A stretch of DNA of 64,000 nucleotides from a virus (lineage: Duplodnaviria; Caudoviricetes): IMG/VR virus record IMGVR_UViG_3300037067_012088, positions 32,001-96,000 of that record; one strand, 5' to 3'. Below the pieces are notes generated by a model. The model worked only from the letters and a program-made list of their open reading frames with translations, was not told where the DNA came from and searched no databases. Shown piece by piece: positions 1 to 64,000 of the stretch. Both the position numbers and the translations under genes were made by a program. How positions within the stretch are numbered: position 1 is the stretch's first letter; each line of letters starts with the position of its first letter.

Positions 1-28
1 CTTCTGCGTTCTTTACCATACCTTAACT

Positions 29-630
29 GCCCCAATATAGGGGCGACTACCATCCTTCCGCCATCCCAGAAATGGAGCGACGCCCATAGAAGAAAGGGGA
101 GCATCCCCCGAGTAGATGGAGATTGCCTCGACAGCACCTCTGCGAGTAGCGACACTGGACGGCCTAAATCTTGCCAGTTAGCCCAAATGAAGGTCCCAAA
201 TACATGGTGAAAGCCGAGATCGCCCGCAAGGGTGATGTAAGCCGCTTAGTATGGGCATGGATTATCTTGCGTAACGCATAACATGTGCCAGAAACGGCGA
301 GTGACGCGAGTGGAAAAATCATATCCTATCCAGACAACCTGACACGTTGTCTTGTCTTAACCGAGCGTATCTGACCGATGGTTCCCCGAAAGGGGGTCTA
401 AGTTGAGGGTAGGTTAATAGCCTATCGGAGTTTCAGTGCCCACACTCCAATCTTGGCAACGAGATACCCGACTTCTTTGTATCGCGAGTAGATCAATTCG
501 CGGCTACTACCTATCTAAGGCGAAGCTATGTCTAGACTGGTAGGTCCGCAATCGAGTAGATAAGGTCACTCCGTTCCCTGCGGTTCGCCCTTCAGGGGGC
601 TCACCGGTCGCTCTACGCTTCGCTTCGAGC
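29..630 (+). ncRNA. Candidate large structured ncRNA (GOLLD/ROOL-like class, family not established)
   Basis: No ORF >=60 aa. Dense hairpins with GNRA loops in + orientation: ATCGCCC-GCAA-GGGTGAT 219-236, TCCCC-GAAA-GGGGG 383-396, ATCTTG-GCAA-CGAGAT 450-465, GGT-GAAA-GCC 206-215. Long-range pair GCCCATA 82-88 with TATGGGC 250-256. CGAGTAG occurs four times. Boundaries approximate. Confidence 0.6.
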
Positions 631-884
631 AAGATGTTATTCAATTCATGGCAATCCTCCCAATCCCGTCTGCTCAACCTGCCTTAGCTACCTCAGTCAA
701 CCCGCACCCTTTTCTCACTCCCTCACCAGTTTCGTTCCCCCTCTCTCTCCCGAATCAGCCCGTCACCGGATCAAGTCCGATACCAAGATATCTTGATACC
801 AAGTAACTGTATATGGGGAATATTGAGGTATCTGGTTACCCGGCCGCCAAAAACCCGCTCCTGAGAAATAGTCTCAATATCCAG

Positions 885-913
885 TTGACAAGGTCGTCGA
901 ACTCCGTTATGAT
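885..913 (+). promoter_or_regulatory. Sigma70-type promoter TTGACA-N17-TATGAT
   Basis: Near-consensus hexamers upstream of the 958 operon. Confidence 0.8.
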
Positions 914-957
914 AGCTACGTTACCCTTCTTCAGACACGATACTCCCCTCTCAGCCA

Positions 958-1428
958 ATGACGATTCTCGGTATCAAAACCGCCCTGCTTAAGCACTTCT
1001 CCGCTAACGACATATTCGATCCCGTCAAGCACTCCTTGACCTTGGTTAACGACAAGGGAACGGAGGACCACGTAGACAAGATGCTGGGCGTAGCCTTGGA
1101 TCAGCTCGAAGAAATTGGACTGGTGAAGAAACTTGGCGGCGCAGCCGACAACCCTAGCGGAGCGACAGTATGGGTCCTTGTTCTCCCGCTCGAACTGGTC
1201 CCGCAACCGGTCTATCTTGAGCGCGATTTGGCCGGTGTCGTAGCTGACGTAATCAACCACTACAACGAGATGGAGGAAATCGAGGTGGAGTGTGACCCGG
1301 GCAAGATTGACGCCGCCGACATTGCGCGTCTGATTAACATCATCCAGAACTGGGAAGACGAGATGGAGGATGAGCCACCGGAGAAGGGTGGTGGAAGCCT
1401 CAAGGACTATAAGTCGGGGATTAACTGA
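958..1428 (+). CDS. Hypothetical protein
   Basis: 156-aa ORF heading a tightly packed operon. Confidence 0.75.
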   Translation: MTILGIKTALLKHFSANDIFDPVKHSLTLVNDKGTEDHVDKMLGVALDQLEEIGLVKKLGGAADNPSGATVWVLVLPLELVPQPVYLERDLAGVVADVINHYNEMEEIEVECDPGKIDAADIARLINIIQNWEDEMEDEPPEKGGGSLKDYKSGIN

Positions 1429-1429
1429 C

Positions 1430-1735
1430 ATGGACGAGACTGATTTCGACATCTTCCTGCGTATCCTCAACGAGGCTTATGCCGCCGACCCGGCCGCGAT
1501 TGATGCGCTCGTCTGTAACCGAGTTCCGTGCTCACGGTCTCTGGCTGATCATCCTACCATTCAGGTGGAGATGATGTCGCTTTTTGGAAGAGAAGACTAC
1601 TCGGTGGGCCTGCTAGGGGTCGTAAATGGACTATGTGAGGCTATCACAGGAAAGCGTGTCGCAGTCAAGTTCTCAGAACCCGATGCCGAGACTGGGCAAG
1701 GCAAGATTCTTGGATTCACGGAGTATCAGCCATGA
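1430..1735 (+). CDS. Hypothetical protein
   Basis: ATG 1 nt after the previous stop; ATGA overlap with the next gene. Confidence 0.7.
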   Translation: MDETDFDIFLRILNEAYAADPAAIDALVCNRVPCSRSLADHPTIQVEMMSLFGREDYSVGLLGVVNGLCEAITGKRVAVKFSEPDAETGQGKILGFTEYQP

Positions 1736-2274
1736 TCTCCGATTCCGAACTCATCTCACGCATCAAGGAGCAGGCCGACAACGCCGCCACCCTTGAACTC
1801 ATCAACCGCCATTCTGGTGTCTACATCGACGTGATCAACCAGTATGCCTTCTCGCCTAAGATCCAGATGCCCGAATTGAAGGACGACCGCATGTTCAACA
1901 TCTTCTCGTGGATCAAGACCTTTGATCCTACCAAGGAGACTCAGTTTGGCAGCTACGTGGGCAAGAAGACGCGCTGGATGTGTCTCAACATCATCAATCG
2001 AGACGCGGAGAGTGTTGAGATGGATGTTAACTCGCCCAACACGGATATGGACACACAGGGCGCGGCGGAGATGCATTCGGACGCGGCGGAGGTGAGTGCC
2101 GAAACGGCCAAGATCGATGACCCAGTTTTCTGGCGGATATTCAAGCTGCGGTTTGACGGGAAACGGCCAAAATCGTGGCGCTCGATTGGCGAGCAAATCA
2201 ACTTGTCTCATGAGGGCGCGCGAAAGCACTTCCTTAAGCACATCGGGGCGGTAAGGGAGCAACTCGCCGTATGA
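1732..2274 (+). CDS. Phage RNA polymerase sigma factor (sigma70 family, regions 2 and 4)
   Basis: Region 2-like 'IKTFDPTKETQFGSYV' and region 4 HTH 'IFKLRF..PKSWRSIGEQINLSHEGAR'. Confidence 0.8.
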   Translation: MISDSELISRIKEQADNAATLELINRHSGVYIDVINQYAFSPKIQMPELKDDRMFNIFSWIKTFDPTKETQFGSYVGKKTRWMCLNIINRDAESVEMDVNSPNTDMDTQGAAEMHSDAAEVSAETAKIDDPVFWRIFKLRFDGKRPKSWRSIGEQINLSHEGARKHFLKHIGAVREQLAV

Positions 2275-2474
2275 CAGACCCCAAACTGGCTTCCCTCACC
2301 TACTCTCCCACCACCATGATTTACACGGTCTGGCAGCGTGGCACCACCATCGCTCTCAAGGATTACCTCAAGTCCCTTGGTGAGGCGGCGGACTGGTGCG
2401 TGGCCAATGGATGGGAGTTGCAGAGTCCTGCGCCGATACACATTACCCCAGAATCTACTACATATGACAACTGA
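2271..2474 (+). CDS. Hypothetical protein
   Basis: ATGA-coupled 67-aa ORF. Confidence 0.55.
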   Translation: MTDPKLASLTYSPTTMIYTVWQRGTTIALKDYLKSLGEAADWCVANGWELQSPAPIHITPESTTYDN

Positions 2475-3558
2475 TACTAAGGATTTTTCGCTCGACGTGG
2501 CCATAAACGGATTGAGCTTCGGAGCAGTCTCCATCGGCATCCTTCGCGAGTGCTACAAACGCGGTCTCCATCCCTCCGTCTTCCCGCTTCAGGGTCAAGT
2601 TGACCTTGGCGCCCAAAAGCCCGATGACGGCTTCAACAAGTGGCTCGGGAACTGCATCAACAAGGCGCATAAGGAGGCGTCGCGCCAGAATACCGCGATC
2701 AAGCTTTGGCATCTCCAAGGCGGACTCAACTCCTACAGCGCCACCAATTCTCGCCTGATCACGTTCCACGAGACCGATCAGATCACGCCTACCGAAATCA
2801 ACGTGCTCAAAAACCAATCTCGTGTCTACGTCACCAGCACTTTCACTCAGCAGGTGTTCAAGATGTTCGGCGTTGAGAGCGAGTATCTCCCGCTTGGATT
2901 CGATTCACACAACTTCCACGTGCTACCGGAACGCCCGCGAGTCAAGGACGTGATTTCGTTTGGTCTAGGGGGTAAGCTCGAAATCCGCAAGGGGCATCTC
3001 AAGGTGCTGGCTCTGTGGGCCAAGAAATACGGTAACAAGCGTGAGTATCGCCTGAACTGTGCTCTCAGTAACCCTTTTCTCAAACCCGAGGTATGGAACG
3101 GCATGGTAGGTCAGGCACTGGAGGGCAAGCAGTATTACAATATCAACTTCCTGAATCACATGCCAACGAACGCTGAGTATAATCAGTTCCTCCAAGCCAA
3201 CGACATCTATCTGGCCATGTCGGGCGGCGAAGGTCGCGACTTGCCGGCGTATCACTCGGTGGCATTGGGGGCTCATATCGTGGCACTCAAGGCTCACGCC
3301 TACAACGACTATCTTACGGATGCGAATGCGGTGCTTGTGACCCCCAATGGGAAGCGTCCGGCAGCGGATGGCGTCTTCTTTCACCCGAATACCCCTTTCA
3401 ACTCGGGCAACTTCTTCGACTTTGGCGAAGACGACTTCCTTGCGGCGTGCGAGAAAGCTGAGGCGCGAGTTAAGACGGGTATCAACGTCGCCGGTCTTGA
3501 GCTACAGAAGCTGACCTACGCGGACACGGTTGACGTGCTACTGAAGGATCTCAAGTGA
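2464..3558 (+). CDS. Glycosyltransferase, GT-B fold (GT4-like)
   Basis: 'LPLGFDSHNF', 'KLEIRKGH', 'SGGEGRDLP' (EGFGLP-like motif); start moved to ATG 2464. Confidence 0.8.
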   Translation: MTTDTKDFSLDVAINGLSFGAVSIGILRECYKRGLHPSVFPLQGQVDLGAQKPDDGFNKWLGNCINKAHKEASRQNTAIKLWHLQGGLNSYSATNSRLITFHETDQITPTEINVLKNQSRVYVTSTFTQQVFKMFGVESEYLPLGFDSHNFHVLPERPRVKDVISFGLGGKLEIRKGHLKVLALWAKKYGNKREYRLNCALSNPFLKPEVWNGMVGQALEGKQYYNINFLNHMPTNAEYNQFLQANDIYLAMSGGEGRDLPAYHSVALGAHIVALKAHAYNDYLTDANAVLVTPNGKRPAADGVFFHPNTPFNSGNFFDFGEDDFLAACEKAEARVKTGINVAGLELQKLTYADTVDVLLKDLK

Positions 3559-3800
3559 ACCGCTTTCCCCCATGGCTCCTTGAGCTAACCACGAATCCCG
3601 ACGACAAGGATGTGCGTTTCCATCTAGCGCGCTTCGAGGGTCCCGTCACCGGTTCCTATTACGGTATCCATGCGTCTATGCCTTATCAACCCCATTCGGG
3701 TTACATGCTTGATGGTCAACTCTACCCCTTGACGGCTTTCAAACCAATCCAGTATCTGCCCGGCAGCGGATGTGGGCTCGTCACCTATGAGCGCGTCTAA
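3555..3800 (+). CDS. Hypothetical protein
   Basis: GTGA-coupled ORF within the operon. Confidence 0.5.
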   Translation: MNRFPPWLLELTTNPDDKDVRFHLARFEGPVTGSYYGIHASMPYQPHSGYMLDGQLYPLTAFKPIQYLPGSGCGLVTYERV

Positions 3801-4590
3801 ACGTATTCTCGTGATCGGAGATACCTGCGAAGATCGCTTCGTCAGTGTGGACGCGAATCGATTGTCACCTGAAGTGCCCGTCGCTGTGGTTTCTCCCTAC
3901 TCCACCACCTCGAACCCCGGTATGGCCGGCAACGTCGCAGCCAATATCCAGTCCCTCGCACCTGAGTGGACCGTGGTGACCCGCTTTCCCGACAAGCCCT
4001 CCATCAAGACGCGCTACGTGGATCGCAAGACCAATCACCACTTCATCCGCATTGATGACGATGTCCATCCCGAACCGCTTGACGGCATCGACTGGCTTAG
4101 CTCCATCAGGATGTGTCCCAATGCCATTGTGCTTTCGGACTATGCCAAGGGCTACCTAACCCGCGATAACATGGAGCGCGTCGCCCGGTTCTGCGCGACT
4201 AATCGCCTTCCCGTTTTCGCCGACACCAAAGCCCTTTTGGGTAGCTGGTCTAACCTCATCACCTTCGTCAAGATCAACGCTCTTGAATTCGACAACCAAA
4301 TCAAAGCCGGAATCTCACCGTGGAAAGAGTGCCAGCATCTTATCGTGACCCGTGGGGGCGCCGGCATTGACCTTTATGCGCAAGATGGCTCTATCGCTCA
4401 TCACGTTGATGCGGTCGGCGGAGAGGTTGTAGATCTTGCGGGTGCGGGTGACAGCACTCTAGCGGCCTTGACTGTAGGCTACATGGAAACCGGAGACATC
4501 AAGCAAGCCATGTCCTTCGCGGCGCGCGTGGCGGGGATTGCGGTGTCAAAACGCGGTGTGGTGGCGGTAAAACGGGAGGAAGTGAAGTGA
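3787..4590 (+). CDS. hldA: D-glycero-D-manno-heptose-7-phosphate kinase (HldE/RfaE domain I, PfkB family)
   Basis: 'ILVIGD', 'NRLSPEVPV', 'GMAGNVAANI', 'LSDYAKG', 'DLAGAGDS' anion-hole motif. Confidence 0.85.
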   Translation: MSASKRILVIGDTCEDRFVSVDANRLSPEVPVAVVSPYSTTSNPGMAGNVAANIQSLAPEWTVVTRFPDKPSIKTRYVDRKTNHHFIRIDDDVHPEPLDGIDWLSSIRMCPNAIVLSDYAKGYLTRDNMERVARFCATNRLPVFADTKALLGSWSNLITFVKINALEFDNQIKAGISPWKECQHLIVTRGGAGIDLYAQDGSIAHHVDAVGGEVVDLAGAGDSTLAALTVGYMETGDIKQAMSFAARVAGIAVSKRGVVAVKREEVK

Positions 4591-5162
4591 TCACTACAGG
4601 AGAGCGTATTCAGCACGACCCTTGGGGGAAAGCCTATACTCTCATCAATAACGGGAGTCAGCCATCGGGCGTGAACTATGTCCCCTATTTCGATATACCG
4701 AACAAGTTTCCGATCACATACGGCCCCCCTACTGAGACATCGACCAACCCCGGCATTCAACCTATCACATTCGCTACTCCTACCTACCACGCCAAGGGGT
4801 GGGGCGAAGAATTGTGGGTGGCTTCGAACGACAAATACTGCGGCAAGATACTCAGGTTTGCCAAGGGGAAAAAGATGTCGCGACACAGTCATGACATAAA
4901 ATCGGAAAGCTGGCTAGTCACTCAAGGAAAACTCAAGATGACATGGTTTGACCTATCTAATGCAGACGAGAAGGAGCGGATTCTCGTTTCCATGGATGTG
5001 GTTCATATCCCGCGTGGCAACCCCCACCAGCTGGAAGCATTAGAGGACTCCGAGGTCTTTGAGGTGAGTGACGCTGACCGGAGTTGGGACAACTACAGGA
5101 TCGGCAAAGGAGACTCGCAGCAAGAGACTCATCTATCTCCCGGTTCACTAGGATACCAATGA
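4587..5162 (+). CDS. Cupin-domain protein (sugar-phosphate isomerase-like)
   Basis: 'KGWGEELW', 'SRHSHDIKSESW', 'HIPRGNPHQL' cupin metal-binding motifs. Confidence 0.75.
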   Translation: MITTGERIQHDPWGKAYTLINNGSQPSGVNYVPYFDIPNKFPITYGPPTETSTNPGIQPITFATPTYHAKGWGEELWVASNDKYCGKILRFAKGKKMSRHSHDIKSESWLVTQGKLKMTWFDLSNADEKERILVSMDVVHIPRGNPHQLEALEDSEVFEVSDADRSWDNYRIGKGDSQQETHLSPGSLGYQ

Positions 5163-5626
5163 CTCTCCCCAAGCTTTGCCTTATCGATAGGGATTCGACC
5201 CTCAACTTCGCTTCCTCCGACCCCGAGTCGCCGCTCTACTACATCACGGACCCCTCTTGTCTCGTGCTCAAGCCCGGCGCGCGCGAGGCGATTCATCTAC
5301 TCAAGGCCCACGGCATCCCCATGATTCTCGTGACTCGTCAGCGGTGCGTCAGCAAAGGCCTCGTTTCGCGCGAAACCGTGGAAGCCATTCATGCGCGACT
5401 TGAGGTTCTTTTGGGTATCGAGTTTGACGGTATCTGCGTTGAGGAAACGGCGGAAGATAAGGGAGCCCTGTATCACGCCATTCTGTCCAACTACCCCATG
5501 AAGCCAGAAGAAGTCGTGCTGTTCGATGATTCGGGCAAAGAGCTTTACGTTGCCAGCCAGATGGGGATACAAACCTATGCCGGAGCCGAACTCCTTGAGT
5601 CAGTAAAACACCTCCTCCACCTATGA
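5159..5626 (+). CDS. gmhB: D-glycero-D-manno-heptose 1,7-bisphosphate phosphatase (HAD IIIA)
   Basis: 'IDRDSTLN' DxDxT motif, 'LKPGAREAI', 'VTRQ', 'FDDS', plus gene context; lacks the usual Cys-rich Zn loop. Confidence 0.75.
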   Translation: MTLPKLCLIDRDSTLNFASSDPESPLYYITDPSCLVLKPGAREAIHLLKAHGIPMILVTRQRCVSKGLVSRETVEAIHARLEVLLGIEFDGICVEETAEDKGALYHAILSNYPMKPEEVVLFDDSGKELYVASQMGIQTYAGAELLESVKHLLHL

Positions 5627-5961
5627 ACACTCTCCTCATTCCCTGTAAGCCCGGCCAAGTGTCTGATGGCTACCATACCTTCGATGAGCTATACGAGCAT
5701 CGCTGCACCCTGTTCCTAGCGCTGATGAAGGCCGCGCCCGGATTGGCGTGGTTCAGTGATAAACACCATGATGGCTCCCAATGGGACGGCTGGTTTATTG
5801 CGGGCATGTGCTTGCCGAGCGGAGATGTGTCCTATCACCTTCCCTCGTCCATGTGGACGTTGGCGTTTCAGACCGGCGCGAAGATGTTGGAGAGGGGGCG
5901 CGAGTGGGATGGTCACACGTCAGCAGATGTAGTGAAGCGCATTCAGGAGTGGATTCGGTGA
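5623..5961 (+). CDS. Conserved phage protein (SDGYHTF...WDGH family)
   Basis: 'SDGYHTFDELYEHR' and 'WDGH' motifs. Confidence 0.7.
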   Translation: MNTLLIPCKPGQVSDGYHTFDELYEHRCTLFLALMKAAPGLAWFSDKHHDGSQWDGWFIAGMCLPSGDVSYHLPSSMWTLAFQTGAKMLERGREWDGHTSADVVKRIQEWIR

Positions 5962-6116
5962 AGACCTATCGCCAACAAGTTGAGGATAACGCCGTAATCG
6001 GGATGCGAGTCTACCGGCAGCGTGGGCCAATGTGGGTTAAGGCTATCTTGACGCTGGTCCTCCCTTTCGCCGCGATTTGGTGGGCGATTCGACCCCTATT
6101 CTACAAGGAAACATGA
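5958..6116 (+). CDS. Small membrane protein
   Basis: GTGA/ATGA coupling at both ends; one hydrophobic segment. Confidence 0.55.
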   Translation: MKTYRQQVEDNAVIGMRVYRQRGPMWVKAILTLVLPFAAIWWAIRPLFYKET

Positions 6117-6511
6117 AAACACTCGTATTCACAGCGGGGTGCTTCGACTCACTCCACAAGGGCCATCTCAAGCTCCTCACCGAGGCGCGCACACTGGGTG
6201 ACTTGCTCATCGTATCCATCAACCGCGACGAGTATCTGGCGCGCAAGGGTCCCGGTCGCCCGATTCGCACGGAAGCCGAGCGGGTGCGTGACCTGTATCA
6301 AACGGGACTGATCGATGAAGTGGTTGTCCATGGAGATTCGCCGTTGGAGTGGGTGGTTAAGCTGAAGCCCGATGTCATCGTGGTGGGAGACGACTATACC
6401 GAGGAGACCACGGTGGGCGCGAGGGAGATTAAGGAATGGAATGGTCGGGTTCACATCGTGGAGAAGATCCCCGGAGTGAGCACGACGGCGATATTGGAGG
6501 AAGCGAAATGA
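6113..6511 (+). CDS. hldC: Heptose-1-phosphate adenylyltransferase (HldE/RfaE domain II)
   Basis: 'FTAGCFDSLHKGH' HxGH motif, 'KGPGRPI', 'VGDDY', 'GVSTT'. Confidence 0.88.
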   Translation: MKTLVFTAGCFDSLHKGHLKLLTEARTLGDLLIVSINRDEYLARKGPGRPIRTEAERVRDLYQTGLIDEVVVHGDSPLEWVVKLKPDVIVVGDDYTEETTVGAREIKEWNGRVHIVEKIPGVSTTAILEEAK

Positions 6512-7470
6512 AGCGTATAACCGTCACAGGCGGATTCGGTTTTATCGGCAGCAATTTGGTCGCCCATCTCAACAGGCGTGGTATCGTGCCCGATGTTGTG
6601 GTGCGCACTCTCGATGAGCAGTGGCGCAATGTGGCGGGTCTGTCGTTCAAACTCATTACCCCCGACGAGATAGTGGACGGTTCAACCGTTGTGGCTCTGG
6701 GCGCGAATGTGGACACGACCGAACCCATGAATCCGACCCTATGGGAGAACAACGTGAACGGTCTACTGGACCTTTGGCGTAAGACAAGGGTGCGGGGCGG
6801 CAGATTCATCTACGCCTCATCTGGCAGCGTTTATGGATCAGAAGAGAAAGACTTTACTGAGCGTATCCATGGTCTCCGGCCGCTTAATGCCTACGCCTTC
6901 TCGAAGCTCCAGATTGACAATACCCTGTTTGGCGGCCTGAAGGAAGCGGACACCTACGGACTGCGTTTCACGAACATCTACGGGCCGCGAGAGAGGCATA
7001 AGGGAGACATGGCCAGTCTGGTGCATAAGGGGTTGACCAAGCAGTTTCCTTTATACGGTTCGACCAATCACGTATATGACCTTAAAAGTCCCAAAAAACC
7101 TTGTTGGCGACTCTTTAAGTCCCATCGTCCCGACATCAAGGATGGAGAGCAGGCCCGTGACTTCTGCTATGTGGAAGACGTATGCCTGGTCATCGAGTTC
7201 TTCTTGGAGGGAGACCAAGCTCCCGGTCTCTACAATTTAGGCACGGGAACAGCCCGCACCTTCAATGACCTCGTCAAAGCGGTTGACCCCGCTCTCCCTA
7301 TCGAGTATACGGACATGCCTGAGGTGTTGCGTAACCAGTATCAGTATTACGCGAAGGCTGACATCACGAAGCTCAGGGCGGCCGGCTACAAAGCCCCCTT
7401 CCTCACCCTAGAGGAGGGAATCGAGAAGACGCGGGAATGGATGAAGCGAGAGGGACAGATTGTCGGGTAA
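6508..7470 (+). CDS. hldD: ADP-L-glycero-D-manno-heptose 6-epimerase
   Basis: 'VTGGFGFIGSN', 'YASSGSVYG', 'PLNAYAFSK', 'YGPRERHKGDMAS', 'LFKSHRPDIKDGEQARDF', 'QYQYYAKADITKLRAAGY'. Confidence 0.9.
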   Translation: MKRITVTGGFGFIGSNLVAHLNRRGIVPDVVVRTLDEQWRNVAGLSFKLITPDEIVDGSTVVALGANVDTTEPMNPTLWENNVNGLLDLWRKTRVRGGRFIYASSGSVYGSEEKDFTERIHGLRPLNAYAFSKLQIDNTLFGGLKEADTYGLRFTNIYGPRERHKGDMASLVHKGLTKQFPLYGSTNHVYDLKSPKKPCWRLFKSHRPDIKDGEQARDFCYVEDVCLVIEFFLEGDQAPGLYNLGTGTARTFNDLVKAVDPALPIEYTDMPEVLRNQYQYYAKADITKLRAAGYKAPFLTLEEGIEKTREWMKREGQIVG

Positions 7471-7491
7471 GGGGACCCGAGAACGGTGTAT
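7466..7491 (+). promoter_or_regulatory. Phage late-type promoter GGTAAGG-N12-GGTGTAT
   Basis: Matches the motif found upstream of the structural genes. Confidence 0.7.
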
Positions 7492-7531
7492 CTCAAACAA
7501 GACATGTTGGATATCGAGACGAACGACTAAG

Positions 7532-7741
7532 ATGAGACAGACCAACGGGGTGCTTCACCCATATTCCATGGAGCCGAAGTCGGCATACAATGAGAGGTTC
7601 CTCAACAGCCCGCGCATGATTGACTTGTTCCCCGACACCACCCAGCGGCGTGAGATGGCTGATCAAGCTTTCGCTGAAAAGTGGGAGAACGCCCTTGTGC
7701 GCGTGACCAAGTTGGACGGGACGATGTTCTTTATTGACTGA
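7532..7741 (+). CDS. Small hypothetical protein
   Basis: ATG 40 nt after a late-type promoter; 'RFL..M..LFPD..QR' pattern resembles a small domain seen near phage head genes. Confidence 0.55.
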   Translation: MRQTNGVLHPYSMEPKSAYNERFLNSPRMIDLFPDTTQRREMADQAFAEKWENALVRVTKLDGTMFFID

Positions 7742-7751
7742 CGGCCCCCTT

Positions 7752-8213
7752 ATGCCTTACTACCTCTTTGAGCGGCCCGACACGGGCGACACGACGGAAG
7801 TGTTCTTTCATATGTCCGACGACAAGGTCTTCAACGGCGAAGACGGCACCGAGGTAGGACTGTGGAAGCGCGTCTATGTGAATCCTCAAGTCTCCACGGA
7901 CACCAACATCGACCCCTTCGACAAGAATGCTTTCATCAACACGCAGCATCACAAGCGCGAGACCTTGGGCACCGCTTTTGACCGTAGTGCCGAACTGAGC
8001 GAGAAGCGCGCCGCGCTAAGAGGTGGCGTGGACCCCATCAAGAAGGCCGCCCTCGACAACTATGCCGCCAAGCGTCATGGAAAGCGTCATCCCGATGAGC
8101 TTAAGCAGGGGGTCAAGAAGGCTACCGATGAGGCGAACAAGGCTCTCAGCAAGCTTGGTATCAAGATCAATCTCAATCAGCCCGTTTCGCGTCGGCTGGC
8201 GGGTAAGGTGTGA
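7752..8213 (+). CDS. FmdB-like protein (degenerate zinc ribbon)
   Basis: 'MPYYLFERPDTGDTTEVFFHMSD' FmdB-type N-terminus without cysteines. Confidence 0.6.
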   Translation: MPYYLFERPDTGDTTEVFFHMSDDKVFNGEDGTEVGLWKRVYVNPQVSTDTNIDPFDKNAFINTQHHKRETLGTAFDRSAELSEKRAALRGGVDPIKKAALDNYAAKRHGKRHPDELKQGVKKATDEANKALSKLGIKINLNQPVSRRLAGKV

Positions 8214-8217
8214 GTAG

Positions 8218-8424
8218 CTAGGTGGATTGACCGCTTATCTGAGCGCGCCGCCACTGATTTCGATAGCGAGTAAACCATATCCATTCGGCCCGCTCTCTTC
8301 CAATCGACGTTCCCACCCTCTCTGACTCAAGCCATTCTATCTTGTCTATCTCCTTCTGCTCTAACAGATACTGCTGATAGTAGTCTGAGGTCTCAATGGG
8401 GAAGGGATTATGATGACCTGTCAT
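8218..8424 (-). CDS. Small protein resembling DUF4032-like proteins of Verrucomicrobia
   Basis: 'YQQYLLEQKEIDKIEWLESERVGTSIGRERA..W..RYR..WR' pattern, recalled not searched; start may be 8442. Confidence 0.65.
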   Translation of the reverse strand: MTGHHNPFPIETSDYYQQYLLEQKEIDKIEWLESERVGTSIGRERAEWIWFTRYRNQWRRAQISGQST

Positions 8425-8435
8425 GCGAAAAAGAG

Positions 8436-8463
8436 TTGACATGGAACCCAAGGATGGTATGAT
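8436..8463 (+). promoter_or_regulatory. Sigma70-type promoter TTGACA-N16-TATGAT
   Basis: Consensus hexamers with TGn extended -10. Confidence 0.7.
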
Positions 8464-8481
8464 AAGAGATACACATAAGAC

Positions 8482-8673
8482 ATGACCGCTTCACTCAAAG
8501 CTACCCTAGACTCAATCCTCAACCAGTGGTTGGAAGATCAAGATACACATGACGACCGTCCCGCAGGATACGCTTGCGATGGACTCGCCGAACTGATGGC
8601 TGACGCCGCTGCTGCGGTTTACGAAGCCTCGCACGCGGGTGCTGTCAAGGGCGAACAGGAAGCTAAGGCATAA
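8482..8673 (+). CDS. Hypothetical protein
   Basis: 63-aa ORF following the promoter. Confidence 0.6.
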   Translation: MTASLKATLDSILNQWLEDQDTHDDRPAGYACDGLAELMADAAAAVYEASHAGAVKGEQEAKA

Positions 8674-8705
8674 GCCCAATCAACTTAACCAACCCAAAAC
8701 ATACT

Positions 8706-9431
8706 ATGGCACTAGGAAAACAAAATCGCGTGGATGGCAAAGCCTTCTCACTCAAGCTCGCAACGAAACGTAACGGCGCATTCCTCCCGCGCCCGGAATG
8801 GGAGGTCTCCTTCAAGCAGGCTGACGGTTCCTATCACACGTATACCAACGAGGAACTGAAAGGTGCCCTCGGCGTGGATGGCCCGCTTTATGATGTGGCC
8901 GGTGACCTGATTGGCGTCGAGACCCGTCTTGGCGAATACGAGGGCTCCCCCATCTACAACGTAACCCTCAACCTGCGCGACCGTGACCGCAATGAGGTCT
9001 ACTTCACCGGGTTTAGTGTGGGCAGCGCGCTCGGTCGCAAGCTGACCAATGCCGTGCTCAACCTTCCCGCGTTCGACAACGTCCAAGTCGGCCTCTACAA
9101 TCAGGTCAACAAGGACACGAAGAAGGTCTACGGTGCCGCTGCCCTCCGTCAGGGCGACAATCCCGCCACGGTCAAGGGCAAGTTCGATTTCAAGCTGGAC
9201 CCGAACCTCCAGCCGCGTGAGTTCGTGGGTAAAGGTGACAAGGTTGAGAAGGACTGGTCCAAGCCCGACCTCTTCCTGTTCGAGCAGCTCAAAGCTTTTG
9301 CGGAAACGGTGAAGGCCAGCAAGCCGGCCAAGCCTGTGACTCAAGAGAAGCCTGCTGAGTCTACTTCGGCATCTGAGACGGATGCGGGTGAAGCCGGTGG
9401 CGAAGAGAAGGCTCCTGCGTTGCCCTTTTAA
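8706..9431 (+). CDS. Putative single-stranded DNA-binding protein
   Basis: Beta-rich core, acidic flexible tail ending in LPF, followed by a terminator. Confidence 0.5.
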   Translation: MALGKQNRVDGKAFSLKLATKRNGAFLPRPEWEVSFKQADGSYHTYTNEELKGALGVDGPLYDVAGDLIGVETRLGEYEGSPIYNVTLNLRDRDRNEVYFTGFSVGSALGRKLTNAVLNLPAFDNVQVGLYNQVNKDTKKVYGAAALRQGDNPATVKGKFDFKLDPNLQPREFVGKGDKVEKDWSKPDLFLFEQLKAFAETVKASKPAKPVTQEKPAESTSASETDAGEAGGEEKAPALPF

Positions 9432-9461
9432 TCAAATCTGTTAGGTGTGTTCATCGTAGTC

Positions 9462-9492
9462 AGGCCTCGGAAACGGGGCCTTTCTGCGTTTT
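9462..9492 (+). terminator. Intrinsic terminator
   Basis: AGGCCTCG-GAAA-CGGGGCCT followed by a T-rich tail. Confidence 0.8.
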
Positions 9493-9518
9493 TAGGGAGG
9501 CTTTATCGAGGGGCGCGG

Positions 9519-9546
9519 TTGACAGTGGCGCGCAGGAGGTTAGGAT
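9519..9546 (+). promoter_or_regulatory. Sigma70-type promoter TTGACA-N16-TAGGAT
   Basis: ATG 9554 lies 7 nt after the -10 box (leaderless). Confidence 0.65.
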
Positions 9547-9553
9547 AAGGGAT

Positions 9554-10609
9554 ATGGCATTTTCTCACTTAACTCCCGAACAGCGTCAAGCTACTTTGGA
9601 TGAATTGATGAGGACTAGATCATTAACTAAGGCTGCCGCTTTGTTTGGCATCAATCCGATGGATGTTCAATATATGAGGAAGAAAGCCGGTATTGGACCA
9701 TTCGTGACCCTACTCTCCAAAAAAGAAATGGACGAAATGGTTTTACTATATAAAACGGGATTAAGTAGTTATGAGGTGGCAAGAAAATTAAATCGCTCAT
9801 ATAAAAGCGTCACAAATGCTTTAGAACGTGCGGGAGAAAATACGAGGGACGCGCATCATTGTAACAAACAATTGAGTGTTAAAGAGGACTATTTCGAATC
9901 TATCGACACTCCCACCAAGGCGTATCTGTTGGGTTTTATTTTTGCCGATGGCAATACTTTTGGCACTCGATTTAAGATGTCTCTAGCAGAAGTCGATAAA
10001 TATTTTCTTGAAATGTTTAAGGCGGAGATTGAACATACAGGAGATCTCTATTTTGAAGAGGTTGAGAAAGAAGAAAGACAGAACATGTGGTCTCTTACGA
10101 TCTACAGTAAGAAAATGACAGACGACTTGAAGAGACATGGAGTTATTGAGAACAAAGAAAATCGAGTAGAATATCCTAGATATCTTCCCAATGAGTTACG
10201 TAGATATTTCTTTCATGGACTACTAGATGGAGACGGATGTGTCACTGCGGATAAGGTTGGTCGCGGAACGACTTTATCGGTAAGCATACATGGAGCTATT
10301 ACTTTGATACCCGAAATAAGGAATGCGATAAGAGAAGAGACGGGGCTAAAAGGAATCTTCATTAAGAAAAAGAAAGGACACGGCTGTCGTGTTAGCTTTC
10401 GTGGAACGCAGGCTATTTTAATGGCTAATTATTTATACGAGATGACATCAAAGTTCTTTCTTAAGAGAAAACTATATCGATATAAAGACATACTAAGCAT
10501 GCTAAGGCTTAGCTATGATAATCGCAGGCCCAATACCAGAAAACAAATCTTGGAAGGAGAGCGTATAATAAATTTACATGAACAGACACCGTATTTTACT
10601 TCAAACTGA
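9554..10609 (+). mobile_element. Free-standing LAGLIDADG homing endonuclease with N-terminal HTH
   Basis: 'AYLLGFIFADG' and 'YFFHGLLDGDG'; markedly AT-rich relative to flanks. Confidence 0.88.
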
Positions 10610-12518
10610 TCCTACAATCGTAAGCACCGGCCTAAGTGAGAACGCTAAGACCCTCCTTCGCTACCTCCACAAGACCGGCAAATATGACCTAGCTCATTAT
10701 TGGCAGCAGGGCACGTCAACCATTCATCCCGAGTTGGGCTATCTACCGTGGAAGGGATATGGCTCCATTCCGCCCGATCCCGCGTTGATTCAACAAATCA
10801 ATTCGGACCCACAGCGCGCCCGAGATGCTAGCTATGGATCGTTCAATATCGACGCCGCAGTCAAAGACTTCAAACCCACGATTTGGATTGGATCAAATGA
10901 CGGATGGGCCTACCCGAAACACGCCTACATGGACAAGCCGTGGTATAAGGCTATCAACTCCGTTCCTCATATCACCATTGATTCCCGCCCGACGCTCGAT
11001 ATGTTTCTTGAGCAGGCTGTCGCATCCAAGTATTATCTCGCGTGGACCAAGTTCGGCGCGAACGAAATGAAGCGACGCGGTCCGCAATACGCACACGTTG
11101 ACTTCATCTATGGAGCGATGGATACCACTAAGTTCTCACCCATTTCAGATAAGGAGGCTATGGACCTTAGACAGCGATTTGGTATCAATCCTACGACCGT
11201 GGTGTTCCTGATGCTGGGACGTAACCAGCTTCGCAAGTCTTATCCGAATGTGCTCGATGGTCTAGCTAGGTTCAAGCGCGAGAATCCTCAGGCCGATGTC
11301 AAGGTTCTGTTTCATACGGCTTTTCACGAACAGGGTCAAGGCTGGAACATTCCCAAGCTTGCCGCAGAATATGGAGTGAACATGGCCGACGTTCTCGCGA
11401 CTTATTCGTGCAAGAAGTGCGGTCAATGGCATGTCCGTCCATTCGTGGGTGAAGATATCGACTGCCCCGCATGTGGTGAAAAGAAATCGTGCATCACGAC
11501 GACTATCGTGAATCGCGTGCCCGATGACGAAATGAAGTATCTCTACGGATTGGCAAACGCCGGAATTACCGCCATGTCCTCAGGTGGCCTCGAATACAAT
11601 TCCGTGCAAACCCTCCTCTGCGGCAAACCCCTCGCTTGCACCAATTACTCTTGTGGTGAAGACTTCTGCGAACAGGATTTCGTGTTCAAGCTCGGCTACT
11701 CCGAATATCACGAGGCCGGCAACAGCTTTATCAAGGCAGCGACGAATCCAGAGGACATCAAGCGTTTCATGACCAAGGTGTGGCGCACATCAACTCGCGA
11801 CATGCAAGCGTGGGGCGAGAAGGGACGGGAATGGGCGGTCAAGACCTTTAGCATCGAGACTATCGGGGCGCAGTGGGAGCGTTTATTCGATTCCATGCCG
11901 TTTCCAAGTTGGGATAGCATTCGGCTGACGCCGGAACCCAAGAACGAAACCTTCCCCTTCCCCGAAATCGAAGATGAGGACACCTTCATTGACACCCTTT
12001 ATCGCGAGATTCTCAAGATGAATGAGCCCAAGTCGGGCAGCGGTTTCGCCAACTGGAAAACGCAGCTTAAGGGTGGTATGTCACGGCAGGACGTGTTCCT
12101 TTACTTTATCGGCGTGGCACAACAGGAGAACGCGCGCAATCAGGTGAAGCCCTTCGATCTCTGGGATTTGATCGACAAGACCACCGGTAAAGCTCGCGCT
12201 CTGTTCGTCATCAAGGAAAGTGGCGGCGATGCTCTTATCTGCACCCAACTCTTCGAATCCTTCCATCGCGAGTATCCTAACCACGATCTCTACATCGCAG
12301 TGGACCCCAAGTTCGCCGACGTATTCGTGGGTAACCCCCACGTGTTTCGCGTGCTCCAGTATCAACCCATGATGGAGAGCGAACTGGCCATGACCGGCGC
12401 GGGCGCGAAGGATGCCTACTTCAACGTGTTTCTACATCCCGCGATCCCCACGCAACGGCATTTGGGCTACTTGTCTTCCAGCACTGCCGCGTTGACCCCT
12501 TATCTCGACTTACCATGA
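10578..12518 (+). CDS. Multidomain glycosyltransferase: GT4-like with CxxC/CxxC insert, small helical domain, and GT9-like N-terminal lobe
   Basis: 'GRNQLRKS', 'SSGGLEY', CKKC/CPAC; C-terminal 'ESGGDALICTQLFESFHREYP...VGNPHV'. Confidence 0.8.
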   Translation: MNRHRILLQTDPTIVSTGLSENAKTLLRYLHKTGKYDLAHYWQQGTSTIHPELGYLPWKGYGSIPPDPALIQQINSDPQRARDASYGSFNIDAAVKDFKPTIWIGSNDGWAYPKHAYMDKPWYKAINSVPHITIDSRPTLDMFLEQAVASKYYLAWTKFGANEMKRRGPQYAHVDFIYGAMDTTKFSPISDKEAMDLRQRFGINPTTVVFLMLGRNQLRKSYPNVLDGLARFKRENPQADVKVLFHTAFHEQGQGWNIPKLAAEYGVNMADVLATYSCKKCGQWHVRPFVGEDIDCPACGEKKSCITTTIVNRVPDDEMKYLYGLANAGITAMSSGGLEYNSVQTLLCGKPLACTNYSCGEDFCEQDFVFKLGYSEYHEAGNSFIKAATNPEDIKRFMTKVWRTSTRDMQAWGEKGREWAVKTFSIETIGAQWERLFDSMPFPSWDSIRLTPEPKNETFPFPEIEDEDTFIDTLYREILKMNEPKSGSGFANWKTQLKGGMSRQDVFLYFIGVAQQENARNQVKPFDLWDLIDKTTGKARALFVIKESGGDALICTQLFESFHREYPNHDLYIAVDPKFADVFVGNPHVFRVLQYQPMMESELAMTGAGAKDAYFNVFLHPAIPTQRHLGYLSSSTAALTPYLDLP

Positions 12519-13738
12519 AGCTTCTCCCCCGCTACGCCTCAATGCTCGGCCTCCAGATAGGCAAGCAGCACCTCCTAGAGCAGTTCTTCCCCCTCTCGTT
12601 CTCGCGCTACATCACCCTGCACGCGGGGTCTGGGATGCCGGGCAAGAATTATCCGTCATTCGCCGAAGTCGTCAACCTCATCAAACCCTATCTCGCCGCC
12701 GCGCATATTGAGATCGTTCAACTGGGAGCCAAAGAAGATGGGCCTATCCCCGGATGTCATCACACCATGGGACAGACCTCCAAGCATCAGGCCAACTATC
12801 TTGTGGGGCGGTCCATGTTACATTTAGCGAACGATTCGATATGGTGCCACCGAGCGGGACATCTAGGTATTCCGTTGGTTGAACTGTTCGCGACAACGAG
12901 TGAGGCGAACCACGCACCTTATCAGTTCGGCTCCAAGACGCGTTTCGTCTCCTCTCATCGGCGCGGTCACAACCCCACTTTCGCGATGCAGGAGAGTCCC
13001 TCAACAGCGGCGTTCATCGACCCCTTCACCGTCGCCCGCGCCGTGCTCGACCTCCTCGAAATCCCGCACACTATCACTCAGCACACCCTCCTCGCCGGTC
13101 AAGCCTACAACGCCACCATGCTGGACTGGATTCCGGACCAAGTGGTCGCTCCCGGCTTTAACCCCGAACTCCCCCTCGCCGCGCGCCTCGATATCCATCA
13201 TGACGAGAACGTGCTGGCCGCGACCCTGAATACGGGGCGCAAGGCCAACATCGTATGTAAGGCCCCCATCGCGCTCCCTCTCCTCGCTCACTTCAAGCCC
13301 AGCATCCAGACCCTCAGCTTCGAGGTCAATGAAGATACACCTCTTGACTACGTGCTCCAGCTTAAGAAGACTCTTCAGGGGCTCACTTTCTTTTCGCGCG
13401 AATCCGACGCCAAGAAGCTGTCCGACATCCGGTTCAAGTTCTTCGATGTGGTTAACGTGCAGCATCTTCCGCACAAGACGCGCGCGGACTTCGAGCGTGA
13501 ATCGGCCGAGTATACCAATCGCCCCGTCGAGGAAGTCAAGATTGATATTGACAACGCTCTCAAGTCTGGTAATCTCAAGTTCAAGACCCAGAAATTCGTG
13601 CTCAACAAGGGAAAGATATACTTGTCACTCGCTCATGCCGCCGCCGATATCCCCATGGAGGGCGATAAGCGTTGTGGCACCGTGATTGACAGTCCCGAGT
13701 TCTGGCGAGACCTCAACCACTTCATGCTTTATGCCTAA
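12515..13738 (+). CDS. GT9 (heptosyltransferase-like) C-terminal lobe fused to an unknown domain
   Basis: 'YITLHAGSG..KNYP', 'IVQLG', 'HLANDSIWCHRAGHLGIPLVELF' (DS..H.A...P...LF motif). Confidence 0.75.
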   Translation: MKLLPRYASMLGLQIGKQHLLEQFFPLSFSRYITLHAGSGMPGKNYPSFAEVVNLIKPYLAAAHIEIVQLGAKEDGPIPGCHHTMGQTSKHQANYLVGRSMLHLANDSIWCHRAGHLGIPLVELFATTSEANHAPYQFGSKTRFVSSHRRGHNPTFAMQESPSTAAFIDPFTVARAVLDLLEIPHTITQHTLLAGQAYNATMLDWIPDQVVAPGFNPELPLAARLDIHHDENVLAATLNTGRKANIVCKAPIALPLLAHFKPSIQTLSFEVNEDTPLDYVLQLKKTLQGLTFFSRESDAKKLSDIRFKFFDVVNVQHLPHKTRADFERESAEYTNRPVEEVKIDIDNALKSGNLKFKTQKFVLNKGKIYLSLAHAAADIPMEGDKRCGTVIDSPEFWRDLNHFMLYA

Positions 13739-13865
13739 GACTCCCAACATTAAACCCTACCAATATCGCGTATCCAAGAAAGGGGCGGTCGAGGTGCGAC
13801 CCCGCTTTCGCAAAGCTAAGCACAAGGGCTACTGTGCCGGCGCATTCGGGAGGCCTGTAAAGTGA
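13731..13865 (+). CDS. Small basic protein (44 aa, below the ORF-track cut-off)
   Basis: MPKTPNIKPYQYRVSKKGAVEVRPRFRKAKHKGYCAGAFGRPVK; overlaps the previous stop and the next GTG. Confidence 0.55.
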   Translation: MPKTPNIKPYQYRVSKKGAVEVRPRFRKAKHKGYCAGAFGRPVK

Positions 13866-14683
13866 GTAACCGTGATGAGAATGGTCTGTTGACCAACACC
13901 ATCTACCCGCGCAAGGAGAGCGGGCTTGTCAACTGGCGAGCCATCCTCCTGCCCGAGCACCTCTACGTCAATCCAGATCACGAGAAGCCGTTGATGATGC
14001 AGTTCGGCGTCACCAATCGCCGCCATATCGATGTGACCAAGGTGGAGGATAGCAAGTTACTGGTCAATCTCGCGGGCTGGCGACACCTCCTCCGTTTGCG
14101 CGGGTTCACGGCAGTGCGGTTTAGCGTGGACTCGACAGCCGAGAAAGTGACCGCCGTCTGCTCCATCGACTTCACCCCCAATTTCGAGACCGGCGGCATC
14201 GCGCAAACGTGGTCTGAGTCCGGTAACGGCTCTCTCTACAACGTGTCGGGCAAGTTCCAGCTCTACCTTGAGACACAGGCCACGAACCGGGCTTTCGCGC
14301 GCTGTGTGCGGACCTACCTTGAGGTGCCCATCTACGGGTTTGACGAATTCGATGCGGCCAAGAACGCCGAGTTCGAGGAAGCCTTGAAGAGTGGCGTGAA
14401 CCCCCTTATCGCGCCCAAGGTGGAGCCCGTTACCTCAACCAACCCCGACCTCAAGGCTTGGGAACGTGTCCGCACCGTGGCAACACAGAAAGGCTTCACC
14501 TTCGAGCAGGTCCGCGCTAGCGCTCAAGGAGTCTACGACAAGTGTCAGAAAGACCCCGAGTTCGCCAAGACCAACCGGCTTAACCTGAATCCCGCTGACT
14601 GGACTGATTTCGGCTCCATTGACGGGTTGGATGCGTATACCATTCTTGACCTGATGGCGAAGGCCGAGAAGCGCAAGAAATAG
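13862..14683 (+). CDS. Putative ssDNA-annealing protein (Rad52/Sak-like fold)
   Basis: 'YLETQATNRAFARCVRTYL' helix after beta strands resembles annealase cores. Confidence 0.45.
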   Translation: MSNRDENGLLTNTIYPRKESGLVNWRAILLPEHLYVNPDHEKPLMMQFGVTNRRHIDVTKVEDSKLLVNLAGWRHLLRLRGFTAVRFSVDSTAEKVTAVCSIDFTPNFETGGIAQTWSESGNGSLYNVSGKFQLYLETQATNRAFARCVRTYLEVPIYGFDEFDAAKNAEFEEALKSGVNPLIAPKVEPVTSTNPDLKAWERVRTVATQKGFTFEQVRASAQGVYDKCQKDPEFAKTNRLNLNPADWTDFGSIDGLDAYTILDLMAKAEKRKK

Positions 14684-14686
14684 AGT

Positions 14687-14712
14687 GTCAAACGACCCGT
14701 TTCCCGGTGTAT
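14687..14712 (+). promoter_or_regulatory. Phage late-type promoter GTCAAAC-N12-GGTGTAT
   Basis: Same boxes as the promoter at 53061-53086. Confidence 0.75.
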
Positions 14713-14764
14713 ATAGCACCGTGAGATCAAGGAAAAAGGAGGGCTCCTTAGACGGAGTCATTTA

Positions 14765-15655
14765 ATGGCCCTATTCATTCTGGGACCGGACCCGGCAGGA
14801 ACGTGCTGCGATTGTAGTGCACGGGCGAATCCGTGTGATAGTTGTGAAGAGTTATGTCGTTCGAAAACTGGTGTTATTCAACTTGTTGAATGCGTTGGAC
14901 AGGGAACTAGCTACACGGTTGACGAAACCTTTCCGGTGGGTCCTAATACCGTTCATATAAGATTTACTCTTGTTGCTACATCTAATAGCGATGGAACGTG
15001 GACGGTTACGTTAACCGAGCTAACGGCAACAAATAATGGGGTTCCTTATCCAGACCCTAGTTTGTGTGGCCCACTACCTGCTACCGCGAATCCTTGCGTA
15101 GTCTTCCTTAGCCAGTGTTCAAATTCAGCCTCTAGATGGAGGGTGGGCAGCACCGATACGATAAACGATTGTTCTTTTTTCGGCGGAAATCCCGGGTGGT
15201 GCTTCTATACAGAAGAGAATCCCACTTTCTTTGCATTTGCTGCGGTTGTTCAGGCAGATGGCTGGACGGACTATCACTGCCTAACGAGCGCCGCGCTTGA
15301 CAATCTGTCGCAGTTATCGTTTGATGAGACTCCAGACTGTTCGAGTTCGTATATCGGTAGCGTTTCTATTTATGATACCGGACAATTTCCTATAAGGTAT
15401 TTTGAACAAAGACTTCAACTTGATGATTTAATTGTTGGGCATCAGTATGTGTTAACAATTAATTGGGAGTCCAGAGCATATCCCTCTGGAGGTTCGTGGA
15501 GCGACTTCTCTACCGATCAAGTAGTTTTTGAGGCGACAGGTTCATCAGAGCTTTCTCCGTGGGTTTCTCCATTTGATATATCTGGAGCGATATGTAGTCA
15601 GATGGACGGTAAGGAAGTAAGACTAAAAGACTATTCTGTTGAGGAACTTCCCTGA
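14765..15655 (+). CDS. Cysteine-rich protein, possible virion adhesin
   Basis: N-terminal CCDC..PCDSC..C; AT-rich body; late promoter upstream. Confidence 0.65.
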   Translation: MALFILGPDPAGTCCDCSARANPCDSCEELCRSKTGVIQLVECVGQGTSYTVDETFPVGPNTVHIRFTLVATSNSDGTWTVTLTELTATNNGVPYPDPSLCGPLPATANPCVVFLSQCSNSASRWRVGSTDTINDCSFFGGNPGWCFYTEENPTFFAFAAVVQADGWTDYHCLTSAALDNLSQLSFDETPDCSSSYIGSVSIYDTGQFPIRYFEQRLQLDDLIVGHQYVLTINWESRAYPSGGSWSDFSTDQVVFEATGSSELSPWVSPFDISGAICSQMDGKEVRLKDYSVEELP

Positions 15656-15662
15656 TGAATCG

Positions 15663-15983
15663 ATGAGAAACGTAACTAAAAAATCTATATATCACCAACA
15701 AAATACTGAGTCTACTAAACTAGAATCTCCAGAAGTTGTCAGTCAAGTTTCTCTTCCCTCTCGTTGGCAGATGCTCAAGAACCTTGTCGAGGCCACAAGA
15801 GATGTAATAGTAGATGGAGCAGAAGCTCGTTCTGAAAGTGAAGTAGATACTGCACTTGGCATATGCGCAGTTTGCCCCCATTTTATTGTCAATCAATGGG
15901 GCGGTCGTTGTGGTCGATGCGGATGTAAAACTTCGTTCAAGGTAAAACTTCGCGCTTGGCACTGTCCCATAGGTAAATGGTAA
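15663..15983 (+). CDS. Cys-cluster protein (DUF6171-like)
   Basis: 'CAVCPH...RCGRCGC...K.....HCPIGKW'. Confidence 0.7.
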   Translation: MRNVTKKSIYHQQNTESTKLESPEVVSQVSLPSRWQMLKNLVEATRDVIVDGAEARSESEVDTALGICAVCPHFIVNQWGGRCGRCGCKTSFKVKLRAWHCPIGKW

Positions 15984-15984
15984 G

Positions 15985-16356
15985 TTAAGAGGCCCCCGTC
16001 GTATAAGGGGCCGAACACAATACTAACATCTTCTTCGCCACGGACGAATCGCAGACATCGACCTCTCTCAACTGGAACGTAAGCGCCGCCGCCGCCGCAT
16101 TGGGGTGTGCCGCAATGATGGTCTGGACATCCCCTACGTTGAATGAAAGCTGTGCTACCTTGGTGGGCGTCGCTACTCCCGACACCTGTGTCAGGTTGAT
16201 ATAGACTCGCTCCAAGATATCAGGACGTCCCGCTTGCCCGAAGCCAATCGCCTCCCATGTGGTGGCGAGATTGCGCCCAAGATAGAGTTGGGTCCCGTAA
16301 GAGGAACCGGTGGGTGTATAACCTACATTGGTGGGATAATAGATAGGAGTGCTCAT
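15985..16356 (-). CDS. Putative tail-tip protein
   Basis: Last ATGA-coupled gene of the tail operon. Confidence 0.6.
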   Translation of the reverse strand: MSTPIYYPTNVGYTPTGSSYGTQLYLGRNLATTWEAIGFGQAGRPDILERVYINLTQVSGVATPTKVAQLSFNVGDVQTIIAAHPNAAAAALTFQLREVDVCDSSVAKKMLVLCSAPYTTGAS

Positions 16357-18215
16357 AAGAAAGAAAGGGTTTGCGAGATGGGGTTAAGGACATCGGCACC
16401 GGATATCACCAGTGCGGCGGAATCACCGGATACGCCGGAATAGCCAACCTGCCAGTTGATGTAGGTGTTCGGCGGAAAGATACCGGTGGCGCGATATGAG
16501 TCTCCCAGCAGGGGGATAGGCACAAGGCTAGAAGCCGCAGTGCCGGTATACATCGCCCACGAACCGCTAAAGGTCTTGGTTGAGATGACGTTCGTGAGAC
16601 CTGTGATGTAGCCCGAGTATAAACCGCTGCCCGTAATGAGAGTCGGAAACGCGCCCGTATAGGGTTGACCGATGGGATAGACCACCACACCCGTTGACCC
16701 AATCCCGTCCGCGCCGCCGATGAGGTTGCCGTCTCCCGGCGAAACCCAATCGCTGGATATCACGATATCGTTGCCGTCAACGCCCGCCGTCAAAGCGGTC
16801 AGGCGAATGATGGAGGCACCATCATAAACTCCGTTCACACCCACCTCGGTGAAGCCCGACAAGCAAGGTGCGATACCCGTGATCTGAGTAAGGACATCCA
16901 TGAGATAGGTGCCGTCACCCACGCATGAGGGAGCGGGATCGTCGCCGGGACCACCCGCCGCGCGCATGGTGAAGACCGACAGCCCATTGGTGATTGAGAA
17001 CCCATCTGCGGGACTATAGCTTGTGAAGTCGAGATAGCCTGTGGCATAGGTCCCCGCGCCGGTCGGGAAGAGAGACAGACCGTTTAGACCCACTCCGACC
17101 AGAGGATAGGTCACCGTAAGGGTGCCAGACCCGCCGTAGATGAAGCCTGTCGCGAGACCGGTGAAATCGCCCACGGCCAGACCCGTGTAGTTGAATCCCG
17201 ACGCGATGCCCGTTCCCACGCCACTGAAGAACCCGGTCGCAGCACCAGTCGCCCACGCAAAACCCGAGACGGGATAAGTGCCGGTTTGCGAGGCATAGAG
17301 TCCCGTTAAGAGTCCCGACTGCTGGAATCGACCAATTCCCGCCGTTGAAAACCCCGTAGCCGCGCCCGTGGATAGGCCCGAACCCGCCAGATAGCTCAGG
17401 TTGATGTCCAGTAGGGTATCGAATCCCGTGGAGACGAAGCCCCCTGAGTAGTTGAGCCATGTGATATCACGGTTCAGGATGTCGTCCGAATTGAACTCGA
17501 AATCAGTCGGTGCCGTCAGATACACGTAGCGTCCCAGAGAGGTGGCGTCGATGATGTAGAACAGCACGGACTCGTCACCATAGTTGGTGTTGAAGGTCGT
17601 GAGGATGGGTTGCGTCAGATCGAGGTTGACGAAATCACCCGTATACGCGAAGGCCCCCGAGTTGGTGGCGGCGACATTTCCTTGGAGCTTGCCGAAGGTG
17701 TAGTTCTGCGTCGCGAGGATAGTCGAATCGAACACGTTGATAGGATAGCCCCCGTCGTTCACGAAGTAACCTGTCACACCCGCTTGGCCGGTAGTCAGGA
17801 AGTAACCTTGTGTCGTGATGGTGCGTAGAGCAGCATTATCGCCGCTCACGTAAAGATCGAAGGTGGCTCCAAGAGAGGCATTCGCTCTGTTGAAGTAGAA
17901 GTAGTCTACGTTTCCCGTTGCCTTCGGCGAACCGTAGACGAGAGGCGCACCGTCCTTGATGACGTTGGCAGTCCCACTAGTAAACTGGCCTTCAATCGTG
18001 AAGGGTTCGTCCGCCTGATAGGTGTGGATGAACTGGGAGCCGTAGTAGAGGTAACCGCTGCTCAGGGTGAACTGGAGCACCCCTTGCGCGCCGGAGAGGC
18101 CAAACTGATACTGACCAGTGGTGTTATCGACAGTGCAGTTCATGCCAAAACCGTAGTTGCCCGTCTGCGTATATAGGTTGCGATAGACCGCTAATTGAGA
18201 CCCCGTGAATGTCAT
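16353..18215 (-). CDS. Tail tip/fibre-like structural protein
   Basis: 620 aa, G/T/S-rich with many TG/SG dipeptides; in the tail operon. Confidence 0.65.
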   Translation of the reverse strand: MTFTGSQLAVYRNLYTQTGNYGFGMNCTVDNTTGQYQFGLSGAQGVLQFTLSSGYLYYGSQFIHTYQADEPFTIEGQFTSGTANVIKDGAPLVYGSPKATGNVDYFYFNRANASLGATFDLYVSGDNAALRTITTQGYFLTTGQAGVTGYFVNDGGYPINVFDSTILATQNYTFGKLQGNVAATNSGAFAYTGDFVNLDLTQPILTTFNTNYGDESVLFYIIDATSLGRYVYLTAPTDFEFNSDDILNRDITWLNYSGGFVSTGFDTLLDINLSYLAGSGLSTGAATGFSTAGIGRFQQSGLLTGLYASQTGTYPVSGFAWATGAATGFFSGVGTGIASGFNYTGLAVGDFTGLATGFIYGGSGTLTVTYPLVGVGLNGLSLFPTGAGTYATGYLDFTSYSPADGFSITNGLSVFTMRAAGGPGDDPAPSCVGDGTYLMDVLTQITGIAPCLSGFTEVGVNGVYDGASIIRLTALTAGVDGNDIVISSDWVSPGDGNLIGGADGIGSTGVVVYPIGQPYTGAFPTLITGSGLYSGYITGLTNVISTKTFSGSWAMYTGTAASSLVPIPLLGDSYRATGIFPPNTYINWQVGYSGVSGDSAALVISGADVLNPISQTLSFL

Positions 18216-20416
18216 GATATCACCTCCGTGGGCTCGTAGTGGCGCAGGGTGCTGTTCTTGATGCGCTGAGCGTAGTCAGCGGCCTGTTGTGCGGCTTGGT
18301 TCTCCCGATAGCGCCCGGCCACCTCAAGAATCTCGTTGGAGTAGGTATAGGAGGCTTGGACACCATCTCCACCGAATGACACCGACATGCCGACGAGTCC
18401 GTTGGTGAGGAAATTGGTGGGAACGGACCTAAAGTAATTGAGGGTGAAGGAAACGCGCCGGGTGGAGAAGGTGCGACCCTGCGCAAGGGTGGGCAGGTAG
18501 GGATTGTTCACCTGAGCATTGATGACGGCGAAGTTGCGGGTAAGGGTATACGAGTTGTTCGCCCCCTTGGCGAAAGTCACGTCAACCTGTGTATCGGGCG
18601 ATATCTGATTGGGCTGGAACTCGTAACCGTAGAAGGAATCGGGACTAGAAGCGGAACCGCACTGGGTATACTTACCATAGTAGATGGTATAGTTGCCCTG
18701 CGCGAGAGTCTTGATGACGCTGGTGTTCGCGATAACGTTGTTGCCCTGATTGGTGGGCACAATGCTGACCTCGGAGGGTTCGGACTGCGAAGCCTTGTAG
18801 GTGGAGTAGTCACTTTGGGGGATTCCCTTGATGGGGATGGCGGAGAAGCGCGGATTGAATACCGAGGTCTTGGCGGGAACGGCATTGATGATAGAAACGA
18901 TAGGTTGCGGGACGACGGCGGAAGCATTGTAGCCCACAAAGGTGTTCGTCCCACTGTAGAGGGGGGCCAACTGGGTGTTCAAATCGAACGATTGGTTGCC
19001 TTGGATGAAAAGGCTGTTGTAGGTCTCGTCGATTTGTCCCTGCGTGACATTCGTGCCGTTCAGGTTGAAAGTGCCCGTGATGTTGACCGGAGTGGTATCC
19101 TGATAAACCATCCGATTGCCCACGAAATTGAACCCGGGGAACGAATCGTTAATAGTGGTATCCGGAACAATGTTGACTCCATCAGATGTCGGGGTGAGAT
19201 AGATGGGTTTGATGGATCGACTGTCTGCGTTGGTGAAGGTGAATATCTGCCCCGCGCTCTCATCGAACCACTGGAACCCTTGTTGAACAGCAAGAGAGTT
19301 TTGCTCATTGGACATATATAATCGACCCGCGAGCTTCTGTCCGTATTGGGAGAATGCTTCATACTGCTGATTGAAGTAAGCTTCGTTGAAGATGGCTACT
19401 CGACCGTTCCCATTAGCGGCTTGCGCGACCGAAATGACGCTTGAGAGAGTAGTTTGAGATGGGTCTATCGGAGTCATGCCGCACACGTTAAGACTACCCT
19501 TGGAATAGTTATACAGGAACCAAAAACTCTGACCATACTGTGCTGCCGCCACCTGATTCAAGTCAGGAATAGGCTGAGACAGATTGAACTCATACCCCAT
19601 AGGATAAAGGGTCTGGGTTTGTGTATACAGCGGCCCGTTAGAATCACTGACCTGACTGAGCGGGAACTGGCCACCCTCACCCTGATACCAGTTGAACACC
19701 GTCTTACCGTAGGTGTTGCGGATATCCTCTTCGTCATCGTAGGAAAGGATGCCTTGCGCCGCCAAAGAGGACTGAGTGGGCAATGTGACCGTCAGCTTGG
19801 TAGGGTCGAATATCTTGAGTTGGCCGTTCTCGAAGAAGTAGGACAGGTTGTAGAGAGCTAACCACTCCTCCAGCACACCACGAAAGGTGCCGACGAAATC
19901 GCGCTGGATGGCCCCGTTAAACGAGGCTTGGACGATCACGTTGACCTTGGTCCTCAGGATATCCAAGAACTGCTGGAACGTGTAGGCGTAATCGGGAAAC
20001 TGGGTAAACTCCTTGATCTGTTGCGCGATAGGGTCGAGTGCAGTCTGGAGCTTGGCGGAAAGGGAACGATCATCCACCGGAGTGCCAAGATTGTAGACGT
20101 TCTGACCGCATCCGCGCCCGGTCAAGGCCAGATAGTAGTGATTCAGACGGAATAAGTCGTCGCAGAATTCAACCTCCATAACGCGCCGACCGCCACTCAG
20201 GGACAATTTGCGTCGGATGGGATACATCGAAAACGAGGCGGGTCCGATTGAGATGAAAGCCTTCTGAAGCGGGAGTAGATTGGGCATCGTGTAGGTGCCG
20301 TTCTCGCTGACGAAGAACACGGTGATGCTCACGCCATCCTGCGGCGAATACTCGTAGTCGAGACTGTAGATACGGCCCAGATTGAGGGAACAGGTTACTT
20401 GTTGGAGAGTTTGCAT
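18212..20416 (-). CDS. Putative baseplate hub/tail-tip protein
   Basis: 734 aa; position after the tape measure module. Confidence 0.55.
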   Translation of the reverse strand: MQTLQQVTCSLNLGRIYSLDYEYSPQDGVSITVFFVSENGTYTMPNLLPLQKAFISIGPASFSMYPIRRKLSLSGGRRVMEVEFCDDLFRLNHYYLALTGRGCGQNVYNLGTPVDDRSLSAKLQTALDPIAQQIKEFTQFPDYAYTFQQFLDILRTKVNVIVQASFNGAIQRDFVGTFRGVLEEWLALYNLSYFFENGQLKIFDPTKLTVTLPTQSSLAAQGILSYDDEEDIRNTYGKTVFNWYQGEGGQFPLSQVSDSNGPLYTQTQTLYPMGYEFNLSQPIPDLNQVAAAQYGQSFWFLYNYSKGSLNVCGMTPIDPSQTTLSSVISVAQAANGNGRVAIFNEAYFNQQYEAFSQYGQKLAGRLYMSNEQNSLAVQQGFQWFDESAGQIFTFTNADSRSIKPIYLTPTSDGVNIVPDTTINDSFPGFNFVGNRMVYQDTTPVNITGTFNLNGTNVTQGQIDETYNSLFIQGNQSFDLNTQLAPLYSGTNTFVGYNASAVVPQPIVSIINAVPAKTSVFNPRFSAIPIKGIPQSDYSTYKASQSEPSEVSIVPTNQGNNVIANTSVIKTLAQGNYTIYYGKYTQCGSASSPDSFYGYEFQPNQISPDTQVDVTFAKGANNSYTLTRNFAVINAQVNNPYLPTLAQGRTFSTRRVSFTLNYFRSVPTNFLTNGLVGMSVSFGGDGVQASYTYSNEILEVAGRYRENQAAQQAADYAQRIKNSTLRHYEPTEVIS

Positions 20417-21996
20417 CAGACCCAGAAGAGGTTAGAGTTGGAATACAGTGCCGCGCAAGGAGCGGGGTTAAACGAGTTGCCGCTCAACAGGTCTATCGCC
20501 GCACCCTCGATGTAGAGTGAGTAGTTCTCTTGCCGAACCCCGTTGAAGTAGAGGTTGGAGGTGTTGCGTTGAAAAGGGATTCGTGACCAAAGGGAGAACA
20601 CACCGGTTGTTGAGGCAAGCACAATCGGTATCTGTGACAGGTCGCCCGTAATCCCGGTGGCGCTAGCCCGCAAGAAGACGTTATCGCCTACTGTCACGAA
20701 CTGGTCTCCGCTCGCCAGATTGATGCCGTTGAGATACAATTCCTGACCGGAATAGACGAAGTTGAATCCGCTGCCAGTCACCACGAAGGATGCTTTATCC
20801 CCCGACTTGAGATCCGCGAACGCCGAGTCTGTGTCGAGCGCTCCGGTCACGATGATGTAGTCACCTGTGGGAGCCCAACCTGAGTTGCCCTGTGACACAC
20901 CGTTCAGATAGAGGTTGAGTAGACCGGTCGGATAGGCAGCTTGATAACCCGAGTAGCTGCGCGGCAGGATATTGTTGTAGATGTCGTAGAACGGGGTCGT
21001 GTCGGCGGCGACCTTGGTGAAGTCGCCAGATTGAACGTAGGAGAACATCTGCGTCTTCTCCATGCCGAAAGAGAGGGCGTAACCAGTCAGATACTGAAAC
21101 GCCGTGACCGGATCTCCGGTAATCGTGTAGGTCAGGTTACCACTGATACCGGAGGGGAAGATACCGCTGCTGAGATAACCGGTCAACGAGGTTTCGGTAT
21201 AATTGGTCGGGAATGCTCCCGTGAAATAGTCGCGCCCCTCATCGCCGCCCGGCGAAATGGAGTAACCCGTGATACCCGTGACGCCGACAAAGGCATCTTG
21301 GTAGCCCGTAACACCAGTGGTGATGATATCGGAGGTAGGATAAACCGTGCCGGTTGGGTAAGCGAAGAACCCCGAGCACAGTTGACTCAGCACGTCGCTG
21401 CTTTGCGCCTGTGTGAAGTGGAGGAAGTAATCCATGTAGCCCGTCGTGCCGCCAAGTCGCCAATTGTCGGACTGCGCGATCTGGAAGGGGAAATCGAAGG
21501 ACTCAACCTCAAGAGATTGGGAGTTGGTGTTGTAGTAGCCCAAAGTGACGAAGTTGGGCATGTAGGTCACCGTGAGCACCGCCTTGGAGGAGAAGTTGTT
21601 TTCGGAGGCGGCTACAACTGGTTCGACATTGAACGATTCAAGGTAAGGACAGTTACACTGCGTAACCCCCACGCGCCACCCCGACGCGCCAGTCAGGGAG
21701 TTGAATAGCACGAGTGGCTGGGTATCGACCTTCTTGTAGACGAATACCTGAGTCCAGCTAAGGGATGCCGCTCCGCTTGCCCCGCTGATTTGGGCGTAGT
21801 TGCCGCTGAAGAACCCCGAGTTGGGTTGAGACCAGAAGTTGGTCGTGCTGTTTAAGGTGGCACCGTAAATAGATTGCGCGCCCGAGATGCTGTTGAGATA
21901 GGGGCCGGCACCCTCTTCGAAGGTGTAGAACACGGCGAACTGCCCGGTGTCGATACCGAGGTCATTCACGAAGTAATTGATGCCTGTCTCCTTCAT
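20416..21996 (-). CDS. Virion protein with N-terminal LamG/concanavalin-like domain
   Basis: 'FYTFEEGAG', beta-sandwich pattern, TG/SG-rich. Confidence 0.55.
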   Translation of the reverse strand: MKETGINYFVNDLGIDTGQFAVFYTFEEGAGPYLNSISGAQSIYGATLNSTTNFWSQPNSGFFSGNYAQISGASGAASLSWTQVFVYKKVDTQPLVLFNSLTGASGWRVGVTQCNCPYLESFNVEPVVAASENNFSSKAVLTVTYMPNFVTLGYYNTNSQSLEVESFDFPFQIAQSDNWRLGGTTGYMDYFLHFTQAQSSDVLSQLCSGFFAYPTGTVYPTSDIITTGVTGYQDAFVGVTGITGYSISPGGDEGRDYFTGAFPTNYTETSLTGYLSSGIFPSGISGNLTYTITGDPVTAFQYLTGYALSFGMEKTQMFSYVQSGDFTKVAADTTPFYDIYNNILPRSYSGYQAAYPTGLLNLYLNGVSQGNSGWAPTGDYIIVTGALDTDSAFADLKSGDKASFVVTGSGFNFVYSGQELYLNGINLASGDQFVTVGDNVFLRASATGITGDLSQIPIVLASTTGVFSLWSRIPFQRNTSNLYFNGVRQENYSLYIEGAAIDLLSGNSFNPAPCAALYSNSNLFWV

Positions 21997-22018
21997 TTCG
22001 CCTTATTCCTGCTCTCTA

Positions 22019-22044
22019 ATACACCGTTTTCTCACTGGACGGAC
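22019..22044 (-). promoter_or_regulatory. Late-type promoter (GGTGTAT box, weak upstream box)
   Basis: GGTGTAT in the intergenic gap 23 nt before ATG 21996. Confidence 0.5.
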
Positions 22045-23660
22045 AAGGAACTCACGTTAGACGGACCCACGATATTGCCGCCCGGCCCGAATGACCACGA
22101 GAAGGAGAACGAGAGAACCCTCTCATCAAATCTACTGGTGGTCACATCATTGCGGTCGAGAGAGGCATAGAGGAAGGTGCCATACTGGTTGAACAGGTTT
22201 TGACAGGCTGACTTGACTGCCGCGACACCTGCGGCTGACGACTGATTCTTGTTCACGATGGCGGTCCCGTTGATGGAAACGGAGGCCCGCTTAGCGTAGT
22301 TGAGATTGACGACAGAGTATTGACCTAGGCCATCGAGTCTGGGTTGGGCATCAGCTTGTCCCAAAGCGGGAACGAACTCCATCGTGTAGTCAAAACGGTC
22401 AAGGACGGAGTTAACCTGAATCTCGTTGGTGAAGGTGGCGTTTAGCTCGACTGTGCCATTAGACTGGTTAATACCCTTTCCTTGGGTGGTAGGAACCGGA
22501 TTCAGCGGGGTGATAGAGGAAGCGTCGAATGACGTGTAAAACGGGAGGACGAGGTTGTAGAGATCGACGGTAGCGGCGTAAGCCGTGGTGCGAGCCAATT
22601 TGAACGCCACATCCCCGCCGCGCGCCGTGATGATACCTTGAATGGTGGCTGTAATCGACCCATTGGTCCCCACAGATAGGCCCACAGTATAGTCGAATAC
22701 CACGGGGGGCTGGTTGTTGTTATCGAACAGATAGGAGAAGCCGATTTGGGCGGTAAAGGGGTCCTCATCAAAGGACTGGACCAAGGGAATAGGGTTCAGG
22801 TCAGTGCGGTCGAACACACTCTGATAAGCTTTGGTAGCCACAGCGGTCATGTTGATACGCTGAAGAGCATAGCGGGTTCCTGTGATGTTACGTTGGCATC
22901 CCTCCGCCGAACCATTAAGGGATACGGTAATGGCGTTGTTGCCCGACTCGACGGTAGTAGCGTATCTAATGACCCCGTAACCCGTCCGCGCCAAGTCGTT
23001 GGTATAGTTCTCGACCAGCGAATAGGTGCCGTTGAAGCGGTCGATGTTCTCGGTTTGAGTCAGGAGACAGAAGTTGTCTGGGCTTACGCCGCTTATCATG
23101 GCCGGATAGACCCAACTGTTGATACCAGTGCGTCCGAACGCCCAATCGCGCGCGTTGGTCAAAGCATTGCTGGCGGACGAAGAGGTATTGAGACCACGAC
23201 AAGAGACGGTGTGAGATATGTCAAGAGTGGCGTTTTGGGTCTCGACGAAATCCCACGTGTCGCGCGGCTCAAGCACTCCGAAGACGCCGCTGAACAGACC
23301 CGATGGGTAGCAAAGAAGGCTGACTGTGTAGGGTTGGACACCGAACATGCGCGACTGAGGGAAGGTCACGCTCTGGACCTCGACAAGGGGCTTCTGGTAG
23401 ACCAGTCCGGATACGTTGCCCGTCTGTTGCCATATCTGGAGGGTCTGGAACGACTGATTGAAGCGAGACAGCACATCATTCTGCGCCGCGACAATCGCAT
23501 CGAATGAGCAGCCGGTCAATTGACCTTGGAGCGTCATGTTCTCGGCCACGGCCCACCGTTCGCCCGCGTAGATGGTTTGGTAATCCACCCCGATGAAGGG
23601 AGTGGGTTGCGGTGCGAAAGCGTCGGTTCCGGCGTAGAGGATGGAGACTTGATCGGACAT
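22032..23660 (-). CDS. Tail structural protein (distal tail/baseplate region)
   Basis: Beta-rich repeats; second gene after the tape measure. Confidence 0.6.
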   Translation of the reverse strand: MSDQVSILYAGTDAFAPQPTPFIGVDYQTIYAGERWAVAENMTLQGQLTGCSFDAIVAAQNDVLSRFNQSFQTLQIWQQTGNVSGLVYQKPLVEVQSVTFPQSRMFGVQPYTVSLLCYPSGLFSGVFGVLEPRDTWDFVETQNATLDISHTVSCRGLNTSSSASNALTNARDWAFGRTGINSWVYPAMISGVSPDNFCLLTQTENIDRFNGTYSLVENYTNDLARTGYGVIRYATTVESGNNAITVSLNGSAEGCQRNITGTRYALQRINMTAVATKAYQSVFDRTDLNPIPLVQSFDEDPFTAQIGFSYLFDNNNQPPVVFDYTVGLSVGTNGSITATIQGIITARGGDVAFKLARTTAYAATVDLYNLVLPFYTSFDASSITPLNPVPTTQGKGINQSNGTVELNATFTNEIQVNSVLDRFDYTMEFVPALGQADAQPRLDGLGQYSVVNLNYAKRASVSINGTAIVNKNQSSAAGVAAVKSACQNLFNQYGTFLYASLDRNDVTTSRFDERVLSFSFSWSFGPGGNIVGPSNVSSLSVQ

Positions 23661-25252
23661 TAGAGGGCGATGCTCTTAGAAGCAGACCGGTTGAAGACCC
23701 AAGTGAGTTGGGCACTGACTCCGTTTTGATTAGGGCTATAGGAGTAGGAGGAGCCGCCAATCCATACCTCGATTCCCACTGGCTTGTTCGCGTTGATCTC
23801 GGTCACGGCTGAGGATAGGAAGGTAGAGAGTGCTACTGTCTTGTCTCCCTCCATGTCCACGGCTACCGTTTGGGACCCGAGAGTGGACTGTTTGTCGTCT
23901 TGGGCTATCTCGCGTAGATTGAATATGTCAATATCGTTGTAGGAGTAGACGGAAGCATTGGTGTTGACCGTCACGTTCTTGCGCCGGATGCCTGCATTGG
24001 CGATTAGAGAAGGATCATTGGAGTAGAGATAGGAGTAGCCGACATTGCCGCGCACGGGGGCATATGATTCTTGCTTGGTCTCAAGGAAGTTGGTGGCGGA
24101 ACCAAAGGTCGAGGAGAAGAGAGTAGTCGTGCGACCCGCGATGCCGGCTTTGACGGTCACGTAACCCGCTTGGGCGTTGTTGAAGGAGGTGGTGGTGTTG
24201 ACCCCACGGCCCTGAACTGTGCCAGCCTCGTTCACCGTTCCCACGCCGTCTTGAAGGTTGGTCTGCTGGGTATAGTCCCAGAAGTAGGTCTGCTGATTGG
24301 TGGGACTGTTGTCGAAGGAAACGGTATAGCCGATGTTGTTGTTGAAGATGTCGATGGTGCGCCCCTGCACGGTGGGAGAGGTGACCAGCATGGTTCCCGA
24401 GGGAAGGTAGTTGGTGGCCGCGCCGCTGCACCGGTAGTACGACCCCGTCATCTCGGTGGACAAGGCCGTCAGGGCGCGCTGGTAATTGGGGTTCTGAATA
24501 CCGCGAATCTGACCCTGCTCGGTAGCGGTTGTGACACCGTTCTCGTCCAGTCGCACACTCACTGTCTGCGTTGCTGAGTAGGTGATGTTGTCATTGTCGA
24601 AGTCGAAGGTCTCCTGAAACCCGCACGTGCCGTTTATCAGGTCATACGTCTCCGTGACATAACGCTTACCTTGGGTGTTGGTGTAGCCGGGATAGAACGC
24701 CATGCCCAGATTGGAGCCCGTGAACAGGGACATCGCCATCTGTTGCGCCGCTTGGACGGTAGAGAGGTGCTGGGCGCCGCTGACAAACTGGACGCTGGCA
24801 TTGTGAGCGTAAGAGTAGCCGCCGTTCAGCTTCTTGTTGAACGTGTAGGTCTCAGAGAAGGTGTTGATGAGGGCCGGAGCGACGAGGTTAACCCCACTGT
24901 AGTAGTAGCCCGTCAGATTGAACAGATTGCCCGAATCGTAGACGAGTAGGTTGGCTTGATACTCCTTCAGCTTGACATCGTTGCCTTCGGCGAAGGAAAT
25001 AGACTCGATGCGACCGGAACCGAAGTCCACCCCATTGAGCACGAGCCCTTGGTAGTCGTGGTTATTCTGCACCGTCTGAAGCATACCTTGCGCGCCGGAC
25101 CACGTGCCCGTGAGCCCGAAGACTGCTGGGAGGTCGTTTGCTGAACCAGCAATGTTGATCCGGCGAAACGAGGCATACTGAAAACCCGCGTCAAAGAAGC
25201 GGGCGTCTTGGGAGTAACCCAGCAGAGAGACGTTGGGGAAGGAGAGAGACAT
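23660..25252 (-). CDS. Tail structural protein (distal tail/baseplate region)
   Basis: Immediately follows the tape measure; similar repeat architecture to 22032-23660. Confidence 0.6.
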   Translation of the reverse strand: MSLSFPNVSLLGYSQDARFFDAGFQYASFRRINIAGSANDLPAVFGLTGTWSGAQGMLQTVQNNHDYQGLVLNGVDFGSGRIESISFAEGNDVKLKEYQANLLVYDSGNLFNLTGYYYSGVNLVAPALINTFSETYTFNKKLNGGYSYAHNASVQFVSGAQHLSTVQAAQQMAMSLFTGSNLGMAFYPGYTNTQGKRYVTETYDLINGTCGFQETFDFDNDNITYSATQTVSVRLDENGVTTATEQGQIRGIQNPNYQRALTALSTEMTGSYYRCSGAATNYLPSGTMLVTSPTVQGRTIDIFNNNIGYTVSFDNSPTNQQTYFWDYTQQTNLQDGVGTVNEAGTVQGRGVNTTTSFNNAQAGYVTVKAGIAGRTTTLFSSTFGSATNFLETKQESYAPVRGNVGYSYLYSNDPSLIANAGIRRKNVTVNTNASVYSYNDIDIFNLREIAQDDKQSTLGSQTVAVDMEGDKTVALSTFLSSAVTEINANKPVGIEVWIGGSSYSYSPNQNGVSAQLTWVFNRSASKSIAL

Positions 25253-28200
25253 TACGGAGTCTTACGGATGAAGCCGTCCGAACCCTTGGTCAGGTTGTTA
25301 CCAAACGCACTGTTGGTCGAGACGGGAGTGGGAGGCGGTTGGCCATCGACCTTGGAGAGACGCAGATTGAGGTCGGTGATTTGAGCTTGGAACTGCTTGC
25401 CAATCGCGGCGGTGAGTTCGGCGGCGAGTTGCTGGAGTTCCGTGCTGCTCTTGGTATCCGACATGACCTTGATGGTGCCATCGACCTGAAGGGCTGTGCG
25501 GATGACGGTTCCGTTGACCGATTGAAGGGTCTTCTCGACCGTGGCTTGAGCAGCCTTGAGGGCGTCTCCGGCGGTCACCGAATACTTGCCGCCCGGCGCA
25601 AGACCAGATTGGGACGAATCGAAGTTGGGTCCGTAGGATAGGCTGTTGATCCCGGCATCACCAGCGGTGTTACGAGCGCGTTGCACGAAGTCCAGCGCGA
25701 GACCGGCCTTACCCGAGTTACGGACTCCCGCTCCGGCGAGGAACTGAAGCTGGCGCTCAATCGCCAGAGCGTTGGGGTCGCCGAGATTGTTGGTGAGTCC
25801 GGTAATGGAAGGGTTATTGCCCTTGAGCAGAGAAAGGGCAGCGCGTAATGCGTTGTCCTGCTGCGTTCCTGCGCGAGCCTTCCTGAAATCGGCGTTGCTC
25901 TCCAGTCCCTTTTCGCTGGCAACCCCAGAAGATATCAGTTCTTGGAAGAAGGCAAAGTCAGCTTGGGCACGAGACGCCTGCGAGGAGCGTGGACTGCGAC
26001 CTGTCAGCGCTGCATTCTGGTAGACACCAAGATTAGGAGAATTCGTGAACGCAGTGTTGGAGAGACGACCCTTGAGGGCACTCTTTTCCAAGTCCGCGAT
26101 TATGGCAGAATACCGGTCGAAGCGCGTCTTAGCCGTTTTGAGAGCCTCGGCGAATTCCACCTGTTTGTCGGCAGTGATTTCGGTCGTTGCTCCCAGCTTA
26201 TCGTATATGGCGCTCAGCTTCTCTACGTCTCCGGACTGACTCTTACCTCCAATAACTCGATTGAGTAGTGACTCGTCAATGGAGCCGGAGTTGCGACTGT
26301 TAACGAGACCAGACAGGTCCTTGCCGATATCGCGAGCTTGGTTAACCCCCTCGAATGGGTTATCGAACTGAGACGCGAAAAAAGACAGTCCGCGCAGAGG
26401 ACCGGCGGCGACACCGTTCCCGGCAAAGCGTTTAGCTTGGTCGAGAAGCCCTCCGCGAGACAATGCGTTACCACCCTTCTGGACCTCGCCCACAATGGAT
26501 GCGCGGCTAACCTTGTCACTGATCTCTTCCAGTATCTGGGATATCTCGGTTTGAGAGATGTTGGAAGCTCCAAGTCGCCCTCTGAACTCAGGATCGACAT
26601 TGAGGAGAGCTTCGGCTTTCTGCTGACGCAAACGGACTGCCGCTGCGCCACTACCTCCACCTTCGGCAATACTCTCGTTGAGCGTAGCCACCTTTCGCGC
26701 GGCATCGAGTCCTGCGTTTTGGGCCGCCACAGTCTTGTCGATGGCTTCATTGAATTCGGCGAGAGACTGATTCGATTTGGAGACGTAGCCGACAAGGGCT
26801 CCGAGAGCGACACCGACAACGGCAGCTTGTGGACCGAAGATGCCTAATCCGGCTCCCTGACCGGCTCCTTGGAGTGCTCCGCTGGCTTGTCCGGCCAAGG
26901 TTCCTCCCGGGGCATCAGGAACGAAGCCTGAAGCAAAGGGAGCAAGGAAAGCAAGACCAAGAGCGCGATTCTGTTGGGTTTGGCGGCTCTGAACGATGTT
27001 GGCCGCCGAAACCCTACGTCGTTCCTGACTCGCGCGGAATCTGTCCTCAAGGCGTTGCTGAGCGTCGATCTCGGCTTGAATTGCCAGTCTCTTTTGGAGT
27101 TGGGGATTGATGGGGAAAGCCGGCCCTAGGATACCTTGATTCGGGAGAGAGTTTTTACGGGCGGCATTCCCAAAGGTTCCGCTCCGATCAAACCCGCCCC
27201 CAGTAGGGGTAACATACCCGGAGGAAGAAACCTCTCCTGTGACTATCTTGGCCGAGATAAACGCCTGATTGAACTGCTGTGCCAACCGTCCAAGCACATT
27301 CTCCCGAGAAGCCTTGCTCAGTTTAAGACTGGCGTCTTGGATTTGTGAGCCAATCTTGTTGAACTCCTCGCTAAGAGGCTTGACTCCCTTGAGGGCCCTG
27401 AATAGAGAATATATCTCATCTGCCGCCGCGTTTCGCACACCAATTGTAGGGTCTCTGGGACCGGCAGCAAAGTTGGGGGCGCTCATTCCCGCCGTCTTCG
27501 GATTACCGCCCTGAGAAATGACCCGGTTGACCCCCTGATATCCACCCAAAGGCTCGTCACGACGGTTGGCAACCAGCAGACCAAGAGGATTCGCGAAGTT
27601 GGCCACACGTGGGTCACGATCCACATAGATGTCCTTGGGATTGACTCCCGCCGCCTTCTCGCGATTGATAGCTGCGCCGATAGGATCAGCGAAGTTGCCA
27701 ATGTAGCCACCGCCGCGTTTAATGCGAGGATCGGTTCGGCTTCCCACACCAAGAGGACCAGCCACTTGGAAAGATCTCGTTAGCGGATTTCCAGCCAACT
27801 CCTCTTGATTGATGCGAGCTTGAATCGCGAGAATCTGTTCCTTACGCGCGAGCACACTGGTGGCTGCGGCAAGCTGGAGCTTCTCGGCTTCGGTCGCCTG
27901 TTGAAGGAGCTGGACAATCTGCTTCTGGATGTTGGCTCTCGCTAGGGCTGCACTGTTGATCGTAAGCAGCGTGCGGGCCTCTTGCGCGATGGTCAGGATG
28001 ACCTTCTTGAAGGCGTTGATCAAGATGACGGCCACCGCAATCAATCCGGGTCCACTTAGCACGTTGCTGAGACCCTTGATGAGACCATTACCGAGTGACG
28101 CTCCCAACTCGTCACCCGCATCACCCGATAGATAGGCTCTCAGTTGCTCGACCTCCTTGAGTATCTCCCCGAACAGGCCGGTTATTTTCTGGTCGCCAAT

Positions 28201-29319
28201 GCTGGCGAAGAGCTGCTTGATAGACAGTCCCGTCGAGTTGAGCAGGGACGCAATGGTCTGGTTGAGTTGCTCGTTCTTACGGATGGCTTCGTCGGTAGCG
28301 TTGGACGCAGTATTGACGGCGTTACCGTATACGCTATATTGCTTGCTCAGGTCGCCCAATGCGGCCTTCAAGATGTTGACTTGGAAGGTGCCCGCGACCG
28401 TCCTGTCGAGAGCCGCTCTCTCGGCCTCTCCGACCCTTTCACGCGCCGAAGCATAGTCGCGCAGGATGCTGATCGCGTCTCTCAGAGACCCGTCTGTGTT
28501 CTTGATGGCCACGCCGACGCTTTCAAGGGCGCTAACTGTTTCCGGCGCCGCCTGAATGCGCGTGAAGATGGTCTTGAGGCCGTTACCGATGGTGGCACCA
28601 CCACGGGCGGTCGTCTGTTGGAGGGAGGTGACGAGGCCGATTAACTGGTCGATACCCACACCCGCTGACTGAGCCGTGGAACCCACGCGAGAGATGGCTT
28701 CCGCAAGGTCCTTGGACGACACGGCGAACTTGGTGTCCACTGCCGCGAACTTGTTGACGATCTCGCTGGAGGTAAGAGCTTCTTGATTGAACGAATTGAT
28801 GGCAGCGGTCAACGCCTCTACGGACTCCGCCGAACCCAGACCTGCGATACGGGACAGGATGAGGGCATCCTTCAACCGCTTGATGGTCTCCTCGGCACTG
28901 AGACCTTGGCGCGCCAGTTCAGCAGCAGCTCCGGAAGCGGCCTCGAAGGTGGTGCCCGTTTGGCGCGCCACATTGAACAGGTCAGACCCGAACTGCTTGA
29001 GTCCTTGGGCGCTTTGACCCAAGTTGACATTGATGGCCGCGAGATTCTTGTCTACCTCTACGATGGACTCGGCGAAGGCTCTTGTGGCCTTAGCTACCCC
29101 TGTAAAAACCGCCGCCGCCACGCCGAAGGCCACGACACGGTTGGTCGCCTTACCCAGTGAGTTGTCGAAGTCCCTAGCGTCCGCGCTGATCGCGCCGAAC
29201 ATGCTGTTGCGCCCCGATGCCCCGCGCTGAATAGTCTGTTGGAAGCGGTTATACTGCTGGACCGCTTGGCGCGTATCCAGTTGCAGGGTAGTAGAGACTG
29301 TTCCGACGTTTTGGGGCAT
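25252..29319 (-). CDS. Tail tape measure protein
   Basis: 1355 aa, Ala-rich helical; TP901-type core 'AAELARQGLS', 'AVSSKDLAEAISR', 'GGATIGNGLKTIFTRI'. Confidence 0.92.
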   Translation of the reverse strand: MPQNVGTVSTTLQLDTRQAVQQYNRFQQTIQRGASGRNSMFGAISADARDFDNSLGKATNRVVAFGVAAAVFTGVAKATRAFAESIVEVDKNLAAINVNLGQSAQGLKQFGSDLFNVARQTGTTFEAASGAAAELARQGLSAEETIKRLKDALILSRIAGLGSAESVEALTAAINSFNQEALTSSEIVNKFAAVDTKFAVSSKDLAEAISRVGSTAQSAGVGIDQLIGLVTSLQQTTARGGATIGNGLKTIFTRIQAAPETVSALESVGVAIKNTDGSLRDAISILRDYASARERVGEAERAALDRTVAGTFQVNILKAALGDLSKQYSVYGNAVNTASNATDEAIRKNEQLNQTIASLLNSTGLSIKQLFASIGDQKITGLFGEILKEVEQLRAYLSGDAGDELGASLGNGLIKGLSNVLSGPGLIAVAVILINAFKKVILTIAQEARTLLTINSAALARANIQKQIVQLLQQATEAEKLQLAAATSVLARKEQILAIQARINQEELAGNPLTRSFQVAGPLGVGSRTDPRIKRGGGYIGNFADPIGAAINREKAAGVNPKDIYVDRDPRVANFANPLGLLVANRRDEPLGGYQGVNRVISQGGNPKTAGMSAPNFAAGPRDPTIGVRNAAADEIYSLFRALKGVKPLSEEFNKIGSQIQDASLKLSKASRENVLGRLAQQFNQAFISAKIVTGEVSSSGYVTPTGGGFDRSGTFGNAARKNSLPNQGILGPAFPINPQLQKRLAIQAEIDAQQRLEDRFRASQERRRVSAANIVQSRQTQQNRALGLAFLAPFASGFVPDAPGGTLAGQASGALQGAGQGAGLGIFGPQAAVVGVALGALVGYVSKSNQSLAEFNEAIDKTVAAQNAGLDAARKVATLNESIAEGGGSGAAAVRLRQQKAEALLNVDPEFRGRLGASNISQTEISQILEEISDKVSRASIVGEVQKGGNALSRGGLLDQAKRFAGNGVAAGPLRGLSFFASQFDNPFEGVNQARDIGKDLSGLVNSRNSGSIDESLLNRVIGGKSQSGDVEKLSAIYDKLGATTEITADKQVEFAEALKTAKTRFDRYSAIIADLEKSALKGRLSNTAFTNSPNLGVYQNAALTGRSPRSSQASRAQADFAFFQELISSGVASEKGLESNADFRKARAGTQQDNALRAALSLLKGNNPSITGLTNNLGDPNALAIERQLQFLAGAGVRNSGKAGLALDFVQRARNTAGDAGINSLSYGPNFDSSQSGLAPGGKYSVTAGDALKAAQATVEKTLQSVNGTVIRTALQVDGTIKVMSDTKSSTELQQLAAELTAAIGKQFQAQITDLNLRLSKVDGQPPPTPVSTNSAFGNNLTKGSDGFIRKTP

Positions 29320-29343
29320 ATGACCTTAGACCTTCGCTATCTA

Positions 29344-29369
29344 ATACACCCAGAAAAGCCGGGTTTACT
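29344..29369 (-). promoter_or_regulatory. Late-type promoter AGTAAAC-N12-GGTGTAT
   Basis: Motif match upstream of the tape measure gene. Confidence 0.75.
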
Positions 29370-29374
29370 GGACC

Positions 29375-30391
29375 TTAACGCCCCGCTGGCACCGTATACG
29401 TCACTTCGCGCGTCTTGGCGGCCTCAAGACCCGATTTGACCCCTCTTTTGGCGTCGTCGCGCACCAGATTCGTGCTGTCCTCTACCCCGAGGGCCTTGAA
29501 GTCCTCCTTGGTGGCTCCAATAAGGGCCACTCTATCACCCTCGCCAGCCTTGTTGACCAAACTCTTCATGTTACGTGACCGGGCGATGAACTCCTCTATC
29601 TTGTCGGGGTTACCCTGCATCTCCTTGGGGATCTCATTCTGGGTCATGATGGACTTGAAGTTGGAGCCCCATGACAGCAGGTTCACCTGATTGAGAGTGA
29701 GCGTGGAAACGGGTTTACCGAAGAATCGGGTAGGGTCATCGCCGCAGAGGTAGAAGTAGTTGGTGAAGAAAGGGGCGACCGCTATCTTGCGCAGGGTGTC
29801 GTTAGAGAAGAGATTGATGGAATCGATATAGGCGAAGAGGAGAGACTCGGTTTCCCCATCACTTAGTTGGTCTATGGCTTCGCGCGTGAGAAGGGGGGTG
29901 GTCAGCCCGGCATCCGTGAAGAAGCCTAACCTCATATACTCGTATTGGACCTTCTGGTCGGCGGCCTGCTCAGCGGTCTTACCCATCAGGCGCGCGCGCT
30001 TATTGGCCAGTTCCCTTACCTTCAATTCAGCCTCGTTAATCTGCACATCCATCTGCTTAACCTGCGAGATGAGGTGGGCTTTGGAGCGGGTCTTGCGCAG
30101 GCTCTCAAGGTAGTCTTCCTGAATGGCCAGTTCCCGGTCTTCCTTGTTACCCCACAATCCTTGGTCCGCGAGCCACTTCTTGACCTGCTCCTCGGTTCTC
30201 ATGCCGCGCCGCACCACGTCCTCAAACGCCCGTTCGCGCACTTCGTCAACCTCGGTATAGTCGAACACACTGAAGTGCTTCACATAGACCGTCTGACTGC
30301 TATGTTGCGTTACCGAGTAGCCCCGGCAGATGTCCGAATAGAGTCGGCGGAGATGAACTGAGGTCTCCACATCAGGCTTCCTGAACCCCAC
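29375..30391 (-). CDS. Putative tail assembly chaperone
   Basis: Position between tail tube and tape measure; helical and charged; start may be GTG 30370. Confidence 0.55.
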   Translation of the reverse strand: MGFRKPDVETSVHLRRLYSDICRGYSVTQHSSQTVYVKHFSVFDYTEVDEVRERAFEDVVRRGMRTEEQVKKWLADQGLWGNKEDRELAIQEDYLESLRKTRSKAHLISQVKQMDVQINEAELKVRELANKRARLMGKTAEQAADQKVQYEYMRLGFFTDAGLTTPLLTREAIDQLSDGETESLLFAYIDSINLFSNDTLRKIAVAPFFTNYFYLCGDDPTRFFGKPVSTLTLNQVNLLSWGSNFKSIMTQNEIPKEMQGNPDKIEEFIARSRNMKSLVNKAGEGDRVALIGATKEDFKALGVEDSTNLVRDDAKRGVKSGLEAAKTREVTYTVPAGR

Positions 30392-30626
30392 CGACTGGCT
30401 GGAAATCGCGCACGAAGTCAGCCTTCAATCCCGCCCATGTGAAGCCGGGTTCATCTTCGTTTCCTTGGTCAGCGTCCGACCAAGTCGTGATATGAGTTCC
30501 CAAGATTTGGATGACCGTATGCACTAAGCCGAACCCCTCGTCGGAGCCGACATACTGCCACTTGGATTGTCGCTTGATGACCATGTTAGGAAGCGGGCGT
30601 TTCGGCGGCGGGGTCTTTGACTCCAT
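30372..30626 (-). CDS. Hypothetical protein
   Basis: GAGGAGG upstream of the ATG; fills the gap between the chaperone-like genes. Confidence 0.55.
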   Translation of the reverse strand: MESKTPPPKRPLPNMVIKRQSKWQYVGSDEGFGLVHTVIQILGTHITTWSDADQGNEDEPGFTWAGLKADFVRDFQPVGGVQEA

Positions 30627-31386
30627 TCTTGAGCGCCTCCTCTAACAGGAAGTCGCTAATCTCTTCGCTGGAGATGTTGCCGCCCGATGACGAATAGAAG
30701 GTCGCGAGCAGTTCGAGCATACTCTTGGCCTTCGCCCACAACTCGTCCTCTTTCTCAACCAGCTTGTCGTAGTAGTCCAGCTTGTCGTCCATGGTTTTGC
30801 CAGTGAAGAAGGGCTCCCACTCGCCTACTGATTCGTCCGCGTTCATCTTCTTGTGATAGGTCATGTTGAGCACCAGCCACTCGATGTGCTTCTGGCGCGC
30901 CTTTGCTTCGGCGGTGTTCTCGAAGTAGGGGGCTTGCGAACGGTGAATCTCGGTGATCTTCTCGCGCAGGTCGAAGAAGCGGTAGCGCAGGGGGCGCAGG
31001 ATATCAGGTTCATCCTTATGGAGCGTCTCGGCTTCGGTCAGCTTAACCTGCACGTCGAGGAATTCGGTCTGAAGCTGCTCAAGCAGGGTGCGATACTCGT
31101 TAGGCAAAGTGCCTCCCTCGTTGGTATATCGCTTGATGAGCATCGCCTCGGTAGTGACGCCCCGCTCCATGAACTTGGTCCACCAGACCGCGCGCACGAT
31201 ATCGGCCTCTTCGCGCTCGGTGCGGCTGGGAAGCTTAAGACAGAAGGGGAGCGAAACGGTCTTCTTGACCTTGGTGGTTTCGGTGATGGTCTTGCCATCT
31301 TCGACGCGGGTGTTGACTTGGTCGATTTCGCGCTCGGAATCGACTGTGAACTGATGGAAAGCGGGGAAGGGCTTTGGTGTGGACAT
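30586..31386 (-). CDS. Putative tail assembly chaperone
   Basis: Position; acidic helical protein. Confidence 0.55.
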   Translation of the reverse strand: MSTPKPFPAFHQFTVDSEREIDQVNTRVEDGKTITETTKVKKTVSLPFCLKLPSRTEREEADIVRAVWWTKFMERGVTTEAMLIKRYTNEGGTLPNEYRTLLEQLQTEFLDVQVKLTEAETLHKDEPDILRPLRYRFFDLREKITEIHRSQAPYFENTAEAKARQKHIEWLVLNMTYHKKMNADESVGEWEPFFTGKTMDDKLDYYDKLVEKEDELWAKAKSMLELLATFYSSSGGNISSEEISDFLLEEALKNGVKDPAAETPAS

Positions 31387-31389
31387 AGG

Positions 31390-31692
31390 TTACTTGAATT
31401 CGATGGTGAAGGAGTTGGTCAAATCGGTCAGGGAGCGCTTGGCATCGTTGCCGCGATCAAGGACCCGCTTCCTCAGTTGCTGACCCTTCTCGGGGGTGAG
31501 ACAATCAGCCAAATCAACATACTGCTTGTAGTCGACTGGGAGCGCATCAACCAGTTTGGCGAGCGCCGCATTATGGTCGGCTTCGACGTCTTCTAGCGTT
31601 TCCAGAAACGATCTGAATAAAGTCGTGACAATCCGTTCCTGTTGGAACCGAAGCACCGCATCAGCGGGCGCGGGAGTATATGCCTGTGCCAT
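31390..31692 (-). CDS. Hypothetical protein
   Basis: Start moved to ATG 31692 because the track's GTG lies inside the promoter box. Confidence 0.65.
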   Translation of the reverse strand: MAQAYTPAPADAVLRFQQERIVTTLFRSFLETLEDVEADHNAALAKLVDALPVDYKQYVDLADCLTPEKGQQLRKRVLDRGNDAKRSLTDLTNSFTIEFK

Positions 31693-31740
31693 GTAGTAGA
31701 ATTCCTTGTGCCTTTGTTGAGGAAACCTCAACGTAGACTG

Positions 31741-31766
31741 ATACACCGAAAGGAAGAAGGTTTACC
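31741..31766 (-). promoter_or_regulatory. Late-type promoter GGTAAAC-N12-GGTGTAT
   Basis: Perfect motif match. Confidence 0.8.
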
Positions 31767-31770
31767 AAAG

Positions 31771-31797
31771 AAAAAGGCCACCCGATTGGATGGCCTT
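31771..31797 (-). terminator. Intrinsic terminator after the tail tube gene
   Basis: GGCCA stem-loop plus U-run on the minus strand. Confidence 0.75.
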
Positions 31798-31817
31798 GGA
31801 GACTGAGGGAACTGAGG

Positions 31818-32927
31818 TTAGGTCGACACGTTACGTCCGCTCATTAGCAGATTCACGCGCGTGTCTGAGCTCGACCCTACCTGACCCTGCCACGACAGAT
31901 TGACCACGCCGGCCAGCGATCCGATATCCTGTGAGTCGAAGGACTGGTTGGTGAGTTTCACGCCGCGAGCTTCGTATGCCACGGCCTCTGAACTAGCGCA
32001 GGGATTCTGAATCGACACGCGGATGTTCTTGGGGCTGTTGGAGCAGATCAGGTCACGATAGGAACCGGTGATGAGGTCACCGAAGTAGAATGACGCAGAT
32101 ACGTTCAGCGGGACCGGGAATGTAGGCACCAGCGCGTAAGGGAACAGGCTACCCAGCTTATTCAGCGGCTGAATATTCGTATCGAAGTTGATGCTATACG
32201 ATTGGGCCTTGAGATCCGAGATGGAAAGGCCAACCGCCGCGTCGGAGATATCAAGGGTAATATCCGAGGGGCGAAGAGCCGCCGCAGTCGGGGCGATGCC
32301 GCTGGAGATAACCGGCAACGTGAAGATCTTATTCGGCACATAGCCGCCCGTGTTCGAAATGTCGATGGCGTAGAGCGGCTGGTTGACGGAGCCCGTGTAG
32401 GTCGCGTAGTTGAGTCCGCGCAGGGCGATGGTGGTTGTCGGAATGTTGCCAACAGAACCTTCCGTGGACCACGAGGCGAGCTGACCATTGCTAATCAGTT
32501 CGCACTGAGATTGGCCGGTCCAACCGATGGCGTCAACACCTTCAGGGGCAAGAGCGATGAAGTAGTTTTTGGTGGCCTGAGATTGGTCAAGAATCGGACC
32601 AAGGGCACCTTGACCGGAGACGTTAAACCCGAGGATGCGCTCGTTGGATAGATCGGCCACGTAATAGCTGAAACCCATCGGAACGGTTGGCGGCTGGGTG
32701 ATTTCTTGCGAAACGTAAGCAAGTTGACCACCCTGATTGATGATCGTATAGTCCTGAGAAAGACCGTTCGTGATAGACTGGATACGTTGAAGGTTCTGAA
32801 TCAGGTTAATACCGGAGTTAGACCCCGTATAGACGTTGTTAAAGCCGGTGTTGAACATGAACCCGGTTGCGGGGGACGGGGAGACCAGAAGGCCATATGC
32901 TTGGTAGAAGCGTCTTACAGTACTCAA
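31818..32927 (-). CDS. Major tail (tube) protein
   Basis: Own promoter and terminator, beta-rich, upstream of chaperones and tape measure. Confidence 0.65.
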   Translation of the reverse strand: MSTVRRFYQAYGLLVSPSPATGFMFNTGFNNVYTGSNSGINLIQNLQRIQSITNGLSQDYTIINQGGQLAYVSQEITQPPTVPMGFSYYVADLSNERILGFNVSGQGALGPILDQSQATKNYFIALAPEGVDAIGWTGQSQCELISNGQLASWSTEGSVGNIPTTTIALRGLNYATYTGSVNQPLYAIDISNTGGYVPNKIFTLPVISSGIAPTAAALRPSDITLDISDAAVGLSISDLKAQSYSINFDTNIQPLNKLGSLFPYALVPTFPVPLNVSASFYFGDLITGSYRDLICSNSPKNIRVSIQNPCASSEAVAYEARGVKLTNQSFDSQDIGSLAGVVNLSWQGQVGSSSDTRVNLLMSGRNVST

Positions 32928-32964
32928 AGGATTAGGTGGTTAAAGGGTTAGCTGTTGATAGTGA

Positions 32965-32990
32965 ATACACCGTTTCGTGCGCTCTTTACC
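32965..32990 (-). promoter_or_regulatory. Late-type promoter GGTAAAG-N12-GGTGTAT
   Basis: Motif match. Confidence 0.78.
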
Positions 32991-33025
32991 ATTTTCTTTT
33001 GTGAGGCAAACGCTACTTGCGTTTC

Positions 33026-33862
33026 TCAGGTAAACGCCATTCGCGGCTTGCTGAGATCGATATCCGCAGCCGAAAGAAAAAACGTCGTGCTCCGGTTCGC
33101 CTTATCGCTAACCTTGTGCATATAAACGTTTTGCACGTAAGCACCATTCAAGCACCCCACCGCGTCATACACGTCCGCACAATAAGACCACGTCGCCGCC
33201 TTCAAATCTCCGCTCGCGGTAATCGGGGCCGCGCCAATCTGCACGTAAGGTATCGTGGAGTGCGCCATGTCTTGTAGAATCGAGTTGAGCCCGTCCTGTA
33301 GGTAGTTGGAGTTGGTGATGGCGAAGACCCCTATGGTGTTCTTGGAGTCGTCGGTGCCGCCCAGTGCCCAAGGCTTGTTCTGACCGCGCGTATTGGTGAG
33401 CATGACCAAGGGAGCAGCCAAAGCCTTACCTTGGAACCCAGTGAGGGCATAGGACACGTTCCTATTGGCCCCGTAGACCTGTTCTAGGACGTAGCTAATC
33501 TCCTCGTTGGACGAGTAATAGAGGTTGACCTCCTTGCGCGCGTAAACGCCACTGAGGGTCGGACCCCAGTTGTGCGGCGTGCTGACTTGACCGTTGACGA
33601 AATCGATGACTAACCCGCTCGCGCGCGTCAGGAACTGGCCGCTTGAATTGTAAAAGCCAGTCGGAACTGTCGCCCCACCCACGCACGAATCATAGACCCA
33701 TGATTTGAACGGACTCGCATACACATTGTTGCGCCCGCCCGTCACGGGATTGAGGTAAAGGGAACCCGTCACATTGACATAAGCCTGCCCGGTGCCGCAA
33801 ATCTGGTGGTCAAGCCAGAGATAGGTACTCGTCATCAGGTTGTGGGCATATTGAGGAATCAT
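33026..33862 (-). CDS. Putative tail terminator/completion protein
   Basis: Synteny directly before the tail tube gene. Confidence 0.5.
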   Translation of the reverse strand: MIPQYAHNLMTSTYLWLDHQICGTGQAYVNVTGSLYLNPVTGGRNNVYASPFKSWVYDSCVGGATVPTGFYNSSGQFLTRASGLVIDFVNGQVSTPHNWGPTLSGVYARKEVNLYYSSNEEISYVLEQVYGANRNVSYALTGFQGKALAAPLVMLTNTRGQNKPWALGGTDDSKNTIGVFAITNSNYLQDGLNSILQDMAHSTIPYVQIGAAPITASGDLKAATWSYCADVYDAVGCLNGAYVQNVYMHKVSDKANRSTTFFLSAADIDLSKPRMAFT

Positions 33863-33865
33863 AGG

Positions 33866-34495
33866 TTAGCCTCGGGGAGAGATGATGCGGGTTAGCTGGG
33901 CGAGAAGGTCGTGGATATAGGGAACGGGACCCAGTTCATTGCCGCGCAGGTTGTTCTTGACCTGAATGGCGGGGCCTGACCGACTTGGGACCCGACTGAA
34001 ATCGCGACTGAGGTCGAACAGGTATTGGGGCAGCCCGGACACCCCGCGCGCGAGCAGCTCGGTGAAGGAGCGACCGGTCCACTCCAGTGCCGTTTCGGGA
34101 TCTGAGGCCATCCATGCGTTAATCTCATCTTCGCTGGGCGCGAGAACATCGGTGTCAAAAGTCACTTGGTCGCCCCTAAGTCGGCCCGCGCGGGTCTTGT
34201 AGAGCACCACGTTGTTCTCCAGATATTGCCTTAGATCGGAGATAGGATGCTGTTCGGCGTAGAAGCCCAGTAGCGAGAAGAGGTTGCCGCCGGTTGAGGC
34301 TAACTGGGGTATCTGACTGTAAGCCCCGGGTCCCGCCGAGATTTCCTGACTCACCGGATGCTCATCAAACGCTCTCAGAAACTGCTCCTTCTTGGTCTCG
34401 AAATCGAGTTTGACATACGGGCGCACCTGTCTGACCAGAACCGGTTCGGCCTGTTTCATGACGGCGATGCGCAGGAGTCTCTCGTTAAGTGGCAT
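33866..34495 (-). CDS. Putative neck/tail completion protein
   Basis: Synteny. Confidence 0.45.
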   Translation of the reverse strand: MPLNERLLRIAVMKQAEPVLVRQVRPYVKLDFETKKEQFLRAFDEHPVSQEISAGPGAYSQIPQLASTGGNLFSLLGFYAEQHPISDLRQYLENNVVLYKTRAGRLRGDQVTFDTDVLAPSEDEINAWMASDPETALEWTGRSFTELLARGVSGLPQYLFDLSRDFSRVPSRSGPAIQVKNNLRGNELGPVPYIHDLLAQLTRIISPRG

Positions 34496-34947
34496 TAATT
34501 GAGGGGCTTGAGATAGAGGGTGCGGAAATTGGGGTCGAACAGACCATGCGGACGCGGCGAGGTGTCGATCATCATGGTGTTTTCATCAAAGACGATACGT
34601 TCGGCGCTGGCAATATAGGAAGCTCCGGTGGGGTCCAGCTTGATGCGAGCATGACCTTCTTTCAGACGAATCTGGTTCTGCGCCAACCCGCCGCCCGCGA
34701 ACGGCACCAAATCCTCTCGTTTCCCCCATAGGATGCGAGCAAGATAGACCCCCGAATTGATGACGGTGGAGGTAATGCTGTTGGTGGGCGCGTTTTGATA
34801 CAGGAAGTTATTGTCGGGATTCGTGACCAAAACGGTTTCAGTGGCACTCTGATAGATGGTGATAGGGCGCCCAAAGGTGGCCTGCATATCGTTAAACACG
34901 TTGTTCAGGTCGTTCTTTTGACTGGAGGTAAGGAGTGATGTGCCCAT
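34495..34947 (-). CDS. Putative head-closure protein
   Basis: 150 aa, beta-rich, synteny. Confidence 0.5.
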   Translation of the reverse strand: MGTSLLTSSQKNDLNNVFNDMQATFGRPITIYQSATETVLVTNPDNNFLYQNAPTNSITSTVINSGVYLARILWGKREDLVPFAGGGLAQNQIRLKEGHARIKLDPTGASYIASAERIVFDENTMMIDTSPRPHGLFDPNFRTLYLKPLN

Positions 34948-34948
34948 G

Positions 34949-35752
34949 TTAAGCGATGTAGCGAATGATGACTATGCCAGAGCCGCCGTTGCCGGCCGAT
35001 TGGGGATTGGAACCACCACCACCGCCACCACCGGTATTAGCTGTTCCATTTTGCGCCGGAGCCCCCTCGGTAGCTCCGTTGCCACCACCACCTGAGCCAC
35101 CTGAACCCGCCGAGCCTGCTGAGCCACCACCGCCACCAGCGTAAGTGACGGATACACCTGAAATCGAGTTCGCAGTTCCATTTCCGCCAGCGCCACCCGT
35201 GCTTCCGACGCCATTGTTGCCGATAGCTCCTGCGCCGCCACCACCGCCACCAGCGGTTCCACTGCCATTACCGCCATTGCTACCCTGAGATCCGGAGCCA
35301 CCCGTGCCAGCGCCCGTGCCACCGCCGCCGCCTCCTGACCCACCGTTGTTACCATTAACCGCGCCGCCACTAGAACCGTTGCCGGCACCACCACCTACGG
35401 CGGTTATCGTTCCGAACACCGAATCGTTGCCATTGCTACCTATCCCGGGCGACGGAGCGGCGTTTCCTCCTCCACCAACGGTTACCGAATAGGATTGGGC
35501 ACTGATAGCGTAGCTGGTTGAATATTGATATCCACCGCCACCACCACCACCACCGTAATAACGTCCGCCGCCGGCACCACCACCGATGACCAATACATCA
35601 ATGGTTGATCCCGGAACGGCAAGAGAAACGTCGAATACGCCATCCGAAGTGAAGGTATGAATGGTATATGCCCCAACGTTCGTAATCGTCCCTCCGGTCG
35701 CGACAATCGTATTGGCGCCCCTCTTCTTGGTGATGATCTGGACATTGAACAT
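34949..35752 (-). CDS. Glycine-rich fibre/whisker-like protein
   Basis: 'HTFTSDG', 'VLVIGGGAGGG', poly-Gly repeats, 'GGSGIVIIRY' terminus; start 35752 or 35776. Confidence 0.8.
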   Translation of the reverse strand: MFNVQIITKKRGANTIVATGGTITNVGAYTIHTFTSDGVFDVSLAVPGSTIDVLVIGGGAGGGRYYGGGGGGGGYQYSTSYAISAQSYSVTVGGGGNAAPSPGIGSNGNDSVFGTITAVGGGAGNGSSGGAVNGNNGGSGGGGGGTGAGTGGSGSQGSNGGNGSGTAGGGGGGAGAIGNNGVGSTGGAGGNGTANSISGVSVTYAGGGGGSAGSAGSGGSGGGGNGATEGAPAQNGTANTGGGGGGGSNPQSAGNGGSGIVIIRYIA

Positions 35753-35765
35753 GTCAGGATTTTCC

Positions 35766-37007
35766 TTAGTATCCAACCCCGAACAATCCGATGGACAGAC
35801 CCGTGATGCCGGTGCCGATTCGATAGATGTCGAGACCTACCCGGTTAAGCCCACTGATCTCCTGATTGAGGCCGCCACTGGCCTTGAACACGGTGCCACT
35901 ATTCAGGAAGAAATCGACAAAGTTAGTCTTGGTGTTGAGAGGGGTGCGCTGATAGAATGATCCACTGAAGAAACCTTGGGTGCCGGTATTGATCACCCCG
36001 ATGCTGTAACCCGTGAAGAAGAAGGAGCGACCCACCACGGCTTCGACACTGTTGAGGCCGGTAGCTAGGTTATACTGGTCATACCAGAAAGCCATGTTGA
36101 CGAAGTTACCAGTGATGCCCGAGAAGGTGTAATTGTTGGTTGTGCCGCCCCCAGCATCGATAGCCGATTGTAGGACTCCTGATATCACCAGATCGCGCGC
36201 GGCAAGGACTCCCGACACTCCGCTGACGAACAAGATGTTGGTGGCGCCACTTGGGACGGTGGGAATGGGCACGGTAGGAGAACCAGAGAAGATGTAACCT
36301 CCCGCCAAGACATAGGTGCCGGTAGTGGTGACGGTATCGGGCACACCGCCTGCCGAAGCGGTTCCGCTGACTCGCACATAGGTGCCGTCATAGGTCAATG
36401 TCACGTTACCCACGCCCGTGAAGTTGGGAGCGTTGATAGCTGACGAACCAGTGACCGAAGTATTGCTCCCACCGCCTCCGGCCGCGCCGCTGATGAACAC
36501 CTGATTACCAGAATGGATTACAAGGGTGCCACCCAATCCGGTGAGGTTAACGATGGGAATGGTTGCGGAACCGGTTACGCGAACAGCTGAAAGGGCACCC
36601 GACATGTTGGTGGTGAAACCCGATAGAGAAGAAAGGCCCGTCGCGGCCAAACCGGATTCGTAGGTGATTTGGGCGTTGAGGATACCCGATGTTCCCGAAA
36701 CGACAAGGTTGGTGGCGAGTTGTCCTGTAAGCACACCGCTGAGTGTCAGATCCTTGTCGAGCACCCATTGGGTTTGGGGAACCGAACTGACGGAGCCGGA
36801 ATAGGGGACGAGAGGAGAGGTGACAAATGTCTTTTCTCCCAGTATTGTCTGAGGGCCGCCAGAAACCGCCATCAAGTAGTCACCCAAGTAACCGCTTTCT
36901 GAGACGTAGGCTAGGATATTCTGATTGAACGCGTCGCCACTTGCCGACTGTTGGACGAACAACGTCAGCTCTGTCTCGTTAATTTGTTTGACCGCAATCT
37001 TGCTCAT
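35766..37007 (-). CDS. Neck/collar fibre-like structural protein
   Basis: 'QTILGEKTF' fibre motif; about 35 SG/TG dipeptides in 413 aa. Confidence 0.65.
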   Translation of the reverse strand: MSKIAVKQINETELTLFVQQSASGDAFNQNILAYVSESGYLGDYLMAVSGGPQTILGEKTFVTSPLVPYSGSVSSVPQTQWVLDKDLTLSGVLTGQLATNLVVSGTSGILNAQITYESGLAATGLSSLSGFTTNMSGALSAVRVTGSATIPIVNLTGLGGTLVIHSGNQVFISGAAGGGGSNTSVTGSSAINAPNFTGVGNVTLTYDGTYVRVSGTASAGGVPDTVTTTGTYVLAGGYIFSGSPTVPIPTVPSGATNILFVSGVSGVLAARDLVISGVLQSAIDAGGGTTNNYTFSGITGNFVNMAFWYDQYNLATGLNSVEAVVGRSFFFTGYSIGVINTGTQGFFSGSFYQRTPLNTKTNFVDFFLNSGTVFKASGGLNQEISGLNRVGLDIYRIGTGITGLSIGLFGVGY

Positions 37008-37010
37008 GAC

Positions 37011-37559
37011 TTACACATTGTATGGCGGCACGTTGGAGTTGTAACCATTGTTGAGACCGAAGTAGAAACTGGACATCTCGACACTGCGCGGCCAACGTGC
37101 GCCTTGCTCGTTTTGGATATACTCAGCAGCGGCGTAATCGAGCGCGGCCTGAGCCTGCTTGGCCATGTCCTTGTATACCTTCATCAACTCAGCTGAACTT
37201 GTGCGGACAATTCTACTGTCACCTTCGGAAAGTGATGTCCAAGTCCCCACTACGCCGCCCGCCCCCGCCGCACTGGCCACCTTTTGCGTCCAATAGTTGA
37301 CTAGGTATTGGAGGCCTAAAATATTGAGGGCTCCGTTATCCAGATCTGGACAAATCGCCCAATTCACACCACTGCCACCATTTGAGCCCGAATAGCAAAC
37401 TGAGATCTTGGCGTTTAGAGCACCTACGACATAATCCTGAGGAAAGTAGCCCGAGAGGGTCAGCGCGGAAAGGTCAGTTGGCTGGCCAAGCGCATACAGC
37501 CACAGGCCTGTGGCCAGAGTCCCGATGTCCGAAGCGTTGCCAGTGCAAGTATAGCTCAT
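37011..37559 (-). CDS. Putative head-tail adaptor
   Basis: 'WTSLSEGDSRIVR' beta hairpin followed by a helix; synteny. Confidence 0.55.
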   Translation of the reverse strand: MSYTCTGNASDIGTLATGLWLYALGQPTDLSALTLSGYFPQDYVVGALNAKISVCYSGSNGGSGVNWAICPDLDNGALNILGLQYLVNYWTQKVASAAGAGGVVGTWTSLSEGDSRIVRTSSAELMKVYKDMAKQAQAALDYAAAEYIQNEQGARWPRSVEMSSFYFGLNNGYNSNVPPYNV

Positions 37560-37567
37560 GCGATATA

Positions 37568-37593
37568 ATACACCGGGAACGAGAGGGATTACG
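37568..37593 (-). promoter_or_regulatory. Late-type promoter CGTAATC-N12-GGTGTAT
   Basis: Motif match; ATG 9 nt downstream. Confidence 0.75.
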
Positions 37594-37595
37594 GG

Positions 37596-37988
37596 CTAAT
37601 CGGTAACCCGAATAGGCAGGTAATCCTTCCCCAATTCATCCAGCCGCATGAAGTAGTCACTACCCTTCTGGGCTAGCGAGAACTTCACCGGTTCGCCGCC
37701 ATGGACGAGACCGCGCATCTTGATGCCTTCCGCGAGCCGGTCCATTTCGTGCTGATTGGAGCGCAAGAAACGGTAGTGCGAGATGGCGAATGACCAGATA
37801 TCACGGATCAGTTGAAGGTATAGGGAGTGGGTAGAGATAATCCGTTCCTCGGGGACGAACCCTAGCTTAGTCTTCAATGGGCGCGGAAGAGGGTTGGGGT
37901 GAGTCTTATCGATGAATTCGCCCAATCGCTTGTTATGTTCTTCCTGTTCTGGGGTAAGGCCCATCGAGTGAAGATATGAAGTCTCCAT
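37596..37988 (-). CDS. Hypothetical protein
   Basis: 130-aa ORF in the late region. Confidence 0.6.
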   Translation of the reverse strand: METSYLHSMGLTPEQEEHNKRLGEFIDKTHPNPLPRPLKTKLGFVPEERIISTHSLYLQLIRDIWSFAISHYRFLRSNQHEMDRLAEGIKMRGLVHGGEPVKFSLAQKGSDYFMRLDELGKDYLPIRVTD

Positions 37989-37990
37989 GG

Positions 37991-38410
37991 TCAGCGCGCC
38001 GGAGCCATGATCTTGCGCAGAATCGCCTCGTTCTCGGGACTCATGCTAATCGGGATATTCTGGCGCGGAATCGCTGCCGCTTGAGTCTGCAAAAACCGCA
38101 CATGAAGGCGATCAACCAGACGGTTACGGTCATCAATGGGAACCTCACCAACGGCCACGGCGTGGTCATACAGCTCCGTGCTCTCCATCCTTTCCAGTTT
38201 GGCGATGTAGACATTGGCGTCGGCCGTATCGTAACCGGTCAGATACTGGTGAGCGGAGGTCGTGGCGGCGCGGGTGGCACCATGAGCCTGAGAGTAGTCG
38301 CGGGTGTCGAACTTGACGGCGGCAGTGGTCTCTTCGGTGTCGTTAACGCGAGGTTTGCGCGAACGGGTCTTAGCAGGCGCAACGGTTTTGGTAGCTGTTT
38401 TCTTTGCCAT
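37991..38410 (-). CDS. Hypothetical protein
   Basis: Likely start MAKKT at 38410. Confidence 0.65.
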   Translation of the reverse strand: MAKKTATKTVAPAKTRSRKPRVNDTEETTAAVKFDTRDYSQAHGATRAATTSAHQYLTGYDTADANVYIAKLERMESTELYDHAVAVGEVPIDDRNRLVDRLHVRFLQTQAAAIPRQNIPISMSPENEAILRKIMAPAR

Positions 38411-38466
38411 ATAGTAGTTTTCCTTATTCCGCACCCGCCGCATGAGCGCATAGGGAGCATAGACAG

Positions 38467-38492
38467 ATACACCGTTTTGGGGTGGGTTTACC
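38467..38492 (-). promoter_or_regulatory. Late-type promoter GGTAAAC-N12-GGTGTAT
   Basis: Perfect motif match. Confidence 0.8.
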
Positions 38493-38496
38493 CAAC

Positions 38497-38526
38497 AAAA
38501 AAGACCCGGTGGTTAGCCGAGTCTCG
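38497..38526 (-). terminator. Intrinsic terminator
   Basis: GAGACTCGG/CCGGGTCT stem plus U-run. Confidence 0.75.
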
Positions 38527-38548
38527 TAGAGATAACGAAATCTGAGTA

Positions 38549-39229
38549 TTAGAACCCCTGATTCAAGGTGTTACTCACGTAGGTGGGGTTATATCCGGAG
38601 AATGCAATCCCACCAATTCCGCATCCAGTGGTAGTAAGAGCGTAGCTGTTGAGTCCGGAGGCCGAAATGAACGTCCCCATGCATCCGCTCAAGTAGTTGC
38701 CTACGTAACTCGTATTCGTGTTCAAGAAACTCTTGCGCCACGACCAGTTGTTGCGCACATAGGCATCGAAGTCCGATGAGGAAAGCTCCACCTTGTCCGC
38801 GACGCTGAAATCGAGCAGATCGATAACCCGGTCATAGTCTTCGAGGTGGTTCTCGGGATAGGTAAGGGGCCATGCCGGGGTGAATTCTAAGCCGAACGAG
38901 AGAGAGTGGTTGACCGAGAACACACCGAACATTTTATCCTTGTTCTGGGCCGCCACATTGGCTTGCATGTCAGTATATTGGCGACTGAAGTCAACTTCGA
39001 GTCGCTCAGTTTGGGTGGCAAATGCCTTGGTCACCTTGGAGACGGCTTCGGTGAACTGCTCCTTCTTTCGCTCGACTACCTTCTGTGCCTCCAGCCAGTA
39101 TCCTGATACCGCTGCGTCAAAGATCGAATTGTGCTTGTCTCGGTTACTCCGAAGAGTCTCCAGTAGTTTGGTCTTCTCGACCACAACCGTATTAAATGTC
39201 GTTACCGACAGGTCTTTATTTTCGCTCAT
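38549..39229 (-). CDS. Conserved hypothetical phage protein
   Basis: 'PENHLEDYDRVIDLL...FDAYVRNNWSW'; has its own promoter and terminator. Confidence 0.75.
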   Translation of the reverse strand: MSENKDLSVTTFNTVVVEKTKLLETLRSNRDKHNSIFDAAVSGYWLEAQKVVERKKEQFTEAVSKVTKAFATQTERLEVDFSRQYTDMQANVAAQNKDKMFGVFSVNHSLSFGLEFTPAWPLTYPENHLEDYDRVIDLLDFSVADKVELSSSDFDAYVRNNWSWRKSFLNTNTSYVGNYLSGCMGTFISASGLNSYALTTTGCGIGGIAFSGYNPTYVSNTLNQGF

Positions 39230-39279
39230 AGATGTAAACTAAACGTAAAGCAAACCCGGAAATAGGTTTGATGAGTAGG

Positions 39280-39305
39280 ATACACCGTTTTGGGGTGAGA
39301 TTACC
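39280..39305 (-). promoter_or_regulatory. Late-type promoter GGTAATC-N12-GGTGTAT
   Basis: Motif match; spacer nearly identical to the 38467 copy. Confidence 0.8.
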
Positions 39306-39354
39306 TTGGAAAACGAACCGACTGTCAATCGATGTCAAGATAAAAGAGGACAAG

Positions 39355-39384
39355 AAAAAGACCCGGCGTGGTGACCGGGTCTCG
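39355..39384 (-). terminator. Intrinsic terminator after the major capsid gene
   Basis: GAGACCCGG/CCGGGTCT stem plus U-run. Confidence 0.8.
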
Positions 39385-39408
39385 TAAGTAATTGATTAGT
39401 AACGCTTA

Positions 39409-40584
39409 TCAGCAAATCAGACCGAGCTTTGCGCGACCGTCGAGCGAAAGGTAGCCTTCGTTCACCGATCCATACCAACCCACTTTGCCAGAACGATTTG
39501 TGAAGGTGTCATCCGCCGCCACCGCCCACTCCCCGTTCTTGTTGCTCTGACGCACGCGCACCAGATCGAACATGGATTGGTTGGCACCGACGAGGATTTC
39601 CTCGGTGGTAGGAGCGAAGACCGCAGAACCCGCACCCGTGATGTCGGCATACTGGGTCGAACCAGCATAGGTGCCGAACACCGTGTTGTATTGCTGATTA
39701 ACACCCAGTTCGTTATACTCGTGTAGATCGGTATCGAAGAAGGAGGTAAGACCGCCACCCTTCCAGATCTCTTCACGAACCGACTCAGGAGCCGCGATGG
39801 CCGTATTGCTGGTCTCGTTCGAGCCGATGGAACCCGGGCGGGTATTCTGCGGCTGGAATGAGATGGCGCGAATCTGACCCATGATCTCCGGGGAGATGGC
39901 AAGATCCGTCAGGCTGGCGCGGATACCGAGCGGCGTTCCACCCAACCACGAAGACACGATCCGGCGATACTTGGTCTTCATGTCGTTGAACTCTTGGAGA
40001 CCGAACACACCCGGGGTGCGGGCGCGAATGACTTCAAGGTTGGACACGGCGTTGTTGGACGCATTACCATCGATACGGGCATTCGCGAGCGAAGCCATGA
40101 TGATGTTGGTGGCGTTCAGGTTCTGCTTGACCAAGACTTCCTGCGCGAGACGCTCAAGGGTCATGGCGACAGCCTGCATATCGGCAGCCGCGATAAACGA
40201 CTTGTCGAGCGAGGCCGCACCTTGGAACTGATAGGTGCCGACATACATGTCCGAGATGCCCTGCACGAAGTTAGTGGCGGTGCCACCAGCCATCGACTGG
40301 GTGAAGACATGCAGGTAGTTGCGCTGCTTGATGTCGAAGAACAGGGACAGCGGGAGTTTCGGAGCCTCGTTAGGACCGATGCCGTAGACTTGGAACCAGT
40401 TGGCGAAAACCGGAGCCTGCTCAATGACTTGCAGAAGGGGACGGTTGACCACGGCGGCGATGGCCTCGGCAGCCGCAAGAGACTCCGTGCGGTTATCGGA
40501 GGCCAGTTCGCGCACAATCGCCTGCTGCTCAGGGGTGAGCTGCATGTCGATGTGGAGGTAGTTAAGATTCTTCTTGTTTTTCAT
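39409..40584 (-). CDS. Major capsid protein
   Basis: ~390 aa, canonical position after portal-protease-decoration, strong terminator; start may be 40545. Confidence 0.75.
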   Translation of the reverse strand: MKNKKNLNYLHIDMQLTPEQQAIVRELASDNRTESLAAAEAIAAVVNRPLLQVIEQAPVFANWFQVYGIGPNEAPKLPLSLFFDIKQRNYLHVFTQSMAGGTATNFVQGISDMYVGTYQFQGAASLDKSFIAAADMQAVAMTLERLAQEVLVKQNLNATNIIMASLANARIDGNASNNAVSNLEVIRARTPGVFGLQEFNDMKTKYRRIVSSWLGGTPLGIRASLTDLAISPEIMGQIRAISFQPQNTRPGSIGSNETSNTAIAAPESVREEIWKGGGLTSFFDTDLHEYNELGVNQQYNTVFGTYAGSTQYADITGAGSAVFAPTTEEILVGANQSMFDLVRVRQSNKNGEWAVAADDTFTNRSGKVGWYGSVNEGYLSLDGRAKLGLIC

Positions 40585-40602
40585 GTGAGTGATTTCCTTT
40601 TA

Positions 40603-41226
40603 TTAGGCTCCCTTGAGTTCCAGTTCGAAGTAACCACCGTTGTTGGCACCAGACGCGCTGGCGACGGAACCGACGATCCACGCGTTCCAGCCGGTCTGAC
40701 CGACAGGATTGAGGGCCGTGGTAGCTTCCGTGGGGGTGAGCTGGGCGAAGGCGCCGACACCCGTCGCGACAACCGGGTAACCCGCGAGCGGGGCCTTGTT
40801 GATGCGGTCGAGGGCGAAGGTATACTTGCCGCGCTGAGCGAAGGGAACCGAATTACCGGTGGCCACGAAACCACGCGCTTCGCGGGTCTGCTGAGGCATC
40901 AGGTTGATCGGGAGACCGTTTTCCTCAGTGAGGGCAGTCGTGTAAAGCGTGACACCCGCGATCTCATACTTCGTGTCGCCAGCCGCAGCGGGACGAACCC
41001 GGCGGTTGTTGAAGTAGAGGGGAGCATACGTGTTGGTGTAGCTCGCGCCGACAGCTTGGGTGGAGTAACCATCCGCGTTGTCAGGCGACTGATTGCCCGT
41101 GACGTAAGTCACCAGCATGCCATTCAGACCAGTGCCGAGAAGGGCATACTGATCGCGGCGTTCGAAAGGATTCTCGACCCGGAAGGGGCGAAGGTTACCT
41201 TGACCTAGTGTAGAAGCGGTTGCCAT
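40603..41226 (-). CDS. Capsid decoration/auxiliary protein
   Basis: Directly upstream of the MCP; beta-tulip-like size and composition. Confidence 0.6.
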   Translation of the reverse strand: MATASTLGQGNLRPFRVENPFERRDQYALLGTGLNGMLVTYVTGNQSPDNADGYSTQAVGASYTNTYAPLYFNNRRVRPAAAGDTKYEIAGVTLYTTALTEENGLPINLMPQQTREARGFVATGNSVPFAQRGKYTFALDRINKAPLAGYPVVATGVGAFAQLTPTEATTALNPVGQTGWNAWIVGSVASASGANNGGYFELELKGA

Positions 41227-41250
41227 GATGTTTTAGTGGGTTGTTAGTTG

Positions 41251-41276
41251 ATACACAAATTCTTGAGGGGTTTACC
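41251..41276 (-). promoter_or_regulatory. Late-type promoter GGTAAAC-N12-TGTGTAT
   Basis: Motif match. Confidence 0.78.
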
Positions 41277-41283
41277 AAAAAAG

Positions 41284-41979
41284 TTACTTAGTCTCCTCCA
41301 GTTCACTGAATTTCTTGCCGCCCATGGTGACATTGGCGAAGGCAGCCTGCGCGCGATCCTTGAGGGTCTTGGTGACTTCGAGAGTGGAGCCAGCCGGAGT
41401 GGAAATCGGATTGGCGAGAGCGGAAGCAATCACCTCTTCGACGTTGAAGGTCTCGCCGAGCTTGACATTGACGCCCTTTTCTTTGAGGGAAGCGACAAGC
41501 TGTTCGCGGGAAGCCTTAGCCTCATCTTTCTTCTGCTTGATGAAGTCCTTGGTCTTCTCTTTCATCAGCTTCTTGGACTTCTCCATGAACTTGGCGAAGG
41601 CCTCGTCGGAAAGATCCTTGATGTCGGCGACTACTTCGGCGCGCTCATCATCGGAGAACTCGAAGGTCTCGGAAAGCAGGTTCATGCGCTCATCGAACTT
41701 GCGAGCCATGGCCTCAGACTGCTGAGTGGCCTTGATCTGGTCGAGTTCGGCCTTGACGGCGGTGAGGTCTTGAAGGGCCTGATCGCGCGCGGCTTCAATC
41801 TCGGTCTTAAGTCGGGCGACTTCGGAGGCCTGTGTTTCAGCGGCTTTCTTGGCCTCTTCACGGCGCACGCTTTCCTGTTGGATGGCTTCAATCACAGTGA
41901 GCGAAGCCATGGCGACTTCCTTGAAGTCCTCCAGTTTCTCGGCCTTGGTCACCTTGTCTTGGTATTCTTTGAGGTTCAT
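41284..41979 (-). CDS. Nested in-frame scaffolding protein
   Basis: Internal ATG (MNLKEYQ) at the start of the coiled coil, preceded by an internal late promoter. Confidence 0.6.
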   Translation of the reverse strand: MNLKEYQDKVTKAEKLEDFKEVAMASLTVIEAIQQESVRREEAKKAAETQASEVARLKTEIEAARDQALQDLTAVKAELDQIKATQQSEAMARKFDERMNLLSETFEFSDDERAEVVADIKDLSDEAFAKFMEKSKKLMKEKTKDFIKQKKDEAKASREQLVASLKEKGVNVKLGETFNVEEVIASALANPISTPAGSTLEVTKTLKDRAQAAFANVTMGGKKFSELEETK

Positions 41980-43005
41980 GATAGATGGGTTGATTATTGT
42001 CGTAACGGGTGATACACCGATTTTAAGCACGTTTGCCGCGATCTGGTAAAAATTGTTGAAGCGGACTTGCGCGGCGGCCCTAAAAGCGTCATCATTTGGG
42101 GCGCCGATTTCGCCGGTATCGTCATCGTCATTACCGAGACGGGCTTGAACCGGCATAGGAACGGCCACCTTGTTAACATCAATCGGCTCCTTGGATTCCA
42201 CCGGTTCTTGAACCTTGTTGGCGGGCGGCTCAACCGATTCCGTAATCACGGTAAGACCCTTGACTGGCGCGGCGGGGTTTTCGACGATACCTCCACCCAG
42301 CGGAATCGTGGTGATGGGCAAGATACGATAGGTGCGACCTTCACCCTCTAACGAGGCACCGTTCCCCTTGTAGGCGCGCAGGGTCTTCTTCCACTTGGCA
42401 AAATCGGGGGCGTCCGGTGTGATGAGTTTGGTGGCACTGGCGATGGCAATCTGGTCGTCTGGAAGCACCGCGATGTAGAAGCCCTTGAACGCCATCTCAA
42501 AGGACAGAGAAAGAGAGTTGAAGTCACTGTGCGCCGGGTTAGAGGACGCCACAATGTCGTCGGCCAAATCTGGGTTAACCGCTTTCCACACCACGAAAAC
42601 GAGAGCGATATTGAAGGGTTGATCAGACTCACGCGCTTCCTCTTCCGTGATGACGCGATTGGTGCCAATTTCACTCAGGCCGGCGTGAAGGACGAACCCG
42701 ACTACCTGTTTGCGGCGGTGCTCGAAGTCGATGAACTTGTTCTTGAACTTGGAGTATACGGCAAGCGCGGTGATCTTGTCCATGCCGTCATCATTGCGAT
42801 TGACTATGCCGGCGACCGCAATGTTACCGGCGCATATCAAGAGATCCGGATTTGCCTCGGGATCGATACCAGCGGGCAAGAGGGTCTTGAGGTCATTCAG
42901 CGACGCCTTCGCTTCTTCAAGCACCTGCGGGTCCGGTTCGATGGCGCGAACCGATGCGGTCAGAATGAGGGTCTCTTCGATGAGTTCTTCAGGAGTGCTA
43001 TCCAT
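41284..43005 (-). CDS. Prohead protease/scaffold protein
   Basis: 'VNRNDDG', 'IDFEH', 'SLSFE', 'GGGIVENPA' protease-like N-domain plus C-terminal coiled coil; start moved to ATG 43005. Confidence 0.75.
   Translation of the reverse strand: MDSTPEELIEETLILTASVRAIEPDPQVLEEAKASLNDLKTLLPAGIDPEANPDLLICAGNIAVAGIVNRNDDGMDKITALAVYSKFKNKFIDFEHRRKQVVGFVLHAGLSEIGTNRVITEEEARESDQPFNIALVFVVWKAVNPDLADDIVASSNPAHSDFNSLSLSFEMAFKGFYIAVLPDDQIAIASATKLITPDAPDFAKWKKTLRAYKGNGASLEGEGRTYRILPITTIPLGGGIVENPAAPVKGLTVITESVEPPANKVQEPVESKEPIDVNKVAVPMPVQARLGNDDDDTGEIGAPNDDAFRAAAQVRFNNFYQIAANVLKIGVSPVTTIINPSIMNLKEYQDKVTKAEKLEDFKEVAMASLTVIEAIQQESVRREEAKKAAETQASEVARLKTEIEAARDQALQDLTAVKAELDQIKATQQSEAMARKFDERMNLLSETFEFSDDERAEVVADIKDLSDEAFAKFMEKSKKLMKEKTKDFIKQKKDEAKASREQLVASLKEKGVNVKLGETFNVEEVIASALANPISTPAGSTLEVTKTLKDRAQAAFANVTMGGKKFSELEETK
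42012..42037 (-). promoter_or_regulatory. Intragenic late-type promoter GGCAAAC-N12-GGTGTAT
   Basis: Motif match inside the protease linker. Confidence 0.7.
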
Positions 43006-43014
43006 TCTCCTGTG

Positions 43015-43040
43015 ATACACCGGATTAGAAGGCCCTTACC
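43015..43040 (-). promoter_or_regulatory. Late-type promoter GGTAAGG-N12-GGTGTAT
   Basis: Motif match; ATG 10 nt downstream. Confidence 0.75.
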
Positions 43041-43168
43041 CGCCAACGTATCCCACCGACGCCATGCGACCACAATTTGACTAGCCATTGAGAGCCCTCT
43101 CGGCATGCTAGAAATGGTCCCCATTTGGCGACAAACGAGTCTCCCTCCCACGCGCAAACCGGCTTCAT
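43025..43168 (-). CDS. Small Trp-rich protein (47 aa)
   Basis: ATGA overlap with the portal stop; exactly fills the gap. Confidence 0.4.
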   Translation of the reverse strand: MKPVCAWEGDSFVAKWGPFLACREGSQWLVKLWSHGVGGIRWRVRAF

Positions 43169-45168
43169 GTTGCCTCCTCGATGCGGGCTTTATGCAGCAG
43201 TATCGCCGTCCACTCGTCCACCTCGAACTCCAGCCTGATCCCGTCAATCTCATTCGCGATATCAACTGGGATGTCCTTGGGGTCTTTGATATATGAGGCT
43301 ATCGCCTCGTCCCACTTATCTTGGGGTTCGTTGACCACGATGGAGCGAGCGACCGCTGCCGCTAAATCACCTTGGACGCCGTCTAGTTTCTTGAGCTTGA
43401 AAGCCTTCTGGTAAGCCTTCTCTACCTTGGCGCGAACCGCATCCATGATGGGGAGGGTCTCTACAATCTTGGCCTGACTAAGCTGGATACTCGCGCGAGA
43501 CGTGCCAACGGGACTGATTTTCTTGCTCGTCTGCTTGGCTTTGGAACCGGCAGGACGACCGTTCGGGCCGCCTTCGCCTTCCTTGGGTCCACCCACTAGA
43601 GGCATGTAATAACCCTTGTCGCGGTCGGTCTTGTATTCCGCCTGACGTTCCTCAGAGTCTTCGCGCGTGGGAAGGATGCCAGTCTTGAGCGCGTCGTTAA
43701 GCTGGTCAGGAGTGAGCAGACCAAGTTGTGCCATCTGGGCATAGATGCGGTTCATCACGGCGCCGTCCTCAAGGTTAATCTCCTCGAACTCCACCAGCGG
43801 GATGTTGCGGAAACCCATCGCCTCGCACACCTTCTTAATCTCGGGGCGCAGGAAGTCGTTCAGGAAAGCCTGTCGCCCCTGACTGAGCACCTGCACAAAC
43901 ATCTTGGCCTTGATGGAAGCGGTGGCGAATTTCTCGTCACCGAAAAGGGTGAACTGAAGACCCTCCTTGATATACTTGTTGACCACCTCATACTTCGCCG
44001 GCCCGAGCAGCTCCTTGAGGTCGGGAATCTTCCACTCCATCTTGGTCGTCCAATCGGACACGAGCACGCGCCCAACCGAATTGTTCTGGAAGATGGCTTG
44101 AAGGCGCTGAAGGGTCTCCTTGCCCATCGGCGGGTTCTTGTCGTCGGCCGGCGCACCAGCGGTAACAAGCAAGAGGGCCTGTTCCACCATGCGCGCCATC
44201 GACATGTCCATGCGCTTCAGTTCCAACATCCACTCAATATCGTTTAACACCGGCCAGACCATCGGCACCGCGAGGGGCTCGTAGTCCTGCTTGCGGTAGA
44301 ATACGTAATAGAGGCGTTTCGTATCAAGCGGCGCCCAGATGTAGGGGTAGGAACCGTAGTTCTTGATCTGCTCCTGAATATACTTGGGGAAGGACTTGAG
44401 CACCTGTTTGTCTTCGGGCGTCTGAGGATCGCGCAACCGCTGAAGCTCATATGTCGAGAGCATCTTGGAGAAGTTATAGGCGTAGGTCGGCCCGATTTGG
44501 AGGCTCATCTGACCCGGATTCAAGATGATATAGCGAATGGGCAGTTCGGGGCTCTTGGCGGAGAAGGCGGTTTCGAGAGTCTTGAACTTGTCGGGGGCGA
44601 TAGCTCCGTTGAACTTGTAGATGAATACGTTGCCTGAGCGGTAGTACTCTCTGAAGAATTGAGGCTGAAACGAAGAGAGACCAATCGTCTCGAACCAGTG
44701 CAGGAAGAACTTCTTAACCGTCTTATTGGGACACTTAACACGAAGGTTCCCAATGGAGAAGTCGGTGTAAAGATCGATAGCGTTTCGTATTTGCGAGACG
44801 TTAAAATAAGCGGCAAGAGTGATATCGATAACCGCCCCCATGGAATACCCTCCATTCCTCTCCGTGAACGGGATAACACCACTGCTGATGTTGCGATAAG
44901 CGTTTGTGTCAGCAATCGAGTTGGCCCACGTATTGCGACCTACCGACCCACCGGTTCCGCCGCCACACGCAGCTAAAGCGGTAAAATGATCTTTGGCAAA
45001 CACCGGAGCCACGCTCGCGGCCGACTGATCCAGCAGAGCCTTGTAGGTCTCTGTATCTACCGCGCGAATCGAAGAAGCAGCGGTCGCCTGAGGGGCCTGA
45101 GCCCCCGCAGATAGCTGTTTCCTTCCTTCCCAGTAACCAGTATCCTTCTTGACATATGATCTCGACAT
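43165..45168 (-). CDS. Portal protein
   Basis: Follows TerL; 'IRNAIDLYTDF', 'FFREYYRSGNVFIY', 'RKQDYEPLAVP'. Confidence 0.8.
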   Translation of the reverse strand: MSRSYVKKDTGYWEGRKQLSAGAQAPQATAASSIRAVDTETYKALLDQSAASVAPVFAKDHFTALAACGGGTGGSVGRNTWANSIADTNAYRNISSGVIPFTERNGGYSMGAVIDITLAAYFNVSQIRNAIDLYTDFSIGNLRVKCPNKTVKKFFLHWFETIGLSSFQPQFFREYYRSGNVFIYKFNGAIAPDKFKTLETAFSAKSPELPIRYIILNPGQMSLQIGPTYAYNFSKMLSTYELQRLRDPQTPEDKQVLKSFPKYIQEQIKNYGSYPYIWAPLDTKRLYYVFYRKQDYEPLAVPMVWPVLNDIEWMLELKRMDMSMARMVEQALLLVTAGAPADDKNPPMGKETLQRLQAIFQNNSVGRVLVSDWTTKMEWKIPDLKELLGPAKYEVVNKYIKEGLQFTLFGDEKFATASIKAKMFVQVLSQGRQAFLNDFLRPEIKKVCEAMGFRNIPLVEFEEINLEDGAVMNRIYAQMAQLGLLTPDQLNDALKTGILPTREDSEERQAEYKTDRDKGYYMPLVGGPKEGEGGPNGRPAGSKAKQTSKKISPVGTSRASIQLSQAKIVETLPIMDAVRAKVEKAYQKAFKLKKLDGVQGDLAAAVARSIVVNEPQDKWDEAIASYIKDPKDIPVDIANEIDGIRLEFEVDEWTAILLHKARIEEAT

Positions 45169-45176
45169 GGCTTCTT

Positions 45177-45202
45177 ATACACCCAAATCGACCCGGTTTA
45201 CC
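45177..45202 (-). promoter_or_regulatory. Late-type promoter GGTAAAC-N12-GGTGTAT
   Basis: Perfect match; ATG 9 nt downstream. Confidence 0.8.
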
Positions 45203-45223
45203 AATCTACTTTCAATCTACTTT
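45202..45223. repeat. Tandem 11-bp direct repeat CAATCTACTTT x2
   Basis: Seen directly in the terL-portal intergenic gap. Confidence 0.8.
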
Positions 45224-45228
45224 GTCAC

Positions 45229-48200
45229 TTACTTGATAAACGGATACTGCGCTGGCCCACCAATCAGCACCGGCACGAACCCGATATCCCCATCAACCGG
45301 CGGCAAGTTCATGGCATTCGTGTAGATATACAAGCACCAGTTGGCAAGGAGCAGCGCGGAATACGAGTCCTTACGCACCTTGTTGCGCGTCTTGCCCGCG
45401 CGCTTCATGTGAGAAGGTAGGTCCCAAGAGAGGTGGCCGAGACCATTCGATTTGAGTTCGATGAGGGCGCACTCCTTCTTGACGAGGTCCATGAGCAACT
45501 CCTGATGCGCGATGAAGTCGTCCTTGGGGCCGCCGACCGTGGTGTTGCCATCCTCACTCTTGGCGTTAAAGGCAGAGTGGACATCCAAGATGCGATCAAT
45601 CGACTTTTCCATCAAGATATCGAAAGAGGGTTTGTGAGCGCGAGGTTTGCCAGCGAAAACGATGTTGCGGTTGTCAAAACAGGCTTGAAGATGCTCGTTC
45701 GCGGCGCGCTGAAAATCGGAGTGGAAGTGCTGAGGATGAACATAGCGCCCGGCCATGCGATTGTAGCTCTGCTGAACCTGCTTGATGACCTCAGATGAGT
45801 GCTCCTTGCCGAAATCCGCCTCAATGGAGGCTAACATGATCTTCTTTTCTCGGAACAGCTCGGACTCGTTACAGATGTTGATAAAGCCGAGATTCGCGCC
45901 CTGAGAAGCGTCAAACCCAATGTAGACTATCTTGAAGGCCGTGAGCAGATAATAGAGGTATTCGATGTGCTCCTTAAGCGAGACTTCGCCCGACTGCGCG
46001 TATTGGTGGACCACCATGCCTATCTTGCGGATCGAGTCGTCGGACATCTTGCGCTCGACAATCTTGAGGACACACATGGCGAAGTGGTCAGAGTTCTCCG
46101 AATCAGATGCGTTTTGGTCAATACCAAGGACGTATTCGGCGTTAGGGTCACCCACAATCTCGACGCAAGGAGATTGGCCATCCTCAATGGTGCAGTTCTT
46201 CATCTTGGAGGCGCGGAAAAATCCGTCAGAGTCGCTGACAAACGCACTTTCGTATTCTCGCTTAATGGTAGTCTCAGAATACATGCCACTCTCGATTTCC
46301 TTCTTGATCGCCTTTTCCACGCGATCTTCATTGGCGACCTTCCATGAGAGTTGATGAACAAGATAGGAACCACCACCATAGCCCGCGATCTCTTCTGCGC
46401 TCTGTTCACCATGGATGATGCCGAGATACTTCTTGTAAAGCTCGTACAGATACTCCCATGAGTAGCTGGCGCTACTGATAACGATCATCTTGTTCTCCGA
46501 CTTGAACATCTCGCGCTGCTCTTCGGTCATGTGCCCGGCGGCGATGAGTCGGCTCTCCTTTTCGCGAATTCGCATACGCCGATTCACCTCAGTTTCGGAG
46601 GGGGTGAACAAGAACGGCTTGAGCACATTGTCGATGGTCGATTGAGAGATAAGAAGACCTTCGTCGATACCCAGCACGTTGGCACGAATACCACGAAGGC
46701 GATTAGGGTCGCCCAGCGGGACCGCGATGATGGAAGAACCGTTCTTGAACTTGATGGTATACTTGTCCGGCTTCTTCATCAAGTCTCCATCCATGGTCTG
46801 GCGAAGGAGAGTGCCGCCGGGGAAGCCCGCTTCATAGTCTGGCTTAGACCGAGACCACTCGTCGATATTCTCAAGAATCTTACGGCTCGACTTGAACTGA
46901 CCGCCGCTGACGATACAGATGTGCTTACCCGGATTGAGGATACAATAGAGGTAGCAGAAGTGACCATAAAGCCAGCTATTGTGATTGATGAAACCATCGC
47001 TCCAGTAGCATGCCTCGTTGGCTACTTGGATGTCAATGGAGACGGTATCGACCGGCTTGATCAACTTGATGGACTCGAAGTGATAGTCCTGACTCAAGAT
47101 AGCGTCAAGCTTGCCCTTGTCCTCTTGGTCGAGGAAATCGAATTGACGCACCTCCTTAAGGCGCGCTTGCGAGATTGATTTATGCAGTTTAATCCCCTTG
47201 TGGCGGAACTGGAATGGTCGATATTTGGTGCGGAAGTAGGCCCCGAGCGGGAGTAGGTTGTGATGGAAGGTGCTCGTTCCGGTGTTCGCTAGGTAACGGT
47301 TGACATTGTCCTGCTTGTATCCGATGCCGAATCCAATTTCCTTGGAGAATATCTTAACGTGCTCTCGATTGCTGATCTTCAGCGTCCACGCATCGTTCGT
47401 GTCATACGTTTTGCCATTCGCGAACTCTTGTGGGCCGCTCTTGTGGGTTAGATTGATGTAGGAAACGATGCCGTAGTTCAGTAGCACCGATTGGGTGGTC
47501 TTAAGGATGTCCCACGAAGACGAAGTAAGAGCGACCATACCACTCCATTGACTGCCCGAACCTTCGTGCTTGACAACCGAAAAACCATCGGTATCGAAAA
47601 GGCCACGAAGAAAGGCGGACATGTGGGGTTTGGACACCCCCAACACGCCTCGCGGAAAGACCTTCTTGTGGGCCTTCTCACCACAGAATCCCATGTGATA
47701 TAGGAACTGTTTAAAGAGAACGCTGGAGAACTCGTAGGACGTGGCTGTGGTCCCCGCTTTCTGGGATGCCCTGACAGGACGCCCGTCGATATAGCGAGGA
47801 ACGATGTCCAACATGAAGTCCCTTATCTCCTTATCGTCCGAGGTGACGCCAATGGCTCCCGGCACACCGCGAATACATCCATCACCCAAGAGGAGGCCGA
47901 GGAAGTAGTAGAGGTCTCTCTCGTGCTTGGGGGTAATTTCGTTGGCTTGTGCGGCGGCCTTTCCGATGAACGACTCAACGGGGTTCTTGTCCGCCCACGC
48001 ATCCATACCATGGCGAATCGGAATGATCTCGTTCCCGTCGAAGTCCTCGATGTTCTTCCATTCCATCTGAGCAGTAGAGGGGTTGAGATAGTAAACCTTA
48101 TGTCCCGTCTTACCCCTACACGTGAATCCACTACGAGTGACTATCTCGAATCCATCCTCCTTCGGGTTGACCGTCTTGCCCTCGATAGGCTGGAATCCCT

Positions 48201-48540
48201 TGTCTGCCCAAATCCTTTCACCCACGTAGGTTTCCTTTATGGCCTTGAGACCGTTTTCGGTCAAGACGATTGAATTCTCGTCGATACACTTCGACCAGCC
48301 ACGTCCGGCGACGGTAAGAGAGAAGTTCTTCTGAAGCCACCCCTTGAGCACGATTCGTTGGTCGGAATAGAGTATCATGCCCGTTAGCAAGCGCACTAGG
48401 AACCCGATATTGTAGCGCAGAAATCCGCCTAGCGTGATGCGTGCATCCTCTTCGGTGAGTTCACCAGCCAGTTTAAGGTAGGTGGCGTTCAGGTCCTCGC
48501 GCTCAGGATCGGGTCTATCAGTTGGGAGTGGGAACCACAT
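45229..48540 (-). CDS. terL: Terminase large subunit (intein-containing)
   Basis: Walker A 'AGRGWSK|S', 'RLRGIRANVLGIDE' Walker B, nuclease 'YVLGIDQ', 'RKDSYSAL'. Confidence 0.92.
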   Translation of the reverse strand: MWFPLPTDRPDPEREDLNATYLKLAGELTEEDARITLGGFLRYNIGFLVRLLTGMILYSDQRIVLKGWLQKNFSLTVAGRGWSKCIDENSIVLTENGLKAIKETYVGERIWADKGFQPIEGKTVNPKEDGFEIVTRSGFTCRGKTGHKVYYLNPSTAQMEWKNIEDFDGNEIIPIRHGMDAWADKNPVESFIGKAAAQANEITPKHERDLYYFLGLLLGDGCIRGVPGAIGVTSDDKEIRDFMLDIVPRYIDGRPVRASQKAGTTATSYEFSSVLFKQFLYHMGFCGEKAHKKVFPRGVLGVSKPHMSAFLRGLFDTDGFSVVKHEGSGSQWSGMVALTSSSWDILKTTQSVLLNYGIVSYINLTHKSGPQEFANGKTYDTNDAWTLKISNREHVKIFSKEIGFGIGYKQDNVNRYLANTGTSTFHHNLLPLGAYFRTKYRPFQFRHKGIKLHKSISQARLKEVRQFDFLDQEDKGKLDAILSQDYHFESIKLIKPVDTVSIDIQVANEACYWSDGFINHNSWLYGHFCYLYCILNPGKHICIVSGGQFKSSRKILENIDEWSRSKPDYEAGFPGGTLLRQTMDGDLMKKPDKYTIKFKNGSSIIAVPLGDPNRLRGIRANVLGIDEGLLISQSTIDNVLKPFLFTPSETEVNRRMRIREKESRLIAAGHMTEEQREMFKSENKMIVISSASYSWEYLYELYKKYLGIIHGEQSAEEIAGYGGGSYLVHQLSWKVANEDRVEKAIKKEIESGMYSETTIKREYESAFVSDSDGFFRASKMKNCTIEDGQSPCVEIVGDPNAEYVLGIDQNASDSENSDHFAMCVLKIVERKMSDDSIRKIGMVVHQYAQSGEVSLKEHIEYLYYLLTAFKIVYIGFDASQGANLGFINICNESELFREKKIMLASIEADFGKEHSSEVIKQVQQSYNRMAGRYVHPQHFHSDFQRAANEHLQACFDNRNIVFAGKPRAHKPSFDILMEKSIDRILDVHSAFNAKSEDGNTTVGGPKDDFIAHQELLMDLVKKECALIELKSNGLGHLSWDLPSHMKRAGKTRNKVRKDSYSALLLANWCLYIYTNAMNLPPVDGDIGFVPVLIGGPAQYPFIK
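46978..48288 (-). mobile_element. Intein with LAGLIDADG homing endonuclease (437 aa)
   Basis: Starts 'CIDENS', ends 'FINHN' with +1 Ser; 'FLGLLLGDG' and 'FLRGLFDTDG'. Confidence 0.93.
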
Positions 48541-49514
48541 TAGAGCAGTCCCCTCTCGTTCGCATACTCCAGATCAATCCTACGCACCTCGTCGCCCAAT
48601 TGAAGGATGCGCATGACCTTGTTTGCGGCGTCCGCGCGCCCGTCCGCAAAAACGGCCTGAAACGAGAGCGGGTATTTCGTGAGTAATTCGCGGAGGTTAA
48701 AGAACACGTGGCTTTCGCTCACCTTCGACCACCGCATCTGGGGTAGGTAGCTGAACGACAAGGCTTGCGTCAAAGGTGTCTCGACCACCATGACGATGTA
48801 GTGCCCCTTCTCGGCGGCGCGGGCCAGTTCGCGGTCAAAACGCTCGAATCCCACGTCGATGGAGATGCTGTCATCCACCTTCTTGCGTTTGTTCTGACGC
48901 AGGTTGAGGGTGCCGACCATGTCGGAGACGGACTTGCGTTCGATGTAGATCCCCTTGTCATGCGGCGCGGCCAAAGCATAGTCTCCCTCATCCAGCTTGG
49001 CTCGAATCGTAGTGACCGGGAACTGGAGAACCGACTGCTCACGCGTATCGCATATAATGCACTTATCACCCAAATCTGCCGCTATAGCAGGATTCTGTTC
49101 TGTATACGATACATACCGCTCCTTGAATCCCAGTTCGCGCGCAATCTCATAGTAGTCGCCCACGTGATTGTAGTAGGCCATACTCGGGCACTGAAGAGAC
49201 CTCAGCTCAACCTGACTCGGCGCATAGACCAGTCCCTTCTCTTCCTTCCGTCGCCTTAACCACTCAATCGCCCACTCGCGCCCGGCCACAGGTTCCCTCT
49301 TCAGGTAGGCTTTGATGGCGTTTTTGTCGATGAAGTCTTGGGAGAGATACTGAATCCAGTCCTTGAAGGGAATGGGTTTGCCGGTGCCCTTGCACACACG
49401 GGGCTCGTGCCGAATGTAATAGTCAGCCTGCTTAACCTTGAGCCGGCGCAGATGGGCGTGCAAGATTTCGCGCGACTCATGAACGGTCTGGTCGATTTGG
49501 CAGATGACCGACAT
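48540..49514 (-). CDS. ERCC4-domain nuclease
   Basis: 'DTREQ', 'LDEGDY', 'IERKSVSD' (ERKxxxD). Confidence 0.85.
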   Translation of the reverse strand: MSVICQIDQTVHESREILHAHLRRLKVKQADYYIRHEPRVCKGTGKPIPFKDWIQYLSQDFIDKNAIKAYLKREPVAGREWAIEWLRRRKEEKGLVYAPSQVELRSLQCPSMAYYNHVGDYYEIARELGFKERYVSYTEQNPAIAADLGDKCIICDTREQSVLQFPVTTIRAKLDEGDYALAAPHDKGIYIERKSVSDMVGTLNLRQNKRKKVDDSISIDVGFERFDRELARAAEKGHYIVMVVETPLTQALSFSYLPQMRWSKVSESHVFFNLRELLTKYPLSFQAVFADGRADAANKVMRILQLGDEVRRIDLEYANERGLL

Positions 49515-49516
49515 GA

Positions 49517-50770
49517 TTAGGCGCCCCTGATAGCCTCTTGGCGCGATTGTCCCGCTATCAAAGCCACCACCGAATCGAAGTTGGACAGTCTATCGAACTC
49601 CTTCTCGTCCGCCAGATGCTCGGCCTGACCTTGACTGATAAGCCCCTTGCGCGCGTCTTCATCCTTCTGCCATGCCTCAAGCAGGGGCAGCACCGATTCA
49701 CTTCGGCGCGTCTTGAGATCCTCACGTTCCGAGCGCGTGGATTCGAGAGTCTTGATGAGGGTCGCGTATTCCTTGACGCACTTGTCGAGCTTCTCTTGGG
49801 TGCCGTTCACCAGTTCCACCATGTTCTGCGAGAGGACGGCGCGCCCCTTTTCATCGGTTGACTCCATCTGCTCCTCCATTTGCTGCACGATCTTCTGGAG
49901 GCGGCGCTCCGTCTGTGCGATCTTGACCTTGGCTGCGCTGGCTTGGATGTAGAGATTCTGGTCGGCGGAGGTGAGGTCCGGCTTGTCGTGAGTCAGCGTG
50001 ATGAAATGGCTCTCGAACAAGGTCCGCTCCATCTTCTTGACATACTGTTGGGCTTGATAGCGGAACGATACGCTCTTGACGTAACCCATCAGCGCGTAGA
50101 GGCACTTGTATTCGAGGGGCTTGAGCGCGTCGCCCTTGTAGGCGTTCTTGCCCGGGTCCATCGGGTTGCTGACGTAGCCATTGACTCGTCCGACCATTTC
50201 CATGATGGACTTGCACGGCTTGTATTCGGCGGATTCAACTGGCTCGTCCCACATGTCCAACGCCGATTCGTTATACTCCTTGACGAACTCGAAGATGGCC
50301 TTATACTCGCGCGAACCGGGTTTGACCACCATCACCTCGGGGAATATCATGCGCACCAGTTCGTTTAGCTTGGGCGGATTGGGGGAGTTGAGCAACGAGA
50401 CGATGGAATCAACCTGCTGCTGGGTCAGGACGATCTTGCCCTTGTTGACGTATTGAGTAGTCTTGATGACCTTGGGCGGCTCCGTGCCATCAGGATTCAG
50501 AGTAGCGATGTAGGCTTTGATGGACTTGGCTTCAGTGTGGTGGCCGTTAAGGGTCGGATTGCCAAACGCCTGTCTGGTCAGTTCCTTCAATTCGAGCTTA
50601 TCCCAGTTGGCACGGGTGAAGGTCTTCTGCTCCTCAGTCAACTCGACGATCTCATAGTTGGCATTGACGTAGTTGCCCTGACGCTTGGGCTTCTTGGTGG
50701 GCTCGGGAGTCTTGGGAGACTCACCAGTCTCGGTAACCTCGTCTAGCGGGAATGGGGGTTCGTCACTCAT
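49517..50770 (-). CDS. Hypothetical helical protein, possible terminase small subunit
   Basis: ATGA-coupled to the sigma gene; C-terminal coiled coil; upstream of terL. Confidence 0.5.
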   Translation of the reverse strand: MSDEPPFPLDEVTETGESPKTPEPTKKPKRQGNYVNANYEIVELTEEQKTFTRANWDKLELKELTRQAFGNPTLNGHHTEAKSIKAYIATLNPDGTEPPKVIKTTQYVNKGKIVLTQQQVDSIVSLLNSPNPPKLNELVRMIFPEVMVVKPGSREYKAIFEFVKEYNESALDMWDEPVESAEYKPCKSIMEMVGRVNGYVSNPMDPGKNAYKGDALKPLEYKCLYALMGYVKSVSFRYQAQQYVKKMERTLFESHFITLTHDKPDLTSADQNLYIQASAAKVKIAQTERRLQKIVQQMEEQMESTDEKGRAVLSQNMVELVNGTQEKLDKCVKEYATLIKTLESTRSEREDLKTRRSESVLPLLEAWQKDEDARKGLISQGQAEHLADEKEFDRLSNFDSVVALIAGQSRQEAIRGA

Positions 50771-51483
50771 GTCAAATCCATGTCCATCATGATTTGGCGC
50801 GCCATCTTGATGAAGCGATTTCGCGCTTTGGTGATGGCAATCGGAGTGCGGGTGATACATGTGACCTTAATACCCATCTCCTTAGCCACCCGCTTAATCG
50901 GCCAATGCCGGATATAGATGAGTCGATACAGTTTAGCATCGCTCTTGGTCAGCTTCTTGAGCATGACCTTGTCGAGGGCAGCCTTGTGACCCTCTGTGTC
51001 CGCGAAATCAGAGGGAATGTTGTGATGCTCATCGGTGTGGGATTCAAGGGACATTGGGGCCGACAGATTCGCTTGAACTCCCTTCTTCTTTTCCCATGCA
51101 GCGTAAAGAGGACAATGACAGTCTTGCTTACCGGTCGGACTCTTGTGCCAATGACAGATAGAATCCCCCCCATTGAAGCGACAGGGGACCCCGTATACAC
51201 CTGAAGCCAGACATGGGCGCGCTGCTTTGAACAAGTGTTTCCTCAACATGTTGATGATGGCGTTCGTCAACACCGTGTTGCACCACTTGTCGAATGGACG
51301 CGATACGTCATACTGGTGAATCACTTTCCACACGTGAACCATCAACTCGCTCGACACATCCTCAAAGGGCATGGTCGTGAGCACCCACTTGCTGCGCCGC
51401 TGGTTGACCAGCCTCTGTATCTCGGCGTAATACTGATTGAAGAGGGCGGTGTTACCCTCTGGTGGCTGCTTGTCGGCGGCCAT
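50767..51483 (-). CDS. Phage sigma factor (probable late sigma) with Cys/His-rich insertion
   Basis: Region 2 'FEDVSSELMVHVWK..HQYD..RPFDKWCNTV'; region 4 'PIKRVAKEMG'. Confidence 0.8.
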   Translation of the reverse strand: MAADKQPPEGNTALFNQYYAEIQRLVNQRRSKWVLTTMPFEDVSSELMVHVWKVIHQYDVSRPFDKWCNTVLTNAIINMLRKHLFKAARPCLASGVYGVPCRFNGGDSICHWHKSPTGKQDCHCPLYAAWEKKKGVQANLSAPMSLESHTDEHHNIPSDFADTEGHKAALDKVMLKKLTKSDAKLYRLIYIRHWPIKRVAKEMGIKVTCITRTPIAITKARNRFIKMARQIMMDMDLT

Positions 51484-51914
51484 TACCGTTTGCGAGACCG
51501 CGTTTTCTTGGCCGGCGCGACCTCGGAAGCCTCAGCTTGGGTGAAGGCCTCACGCACGTTACCTAGGGTCCCAAGCTTGACATTGGTGCCCTCTGACGCG
51601 AGAGATATATTGAACCCGCCACGAAGACTAGCAGTCAATTGGGCAGCGCGAGATTGCATCCGTTCTGGGCTATAGTAATCGTCAGCACTGCGTTCCTCGC
51701 GACCTGTGGGCTCGGGCGCGTAAAGGGGCTGCGGGCGACGAAGGGCCGGCTGTTCGCTGGCGATAATCACCTTGGGCGGCGTGCCGGCGGGTTGCGAAAC
51801 GGGGGTGGTGAGGAAGGCGGTAGTCATGTCTTTCGAGCATGAACCGCAGAATCGAGGCTTCTCGATCTCGTAGAGGTTGGGTTTAGAGCAATGTGGGCAC
51901 CACGTTCTTGACAT
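51483..51914 (-). CDS. Zinc-ribbon protein
   Basis: CPHC...FCGSC N-terminus. Confidence 0.75.
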   Translation of the reverse strand: MSRTWCPHCSKPNLYEIEKPRFCGSCSKDMTTAFLTTPVSQPAGTPPKVIIASEQPALRRPQPLYAPEPTGREERSADDYYSPERMQSRAAQLTASLRGGFNISLASEGTNVKLGTLGNVREAFTQAEASEVAPAKKTRSRKR

Positions 51915-51937
51915 TTTGGATGATCTCCTATACTAGA

Positions 51938-51965
51938 ATCATAACGCAAATCACTCCGCTGTCAA
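51938..51965 (-). promoter_or_regulatory. Sigma70-type promoter TTGACA-N16-TATGAT
   Basis: Heads the zinc ribbon-sigma-ERCC4-terL operon. Confidence 0.7.
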
Positions 51966-53050
51966 CTCTTGGGGGCCGTTAGCTCGGCTTCACCCTTGGG
52001 GTCAATGAGACCCAACGCCACCTCAGTCTTGACCTGCTGCTTCTGCCAAAACGAGCCGTCCTTGCCCATGCGGTATTCGAGGTGCTCGTCAAGAGTATCA
52101 ATAGCTTTCGTGTCCCCCTTGGCGGCGGCCTCGTCGCGCAGATCTTGGATGGCCTGAGTCTTCCTCTTGTCGAGTTCGTGCTTGATCCAAAGACGCCGAA
52201 TCGCGAAGTAGGCAGCGACCAACGCACTCAGTAGGATACCCCCCATCAGGTATGGGAACCACGGCTGATTTGTGAGCCAGTCGATGAAGATGGAGATAAG
52301 ACCTATGATAACACCACCTGCCGCGAGCCCTGCGCCCTCAACGACCAACTTGAACACCGCGAGAAGGACTACGCCCACCACGATGAGACCAAGACCCGCG
52401 ATCCGGGTCCAAAGCACCCATTGCGCGCGCTCCTTGCTCGCCGCCTCGTCTTTGATACGCTGTATCTCGGCATCCTTAGCCGCGAGAGCCTTCTTGATGT
52501 CGTCAGCGTGCTTGGCTTGCTCTGCTAGCTTCTCTCGGGCGAGACGGGCGATATCCGTTTCGCGTGCCTTGATAGTCTCATCGCGCTTGACTATCTCGGC
52601 ATCCTTGGCTGCAATCTCAGCGCGCGCGGTTTTGGTCGCGGCATCAGCCTCTGCATAGCGTCTCAACGCCTCGTCGCGTTGACCGGTTACGAGAAGGACC
52701 ACTCGCTCAAGGGCCTTGACCGTCTCTTCTGGATCGTCCTTGCCCAGTCGCTGTTTGCCCAGTTTGCTCTCCTCTGCGGCGGCCTCACGAGCGGGACTGA
52801 AGTCCATGTAGTCAAGGGCTTTGAGCACCCCAAGGAAGTTGGATGCCGCCTTGGCCGCGAGAGCCTGTTCCAGCAGACGCGCTTCCTGTTCAGCCTTGAC
52901 TTGGGCGGTGAGTCCCTTAATCTGCTCATCCTTGGCGACACCTAATGCGGTGGCGGCGGGACCTTCGGGGACGATAATGGTGTCAGTCTGACAACCGGTG
53001 AAGCCTACGATCAGGAGGGCGGCTATAAGGAGGGCTAATACACGCTTCAT
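51962..53050 (-). CDS. Lipoprotein with coiled coil and C-terminal TM helices (spanin-like lysis protein)
   Basis: Lipobox 'FTGC', long A/K/E coiled coil, three hydrophobic segments. Confidence 0.6.
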   Translation of the reverse strand: MKRVLALLIAALLIVGFTGCQTDTIIVPEGPAATALGVAKDEQIKGLTAQVKAEQEARLLEQALAAKAASNFLGVLKALDYMDFSPAREAAAEESKLGKQRLGKDDPEETVKALERVVLLVTGQRDEALRRYAEADAATKTARAEIAAKDAEIVKRDETIKARETDIARLAREKLAEQAKHADDIKKALAAKDAEIQRIKDEAASKERAQWVLWTRIAGLGLIVVGVVLLAVFKLVVEGAGLAAGGVIIGLISIFIDWLTNQPWFPYLMGGILLSALVAAYFAIRRLWIKHELDKRKTQAIQDLRDEAAAKGDTKAIDTLDEHLEYRMGKDGSFWQKQQVKTEVALGLIDPKGEAELTAPKS

Positions 53051-53060
53051 GCCATGTAGG

Positions 53061-53086
53061 ATACACCGGAAGAGGGGTGGTTTGAC
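53061..53086 (-). promoter_or_regulatory. Late-type promoter GTCAAAC-N12-GGTGTAT
   Basis: Motif match. Confidence 0.75.
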
Positions 53087-53098
53087 TCACGAATCTGC

Positions 53099-53127
53099 TT
53101 GACGCGGCGCGCCAAGAGGAGCAGAAT
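53099..53127 (+). promoter_or_regulatory. Sigma70-type promoter TTGACG-N17-CAGAAT
   Basis: Precedes the + strand two-gene island; ATG 8 nt downstream. Confidence 0.55.
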
Positions 53128-53135
53128 AGTCGAGA

Positions 53136-53513
53136 ATGGATACTGAAACCTACTCCTTATCTGAGGCGTTCGACGCGATACGCAGTTTTATGGCCGATAC
53201 AGCCGCTCCGCTACCTGACTACGTCACCTACGATCCCGCGCTCACAGATGGCGACTTCAAGGTGATTAGGGAGACCTCACATGACGGGACCTTGTGGTTC
53301 ACCATAGACCGACTGAAAGACGTTCTCTTGACGGTTTTGCATAAGACGTGCGACAAGAAGGGGCGGACGCCACCCGAAGGGACCACCGACATCGAGTATA
53401 CCGTGGGACCCATCACGATTGAGACGGAATATGGTCTTCAAGACCTGCCCGCCGGGCGCTTCCCGGGACAGATTGATACTATCACCATGCCGGTTGTCGC
53501 GCGTTATGTTTAG
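53136..53513 (+). CDS. Hypothetical protein
   Basis: 125-aa ORF. Confidence 0.65.
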   Translation: MDTETYSLSEAFDAIRSFMADTAAPLPDYVTYDPALTDGDFKVIRETSHDGTLWFTIDRLKDVLLTVLHKTCDKKGRTPPEGTTDIEYTVGPITIETEYGLQDLPAGRFPGQIDTITMPVVARYV

Positions 53514-53516
53514 TCC

Positions 53517-53777
53517 ATGAACCGGCGCACCTTCTTCTCCCGACTGGCGGTTTCGCTAGTCTCCCTTCCCGCGATAGGTCGGGCGGTCACCACGCCGCGA
53601 ACCCTGTGGTTTGATGGTGAAAACGACTACCTCAAAACGGCAAAATGGGATGGGAAGCTACGACACCTGCCCGGCGTGAGCGGGAACTACTTCACCACTA
53701 CCGACAGTTCGGCCCTCAAAGTCGAGGGCGACGTAGAATGGACCATCGTAATGAAGCCCGCTCCCCGAATCACCTAG
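53517..53777 (+). CDS. Small protein with twin-arginine-like signal and fibre-domain-like motifs
   Basis: 'MNRRTFF' plus hydrophobic stretch; 'LWFDGENDYLKT' and 'GVSGNYFTTTDS'. Confidence 0.7.
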   Translation: MNRRTFFSRLAVSLVSLPAIGRAVTTPRTLWFDGENDYLKTAKWDGKLRHLPGVSGNYFTTTDSSALKVEGDVEWTIVMKPAPRIT

Positions 53778-54267
53778 TCGGATCAAACACTACACATCCG
53801 ACATATCGCCCGACCACGTTCTCTTCCGTGATGAACCGATTGACGTTCGCGCTGTTGTCGTTATCGAAATTGTTGTAGCCCTTGAGGACAAGGCGACCGC
53901 CCGAGTTGCCTACGCAGGTATGCAGGATAATGGGGCCGTCAGGAGATAGACGATACAAGATGATATCACCAATCTTGATGTCGGAGACCTTAACTTTCTC
54001 GGCTACGATATAAAAGTTGCCCCATAGAATCGGCTCCATGGAATGGGTCTCTTGAATCGAATAGGGCTTGGCGTTAGGGATTAGACTCGCAAGAGTGTGA
54101 GCGATAGTCTCGGCTTGGGCGCGGGAAAGGCTGCTCTTGGGGCGCCAGACTTGAGAATAGTCGAGTTGGGAGGCTGGAACGGGCTGTTTGGGCGCGGTGG
54201 ATTCAGGTCGCTCTGGTCCGCAAGCGGGCAGGAACAGGAGAACAAAAAGGAGTAGGAGGTATCTCAT
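53770..54267 (-). CDS. Lipoprotein with S26 (SipW/ER-type) signal peptidase-like domain
   Basis: Lipobox 'LPAC'; 'SMEPIL', 'IGDIILY', 'ILH', 'LKGYNN..D'. Confidence 0.7.
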   Translation of the reverse strand: MRYLLLLFVLLFLPACGPERPESTAPKQPVPASQLDYSQVWRPKSSLSRAQAETIAHTLASLIPNAKPYSIQETHSMEPILWGNFYIVAEKVKVSDIKIGDIILYRLSPDGPIILHTCVGNSGGRLVLKGYNNFDNDNSANVNRFITEENVVGRYVGCVVFDPTR

Positions 54268-55022
54268 ATGAAGTGAGCGTAGACGTTTCCCATAACGGGG
54301 TCAAGCACTCCGTCGCCGCTTACCATGTTGATCGAGATATAGACACCAGAGCGCGCGGCCGGAAGGAGGGCCTGCCACGGTGTTACGATGACGGTGTTTT
54401 GGACATTGATGGGGGCGACGATAGGGACAGCAGAGATAAAGGAGTAGTTGGTGGCGGTCGTGTTGAAGGAGTCGCGATACTTGAGCCACAAACGGGAGTT
54501 CGCGGCACCGGCAGTGGCTTGTTTATTGACCACCATACGCCCGCTGGTGTAGTTTGTCAAGTCTATATAGGTGACTAGGCGGGAAGAGGCGTTGAGAAAC
54601 CCCTCCGCCGCCGCCATGTTGGTGAGAGTGAAACCGGCTGGATTAGTCGCAATGGGGAGGTAGAGAGGAGAGGTGCCGCCACCCGCTGGCCCGGCGGGAC
54701 CAACAATCGATGCACCACTCGCACCCTGTAGACCTTGCGCTCCAGAAGGGCCGACGATGGACGCACCGCTTAAACCGGGGACGCCAGATGGCCCGATAAT
54801 AGAAGCCCCAGACGGTCCTATGCTGCCTCCTCCACCCGATGCTATCGCGGCATAGACAGAGACATACTGGTTAACGCACCAACCAGATAGAGCCTCCACC
54901 TTGACACAAGTCTGTGCGCCAGTGACAGAGGTGCCGCTGGAGTCAACCACCAATTGGGTTACCGCAGTATCAAGCGTCGCAATCTGCGGGCCATAATCGG
55001 GAGAGGTGTTGGAGATGTGCAT
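54264..55022 (-). CDS. Collagen-like fibre protein
   Basis: Interrupted Gly-X-Y repeats 'GPSGASIIGPSGVPGLSGASIVGPSGAQGLQG'. Confidence 0.7.
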   Translation of the reverse strand: MHISNTSPDYGPQIATLDTAVTQLVVDSSGTSVTGAQTCVKVEALSGWCVNQYVSVYAAIASGGGGSIGPSGASIIGPSGVPGLSGASIVGPSGAQGLQGASGASIVGPAGPAGGGTSPLYLPIATNPAGFTLTNMAAAEGFLNASSRLVTYIDLTNYTSGRMVVNKQATAGAANSRLWLKYRDSFNTTATNYSFISAVPIVAPINVQNTVIVTPWQALLPAARSGVYISINMVSGDGVLDPVMGNVYAHFI

Positions 55023-55034
55023 GGGAGCACGACC

Positions 55035-56471
55035 TTAGATTCCCAAGGAATATTTATCGTTTAAATATCCGATAATAATATCTTGCTGGGCGGTGTTGTG
55101 GGCGGTGTTGAAGACGAGGACTTCGGAAGCGGTGATGTTGCCGAAATCAGTGGTATTTCCTCTTGCTCCAAGAATGAATCCGTTCATGGAATCAGAGCCG
55201 GCGTTCCCCGTGGTCGCGGCGACACGATTAATTCGGATTAAAGACGACGCACCGTTAAATCCGACTGTTACTATACCTTGAGTGGCCACAGCCAATCCGG
55301 TGGTGAAGATGGTTCCTCCGGCATAGGCAGTTAAACGCGGCGTAGTGATATCCTGCAAAAGTCCTCCGCTTAATGCGGTATTGCCATCAAATATATGATC
55401 CGTGTTCGTCCACGTCACCTGTTTGCCCACAAAGTAAACCGTTGTCGGTTGAGCCAACGTAAACGCCCCCGTCTTGAGATAGTCATTGGTCCCATCGAAG
55501 TAGAGGCAGCTCGCCGTGACCACGGTCGCGCCGCCATTCAGGGTAATGGTCGCCGCATTCACCGAGCTATCCGTAAACGTCGTGCCCGAGACATAGGTGG
55601 CGGGATTGAAGTCGAAGCGGAGATCCGTGCCATCAAGACCGGCGTAGATTTGGGTGCGATAGATGCGGCCGGCAAAAGACTCAAGGGTTCCTTGGGTTGA
55701 ACTTCCAATCTCTAGCGCATTACTCCCGTTGAATATAGATGTCGTTCCAGCAGTCGTTACGGGACTACCTAGCTGTGTCCACGTAGTGCCATTGAGCGAT
55801 GTGTAAAATATAGCAGTCTTGTTTCCTGCCCCATCATCCACGTCCAGCGTGACACGAATCCATAATGGATCTAAATTCGTGACGCTCGGGGCCACAGTTG
55901 AGTCATATACCACGTTTGCGGCGCCGCTATTACCTACCGGATTGGTTACCAGTCTGATGACTCCGGTTGTTGCAATCACTTGCAACATATAGCATCGATT
56001 GTTTGTTGTCCCGTCGAATTTAGCAATAATGGCCTGCGTAGAGCTTGGGGTCCAATCAATCGCCGCACAATACGCACGCAGATCAATATCTCCAGTAATA
56101 CTCACCGCCGCCGAATCCGGAGTCGAGAAGTAGTTCCCCGCCACCCCATTCAGATACCCATAGTTATTCCCCACCCCACCCCCATGCGGCAGCCAAGTTG
56201 GCTGGTTAGCCGCAGTAACCTGTTGCAGGCTCTTGTTGAGCGTGATACGCGAGGGCGCGAGGTTGAGCCATTGGGAGACGGTGTTGGCCGCGCCAACGGT
56301 GAGGCCGTAGCCGCCCATATAATGTTGGACGCAAGAATCGTTATACAGATTGGCCTTGGCGAGCTGACCGAGGAGCTGTGCGTCGCGCTGACTCAGGCCG
56401 GCGAAGCCGAGCTTCGTGAGCTTGTTGGATACGTTCTTGACGACGACAGGGACTTGATAGAGCTTGGCCAT
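55035..56471 (-). CDS. Fibre/adhesin with LamG-like beta-sandwich domains
   Basis: 'YFDGTNDYL', 'SITGDIDLR'; paralogue of 56471-58399. Confidence 0.7.
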   Translation of the reverse strand: MAKLYQVPVVVKNVSNKLTKLGFAGLSQRDAQLLGQLAKANLYNDSCVQHYMGGYGLTVGAANTVSQWLNLAPSRITLNKSLQQVTAANQPTWLPHGGGVGNNYGYLNGVAGNYFSTPDSAAVSITGDIDLRAYCAAIDWTPSSTQAIIAKFDGTTNNRCYMLQVIATTGVIRLVTNPVGNSGAANVVYDSTVAPSVTNLDPLWIRVTLDVDDGAGNKTAIFYTSLNGTTWTQLGSPVTTAGTTSIFNGSNALEIGSSTQGTLESFAGRIYRTQIYAGLDGTDLRFDFNPATYVSGTTFTDSSVNAATITLNGGATVVTASCLYFDGTNDYLKTGAFTLAQPTTVYFVGKQVTWTNTDHIFDGNTALSGGLLQDITTPRLTAYAGGTIFTTGLAVATQGIVTVGFNGASSLIRINRVAATTGNAGSDSMNGFILGARGNTTDFGNITASEVLVFNTAHNTAQQDIIIGYLNDKYSLGI

Positions 56472-58399
56472 TAGAGGGAGATACCGAACTTGGTTGCCTC
56501 GTATTGGATCACGAGATTCTGGGTGGCGGTATTATGGGCTTCGGAGTAAACCACCACCTCTTGGGCGGTGATGTTGGCGGGGTTGGTTGCGTCACCTCTT
56601 GCACCAAGAGTAAACCCACCGGCATTGTTGGTGCTCGCGTTTCCGGTGGCGGCGGCGGCCCGATTGATGCGAACACTTGAAGACGCCCCGTTAAATACGG
56701 CAGAGACAATCCCGTTTGTCCCCGTGGCCAAAGAGACCGGGCCGATTCCGTTTCCGGCGCTTGCGGTAATTTCTGGCGTTAGGGCCGCTTGCCGAAGCGA
56801 CATTCCGAGGAGAGTATTGCCGTCGAGGATACCATCCGCGTTCGTCCACGTCACCTGACTCCCCACAAAGTAAACCGTCTCCGGCTGGCTCAAGGAGAAC
56901 GCCGCCGCCTTCAAGTAGTCATTGGAGCCATCAAAGTAGAGGGAGGTCTTGGTGACGATGTTCGCACCACCGTTGATGGTCCATGTCTCAGCAGCGCCAC
57001 CCGTGAAGGTGGCTCCACTCGTATAGAGGCCGGGGTTATAGTCGGCCACAAGCACCCCATCGTCATAGACTCGGAATCGCTGGATGTTGCCATTGAAGTA
57101 GGAGGCAGCGAGCAACCCAAGCGTCCATGTGCCGCTGGTTAAGGCTCCGGTCCCAACCACGCCGCTGCCATTAGCGGTCCAATTGGTTCCGTCTGAACCG
57201 TAATAGTGATTAATGGCTCCAGTCGCGGTGTTATAGACCATTCGCACCCATGTTCCAGTTGTCGTCAGGCCGGGCGGGGGGATTGTCGCATCCTTCGTTG
57301 ATGTGCGAGTCCAGCGGACATTACCGGAGGAAAGTATTCTGATGGACCCCTCTGCCGCCGTGGTAGATAGCATGTAGGGGTTGCTGGCAAAATTTCGGCA
57401 CAGGGCAAAAAACTGAATATCAATCTCCCCGCTGGTCGCGTTTACTGTGGCAGTAAAGCTAGTTCCAGCGGTGCCATTCAAATACCCATAGTTCGTCCCA
57501 CTCCACGGCAGATAAACAGGCTGGTTAGCCGCCGTCCCCTGATACAAGTCCCGCGCTCCACTGATGCGGGCTCCCGTGGCTCCACTGGTGTTGATCGTGA
57601 CGGTGGCCGCGTTGCTGCTGGATTCGGGGAAGCTGGTGGCGAGCTTGCTAGCGGTGGCGAAGTTGGCGTCGAAGGCCAGCGTTCCGGCGATGCCATTGTA
57701 GATTTGGGCGCGGTAGATTAGGCCGGAGACAACGCTTGCCGTTCCAACAAATGACGAACCGATTTCCAAAACATTTGTTCCGTTAAAAATAGCACCACTG
57801 GTAATCGCTACCTGAGCGCCCAACTGAGTCCATGAAACGCCATCCGTGGAGGTATAGAAATTAACATTTCCAGAGGCGCTTGCGTATGTTGCGCGAATCC
57901 AACTGCGAGAAAAGTCTGTAATCCCTGTCGCTACTGTTGAAATTGCAGTTCTTCCCGCCGTGGTAGAACCGTCGCTAGTATAAATAAACCTAACCGTTCC
58001 ATCAGTCGAAACGAACAGGCTATAGCATCTATTGCTAGTCGTGTCCTTTGACACAAGGGCCTGAACCCCGGCGGGAGTCCAATCGTTGAGGGCTACATCG
58101 CACCGCAAATCAATATCCCCCGTAATGCTCAGCGGCACACTATCCGGCGCACTCGCATAATTCCCCACCACCCCATTCAGCACCAAGCAATTCACTGAGC
58201 TGTTACCGGACTTGTCGGAGACTAGCTTTATTCCTTCGCCGGTGCTGGGGACTGCGCCTGCATTGTTGCGCAAACTACCAATGTCGGAGATATCATACAA
58301 CGCCGCCAAATTAGGCAATTGTTGTGGCCGAATAAAGTTCTGAAGTCCCACAAAGGACCCGCCGCGTCTAGGATACCGCGATAGACCGATCTGGGCCAT
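56471..58399 (-). CDS. Fibre/adhesin with LamG-like beta-sandwich domains
   Basis: 'DKSGN', 'QGTAANQP', 'YFDGSNDYL'; two inserted domains. Confidence 0.7.
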   Translation of the reverse strand: MAQIGLSRYPRRGGSFVGLQNFIRPQQLPNLAALYDISDIGSLRNNAGAVPSTGEGIKLVSDKSGNSSVNCLVLNGVVGNYASAPDSVPLSITGDIDLRCDVALNDWTPAGVQALVSKDTTSNRCYSLFVSTDGTVRFIYTSDGSTTAGRTAISTVATGITDFSRSWIRATYASASGNVNFYTSTDGVSWTQLGAQVAITSGAIFNGTNVLEIGSSFVGTASVVSGLIYRAQIYNGIAGTLAFDANFATASKLATSFPESSSNAATVTINTSGATGARISGARDLYQGTAANQPVYLPWSGTNYGYLNGTAGTSFTATVNATSGEIDIQFFALCRNFASNPYMLSTTAAEGSIRILSSGNVRWTRTSTKDATIPPPGLTTTGTWVRMVYNTATGAINHYYGSDGTNWTANGSGVVGTGALTSGTWTLGLLAASYFNGNIQRFRVYDDGVLVADYNPGLYTSGATFTGGAAETWTINGGANIVTKTSLYFDGSNDYLKAAAFSLSQPETVYFVGSQVTWTNADGILDGNTLLGMSLRQAALTPEITASAGNGIGPVSLATGTNGIVSAVFNGASSSVRINRAAAATGNASTNNAGGFTLGARGDATNPANITAQEVVVYSEAHNTATQNLVIQYEATKFGISL

Positions 58400-58402
58400 G
58401 GT

Positions 58403-58912
58403 TTAACCCTCCCAGCTCAAGAGAACACGAGATGGTGCGGAAGCGGTGCCCGTGCAACCGACATTGATGGCGCTAGAAAGGGTCCTGACCCCGTTATAAC
58501 CGCCGCCCGCCAAGGTCTCGAAAGTGTTGTAGAGGATACCGTTGACAAAGGCGAAACCGGATTCGACGTAGAGGCTCCATGATGCCGATCCTGCGGGAAT
58601 GCCGGTTTGTGAACCCGTTATGGCGGCGTTGTTGAAGGAGTAGGAGCCAGAATTGATGACGCCGGTTACGTTGACCGGAATGGTCTGGCCGGTGATAGAG
58701 ACGTTGTTCTCGACATTGATATCGCCAGAGAAAGAGACGTTGTCGATGGCGACAAGGAGACGGCCCGAGGGGTCTACTGCAATAGGGGTCCATAAGCCGG
58801 TTTGACCGGGAATACCCGTATTGGTGGCGGAATCAGACCAGCCACGAATGAAGGTCTGTGAGTGCTGATCCGGCGGGGAAGTATAGTAGCGATTGCGCGG
58901 TGTGATAGCCAT
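58403..58912 (-). CDS. Virion structural protein (TG/SG-rich)
   Basis: Start moved to MAITPR at 58912, downstream of the late promoter. Confidence 0.65.
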   Translation of the reverse strand: MAITPRNRYYTSPPDQHSQTFIRGWSDSATNTGIPGQTGLWTPIAVDPSGRLLVAIDNVSFSGDINVENNVSITGQTIPVNVTGVINSGSYSFNNAAITGSQTGIPAGSASWSLYVESGFAFVNGILYNTFETLAGGGYNGVRTLSSAINVGCTGTASAPSRVLLSWEG

Positions 58913-58962
58913 AGAATAGATGTAGGTTAAGATTAGGACGAGCAAAGGCTCGACCAAACCAG

Positions 58963-58988
58963 ATACACCGTTTCTATGTGCGATTACC
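58963..58988 (-). promoter_or_regulatory. Late-type promoter GGTAATC-N12-GGTGTAT
   Basis: Motif match. Confidence 0.78.
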
Positions 58989-59043
58989 CGACGAGTCTTA
59001 CCGAATACCCAATTACCTAGTGATCCAAGTGGCTCGATTATTC

Positions 59044-59072
59044 TTGACTTATGTCGATAAGACATTTAAACT
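59044..59072 (+). promoter_or_regulatory. Sigma70-type promoter TTGACT-N17-TAAACT
   Basis: Upstream of ATG 59083; spacer holds the inverted repeat ATGTC-N5-GACAT. Confidence 0.5.
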
Positions 59073-59082
59073 AATTGTCGAT

Positions 59083-59982
59083 ATGTCTGAATTAGATCGA
59101 CTAATAGTAAAACTGTCCCGCGACGGAATGTCCCCAATGGAGATATCCGAGAAGCTATCTGTTAACTATCAAAAAGCATACTATCTAGCGAAAAGATATG
59201 GAGTTTTACTAAAATCAAATCGGAAGATTTATCCGAGGAATAGTCATTACTTTGATATCATTGACTCGGATAGAAAGGCTTATTGGCTCGGTCTGCTTTA
59301 TGCAGACGGCAACATCCATCGACGCGTTAAAAAGATGCGCCTTAAACTCATCGAACCCGACAAATATCTCTTAGAAGCGATGTCCAAAGATATCGAATAT
59401 CAAGGACCTCTTTACTTCTCAAAAGCTTCCGATATAGGTAATCATGATCTTTGGAGTCTAGAAATAGCAGATGTCCATATGGTCGAGTCTCTTTATGAGA
59501 TTGGATTATATCCCAACAAGTCTCTCACTGTGGAGTTCCCTTCATTAAGACATCTTTCTGACGACTTATTTTGGCCGTTTATACGTGGATATTTTGATGG
59601 AGATGGCACAATTTGTATGGATAAAAATGACAGGCACCATTTGGTCGTGCAGATTTGTGTTTCGGAAGCATTTGGCAGAGAGCTAAAAAATAAACTAGAA
59701 GAGAAAACGGGTGTGCATGTTACTCTGTTTGCCACTAAAAAGAGTATTTACAAAGTATCCATTAAAGGTTTTAGACAATGTTTGTTTTTTCTTGATAAGA
59801 TATACGAGTCGGCTACAATCCGAATGGAAAGAAAACATCTCAAGTACATAGATATTCGTGATCGACGTATTAGAGATGGATTTATCATTCCGGATACTAA
59901 GGAACTACCCCCAGTGGTCTCCAATCTGACTCGCGATTCGAAGACGGGGAAATTCGTGGGACCACGCCAACTTTCTGCATGA
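59083..59982 (+). mobile_element. Free-standing LAGLIDADG homing endonuclease with N-terminal HTH
   Basis: 'AYWLGLLYADG', 'FIRGYFDGDG'; AT-rich. Confidence 0.88.
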
Positions 59983-60724
59983 TAAACCTGATGAGGCCGC
60001 TCCTCAAGATGTCACTTGCTTCCTTCAGCTCGAATACGAACACTCCATTTTCTTTGCTCTCCATGTCACTAAAGTAGTCGAGGAAGCGTTTAAAACCCGA
60101 GCGAGAACCAATAGTAAGCTGAAATGTGGAATCGCCAATAATGAATACCTTGCAGTGCGGCCCGATACGGCTGACCGCCAAAAGGAGATCATCGTATGAC
60201 ATGGAGGCGGCCTCGTCAATAATTACCGTCTTACACGTGAACGTTTTACCTTGTAAGAATGACACCGGGATACACTCGATTCGATCATCTTTCTTGAGCC
60301 GGTCGATATCGGGTTTGGTTAGGAACTCCTCCAGCTTGTCATAGAGGACGCTGTTATAGGGCGACATACGTTCCTCTAGGCTACCCGGCAATAGACCCAC
60401 TTTGCCGGACGAAGTGCTCTCAAGAGCATTACGAACATAGACGATGCCGTCGCACTTCTTGTTGTTGAGCATGTGTAGTCCCGCTAGGACAGCGATTGCG
60501 CTTTTACCGGTGCCCCAGAAACCGTCTACCATTACGACTTGAGACTCCTTACTCATCGCGGTCTCAAATATCACGGATTGTCGCTGACTTAACGTATATC
60601 GATTCCTGATATTCAGAGGGATCAGCAATTTACCGTCTTGCTTGACCCACGCGCTTTTATCCTTCGTTTCCGCGCCCACGGCATCCGCCGCAAGTGCCCG
60701 TTTCGCCGACTTGTGTTTAGACAT
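59897..60724 (-). CDS. phoH: PhoH family ATPase
   Basis: 'GFWGTGKS', 'GLLPGSLEER', 'PVSFLQGKTF', 'IIDEA', 'DILRSGL'. Confidence 0.9.
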   Translation of the reverse strand: MSKHKSAKRALAADAVGAETKDKSAWVKQDGKLLIPLNIRNRYTLSQRQSVIFETAMSKESQVVMVDGFWGTGKSAIAVLAGLHMLNNKKCDGIVYVRNALESTSSGKVGLLPGSLEERMSPYNSVLYDKLEEFLTKPDIDRLKKDDRIECIPVSFLQGKTFTCKTVIIDEAASMSYDDLLLAVSRIGPHCKVFIIGDSTFQLTIGSRSGFKRFLDYFSDMESKENGVFVFELKEASDILRSGLIRFIMQKVGVVPRISPSSNRESDWRPLGVVP

Positions 60725-60745
60725 GGTAAAGAAGCTTATCTCATG

Positions 60746-60770
60746 ATACACCGGATGGGGAGGGATGCCA
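60746..60770 (-). promoter_or_regulatory. Possible late-type promoter (GGTGTAT box, degenerate upstream box)
   Basis: GGTGTAT 22 nt before the phoH ATG. Confidence 0.5.
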
Positions 60771-60772
60771 AG

Positions 60773-60801
60773 AAAAAAGCTCACGGTGTGATTCCGTGAG
60801 C
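60773..60801 (-). terminator. Intrinsic terminator
   Basis: GCTCACGG/CCGTGAGC stem plus U6. Confidence 0.8.
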
Positions 60802-60827
60802 CGAGAATGTCGAATTGGTGTAGGAGA

Positions 60828-61775
60828 TTAAGCCTTACCGCTTATCCAGTCCTTGGGCGGGGTCGCGTATTGTCTCTTGAAGGGTTCGGGGAACGCCACC
60901 GCTTTTTCGCGACTGACATTGACGCCCATCGTCTTGAGACTATCGAGACTCGCATAAAACACAACCAGCTCGGCAATGAGATTCCCCGCCTCGAACTCTG
61001 TGTGAGTGACCGCTTCCTTGACTAAGCTGCCCCATGAACTGCCCATGTCGAAGGATTGAGCCTTCAGTTCGACCGTCGAAGAGGTGACCTCGGAAGTGGT
61101 TGCGAACGCCATGGTGGAGGCATTCTGAGCGCACGCGGTGAGATTGCCCGCTGAGAATTGGGTGCTTCCCGCGCCCCCATAAACGTTCCCATCTCCGAGT
61201 GCACCCGTAGTGCCGCACTTCGAATAGCCACCGCACCAGACGTCCCCGAAGTAAGGGAGCTTCGGATACCAGTAATGATCCTCCCAATACCACGGACGAT
61301 AAGGGATATACTCCTTCTCGCGCGGCTTGTTTTTCTCGTCCTCATACATCTTGCGCCAGACCTCGGCCATGTCGGGCTTCTTGGTCTTCTCGGCGTAGGC
61401 GCGAATGGCGATGACTCCGTTGCCCTGACCCTCGCCGGCTTCGGTCGCATACGATTTTTCGCGCTTGACGAAAGTGAAAGCGGCAACCTGACTGTCATCG
61501 AGTCTATAGCCCTTGAATACCTCTTCCGCGTATGGATTCAAGACGTATCCCGTTTCACCGGGATCGTCGGTGGCAGGCTTGCCAGTGAGGATATTGAGCG
61601 AATCGACCGCGATAACGGCCTTCACTCGGTTCCCCGTCTTGTTCTTGACGCGCAGCTGGTAGGTGCGGTTTTCGTGGCTCTCAATGAAGGCCTTGCCCTC
61701 ATGCTTGTAGGCGCGTAACGGACGCCCGTCCGTGCTCTCGACAACGAGAGACACACTATCTGTATCAGTTTTCAT
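60828..61775 (-). CDS. Conserved hypothetical protein (beta-sandwich N-domain)
   Basis: 'YQLRVKN...VIAVDSLNILTG...GYVL...GYR...VAAFTF...GVI'; start moved to 61775. Confidence 0.75.
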   Translation of the reverse strand: MKTDTDSVSLVVESTDGRPLRAYKHEGKAFIESHENRTYQLRVKNKTGNRVKAVIAVDSLNILTGKPATDDPGETGYVLNPYAEEVFKGYRLDDSQVAAFTFVKREKSYATEAGEGQGNGVIAIRAYAEKTKKPDMAEVWRKMYEDEKNKPREKEYIPYRPWYWEDHYWYPKLPYFGDVWCGGYSKCGTTGALGDGNVYGGAGSTQFSAGNLTACAQNASTMAFATTSEVTSSTVELKAQSFDMGSSWGSLVKEAVTHTEFEAGNLIAELVVFYASLDSLKTMGVNVSREKAVAFPEPFKRQYATPPKDWISGKA

Positions 61776-61823
61776 ATGGATTATATCCGCCGGGAGTCGG
61801 GATTGACGCCGGTTGACATATCT

Positions 61824-61851
61824 ATCATACACCTCTTTTGCCCCTTGTCAA
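61824..61851 (-). promoter_or_regulatory. Sigma70-type promoter TTGACA-N16-TATGAT (overlaps a GGTGTAT box)
   Basis: Consensus hexamers. Confidence 0.7.
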
Positions 61852-61910
61852 CCATAAATCTTGCGGGTCGAACAATCGCCGGGCAGGGCGACGCCCAAAC
61901 AAGATTGCAC

Positions 61911-61939
61911 TTGACACCACCCACCCAGTCCGTTAAGAT
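61911..61939 (+). promoter_or_regulatory. Sigma70-type promoter TTGACA-N17-TAAGAT
   Basis: ATG 61947 lies 7 nt after the -10 box. Confidence 0.75.
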
Positions 61940-61946
61940 AGGAGAG

Positions 61947-63266
61947 ATGAATCAGTTCCTCGCCTCGATACCCGCGCTCGCATGGTTGATGCCCGTTATC
62001 ATGTTGTGGGGACAGATCAAGTCCGGCGCCCAGAATCTGATACGCCTGATAATCGTGGAAGTCAAGATGGATGGCTCGGCTTCAAGGGCGATTACCTACT
62101 ATCTCGCAGCCAAGGGTAAACCGCTCCCCTCCAATATCATCCGCTATGACTCGCTGACCGAGTATGTGATGAAGCGCAAGTCAAATCGCACAATCCTCAT
62201 GCAGATCCTCGCGGGTCTCAAGTCGCAATTATTCTGGACGCGTGGTACCTTGGTCTCGCTCTCCGATTTACGCGGCCAAGATAAGGAAACGGGCATGATG
62301 AATGAGATGTCTTGCTCACTCCGGTTCCTGCGCGGGACCCTAGACCACGAAAAGCTCCTGTGCGACGCGGTCGAGTGGTATGACGATACCTATCATCAGT
62401 ATGACAAGGAAGCTTCCCAGCGAAGCAGTCGATTCTTCATACGGCGCTACGTGGGGAAGGGACAATTGAATGGAGTCGAACTGCGCAAAGACTCCAGTGG
62501 CACCGCTCCCTCTGCCAGCACACCTTCGCGCCTCAATGAGTCTGTTGCCCACAATCGTCTCGTCAATTACTCGCGATCCGATATCGGTTACTCCAAGCGC
62601 GACTTCTTCTACACCTTCAACGAGACCACAAACAGGTTTCGCGCGGATGTGTTGCGCTGGTTCAAGTCGAAGGAGTGGTATGAGAGCAAAGGGCTCCTGT
62701 TTCGCCGGGGCTGTCTTCTGTGGGGCCTCGCCGGTTCGGGTAAAACTGCCGCCATTCGCAAGGTAGCTCAAGAGATTGATGTGCCGCTGTTCCTGTTTGA
62801 GTTGAACACAATGGCCGATCATGAGTTCATCGAGTATTGGGACAACGCCATCAGCTACGGTCCCTGCATGATCGTGTTCGAGGATATCGATTGCTCATTC
62901 AACAAGCGCGTCAACATCTCTAAGGCCGGCAAGCTCTCGTTTGAGTGTCTGCTCAACTGCGTCAGCGGAGTGGTTCCCTCCGAAGGCGTCTATCTGTGCA
63001 TCACAACCAACCGCTTGGACTATTTGGATGAGGCACTGGGAGTGCCCAATGAGAGGGGCGTTTCCACGCGTCCCGGACGACTCGATACCTGCTTCGAAAT
63101 CGGCAACATCGATGAGGCTCAAAAGCGGGCTATGGCCGTTCACTTCTTGGCGGAGCACGAAGACATTATCGAAGACCTTATCGAGCGCTCCAACGGTTGC
63201 ACCGCCGCGCAGTTCAGCGACATGTGTTCCCAAAAGGCTCTTGAGCTACACTGGAGGGATAAATGA
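61947..63266 (+). CDS. BCS1-like AAA+ ATPase
   Basis: 'WYESKGLLFRRGCLLWGLAGSGKT', 'VFEDID', 'TTNRLDYLDEAL', 'RPGRLD'; N-terminal hydrophobic anchor. Confidence 0.85.
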   Translation: MNQFLASIPALAWLMPVIMLWGQIKSGAQNLIRLIIVEVKMDGSASRAITYYLAAKGKPLPSNIIRYDSLTEYVMKRKSNRTILMQILAGLKSQLFWTRGTLVSLSDLRGQDKETGMMNEMSCSLRFLRGTLDHEKLLCDAVEWYDDTYHQYDKEASQRSSRFFIRRYVGKGQLNGVELRKDSSGTAPSASTPSRLNESVAHNRLVNYSRSDIGYSKRDFFYTFNETTNRFRADVLRWFKSKEWYESKGLLFRRGCLLWGLAGSGKTAAIRKVAQEIDVPLFLFELNTMADHEFIEYWDNAISYGPCMIVFEDIDCSFNKRVNISKAGKLSFECLLNCVSGVVPSEGVYLCITTNRLDYLDEALGVPNERGVSTRPGRLDTCFEIGNIDEAQKRAMAVHFLAEHEDIIEDLIERSNGCTAAQFSDMCSQKALELHWRDK

Positions 63267-63694
63267 GCGCCGAGGTAGGTCACGTATACGTCTTGTCCAG
63301 CCCCTTGATGTCCGGGGTTTACAAGGTGGGGTGCAGCACCAACGATCCGGTCGAGCGCGCCCGCCAACTCTCCGCCGGATCTGGTATTCCCTATCCCTAT
63401 ACGGTTGTTTATTCTCGGCGCGTCGCGTTTCCCTTTGCCGTCGAAGCCAATCTCCACTCTCAACTTGATTCCTATCGCATTAACGACTCGCGCGAGTTCT
63501 TCAAGGCGCCGCTTCACCAGATAATCACTCTGATTGAACGGCACGACGAAGTGCCTGAAGTGGGCGAGATGAATGAGGGGCCACTTGACCTGTCTTACAG
63601 CGAATTGTTCGCGACGTTCCCCGACGATGGAGAGCCTAGAATGCTAACCGACGAAGAGCGCGCTCAATGCCGCGAACTGGAGAGCCGCCAGTGA
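63263..63694 (+). CDS. T5orf172-domain (GIY-YIG-like) protein
   Basis: 'GHVYVL..MSGVYKVG..PVERARQL..SGIPYP..E..LH..REFF'. Confidence 0.85.
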   Translation: MSAEVGHVYVLSSPLMSGVYKVGCSTNDPVERARQLSAGSGIPYPYTVVYSRRVAFPFAVEANLHSQLDSYRINDSREFFKAPLHQIITLIERHDEVPEVGEMNEGPLDLSYSELFATFPDDGEPRMLTDEERAQCRELESRQ

Positions 63695-63879
63695 GTGAAT
63701 CCGCCAAACGCATGTCCTACGGTGTTGCCGACACGAGTAAGTGCCGTGTATGGGGTATTGGGTGGCTTAGCTTTGGGCGCACTGAGGTTGTCGTCGACGA
63801 GGTGACCTATCGCACATTCTACGTGCGCCTCGGACCCACGTGGGGCAGTCTCCAACTGAGTATCATCCGCTCGGATTAA
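63691..63879 (+). CDS. Hypothetical protein
   Basis: GTGA-coupled ORF. Confidence 0.5.
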   Translation: MSESAKRMSYGVADTSKCRVWGIGWLSFGRTEVVVDEVTYRTFYVRLGPTWGSLQLSIIRSD

Positions 63880-63903
63880 TCGGGAGCGGCCGAGCAACTC
63901 AAC

Positions 63904-63930
63904 AAAAAAGCTCCTTCATGAGAAGGAGCC
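63904..63930 (-). terminator. Intrinsic terminator for a transcript entering from the right
   Basis: GCTCCTTC/GAAGGAGC stem with U6 on the minus strand. Confidence 0.7.
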
Positions 63931-64000
63931 TAGATGCTATGAAGACCCTATCCCAAATTAGCTTGAGCGCGTGTAGGCGGGGATCGAGATCAGCTGGCCA

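Follow-up and report, generated by a model that had tools for sequence, protein, structure and literature searches.

The stretch of DNA analysed here (the window) comprises 64,000 nucleotides, bases 32001-96000 of a 191,387-bp virus record (G000) with an estimated completeness of 92%; like all the genomes compared below, it is an uncultivated metagenomic assembly. Positions are those of the window, with negative numbers for DNA upstream of its first base, which is included in the locus L001 (window position = L001 position minus 1500). ORF and gene calls leave a gene-free region of about 1.3 kb, from window -350 to 957. On the left it is bounded by a minus-strand C5 DNA methylase gene with its start codon at L001 1150 (window -350), and on the right by a plus-strand gene (958..1428, ATG at 958) for a 156-aa protein of unassigned function, which has no Pfam or PHROG match and served as the anchor for relatives. 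This is the first gene of a rightward operon that also encodes a sigma-like 180-aa protein and sugar-modification genes. The genes on either side are complete and diverge from each other, so that the region interrupts no host gene, and as no Rfam intron model matched either, the original prediction was right to regard an intron as less likely. It was also right that 29-630 contains no ORF. The longest frames in the non-coding region are 50-70 aa and none is kept in relatives (a 52-aa frame at 648-806 is not retained as an ORF in L008 or L010), and recoding of stops (TGA as W, TAG or TAA as Q) opens no consistent frame in this phage and 13 related loci, leaving no conserved frame under any stop-codon reading.

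Relatives were reached via the neighbouring proteins (loci L008-L014 and L063-L069), the 156-aa protein having nine homologues with 52-87% identity and the 180-aa sigma-like protein 22. We compared 13 loci, which represent nine distinct phages, and one more locus from its gene table only. A gene-free stretch precedes the same operon in every one of them. The gap measures 850-1300 nt where the left-hand gene bounds it (nine loci, and a tenth from the gene table), and the contigs of the other four loci stop within it, with 530-850 nt of gene-free sequence remaining. The left-hand gene itself varies between a methylase, a Pif1 helicase and an unassigned gene, and the DNA-metabolism neighbours of the slot in relatives are methylase, Pif1 helicase and ThyX. 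Two clades with only about 40% protein identity to each other both retain the slot.

The content of the slot is a mosaic. At least four non-homologous bodies, here called types A-D, are found 5' of a core element at 561..670: type A in this window and L013; type B in L009, L063, L065, L066 and L069; type C in L010, L011 and L014; and type D in L008 and L068. At 87% identity in its 156-aa protein, L008 is the closest relative, and it is alignable with this phage only from window 561 onward; L009 and L011 carry different cassette types at 88% protein identity, and L009 and L010 are 98.6% identical downstream and diverge abruptly inside the core. Conversely, the type B cassette of L063 is 86-93% identical in nucleotides to those of L066 and L069, whereas the sigma-like proteins of these phages share only 39-40% amino-acid identity. 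Thus, the cassette types do not follow phage relatedness. The sister cassettes B and D also look like RNA when their sequences are compared. In type D, where L008 and L068 are 75% identical, all 106 consensus pairs are kept in both, and 14 of them are compensatory (changed on both sides) vs 0-3 in controls with a slid partner; in type B, there are 61 pairs, seven of them compensatory, in addition to a variable-length stem insertion. Homology across types is not shown, because R1, a covariance model built from this window alone, has only weak matches of no significance to type C (L010 and L011, E 0.6).

The core is shared by most relatives. On the plus strand it consists of an invariant CGGUUCGCC..GGCUCACC hairpin (CGGTTCGCC..GGCTCACC in the DNA), a second hairpin that varies in sequence with its pairing kept, and the string AUG..UCAAU..CAAUCC (ATG..TCAAT..CAATCC), which holds two CAAT units about 11 nt apart. 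It could be aligned in this window, L008, L010, L011, L013, L014 and L068; among the type B loci, L009, L063 and L065 carry its 3' half as well, L066 matches only in part, and no counterpart was recognised in L069. A search of metagenomes with the core returned a single match, a duplicate of L014, and the 46 matches of the core pattern in viral_contigs were all attributed to chance by nhmmer. Likewise, the type A pattern CCTCGACAG..CTGCGAGTAG had no match in viral_contigs, and its 10 matches in genome_contigs were rejected as chance. A blastn search of 50,697 phage records with the whole gap gave no match, a search of the phage's own genome with window 1-960 for paralogues returned the self match only, and the IMG/VR relatives found via the 156-aa and a 406-aa protein were distant phages only, all without the RNA. 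The sole full-length match among public runs is a groundwater metagenome, which is probably the sample that the phage came from; no RNA run is among the public runs that contain the sequence.

Two plus-strand promoters of one family bracket the region. The upstream one, TTGACA-17-TAAGAT (L001 1228-1256, about 270 nt before the window starts), is of the sigma-70-type consensus and reads into the gap, and from its position transcription is predicted to start near window -237 (G000 about 31764). The promoter family, GTTGACR-N16-18-TAnRWT, has 12 copies in the genome vs 0.4 expected from shuffles, so that the upstream promoter does not stand on its consensus match alone; it is also kept in L009, L011, L013 and L063. 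The second promoter, TTGACA-17-TATGAT (885..913), has 11/12 consensus matches, would serve the operon, and is kept at the same place in relatives, with a weaker match in L068. The motif ACACGATA was considered as a general early-transcript motif and rejected, as it is present only at the two promoters of this locus.

Between the core and the operon promoter, the plus strand is C-rich and G-poor over 600..815 (62 C and 19 G per 150 nt). By C-skew, this tract ranks within the top 0.04% of all 150-nt windows of the 191-kb genome, it is one of only seven genome regions with an absolute skew of at least 0.5, and a comparable tract lies 3' of the core in most relatives. A C-rich, G-poor composition is the hallmark of a Rho utilisation site. 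Like Rho-dependent terminators and rut sites, the tract is a weakly structured stretch of about 200 nt placed between a structured part and the next promoter, and it has the composition expected of such a terminator (C-rich, G-poor, unstructured, at least 80 nt), a likeness that is one of composition only. Going by this composition, Rho-dependent termination within 600-815 is the most likely end of the predicted transcript, which would then stop just before the separate promoter of the next operon.

The same arrangement lends itself to a cis-acting reading, the main rival to a separate RNA gene, in which the region is the leader of the rightward operon and its folded domains and core decide between Rho termination and read-through, by Rho-dependent attenuation or processive antitermination comparable to rut-masking leaders or the HK022 put RNA. 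In every relative, the region directly precedes the operon and shares its strand, the C-rich tract follows immediately 3' of the structured core, and ACACGATA recurs 20-35 nt downstream of both plus-strand promoters of the locus. In addition, the 5' module ends (1..16) with the 3' arm of a 13-bp hairpin (-23..6) and a boxA-like island, CGTTCTTT (7-14), and the island and the hairpin after it (7-45) are conserved in L013. An CGUUCUUU island in an early transcript, with a short GC hairpin about 15 nt later, is reminiscent of lambda nut boxA/boxB and HK022 put; in contrast to these systems, the island is not enriched in the genome (GTTCTTT occurs 20 times vs 16.9 expected, by which a genome-wide role in antitermination was rejected), the loop of the hairpin is not conserved, neither an N-like nor a Q-like protein was identified for this phage, and the element would be a small part, at most, of a 0.9-kb RNA. 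The leader is not needed for expression of the operon, because a near-consensus promoter of the operon's own, conserved in relatives, lies between its first gene and the C-rich tract. Moreover, wholesale replacement by non-homologous cassettes with the operon unchanged is unexpected for a regulatory leader, and the Rfam searches gave no match to a known riboswitch or leader family. We therefore consider a leader function unlikely, and a separate non-coding RNA remains the preferred reading.

The 13-bp hairpin at -23..6 is followed by CGTTCTTTAC and resembles an intrinsic terminator. It was rejected as a conserved feature, being absent from L013 and L063 and thus confined to this phage, in which the hairpin and its T-rich run could stop many transcripts before the body. 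The rest of the 5' module, about 250 nt from the predicted start at -237, is shared with L063 over window -162..-25, with about 97% identity from about -123 (some 100 nt), and includes a compensatory stem change (GAUGA/UCGUC in the window vs GACGG/CCGUC in L063). The original prediction had placed a unit of about 600 nt at 29-630. These boundaries need revision: the unit starts about 265 nt before the window, a part that was missed because it precedes the window's first base, and the last 70 nt belong to the core at 561-670.

Folding energies depend strongly on which part of the unit is considered. The prediction had named folding no better than shuffled controls as grounds against itself, and 29-630 alone folds no better than they do, with z of -0.9 on the plus strand, -0.75 on the minus strand and -0.8 with a 200-nt span limit. 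By contrast, the whole unit (-237..680) has z of -3.5 on plus and -0.1 on minus, and the 5' module has z of -4.5 on plus and -1.8 on minus; the 5' module is the thermodynamically exceptional part of the non-coding unit. A similar asymmetry is seen in L013, where the minimum free energy of the plus strand is -286.8 vs -253.4±8.9 for shuffles (z about -3.7) and that of the minus strand -275.5 vs -271.4±8.4 (z about -0.5).

For the 29-560 body itself, comparison with its sole homologue is more informative. L013 is the only relative with a homologue of this body, and the two are collinear via some 20 short islands of identical sequence, with unalignable stretches in between. Because a global pairwise alignment with MAFFT was of too low quality for RNAalifold, independent folds were compared via the islands instead. 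The concordance S is a custom statistic, not R-scape: both sequences are folded separately with a span limit of 200 nt, and pair probabilities are credited where the counterpart lies at island-mapped positions within 3 nt; the null is L013 dinucleotide-shuffled between the islands. On the plus strand, the full comparison gave S of 60.5 vs 24.4±8.1 (92 shuffles, maximum 48.6), and 15.3 when the inter-island segments were reversed. Within window 29-560, S was 42.8 vs 17.2±6.7 (100 shuffles, maximum 35.7), and 34.5 vs 14.2±5.9 after removal of island-island pairs. The minus strand was weaker, with 42.8 vs 24.9±7.7 (z about 2.3). R1 independently found the junction described below at full length in L013 (2422-2499; 38 bits, E 6e-9).

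These comparisons support a conserved plus-strand structure over 29-560; with one homologue, the support is significant but thin. Covariation of homologues, the check that the prediction had proposed, turned out as far as it can for such a pair: several stems covary with L013, but the covariation is only pairwise because the body has a single homologue, and the body is not broadly conserved. The proposal of a structured non-coding RNA itself stands, on the fold concordance, the covarying stems and the detection of the junction by a single-sequence model. Comparative structure thus supports both the RNA nature of the region and its assignment to the plus strand.

If the energy of 29-630 were all that was considered, the region could pass for a functionless spacer with chance hairpins, or for the remains of a decayed gene, and the absence of the body from the closest relative, L008, would agree with this. 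We find such an explanation very unlikely, however, as the gap is kept in all relatives on both sides of a divide of about 40% protein identity, the type B cassette is far better conserved in nucleotides than its neighbouring protein is in amino acids, fold concordance is significant and compensatory changes are present. In addition, tblastx between cassettes finds no relic of a conserved protein. A conserved RNA accounts for the region better than a spacer, and its elements can be followed along the body.

From the 5' end, the first of these elements is the hairpin GCCCC-AAUAUA-GGGGC (31..45), for which L013 has CCCC-GUCAU-GGGG, collinear and likewise after the CGTTCTTT island. At 95..115, GGGGA-GCA-UCCCC is directly followed by the first copy of CGAGUAG; in L013, GGAG-(7 nt)-CUCC is followed by GAGUAG, so that the stem differs and the adjoining GAGUAG is conserved. 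The hairpin at 126..149 (CUCG-A-CAG/CUG-CGAG), whose 3' strand enters the second CGAGUAG copy, is found by both independent folds, and its arms are identical in L013 around a different loop (CACCU vs GAGU). The hairpin ACUGG...CCAGU (154..178) covaries with UAGGG...CCCUA at the same place in L013, with three of five pairs changed on both sides. At 333..351 (GACAAC-CUGACAC-GUUGUC), the loop CUGACAC is the same in L013 and the arms are wholly different (CCGG/CCGG). Together with the stems at 481-503 and 507-543 and a hairpin in the 5' module (-236/-164) that surrounds the conserved loop CUCACAAAACACGAUA, 154-178 and 333-351 are the stems that covary or agree between the two folds at changed sequence.

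The junction at 400..474 is a four-way junction with hairpins at 408-426, 427-448 and 450-465, the last with a GCAA loop. The prediction's three-hairpin junction is thus real and conserved in L013, but its closing stem is 400-405/469-474 and not 407-411/465-469. The counterpart of the third hairpin in L013 is CUCG-GUAA-CGAG, in which a U-G pair of the window is replaced by C-G; such U-G to C-G changes fit the plus strand. The next hairpin, CGCGA...UCGCG (481..503), includes the third CGAGUAG copy and corresponds to CCCUC-GGGU-GAGGG in L013, at the same distance past the conserved GACUUCUUUG island, where the arms are fully different and CGAGUAG is not conserved. Finally, the helix CUACC/GGUAG (507..543) encloses the conserved island GGCGAAGCUAUGU; its counterpart in L013 is an 11-bp helix, GGUUCAGAUUU/AAAUCUGAACC, around the same island (GGCGGAGCUAUGU), giving the island consensus GGCGRAGCUAUGU. 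The GGTAG at 539-543 had been given two possible partners, CTACC near 47 or 507; both pairings can form, and the L013 helix supports 507 over 47.

The remaining pairings in the prediction can all be drawn at their positions, both the local ones at 219-225/230-236 (GCAA), 383-387/392-396 (GAAA), 450-455/460-465 (GCAA) and 206-208/213-215, and those over longer distances or at the junction (407-411/465-469, 82-88/250-256 and 356-361/402-407). Conservation is another matter for two of them, as neither 82-88/250-256 nor the hairpin at 219-236 is supported in L013. From another aquifer sample, a contig of 182 nt with 97% identity to window 173-349 alters the GCAA loop and one pair of the hairpin at 219-236, changes that may be errors because its depth is only 3.

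CGAGTAG occurs, as predicted, four times on the plus strand within 109-559; with 10 occurrences on both strands of the whole 64-kb window, it is strongly enriched locally in these 450 nt. Its distribution bears on another explanation, a DNA-level element at the divergence of the transcription arms, such as a replication origin, a packaging site or a protein-binding control region. On this reading, the CGAGTAGAT repeats and CAAT-N-CAATCC would serve as binding sites, with inverted repeats that are either incidental or able to form cruciforms. The 9-mer CGAGTAGAT is present three times, along with the fourth CGAGTAG and one inverted copy, the core has its paired CAAT units, the minus strand shows some fold concordance (z about 2.3, as above), and the position between divergent gene blocks, near DNA-metabolism genes in relatives, would suit an origin. 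Yet only two of the four CGAGTAG copies are conserved in L013, a promoter reads into the region, and stems covary while loops stay conserved. GC content across the region is 0.47-0.54, without an AT-rich unwinding segment, and over the skewed tract the transcript would be rich in C, whereas an R-loop primer is favoured by the opposite composition. The structure signals clearly favour the plus strand, an asymmetry that DNA symmetry would not give. An origin or control region is less likely given this strand asymmetry and the lack of an AT-rich segment, and we regard a DNA-level role as improbable in comparison with one exerted as RNA.

Large structured non-coding RNAs of phages, GOLLD and ROOL among them, are a rare kind with unsolved functions; the GOLLD family is contained in Rfam 15. 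The prediction had left a choice between membership in a class of this type and a new class. The RNA shares with GOLLD and ROOL a length of hundreds of nucleotides, the lack of coding capacity, a multi-domain fold rich in hairpins and GNRA loops, and occurrence in phages, a general resemblance that is all there is in favour of a known ornate RNA (GOLLD, ROOL, OLE, a group I/II intron, RNase P RNA or tmRNA). None of the Rfam 15 families attains its gathering score in the 64-kb window; with E up to 10, window 1-1000 gives two noise matches only (a snoRNA and an L31 leader), and at E up to 1 nothing is found in 11 related loci. None of the six classes just named had a covariance-model match in these searches, which excludes them as far as covariance models can test. 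ARAGORN likewise found no tRNA or tmRNA in L001, which extends 1.5 kb on each side. It is thus extremely unlikely that a known class is present; without an Rfam match the RNA is not GOLLD or ROOL, and the other half of the proposal, a new class, fits better, as nothing in Rfam 15 matches.

Differences in setting point the same way. GOLLD and ROOL frequently adjoin tRNA genes in phages or prophages and are broad families, whereas this RNA has neither adjacent tRNA genes nor a covariance-model match, is found in only two phages, and sits at a fixed syntenic site, with a sigma-70-type promoter of its own and a C-rich tail. GOLLD and ROOL are also large ornate RNAs of phages and prophages that form homo-oligomeric cages, and homo-oligomeric quaternary assembly is a trait of GOLLD, ROOL and OLE (PMC12286853).

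Overall, the comparative evidence suggests that the structured-RNA locus is real and probably new, and that the region is, in our judgement probably, the body of a long (about 0.9-kb) plus-strand non-coding RNA gene with an early phage promoter, the transcript and its ends being inferred from sequence. In this model, transcription would start at about -237, from an early promoter of the host type (sigma-70-like) located about 270 nt before the window. The transcript would consist of a stable 5' module of about 250 nt, the exchangeable type A body (about 29-560) and the conserved core (561-670), and would most likely end by Rho-type termination in the C-rich tract. The type A body would present its four-way junction (400-474) along with the conserved single-stranded islands CUCACAAAACACGAUA, CUGACAC and CGAGUAG. 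As a candidate family, the locus adds an RNA that no current RNA library recognises, in an informative setting: a defined promoter, a likely terminator and a fixed slot in which unrelated structured RNAs alternate among related phages.

What such an RNA might do is a more tentative matter. Possibly it has a trans-acting role early in infection, as a decoy or scaffold whose loops and islands would hold a host or phage protein. We are led to this guess because the downstream operon has its own promoter, because whole bodies are exchanged while the flanks stay, and because conservation is higher in the cassettes than in the neighbouring proteins. Provided that the cassettes are truly transcribed, the way they are exchanged would point to host selection, via defence or takeover.

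A more speculative extension, which we put forward with some doubt, is that the slot is an exchangeable RNA-cassette locus in which types A-D, of 300-600 nt each, are swapped horizontally between groundwater phages with about 40% protein identity, each titrating or mimicking a different host factor. The cassettes would then sit between a conserved early promoter and a conserved core-plus-terminator, as an RNA counterpart of phage anti-defence or host-takeover islands. Like accessory and anti-defence islands, the slot is a fixed site with conserved flanks (the promoter side and the core), where non-homologous inserts replace one another among close relatives and distantly related phages have inserts in common; unlike islands of protein-coding anti-defence genes, the inserts here are non-coding structured RNAs, and the slot has no recombinase or homing endonuclease. 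If the cassettes are transcribed, the locus would offer a natural experiment, with different RNAs in the same phage backbone. The aquifer run that yielded L008 (type D) also contains the 182-nt type A contig and fragments of the 5' module, so that types A and D are present in one aquifer sample.

The 191,387-bp phage genome record contains twelve near-identical sigma-70-type promoters of the form GTTGACR-N16-18-TAnRWT, where shuffled sequences predict 0.4, and in many members of this family the consensus extends to GTTAnGATA. Five lie inside the window, at 884, 8435, and 9518 on the plus strand and at 51966 and 61852 on the minus strand, and the remaining seven are found elsewhere in the genome. 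These are presumably the early promoters of the phage. The octamer ACACGATA occurs 20-35 nt downstream of each of the two plus-strand promoters of the locus (window -213 to -206 and 935-942), is absent from the corresponding place after the other ten members of the family, and is kept at both positions in the related phages. It could be an operator or an RNA motif of the 5' end.

The second of these promoters precedes the 156-aa gene, whose 5' UTR (window 914-957) is rich in C and contains no recognizable Shine-Dalgarno sequence ahead of the ATG at 958. Two genes downstream of the RNA, at window 1732-2274, lies the gene for a 180-aa protein, the length of which is kept in nearly all relatives. 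This possible sigma-like factor of the phage matches a sigma-factor PHROG weakly (E 4e-4), and one of its homologs carries a sigma70/sigma32 source annotation.

Among the relatives, the type B cassette (L063:3955-4267, L066:3949-4393, L069:3539-4038, L009:1960-2314, and L065:1-390) is 86-93% identical across phages whose sigma-like proteins share only 39-40% identity. It consists of two conserved halves, between which a long stem of variable length is inserted, and has no match in Rfam. The motif GAGUAGCG is common to type A, as GCGAGUAGCGA (window 143-151), and type D, as CGGAGUAGCGAUAAGGG (L008:253-262 and positions 277-290 of the L068 gap); elsewhere the cassettes of these two types cannot be aligned.

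To the left of the gap, a Pfam profile identifies a C5 cytosine DNA methylase on the minus strand (L001:190-1150, i.e., window -1310 to -350) in two overlapping ORFs, of which one of 185 aa corresponds to profile positions 2-119 and one of 150 aa to positions 269-322. A frameshift or an assembly error could account for the split, or the enzyme may truly be encoded in two parts. In one relative, L069, genes for an HNH endonuclease (1803-2435) and a LAGLIDADG endonuclease (7455-8441) are inserted into the blocks flanking the slot, so homing elements are active in its neighborhood.

Outside the window, further ORF-free gaps of 1-2 kb are present at genome positions 104091-106092, 175360-176955, 170283-171368, and 168788-169775. 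The strongest C skew anywhere in the genome is that of a tract within the first of these gaps, near position 105648, where 150 nt contain 69 C and 7 G.

Follow-up and report, generated by a model that had tools for sequence, protein, structure and literature searches.

The stretch analysed here is a 64,000-nt window (positions 32,001 to 96,000 of IMGVR_UViG_3300037067_012088) from an uncultured, 92%-complete phage of 191 kb. At window positions 2464-7470 lies a translationally coupled operon that opens with a GT-B glycosyltransferase, continues with an HldA-like kinase, a metal cupin, a HAD phosphatase, a WDGH protein and an HldC-like adenylyltransferase, and closes with an HldD-like 6-epimerase. 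At 10578-13738, a gene that fuses GT4, DUF4214 and a GT9 N-lobe is followed by a gene for a GT9 C-lobe; the roughly 3 kb between operon and pair hold small ORFs, a 241-aa gene and a LAGLIDADG homing endonuclease. The kinase, phosphatase, adenylyltransferase, 6-epimerase and glycosyltransferase genes of the first-pass annotation were each found where it had placed them, and the coupling it proposed is supported by 4-base ATGA/GTGA overlaps at four operon junctions. That annotation had left out the cupin, the WDGH gene and the genes between operon and pair, as well as the lack of GmhA in the whole phage and a larger glycan gene set upstream.

885-913, plus strand: sigma70-type promoter, TTGACA-17-TATGAT (11 of 12 consensus positions)
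2464-3558, plus strand: GT1, a GT-B, GT4-like glycosyltransferase (PHROG 4356/2170; PDB 5I45)
3555-3800, plus strand: small ORF of 81 aa that overlaps both neighbours
3787-4590, plus strand: HldA-like kinase of the PfkB type (TIGR02198, rfaE_dom_I; PDB 4E84)
4587-5162, plus strand: metal-binding cupin with His/His/Glu/His motifs (PF01050, 24.3 bits against a cut-off of 23.6; phrog_7851, E 2e-32)
5159-5626, plus strand: HAD-superfamily phosphatase with a DRDST motif (PF00702, E 5e-7)
5623-5961, plus strand: WDGH-domain protein (PF25311, E 9e-35), inserted in the operon
6113-6511, plus strand: HldC-like heptose-1-phosphate adenylyltransferase (TIGR02199, rfaE_dom_II, E 1e-35; PF01467)
6508-7470, plus strand: HldD-like ADP-glycero-manno-heptose 6-epimerase (TIGR02197; PDB 4EJ0, 1EQ2, 2X6T)
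7454-7492, plus strand: copy of the phage's own late-type promoter motif, GGTAA...N...CGGTGTATC, just past the epimerase gene and pointing downstream
9554-10609, plus strand: LAGLIDADG homing endonuclease, its 3' end overlapping the start of the 646-aa glycosyltransferase gene
10578-12518, plus strand: GT646, a 646-aa fusion of GT4, DUF4214 and a GT9-type N-lobe (742 homologues)
12515-13738, plus strand: GT9C, a 407-aa GT9 C-lobe protein, ATGA-coupled to GT646
13862-14683, plus strand: 273-aa gene after the GT pair

The LAGLIDADG gene is a mobile insert outside the pathway, and relatives carry other endonucleases at other sites. The WDGH gene is not kept in relatives (it is missing from the related loci L019-L021), and the 81-aa ORF has no family match and no tblastn match among 86 related loci; in L019 an 83-aa gene occupies its position. 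GT1 has weak matches (PHROG glycosyltransferase, E 1e-9; PDB 5I45, E 0.004) and homologues of 36-82% identity in L019-L027, L068, L073 and L101, relatives without heptose genes included. The promoter at 885-913 is intergenic and stands before the first plus-strand gene of the block that leads into the operon, a block that also holds replication- or recombination-type genes, while the late-type motif also precedes many minus-strand structural genes. With early-looking sigma70-type promoters and late-type motifs both present, timing does not discriminate between the possible acceptors weighed below.

A GT9 transferase divided over two genes

The first-pass annotation had described a GT4/GT9 pair; a GT9-type transferase is indeed present, but it is divided over two genes. 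GT646 carries a CxxC...CxxC knuckle within its GT4 domain and ends in an N-lobe-like tail (residues ~535-646) with an invariant G550-D551; this tail aligns with GT9 N-lobes in register but weakly (3TOV residues 8-63, E 0.16). In GT9C, residues 1-185 form the donor-binding GT9 C-lobe and residues 198-407 an alpha/beta domain whose family is unassigned. GT9C keeps the invariant NDS..H motif and Lys44, its profile matches 1PSW at E 2.5e-10, and its AF2 model (pLDDT 94) resembles WaaF (1PSW; VIA Z 18.4), WaaC (2H1F; 17.3), 3TOV (16.7) and TibC (4RAP; 15.8), with which it shares both the C-lobe fold and the donor-binding signature. Unlike in these enzymes, the phage N-lobe is encoded in the preceding gene, behind GT4 and DUF4214, and the C-lobe bears an extra domain of 210 residues; the iron-finger cysteines of the TibC type are not conserved in GT9C.

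We regard the split as real because the 64 homologues of GT9C are near-uniform in length (nearly all ~400-414 aa, the five shorter ones being probably partial), because in L020 the pair is interrupted by a homing endonuclease, and because no fused single-gene form was found. In eukaryotes, the lobes of the GT-B UDP-GlcNAc transferase Alg13/Alg14 are likewise on separate polypeptides, which must associate. By analogy, GT646, whose N-lobe holds the presumed catalytic Asp, and GT9C would presumably assemble in trans into an enzyme with two activities. The eukaryotic enzyme belongs to another GT family, and the phage halves, whose association is presumed, are each fused to further domains.

A probable heptose donor pathway with a cupin as candidate substitute for GmhA

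At the family level, there is good support for the proposal of an ADP-heptose-type donor made by the phage itself. The top NCBIfam model for the kinase is rfaE_dom_I (E 8e-41; next family 2e-10) and among solved structures it comes closest to the heptose-7-P kinase HldA (4E84, E 4e-14). The four best PDB matches of the epimerase are all ADP-heptose 6-epimerases (E ~1e-41; next family 1e-12), and it aligns with the GPRE-HKG-MAS stretch of 4EJ0, 1EQ2 and 2X6T, scoring 244 bits with TIGR02197 against a cut-off of 274.6. All the heptose enzymes fall below the NCBIfam curated equivalog cut-offs, and the HAD phosphatase, presumed to be the heptose-1,7-bisphosphate 7-phosphatase, matches the GmhB model weakly (E 8e-8, 32 bits where the cut-off is 178). 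With a PfkB kinase, an HldC-type transferase and HldD, the pathway is of the ADP/beta and not of the GDP/alpha type.

Like its bacterial counterpart (GmhA, HldA plus HldC or HldE, GmhB, HldD), the phage set combines a HAD phosphatase with an HldD-type epimerase, and its kinase and adenylyltransferase are split as in Burkholderia-type HldA/HldC. It differs in that its phosphatase is no GmhB equivalog, in that the genes are phage-borne with a glycosyltransferase at the operon head, and in having a PMI-like metal cupin and no SIS-fold GmhA. That missing step is where the donor claim falls short, unless the cupin performs it. No SIS/GmhA protein was found in the whole phage or in five cupin-bearing contigs, and the cupin, a candidate sedoheptulose-7-P isomerase, therefore probably takes over the isomerase step. 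It adjoins the kinase and adenylyltransferase genes in 11 of 11 metagenomic loci and heptose-pathway genes in most of 35 cyanophage records. Its fold comparison is near-tied (CapF Z 16.0, PMI Z 15.1, lyxose isomerase Z 14.7), and there is a sub-threshold WbuC-family match; since the top match, CapF, is a nucleotide-sugar 3-epimerase, the cupin may not be an isomerase and may instead be a CapF-like nucleotide-sugar epimerase.

Heptose genes are already known from cyanophage annotation. Cyanomyophages (P-SSM2, S-SSM7, P-TIM68, S-CAM1 and others) carry the same cupin family at 37-43% identity, adjoining kinase, nucleotidyltransferase and epimerase genes, and no SIS protein was detected in them; unlike the phage described here, they belong to a separate lineage of T4-like myoviruses and are without the GT646/GT9C pair. 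In public annotation their cupin appears as 'cysteine dioxygenase', and the name 'phosphoheptose isomerase' goes to a small HAD-like protein of 111 aa that has a HAD-like motif and no SIS match.

In the route we propose, sedoheptulose-7-P would first be isomerised, probably by the cupin, then phosphorylated at C1 by the HldA-like kinase, dephosphorylated at C7 by the HAD phosphatase, adenylylated by the HldC-like enzyme and finally epimerised at C6 by the HldD-like enzyme. The product would be ADP-L-glycero-beta-D-manno-heptose, a candidate donor for the GT9 transferase.

Acceptor and place within the clade

The GT646-GT9C pair is syntenic in 86 of 86 related loci, with at least 553 IMG/VR matches. 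The 273-aa gene that follows it is kept in 83 of the 86, the other three ending within ~1.5 kb of GT9C; its product has no match among PDB sequences and is possibly a Rad52/Sak-like annealing protein, according to atlas leads (score 0.90). Heptose genes were seen in L019-L021 alone among the 86 loci, HldC/HldD-like genes occur in two to four of the records of 13 relatives, and one 96%-complete relative keeps the glycosyltransferases and has no heptose genes. The cluster is part of a larger glycan arsenal with a perosamine-type route, a second GT9, more glycosyltransferases and methyltransferases, a gene set that lies upstream of the window.

We tentatively favour the reading that the heptose cassette and the clade-wide split transferase serve a soluble cytoplasmic acceptor, namely fibre or other virion proteins of the phage. 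That no export genes lie alongside, as first reported, holds for the whole phage, where a crude hydropathy scan for a flippase, polymerase or initiating transferase revealed no multi-pass membrane protein bar one spanin-like gene. Genes for a lipid carrier, flippase or polymerase are missing, as is any enzyme that makes hydroxymethyl-pyrimidines, and this makes a soluble macromolecule of the cytoplasm the most likely acceptor. What favours fibres is the position of the GT trio next to fibre genes throughout the clade: convergent fibre-type genes follow it in 68 of 80 related loci, and they hold all 40 of the 40 most [S/T]-G-dense ORFs. Three proteins of this phage, in which the genome median is 0.8% [ST]G positions, are candidate acceptors.

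16353-18215, minus strand: 620-aa protein, very rich in [S/T]-G (7.4% [ST]G positions), encoded by the final large gene in the convergent tail/fibre operon
20416-21996, minus strand: 526-aa [S/T]-G-rich tail-region protein
35766-37007, minus strand: 413-aa [S/T]-G-rich structural-module protein (8.7% [ST]G positions)

[S/T]-G richness is common among fibres in general, and the loci are not independent since the neighbourhood comes from one clade, so that the virion acceptor proposed by the first-pass annotation gains only circumstantial support. Also against it, the nearest GT9 structures, with Z scores nearly tied, are the LPS enzymes WaaF and WaaC and not the protein heptosyltransferase TibC, and most clade members are without heptose genes, which leaves room for another GT9 donor. 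If virion proteins are the acceptor, fibres and others would be glycosylated before or during assembly. Mycobacteriophages, whose own glycosyltransferases decorate their capsid and tail proteins (Freeman et al. 2023, cited in PMC12619734), provide a model, although enzymes and host type are unrelated and heptose is not reported there.

The enzymes might instead modify LPS core or some other host glycolipid on the inner side of the host membrane, with host machinery exporting the product; this would alter the infected cell surface so as, for example, to block superinfection or keep progeny from sticking to debris. We consider this unlikely, though the most probable of the alternatives. Besides the kinship with WaaF and WaaC, it draws on WavE-like and GT25-like LPS-type enzymes in the GT block of one relative, on the GDP-mannose dehydratase and DegT aminotransferase of the perosamine-type route, which makes an O-antigen sugar, and on the early look of the sigma70-type promoters; genome papers on cyanophages and pelagiphages interpret heptose/rfaE genes in this way (PMC7378029, PMC7029224). 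However, no initiating polyprenyl-phosphate transferase, flippase, polymerase or ligase was found anywhere in the phage, and no lysogeny genes were seen in its annotated regions, whereas the best-known surface remodellers are temperate phages. Across hundreds of contigs, moreover, the GT pair is a strictly conserved core next to fibre genes, and a virion role therefore fits better than a host-specific surface edit.

It is improbable, in our judgement, that a different sugar or donor is involved, with a CapF-like cupin yielding a modified nucleotide-heptose, or with the split GT9 using another donor while the heptose is taken by GT1 or ends up on some other soluble acceptor, be it a small molecule or a host protein. 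CapF matches the cupin through its C3-epimerase domain, most phages with the GT pair have no heptose genes, the operon is headed by GT1 and not by the GT9 pair, and the enzyme scores lie below equivalog cut-offs. Yet the epimerase is specifically HldD-like, 30 orders of magnitude from other SDRs, the kinase and transferase likewise point specifically to HldA and HldC, the C-lobe retains its NDS..H and Lys signature, and a pathway without an isomerase would have no entry point unless the host supplied one.

Least probable is DNA hypermodification, in which the glycosyltransferases would add heptose or other sugars to modified phage bases for restriction evasion. A precedent exists in a metagenomic phage cluster of HAD/kinase, cytidylyltransferase and GT-B genes that makes 5hmC-heptose (Pyle et al., bioRxiv 10.1101/2023.12.21.572611), which resembles our locus in sugar activation, GT-B/GT-A enzymes and nearby C5 methyltransferases. 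Here, two C5-cytosine methyltransferase genes lie upstream of the window, ~2.8 kb ahead of GT1; after them come a GT-B gene and two unassigned ones that look GT-A-like by eye. The GT pair sits among replication- or recombination-type genes behind early-type promoters. Both methyltransferase genes appear frame-shifted, however, and this alternative of the first-pass annotation is weakened further by the 14 of 14 records (this phage and 13 relatives) in which neither a ThyA-like (thymidylate-synthase-family) gene, with positive controls matched, nor a Tet_JBP/TET (5mYOX) gene, searched without a positive control, was found. The arsenal of about ten GT-like genes, an aminotransferase and a methyltransferase is far larger than in the 5hmC clusters and goes beyond the mono- to trisaccharides described for DNA.

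In this clade, the GT pair is the clade-wide core and the heptose operon an accessory cassette of close relatives. As an add-on, the cassette would make this subclade independent of the donor supply of its host.

Gene order and the heptose-donor enzymes

The phage record comprises 191,387 bp, with an estimated completeness of 92%, and the window holds tape-measure and portal genes together with a long structural module on the minus strand. Nearly all genes lie on the minus strand, the exception being a single plus-strand block (window about 950-15,650) that is convergent with the end of the tail/fibre operon and contains the heptose and glycosyltransferase (GT) genes. Using ORF calling and family scans, we recovered every gene named in the first-pass annotation; its observation is thus confirmed and extended, and its interpretation, which favoured virion proteins as the heptose acceptor, is supported in part.

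Heptose and GT genes of the plus-strand block (window coordinates)
2464-3558, plus: GT1, a GT-B transferase, weakly GT4-like
between GT1 and the kinase, plus: 81-aa ORF
3787-4590, plus: HldA-like PfkB kinase
4587-5162, plus: cupin
5159-5626, plus: HAD phosphatase
5623-5961, plus: WDGH-domain protein
6113-6511, plus: HldC-like adenylyltransferase
6508-7470, plus: HldD-like epimerase
about 3 kb between the epimerase and GT646: small ORFs, a 241-aa gene and a LAGLIDADG homing endonuclease
10578-12518, plus: GT646, a 646-aa protein
12515-13738, plus: GT9C, GT9-like, 407 aa, ATGA-coupled to GT646

Four junctions of the heptose operon are ATGA or GTGA overlaps. Sigma70-type promoters stand at the head of the block, and the phage's late motif is present both before and within it; this promoter evidence does not decide the acceptor question. 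Directly 5' of GT1, a 180-aa ORF (1732-2274, plus strand) resembles a small sigma factor, with a region-4-like helix-turn-helix near its C-terminus; it has no Pfam match and might drive transcription from the GGTAAAC...CGGTGTATC late promoters. The conserved 241-aa gene (8706-9431, plus strand) encodes an acidic tail with ...APALPF that recalls SSB C-termini, and an SSB-like assignment from this tail found no support in Pfam, PHROGs or the atlas. Homing endonucleases of the LAGLIDADG or HNH type occur at 9554-10609 (plus strand) and, in two related loci, at L020:9228-10004 and L022:5855-6784; their positions in the GT block differ between relatives, and in one case the gene stands exactly between the halves of the split GT9 described below.

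Of the four-enzyme heptose set proposed at first pass, the kinase, adenylyltransferase and epimerase hold on family models, the kinase and epimerase on PDB matches too, and the phosphatase is weakly GmhB-like. The best model for the kinase is TIGR02198 (rfaE domain I; E 8e-41, 140 bits against an NCBIfam cut-off of 345), with ribokinase following at 2e-10, some 30 orders of magnitude behind, and its best PDB match is the heptose-7-P kinase HldA (4E84). The adenylyltransferase matches TIGR02199 (rfaE domain II) at E 1e-35 (123 bits against a cut-off of 181.5), the next family lying at 3e-12. The epimerase scores 244 bits with TIGR02197 (cut-off 274.6), and its four top PDB matches are all HldD, that is, ADP-heptose 6-epimerases (E about 1e-41, other SDR families at 1e-12 or worse), with a GPRE-HKG-MAS stretch aligned. 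The phosphatase has the HAD fold, a DxDxT motif and a weak match to the GmhB model (32 bits against a cut-off of 178). Every heptose enzyme therefore scores under its own equivalog cut-off (NCBIfam), as expected of diverged phage copies. The combination of a PfkB kinase, an HldC-type transferase and HldD is the mark of the ADP/beta route and not of the GDP/alpha route, and on this combination we assign the phage set to the former. In its kinase, adenylyltransferase and 6-epimerase the phage resembles the bacterial ADP-L-glycero-beta-D-manno-heptose pathway; it differs in that bacteria use the SIS-fold isomerase GmhA, which the phage lacks and for which the cupin is a candidate substitute.

No match to GmhA/SIS (PF13580) was found in six frames of the 191-kb phage, while control genomes gave matches. 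The cupin carries the metal-ligand motifs G-x5-HxH-x4-E and PxG-x2-H, matches PF01050 (type II phosphomannose-isomerase cupin) at 24.3 bits, just above the cut-off of 23.6, and belongs to the phage family phrog_7851 (E 2e-32). A 52%-identical cupin in IMG/VR is followed immediately 3' by the kinase and adenylyltransferase in 11/11 loci, and no SIS match was present in the five of these 11 contigs that were searched. Among cultured phages the family is confined to 35 cyanomyophage records, in most of which it adjoins heptose-pathway genes. This linkage, together with the lack of an SIS protein, supports a role in the pathway. The step left for the cupin is sedoheptulose-7-P isomerisation, which we consider on balance its probable reaction; activity as a nucleotide-heptose epimerase has an appreciable but minority chance. 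By fold the cupin matches the nucleotide-sugar 3-epimerase domain of CapF at Z 16.0, archaeal PMI at 15.1 and lyxose isomerase at 14.7, a tie that does not single out a reaction. Our literature search found no paper on a cupin in place of GmhA. In Synechococcus phage S-SSM7 (L012:6784-7119) and Prochlorococcus phage P-TIM68 (L013:7393-7731), proteins of 111-112 aa carry the RefSeq name 'phosphoheptose isomerase' and adjoin cupins named 'cysteine dioxygenase'. We rejected the former as a GmhA beside the cupin: at 111 aa, it has no SIS match, bears a HAD-like KP...DD motif and shows no relation to the WDGH protein. Given these small proteins with a HAD-like motif and no SIS match, both RefSeq names look wrong.

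A GT9 transferase divided between two genes

The GT4/GT9 pair noted at first pass is present, with the difference that the GT9 is divided between two genes, its N-lobe part being assigned from weak matches. In the model of GT9C (pLDDT 94), residues 1-185 form a GT9 C-lobe. Its fold ranking (VIA Z) is led by all four solved GT9 types, namely WaaF (18.4), WaaC (17.3), 3TOV (16.7) and TibC (15.8, trailing WaaF by about 2.6 and 3TOV by no more than about 1), with a single unrelated chain at 15.0 and other GT-B lobes at 12.5 or less. The family profile reaches WaaF at E 2.5e-10, and PF01075 gives 17.4 bits for the window's GT9C against a gathering score of 22, with a precomputed match in many homologues. 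D107, S108 and H112 (an NDS..H motif) are invariant among homologues and K44 is nearly so, which matches the ADP-heptose-binding signature (Lys, NDS..H) of the C-lobe in CAZy family GT9; the motif and the lysine correspond to D261 and K192 of WaaC. Because the alignment starts only at WaaF residue 129, GT9C lacks about 128 residues of the N-lobe. Residues 198-407 of GT9C have as best fold match a radical-SAM epimerase (Z 9.2, unconvincing).

The last 110 residues of GT646 resemble a GT9 N-lobe, with G550-D551, a candidate for the strand-1 'GD' that holds the catalytic Asp in GT9 enzymes, invariant in 30 homologues. This tail matches 3TOV residues 8-63 in register but weakly (E 0.16), as it does the phage's own second GT9, and the hhalign comparison with the GT9 N-lobe gives E 0.026. 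Upstream of it, GT646 has DUF4214 and, before that, a GT4 domain in which a CxxC...CxxC knuckle is conserved; the best PDB sequence match of the GT4 domain is the chlorovirus glycosyltransferase B736L (weak, E 0.0095). Unlike CAZy GT9 enzymes, which carry both lobes on a single polypeptide of about 320-350 aa, the phage has its lobes on two proteins, an arrangement that we liken to Alg13/Alg14; the GT646 N-lobe and the GT9C C-lobe would presumably associate in trans in the same manner. Nearly all of 64 GT9C homologues have about 400-414 aa, and a fused GT646+GT9C form was not found among longer proteins (weak evidence). Together with the endonuclease between the two genes in L020, one of the closest relatives' loci, this shows the split to be genuine and not a product of assembly. 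The BAHT protein O-heptosyltransferases (TibC/Aah) have conserved iron-finger cysteines, whereas the invariant columns of GT9C include no conserved Cys, and an NCBIfam scan at E <= 0.01 listed heptosyltransferase II alone and no BAHT model.

Searches for related loci from a single GT9C or GT1 sequence found nothing. An alignment-based search alone succeeded, yielding at least 553 IMG/VR stretches, and we examined 86 loci. GT646 has 742 detectable homologues, the best 120 of which are 49-83% identical over the full length. The GT9C gene follows GT646 in 86/86 loci, and a homologue of orf273 (a 273-aa gene at window 13862-14683, third member of the GT trio) comes next in 83/86, the remaining three loci ending within about 1.5 kb of the GT9C gene. 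A Rad52/Sak-like assignment of orf273 was set aside; it came from atlas leads at 0.90, and a profile search against PDB sequences found nothing. Heptose genes, in contrast to this trio, were present in only the three closest relatives among the 86 loci, once at a different place and orientation. Of the records from 13 relatives, two have clear HldD-like or HldC-like genes and two others weaker ones; a relative of 96% completeness retains GT1 and the GT pair with no heptose genes. By this pattern the GT pair is the core, and the heptose operon is an accessory cassette for sugar supply, placed behind GT1. The genes for sugar supply change from relative to relative, and the GT core stays constant. 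In a distant relative of 100% completeness (L078:6644-8017), a HAD-nucleotidyltransferase fusion and WavE-, GT25- and RXYLT1-like genes precede the GT pair in place of a heptose operon.

Public genomes already include annotated phage heptose genes, and structure libraries contain GT9-like proteins of viruses. In the literature searched we found no description of the split GT4+GT9 pair, of its conservation beside fibre genes across the clade, or of the supply operon as a cassette. Neither a near-identity DNA search of the cluster nor tblastn of GT646 gave a match in a collection of cultured phages, which leaves no cultured relative with proteomics.

Candidate acceptors of the sugar

The first large ORF after the GT trio is convergent and fibre-like in 68/80 related loci, reaching 2,618 aa, and at one representative locus the ORF in this position has an endosialidase-chaperone domain. 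Among 1,210 ORFs, the 40 densest in [S/T]-G all occupy the fibre position beside the trio, and in two further relatives the GT pair abuts tape-measure and minor-tail genes. The loci are related, so they amount to a single conserved architecture and do not count as independent associations. The evidence for virion proteins is positional, and a high [S/T]-G content is normal in fibres. We tentatively propose, as a possibility that we rate rather unlikely in its entirety, that in this clade (at least 553 contigs, uncultured phages of roughly 100-220 kb) the split GT4+GT9 may O-heptosylate the phages' own beta-helical fibres at [S/T]-G turns, as a phage counterpart of bacterial autotransporter heptosylation, and that some members may make ADP-heptose by a self-sufficient pathway in which a cupin unrelated to GmhA would take the first step. 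Within the structural module, a 275-aa protein (window 34949-35776, minus strand) consists mostly of glycine runs with Ser/Thr/Asn and adjoins an [S/T]-G-rich 413-aa protein.

Remodelling of the host envelope also fits. The relatives of the phage enzymes are of the LPS type, and the published reading of cyanophage heptose genes agrees, heptose/rfaE genes of cyanophages and pelagiphages having been read as envelope/LPS genes (PMC7378029, PMC7029224). Against this, the phage has no export or carrier function: the absence of export genes seen at first pass extends to the whole phage, in which we found no initiating polyprenyl transferase, flippase or polymerase. The GTs have ordinary pI values, which favour no acceptor over another.

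The genes upstream of the window and the operon together amount to a large glycan-building capacity. A GDP-mannose 4,6-dehydratase (E 1e-75), a DegT-family aminotransferase (E 1.5e-43) and the second GT9-family gene (279 aa, overlapping the aminotransferase gene) lie at genome 7797-8825, 14584-15423 and 15420-16559 (stretches L105 and L018), and the first two suggest a perosamine-type amino-sugar route. GT2-like and GT-B genes, a sugar-type methyltransferase, a nucleoside-hydrolase-like protein and DNA methyltransferases are also found there. A gene run at genome 22554-29349 (L018:8554-15349), directly downstream of two C5 methyltransferase genes, comprises a GT-B, two unassigned genes that look GT-A-like by eye, a nucleoside-hydrolase-like gene, a Bles03/DUF1917 gene and an unassigned 212-aa gene with no Pfam match.

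Phage DNA as the acceptor has a precedent in heptose on 5hmC, from a phage DNA-glycosylation cluster (bioRxiv 10.1101/2023.12.21.572611), and the two C5-cytosine methyltransferase genes (PF00145; genome 29873-31650, L018:15873-17650, minus strand) adjoin a GT-B, as C5 methyltransferases stand beside GTs in phage 5hmC/5hmU clusters; however, those clusters carry a hydroxymethyl-handle enzyme (ThyA-family or 5mYOX/TET) that was not found in this phage, the phage and 13 relatives giving no match to PF00303 (thymidylate-synthase family; controls gave matches) or to PF12851 (Tet_JBP; a search with no positive control match), and both PF00145 matches change frame, which suggests disruption. The genome's only long dinucleotide repeat, (GT)11, lies inside one of the two methyltransferase genes (genome 30250-30271). 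The frame changes and the repeat could reflect phase variation, decay or assembly error.

In conclusion, phage heptose genes have long been annotated as 'LPS genes', and their target was never demonstrated. In the cupin, if it is an isomerase, a textbook enzyme would have been replaced by a non-orthologous one. The split GT9, fused to a GT4, makes a compact pair of wide conservation and is open to expression and test. If the sugar is placed on virion fibres, heptose glycans would be added to the short list of glycosylations known from phage particles, with a bearing on host recognition, particle stability and the immune recognition of phages.
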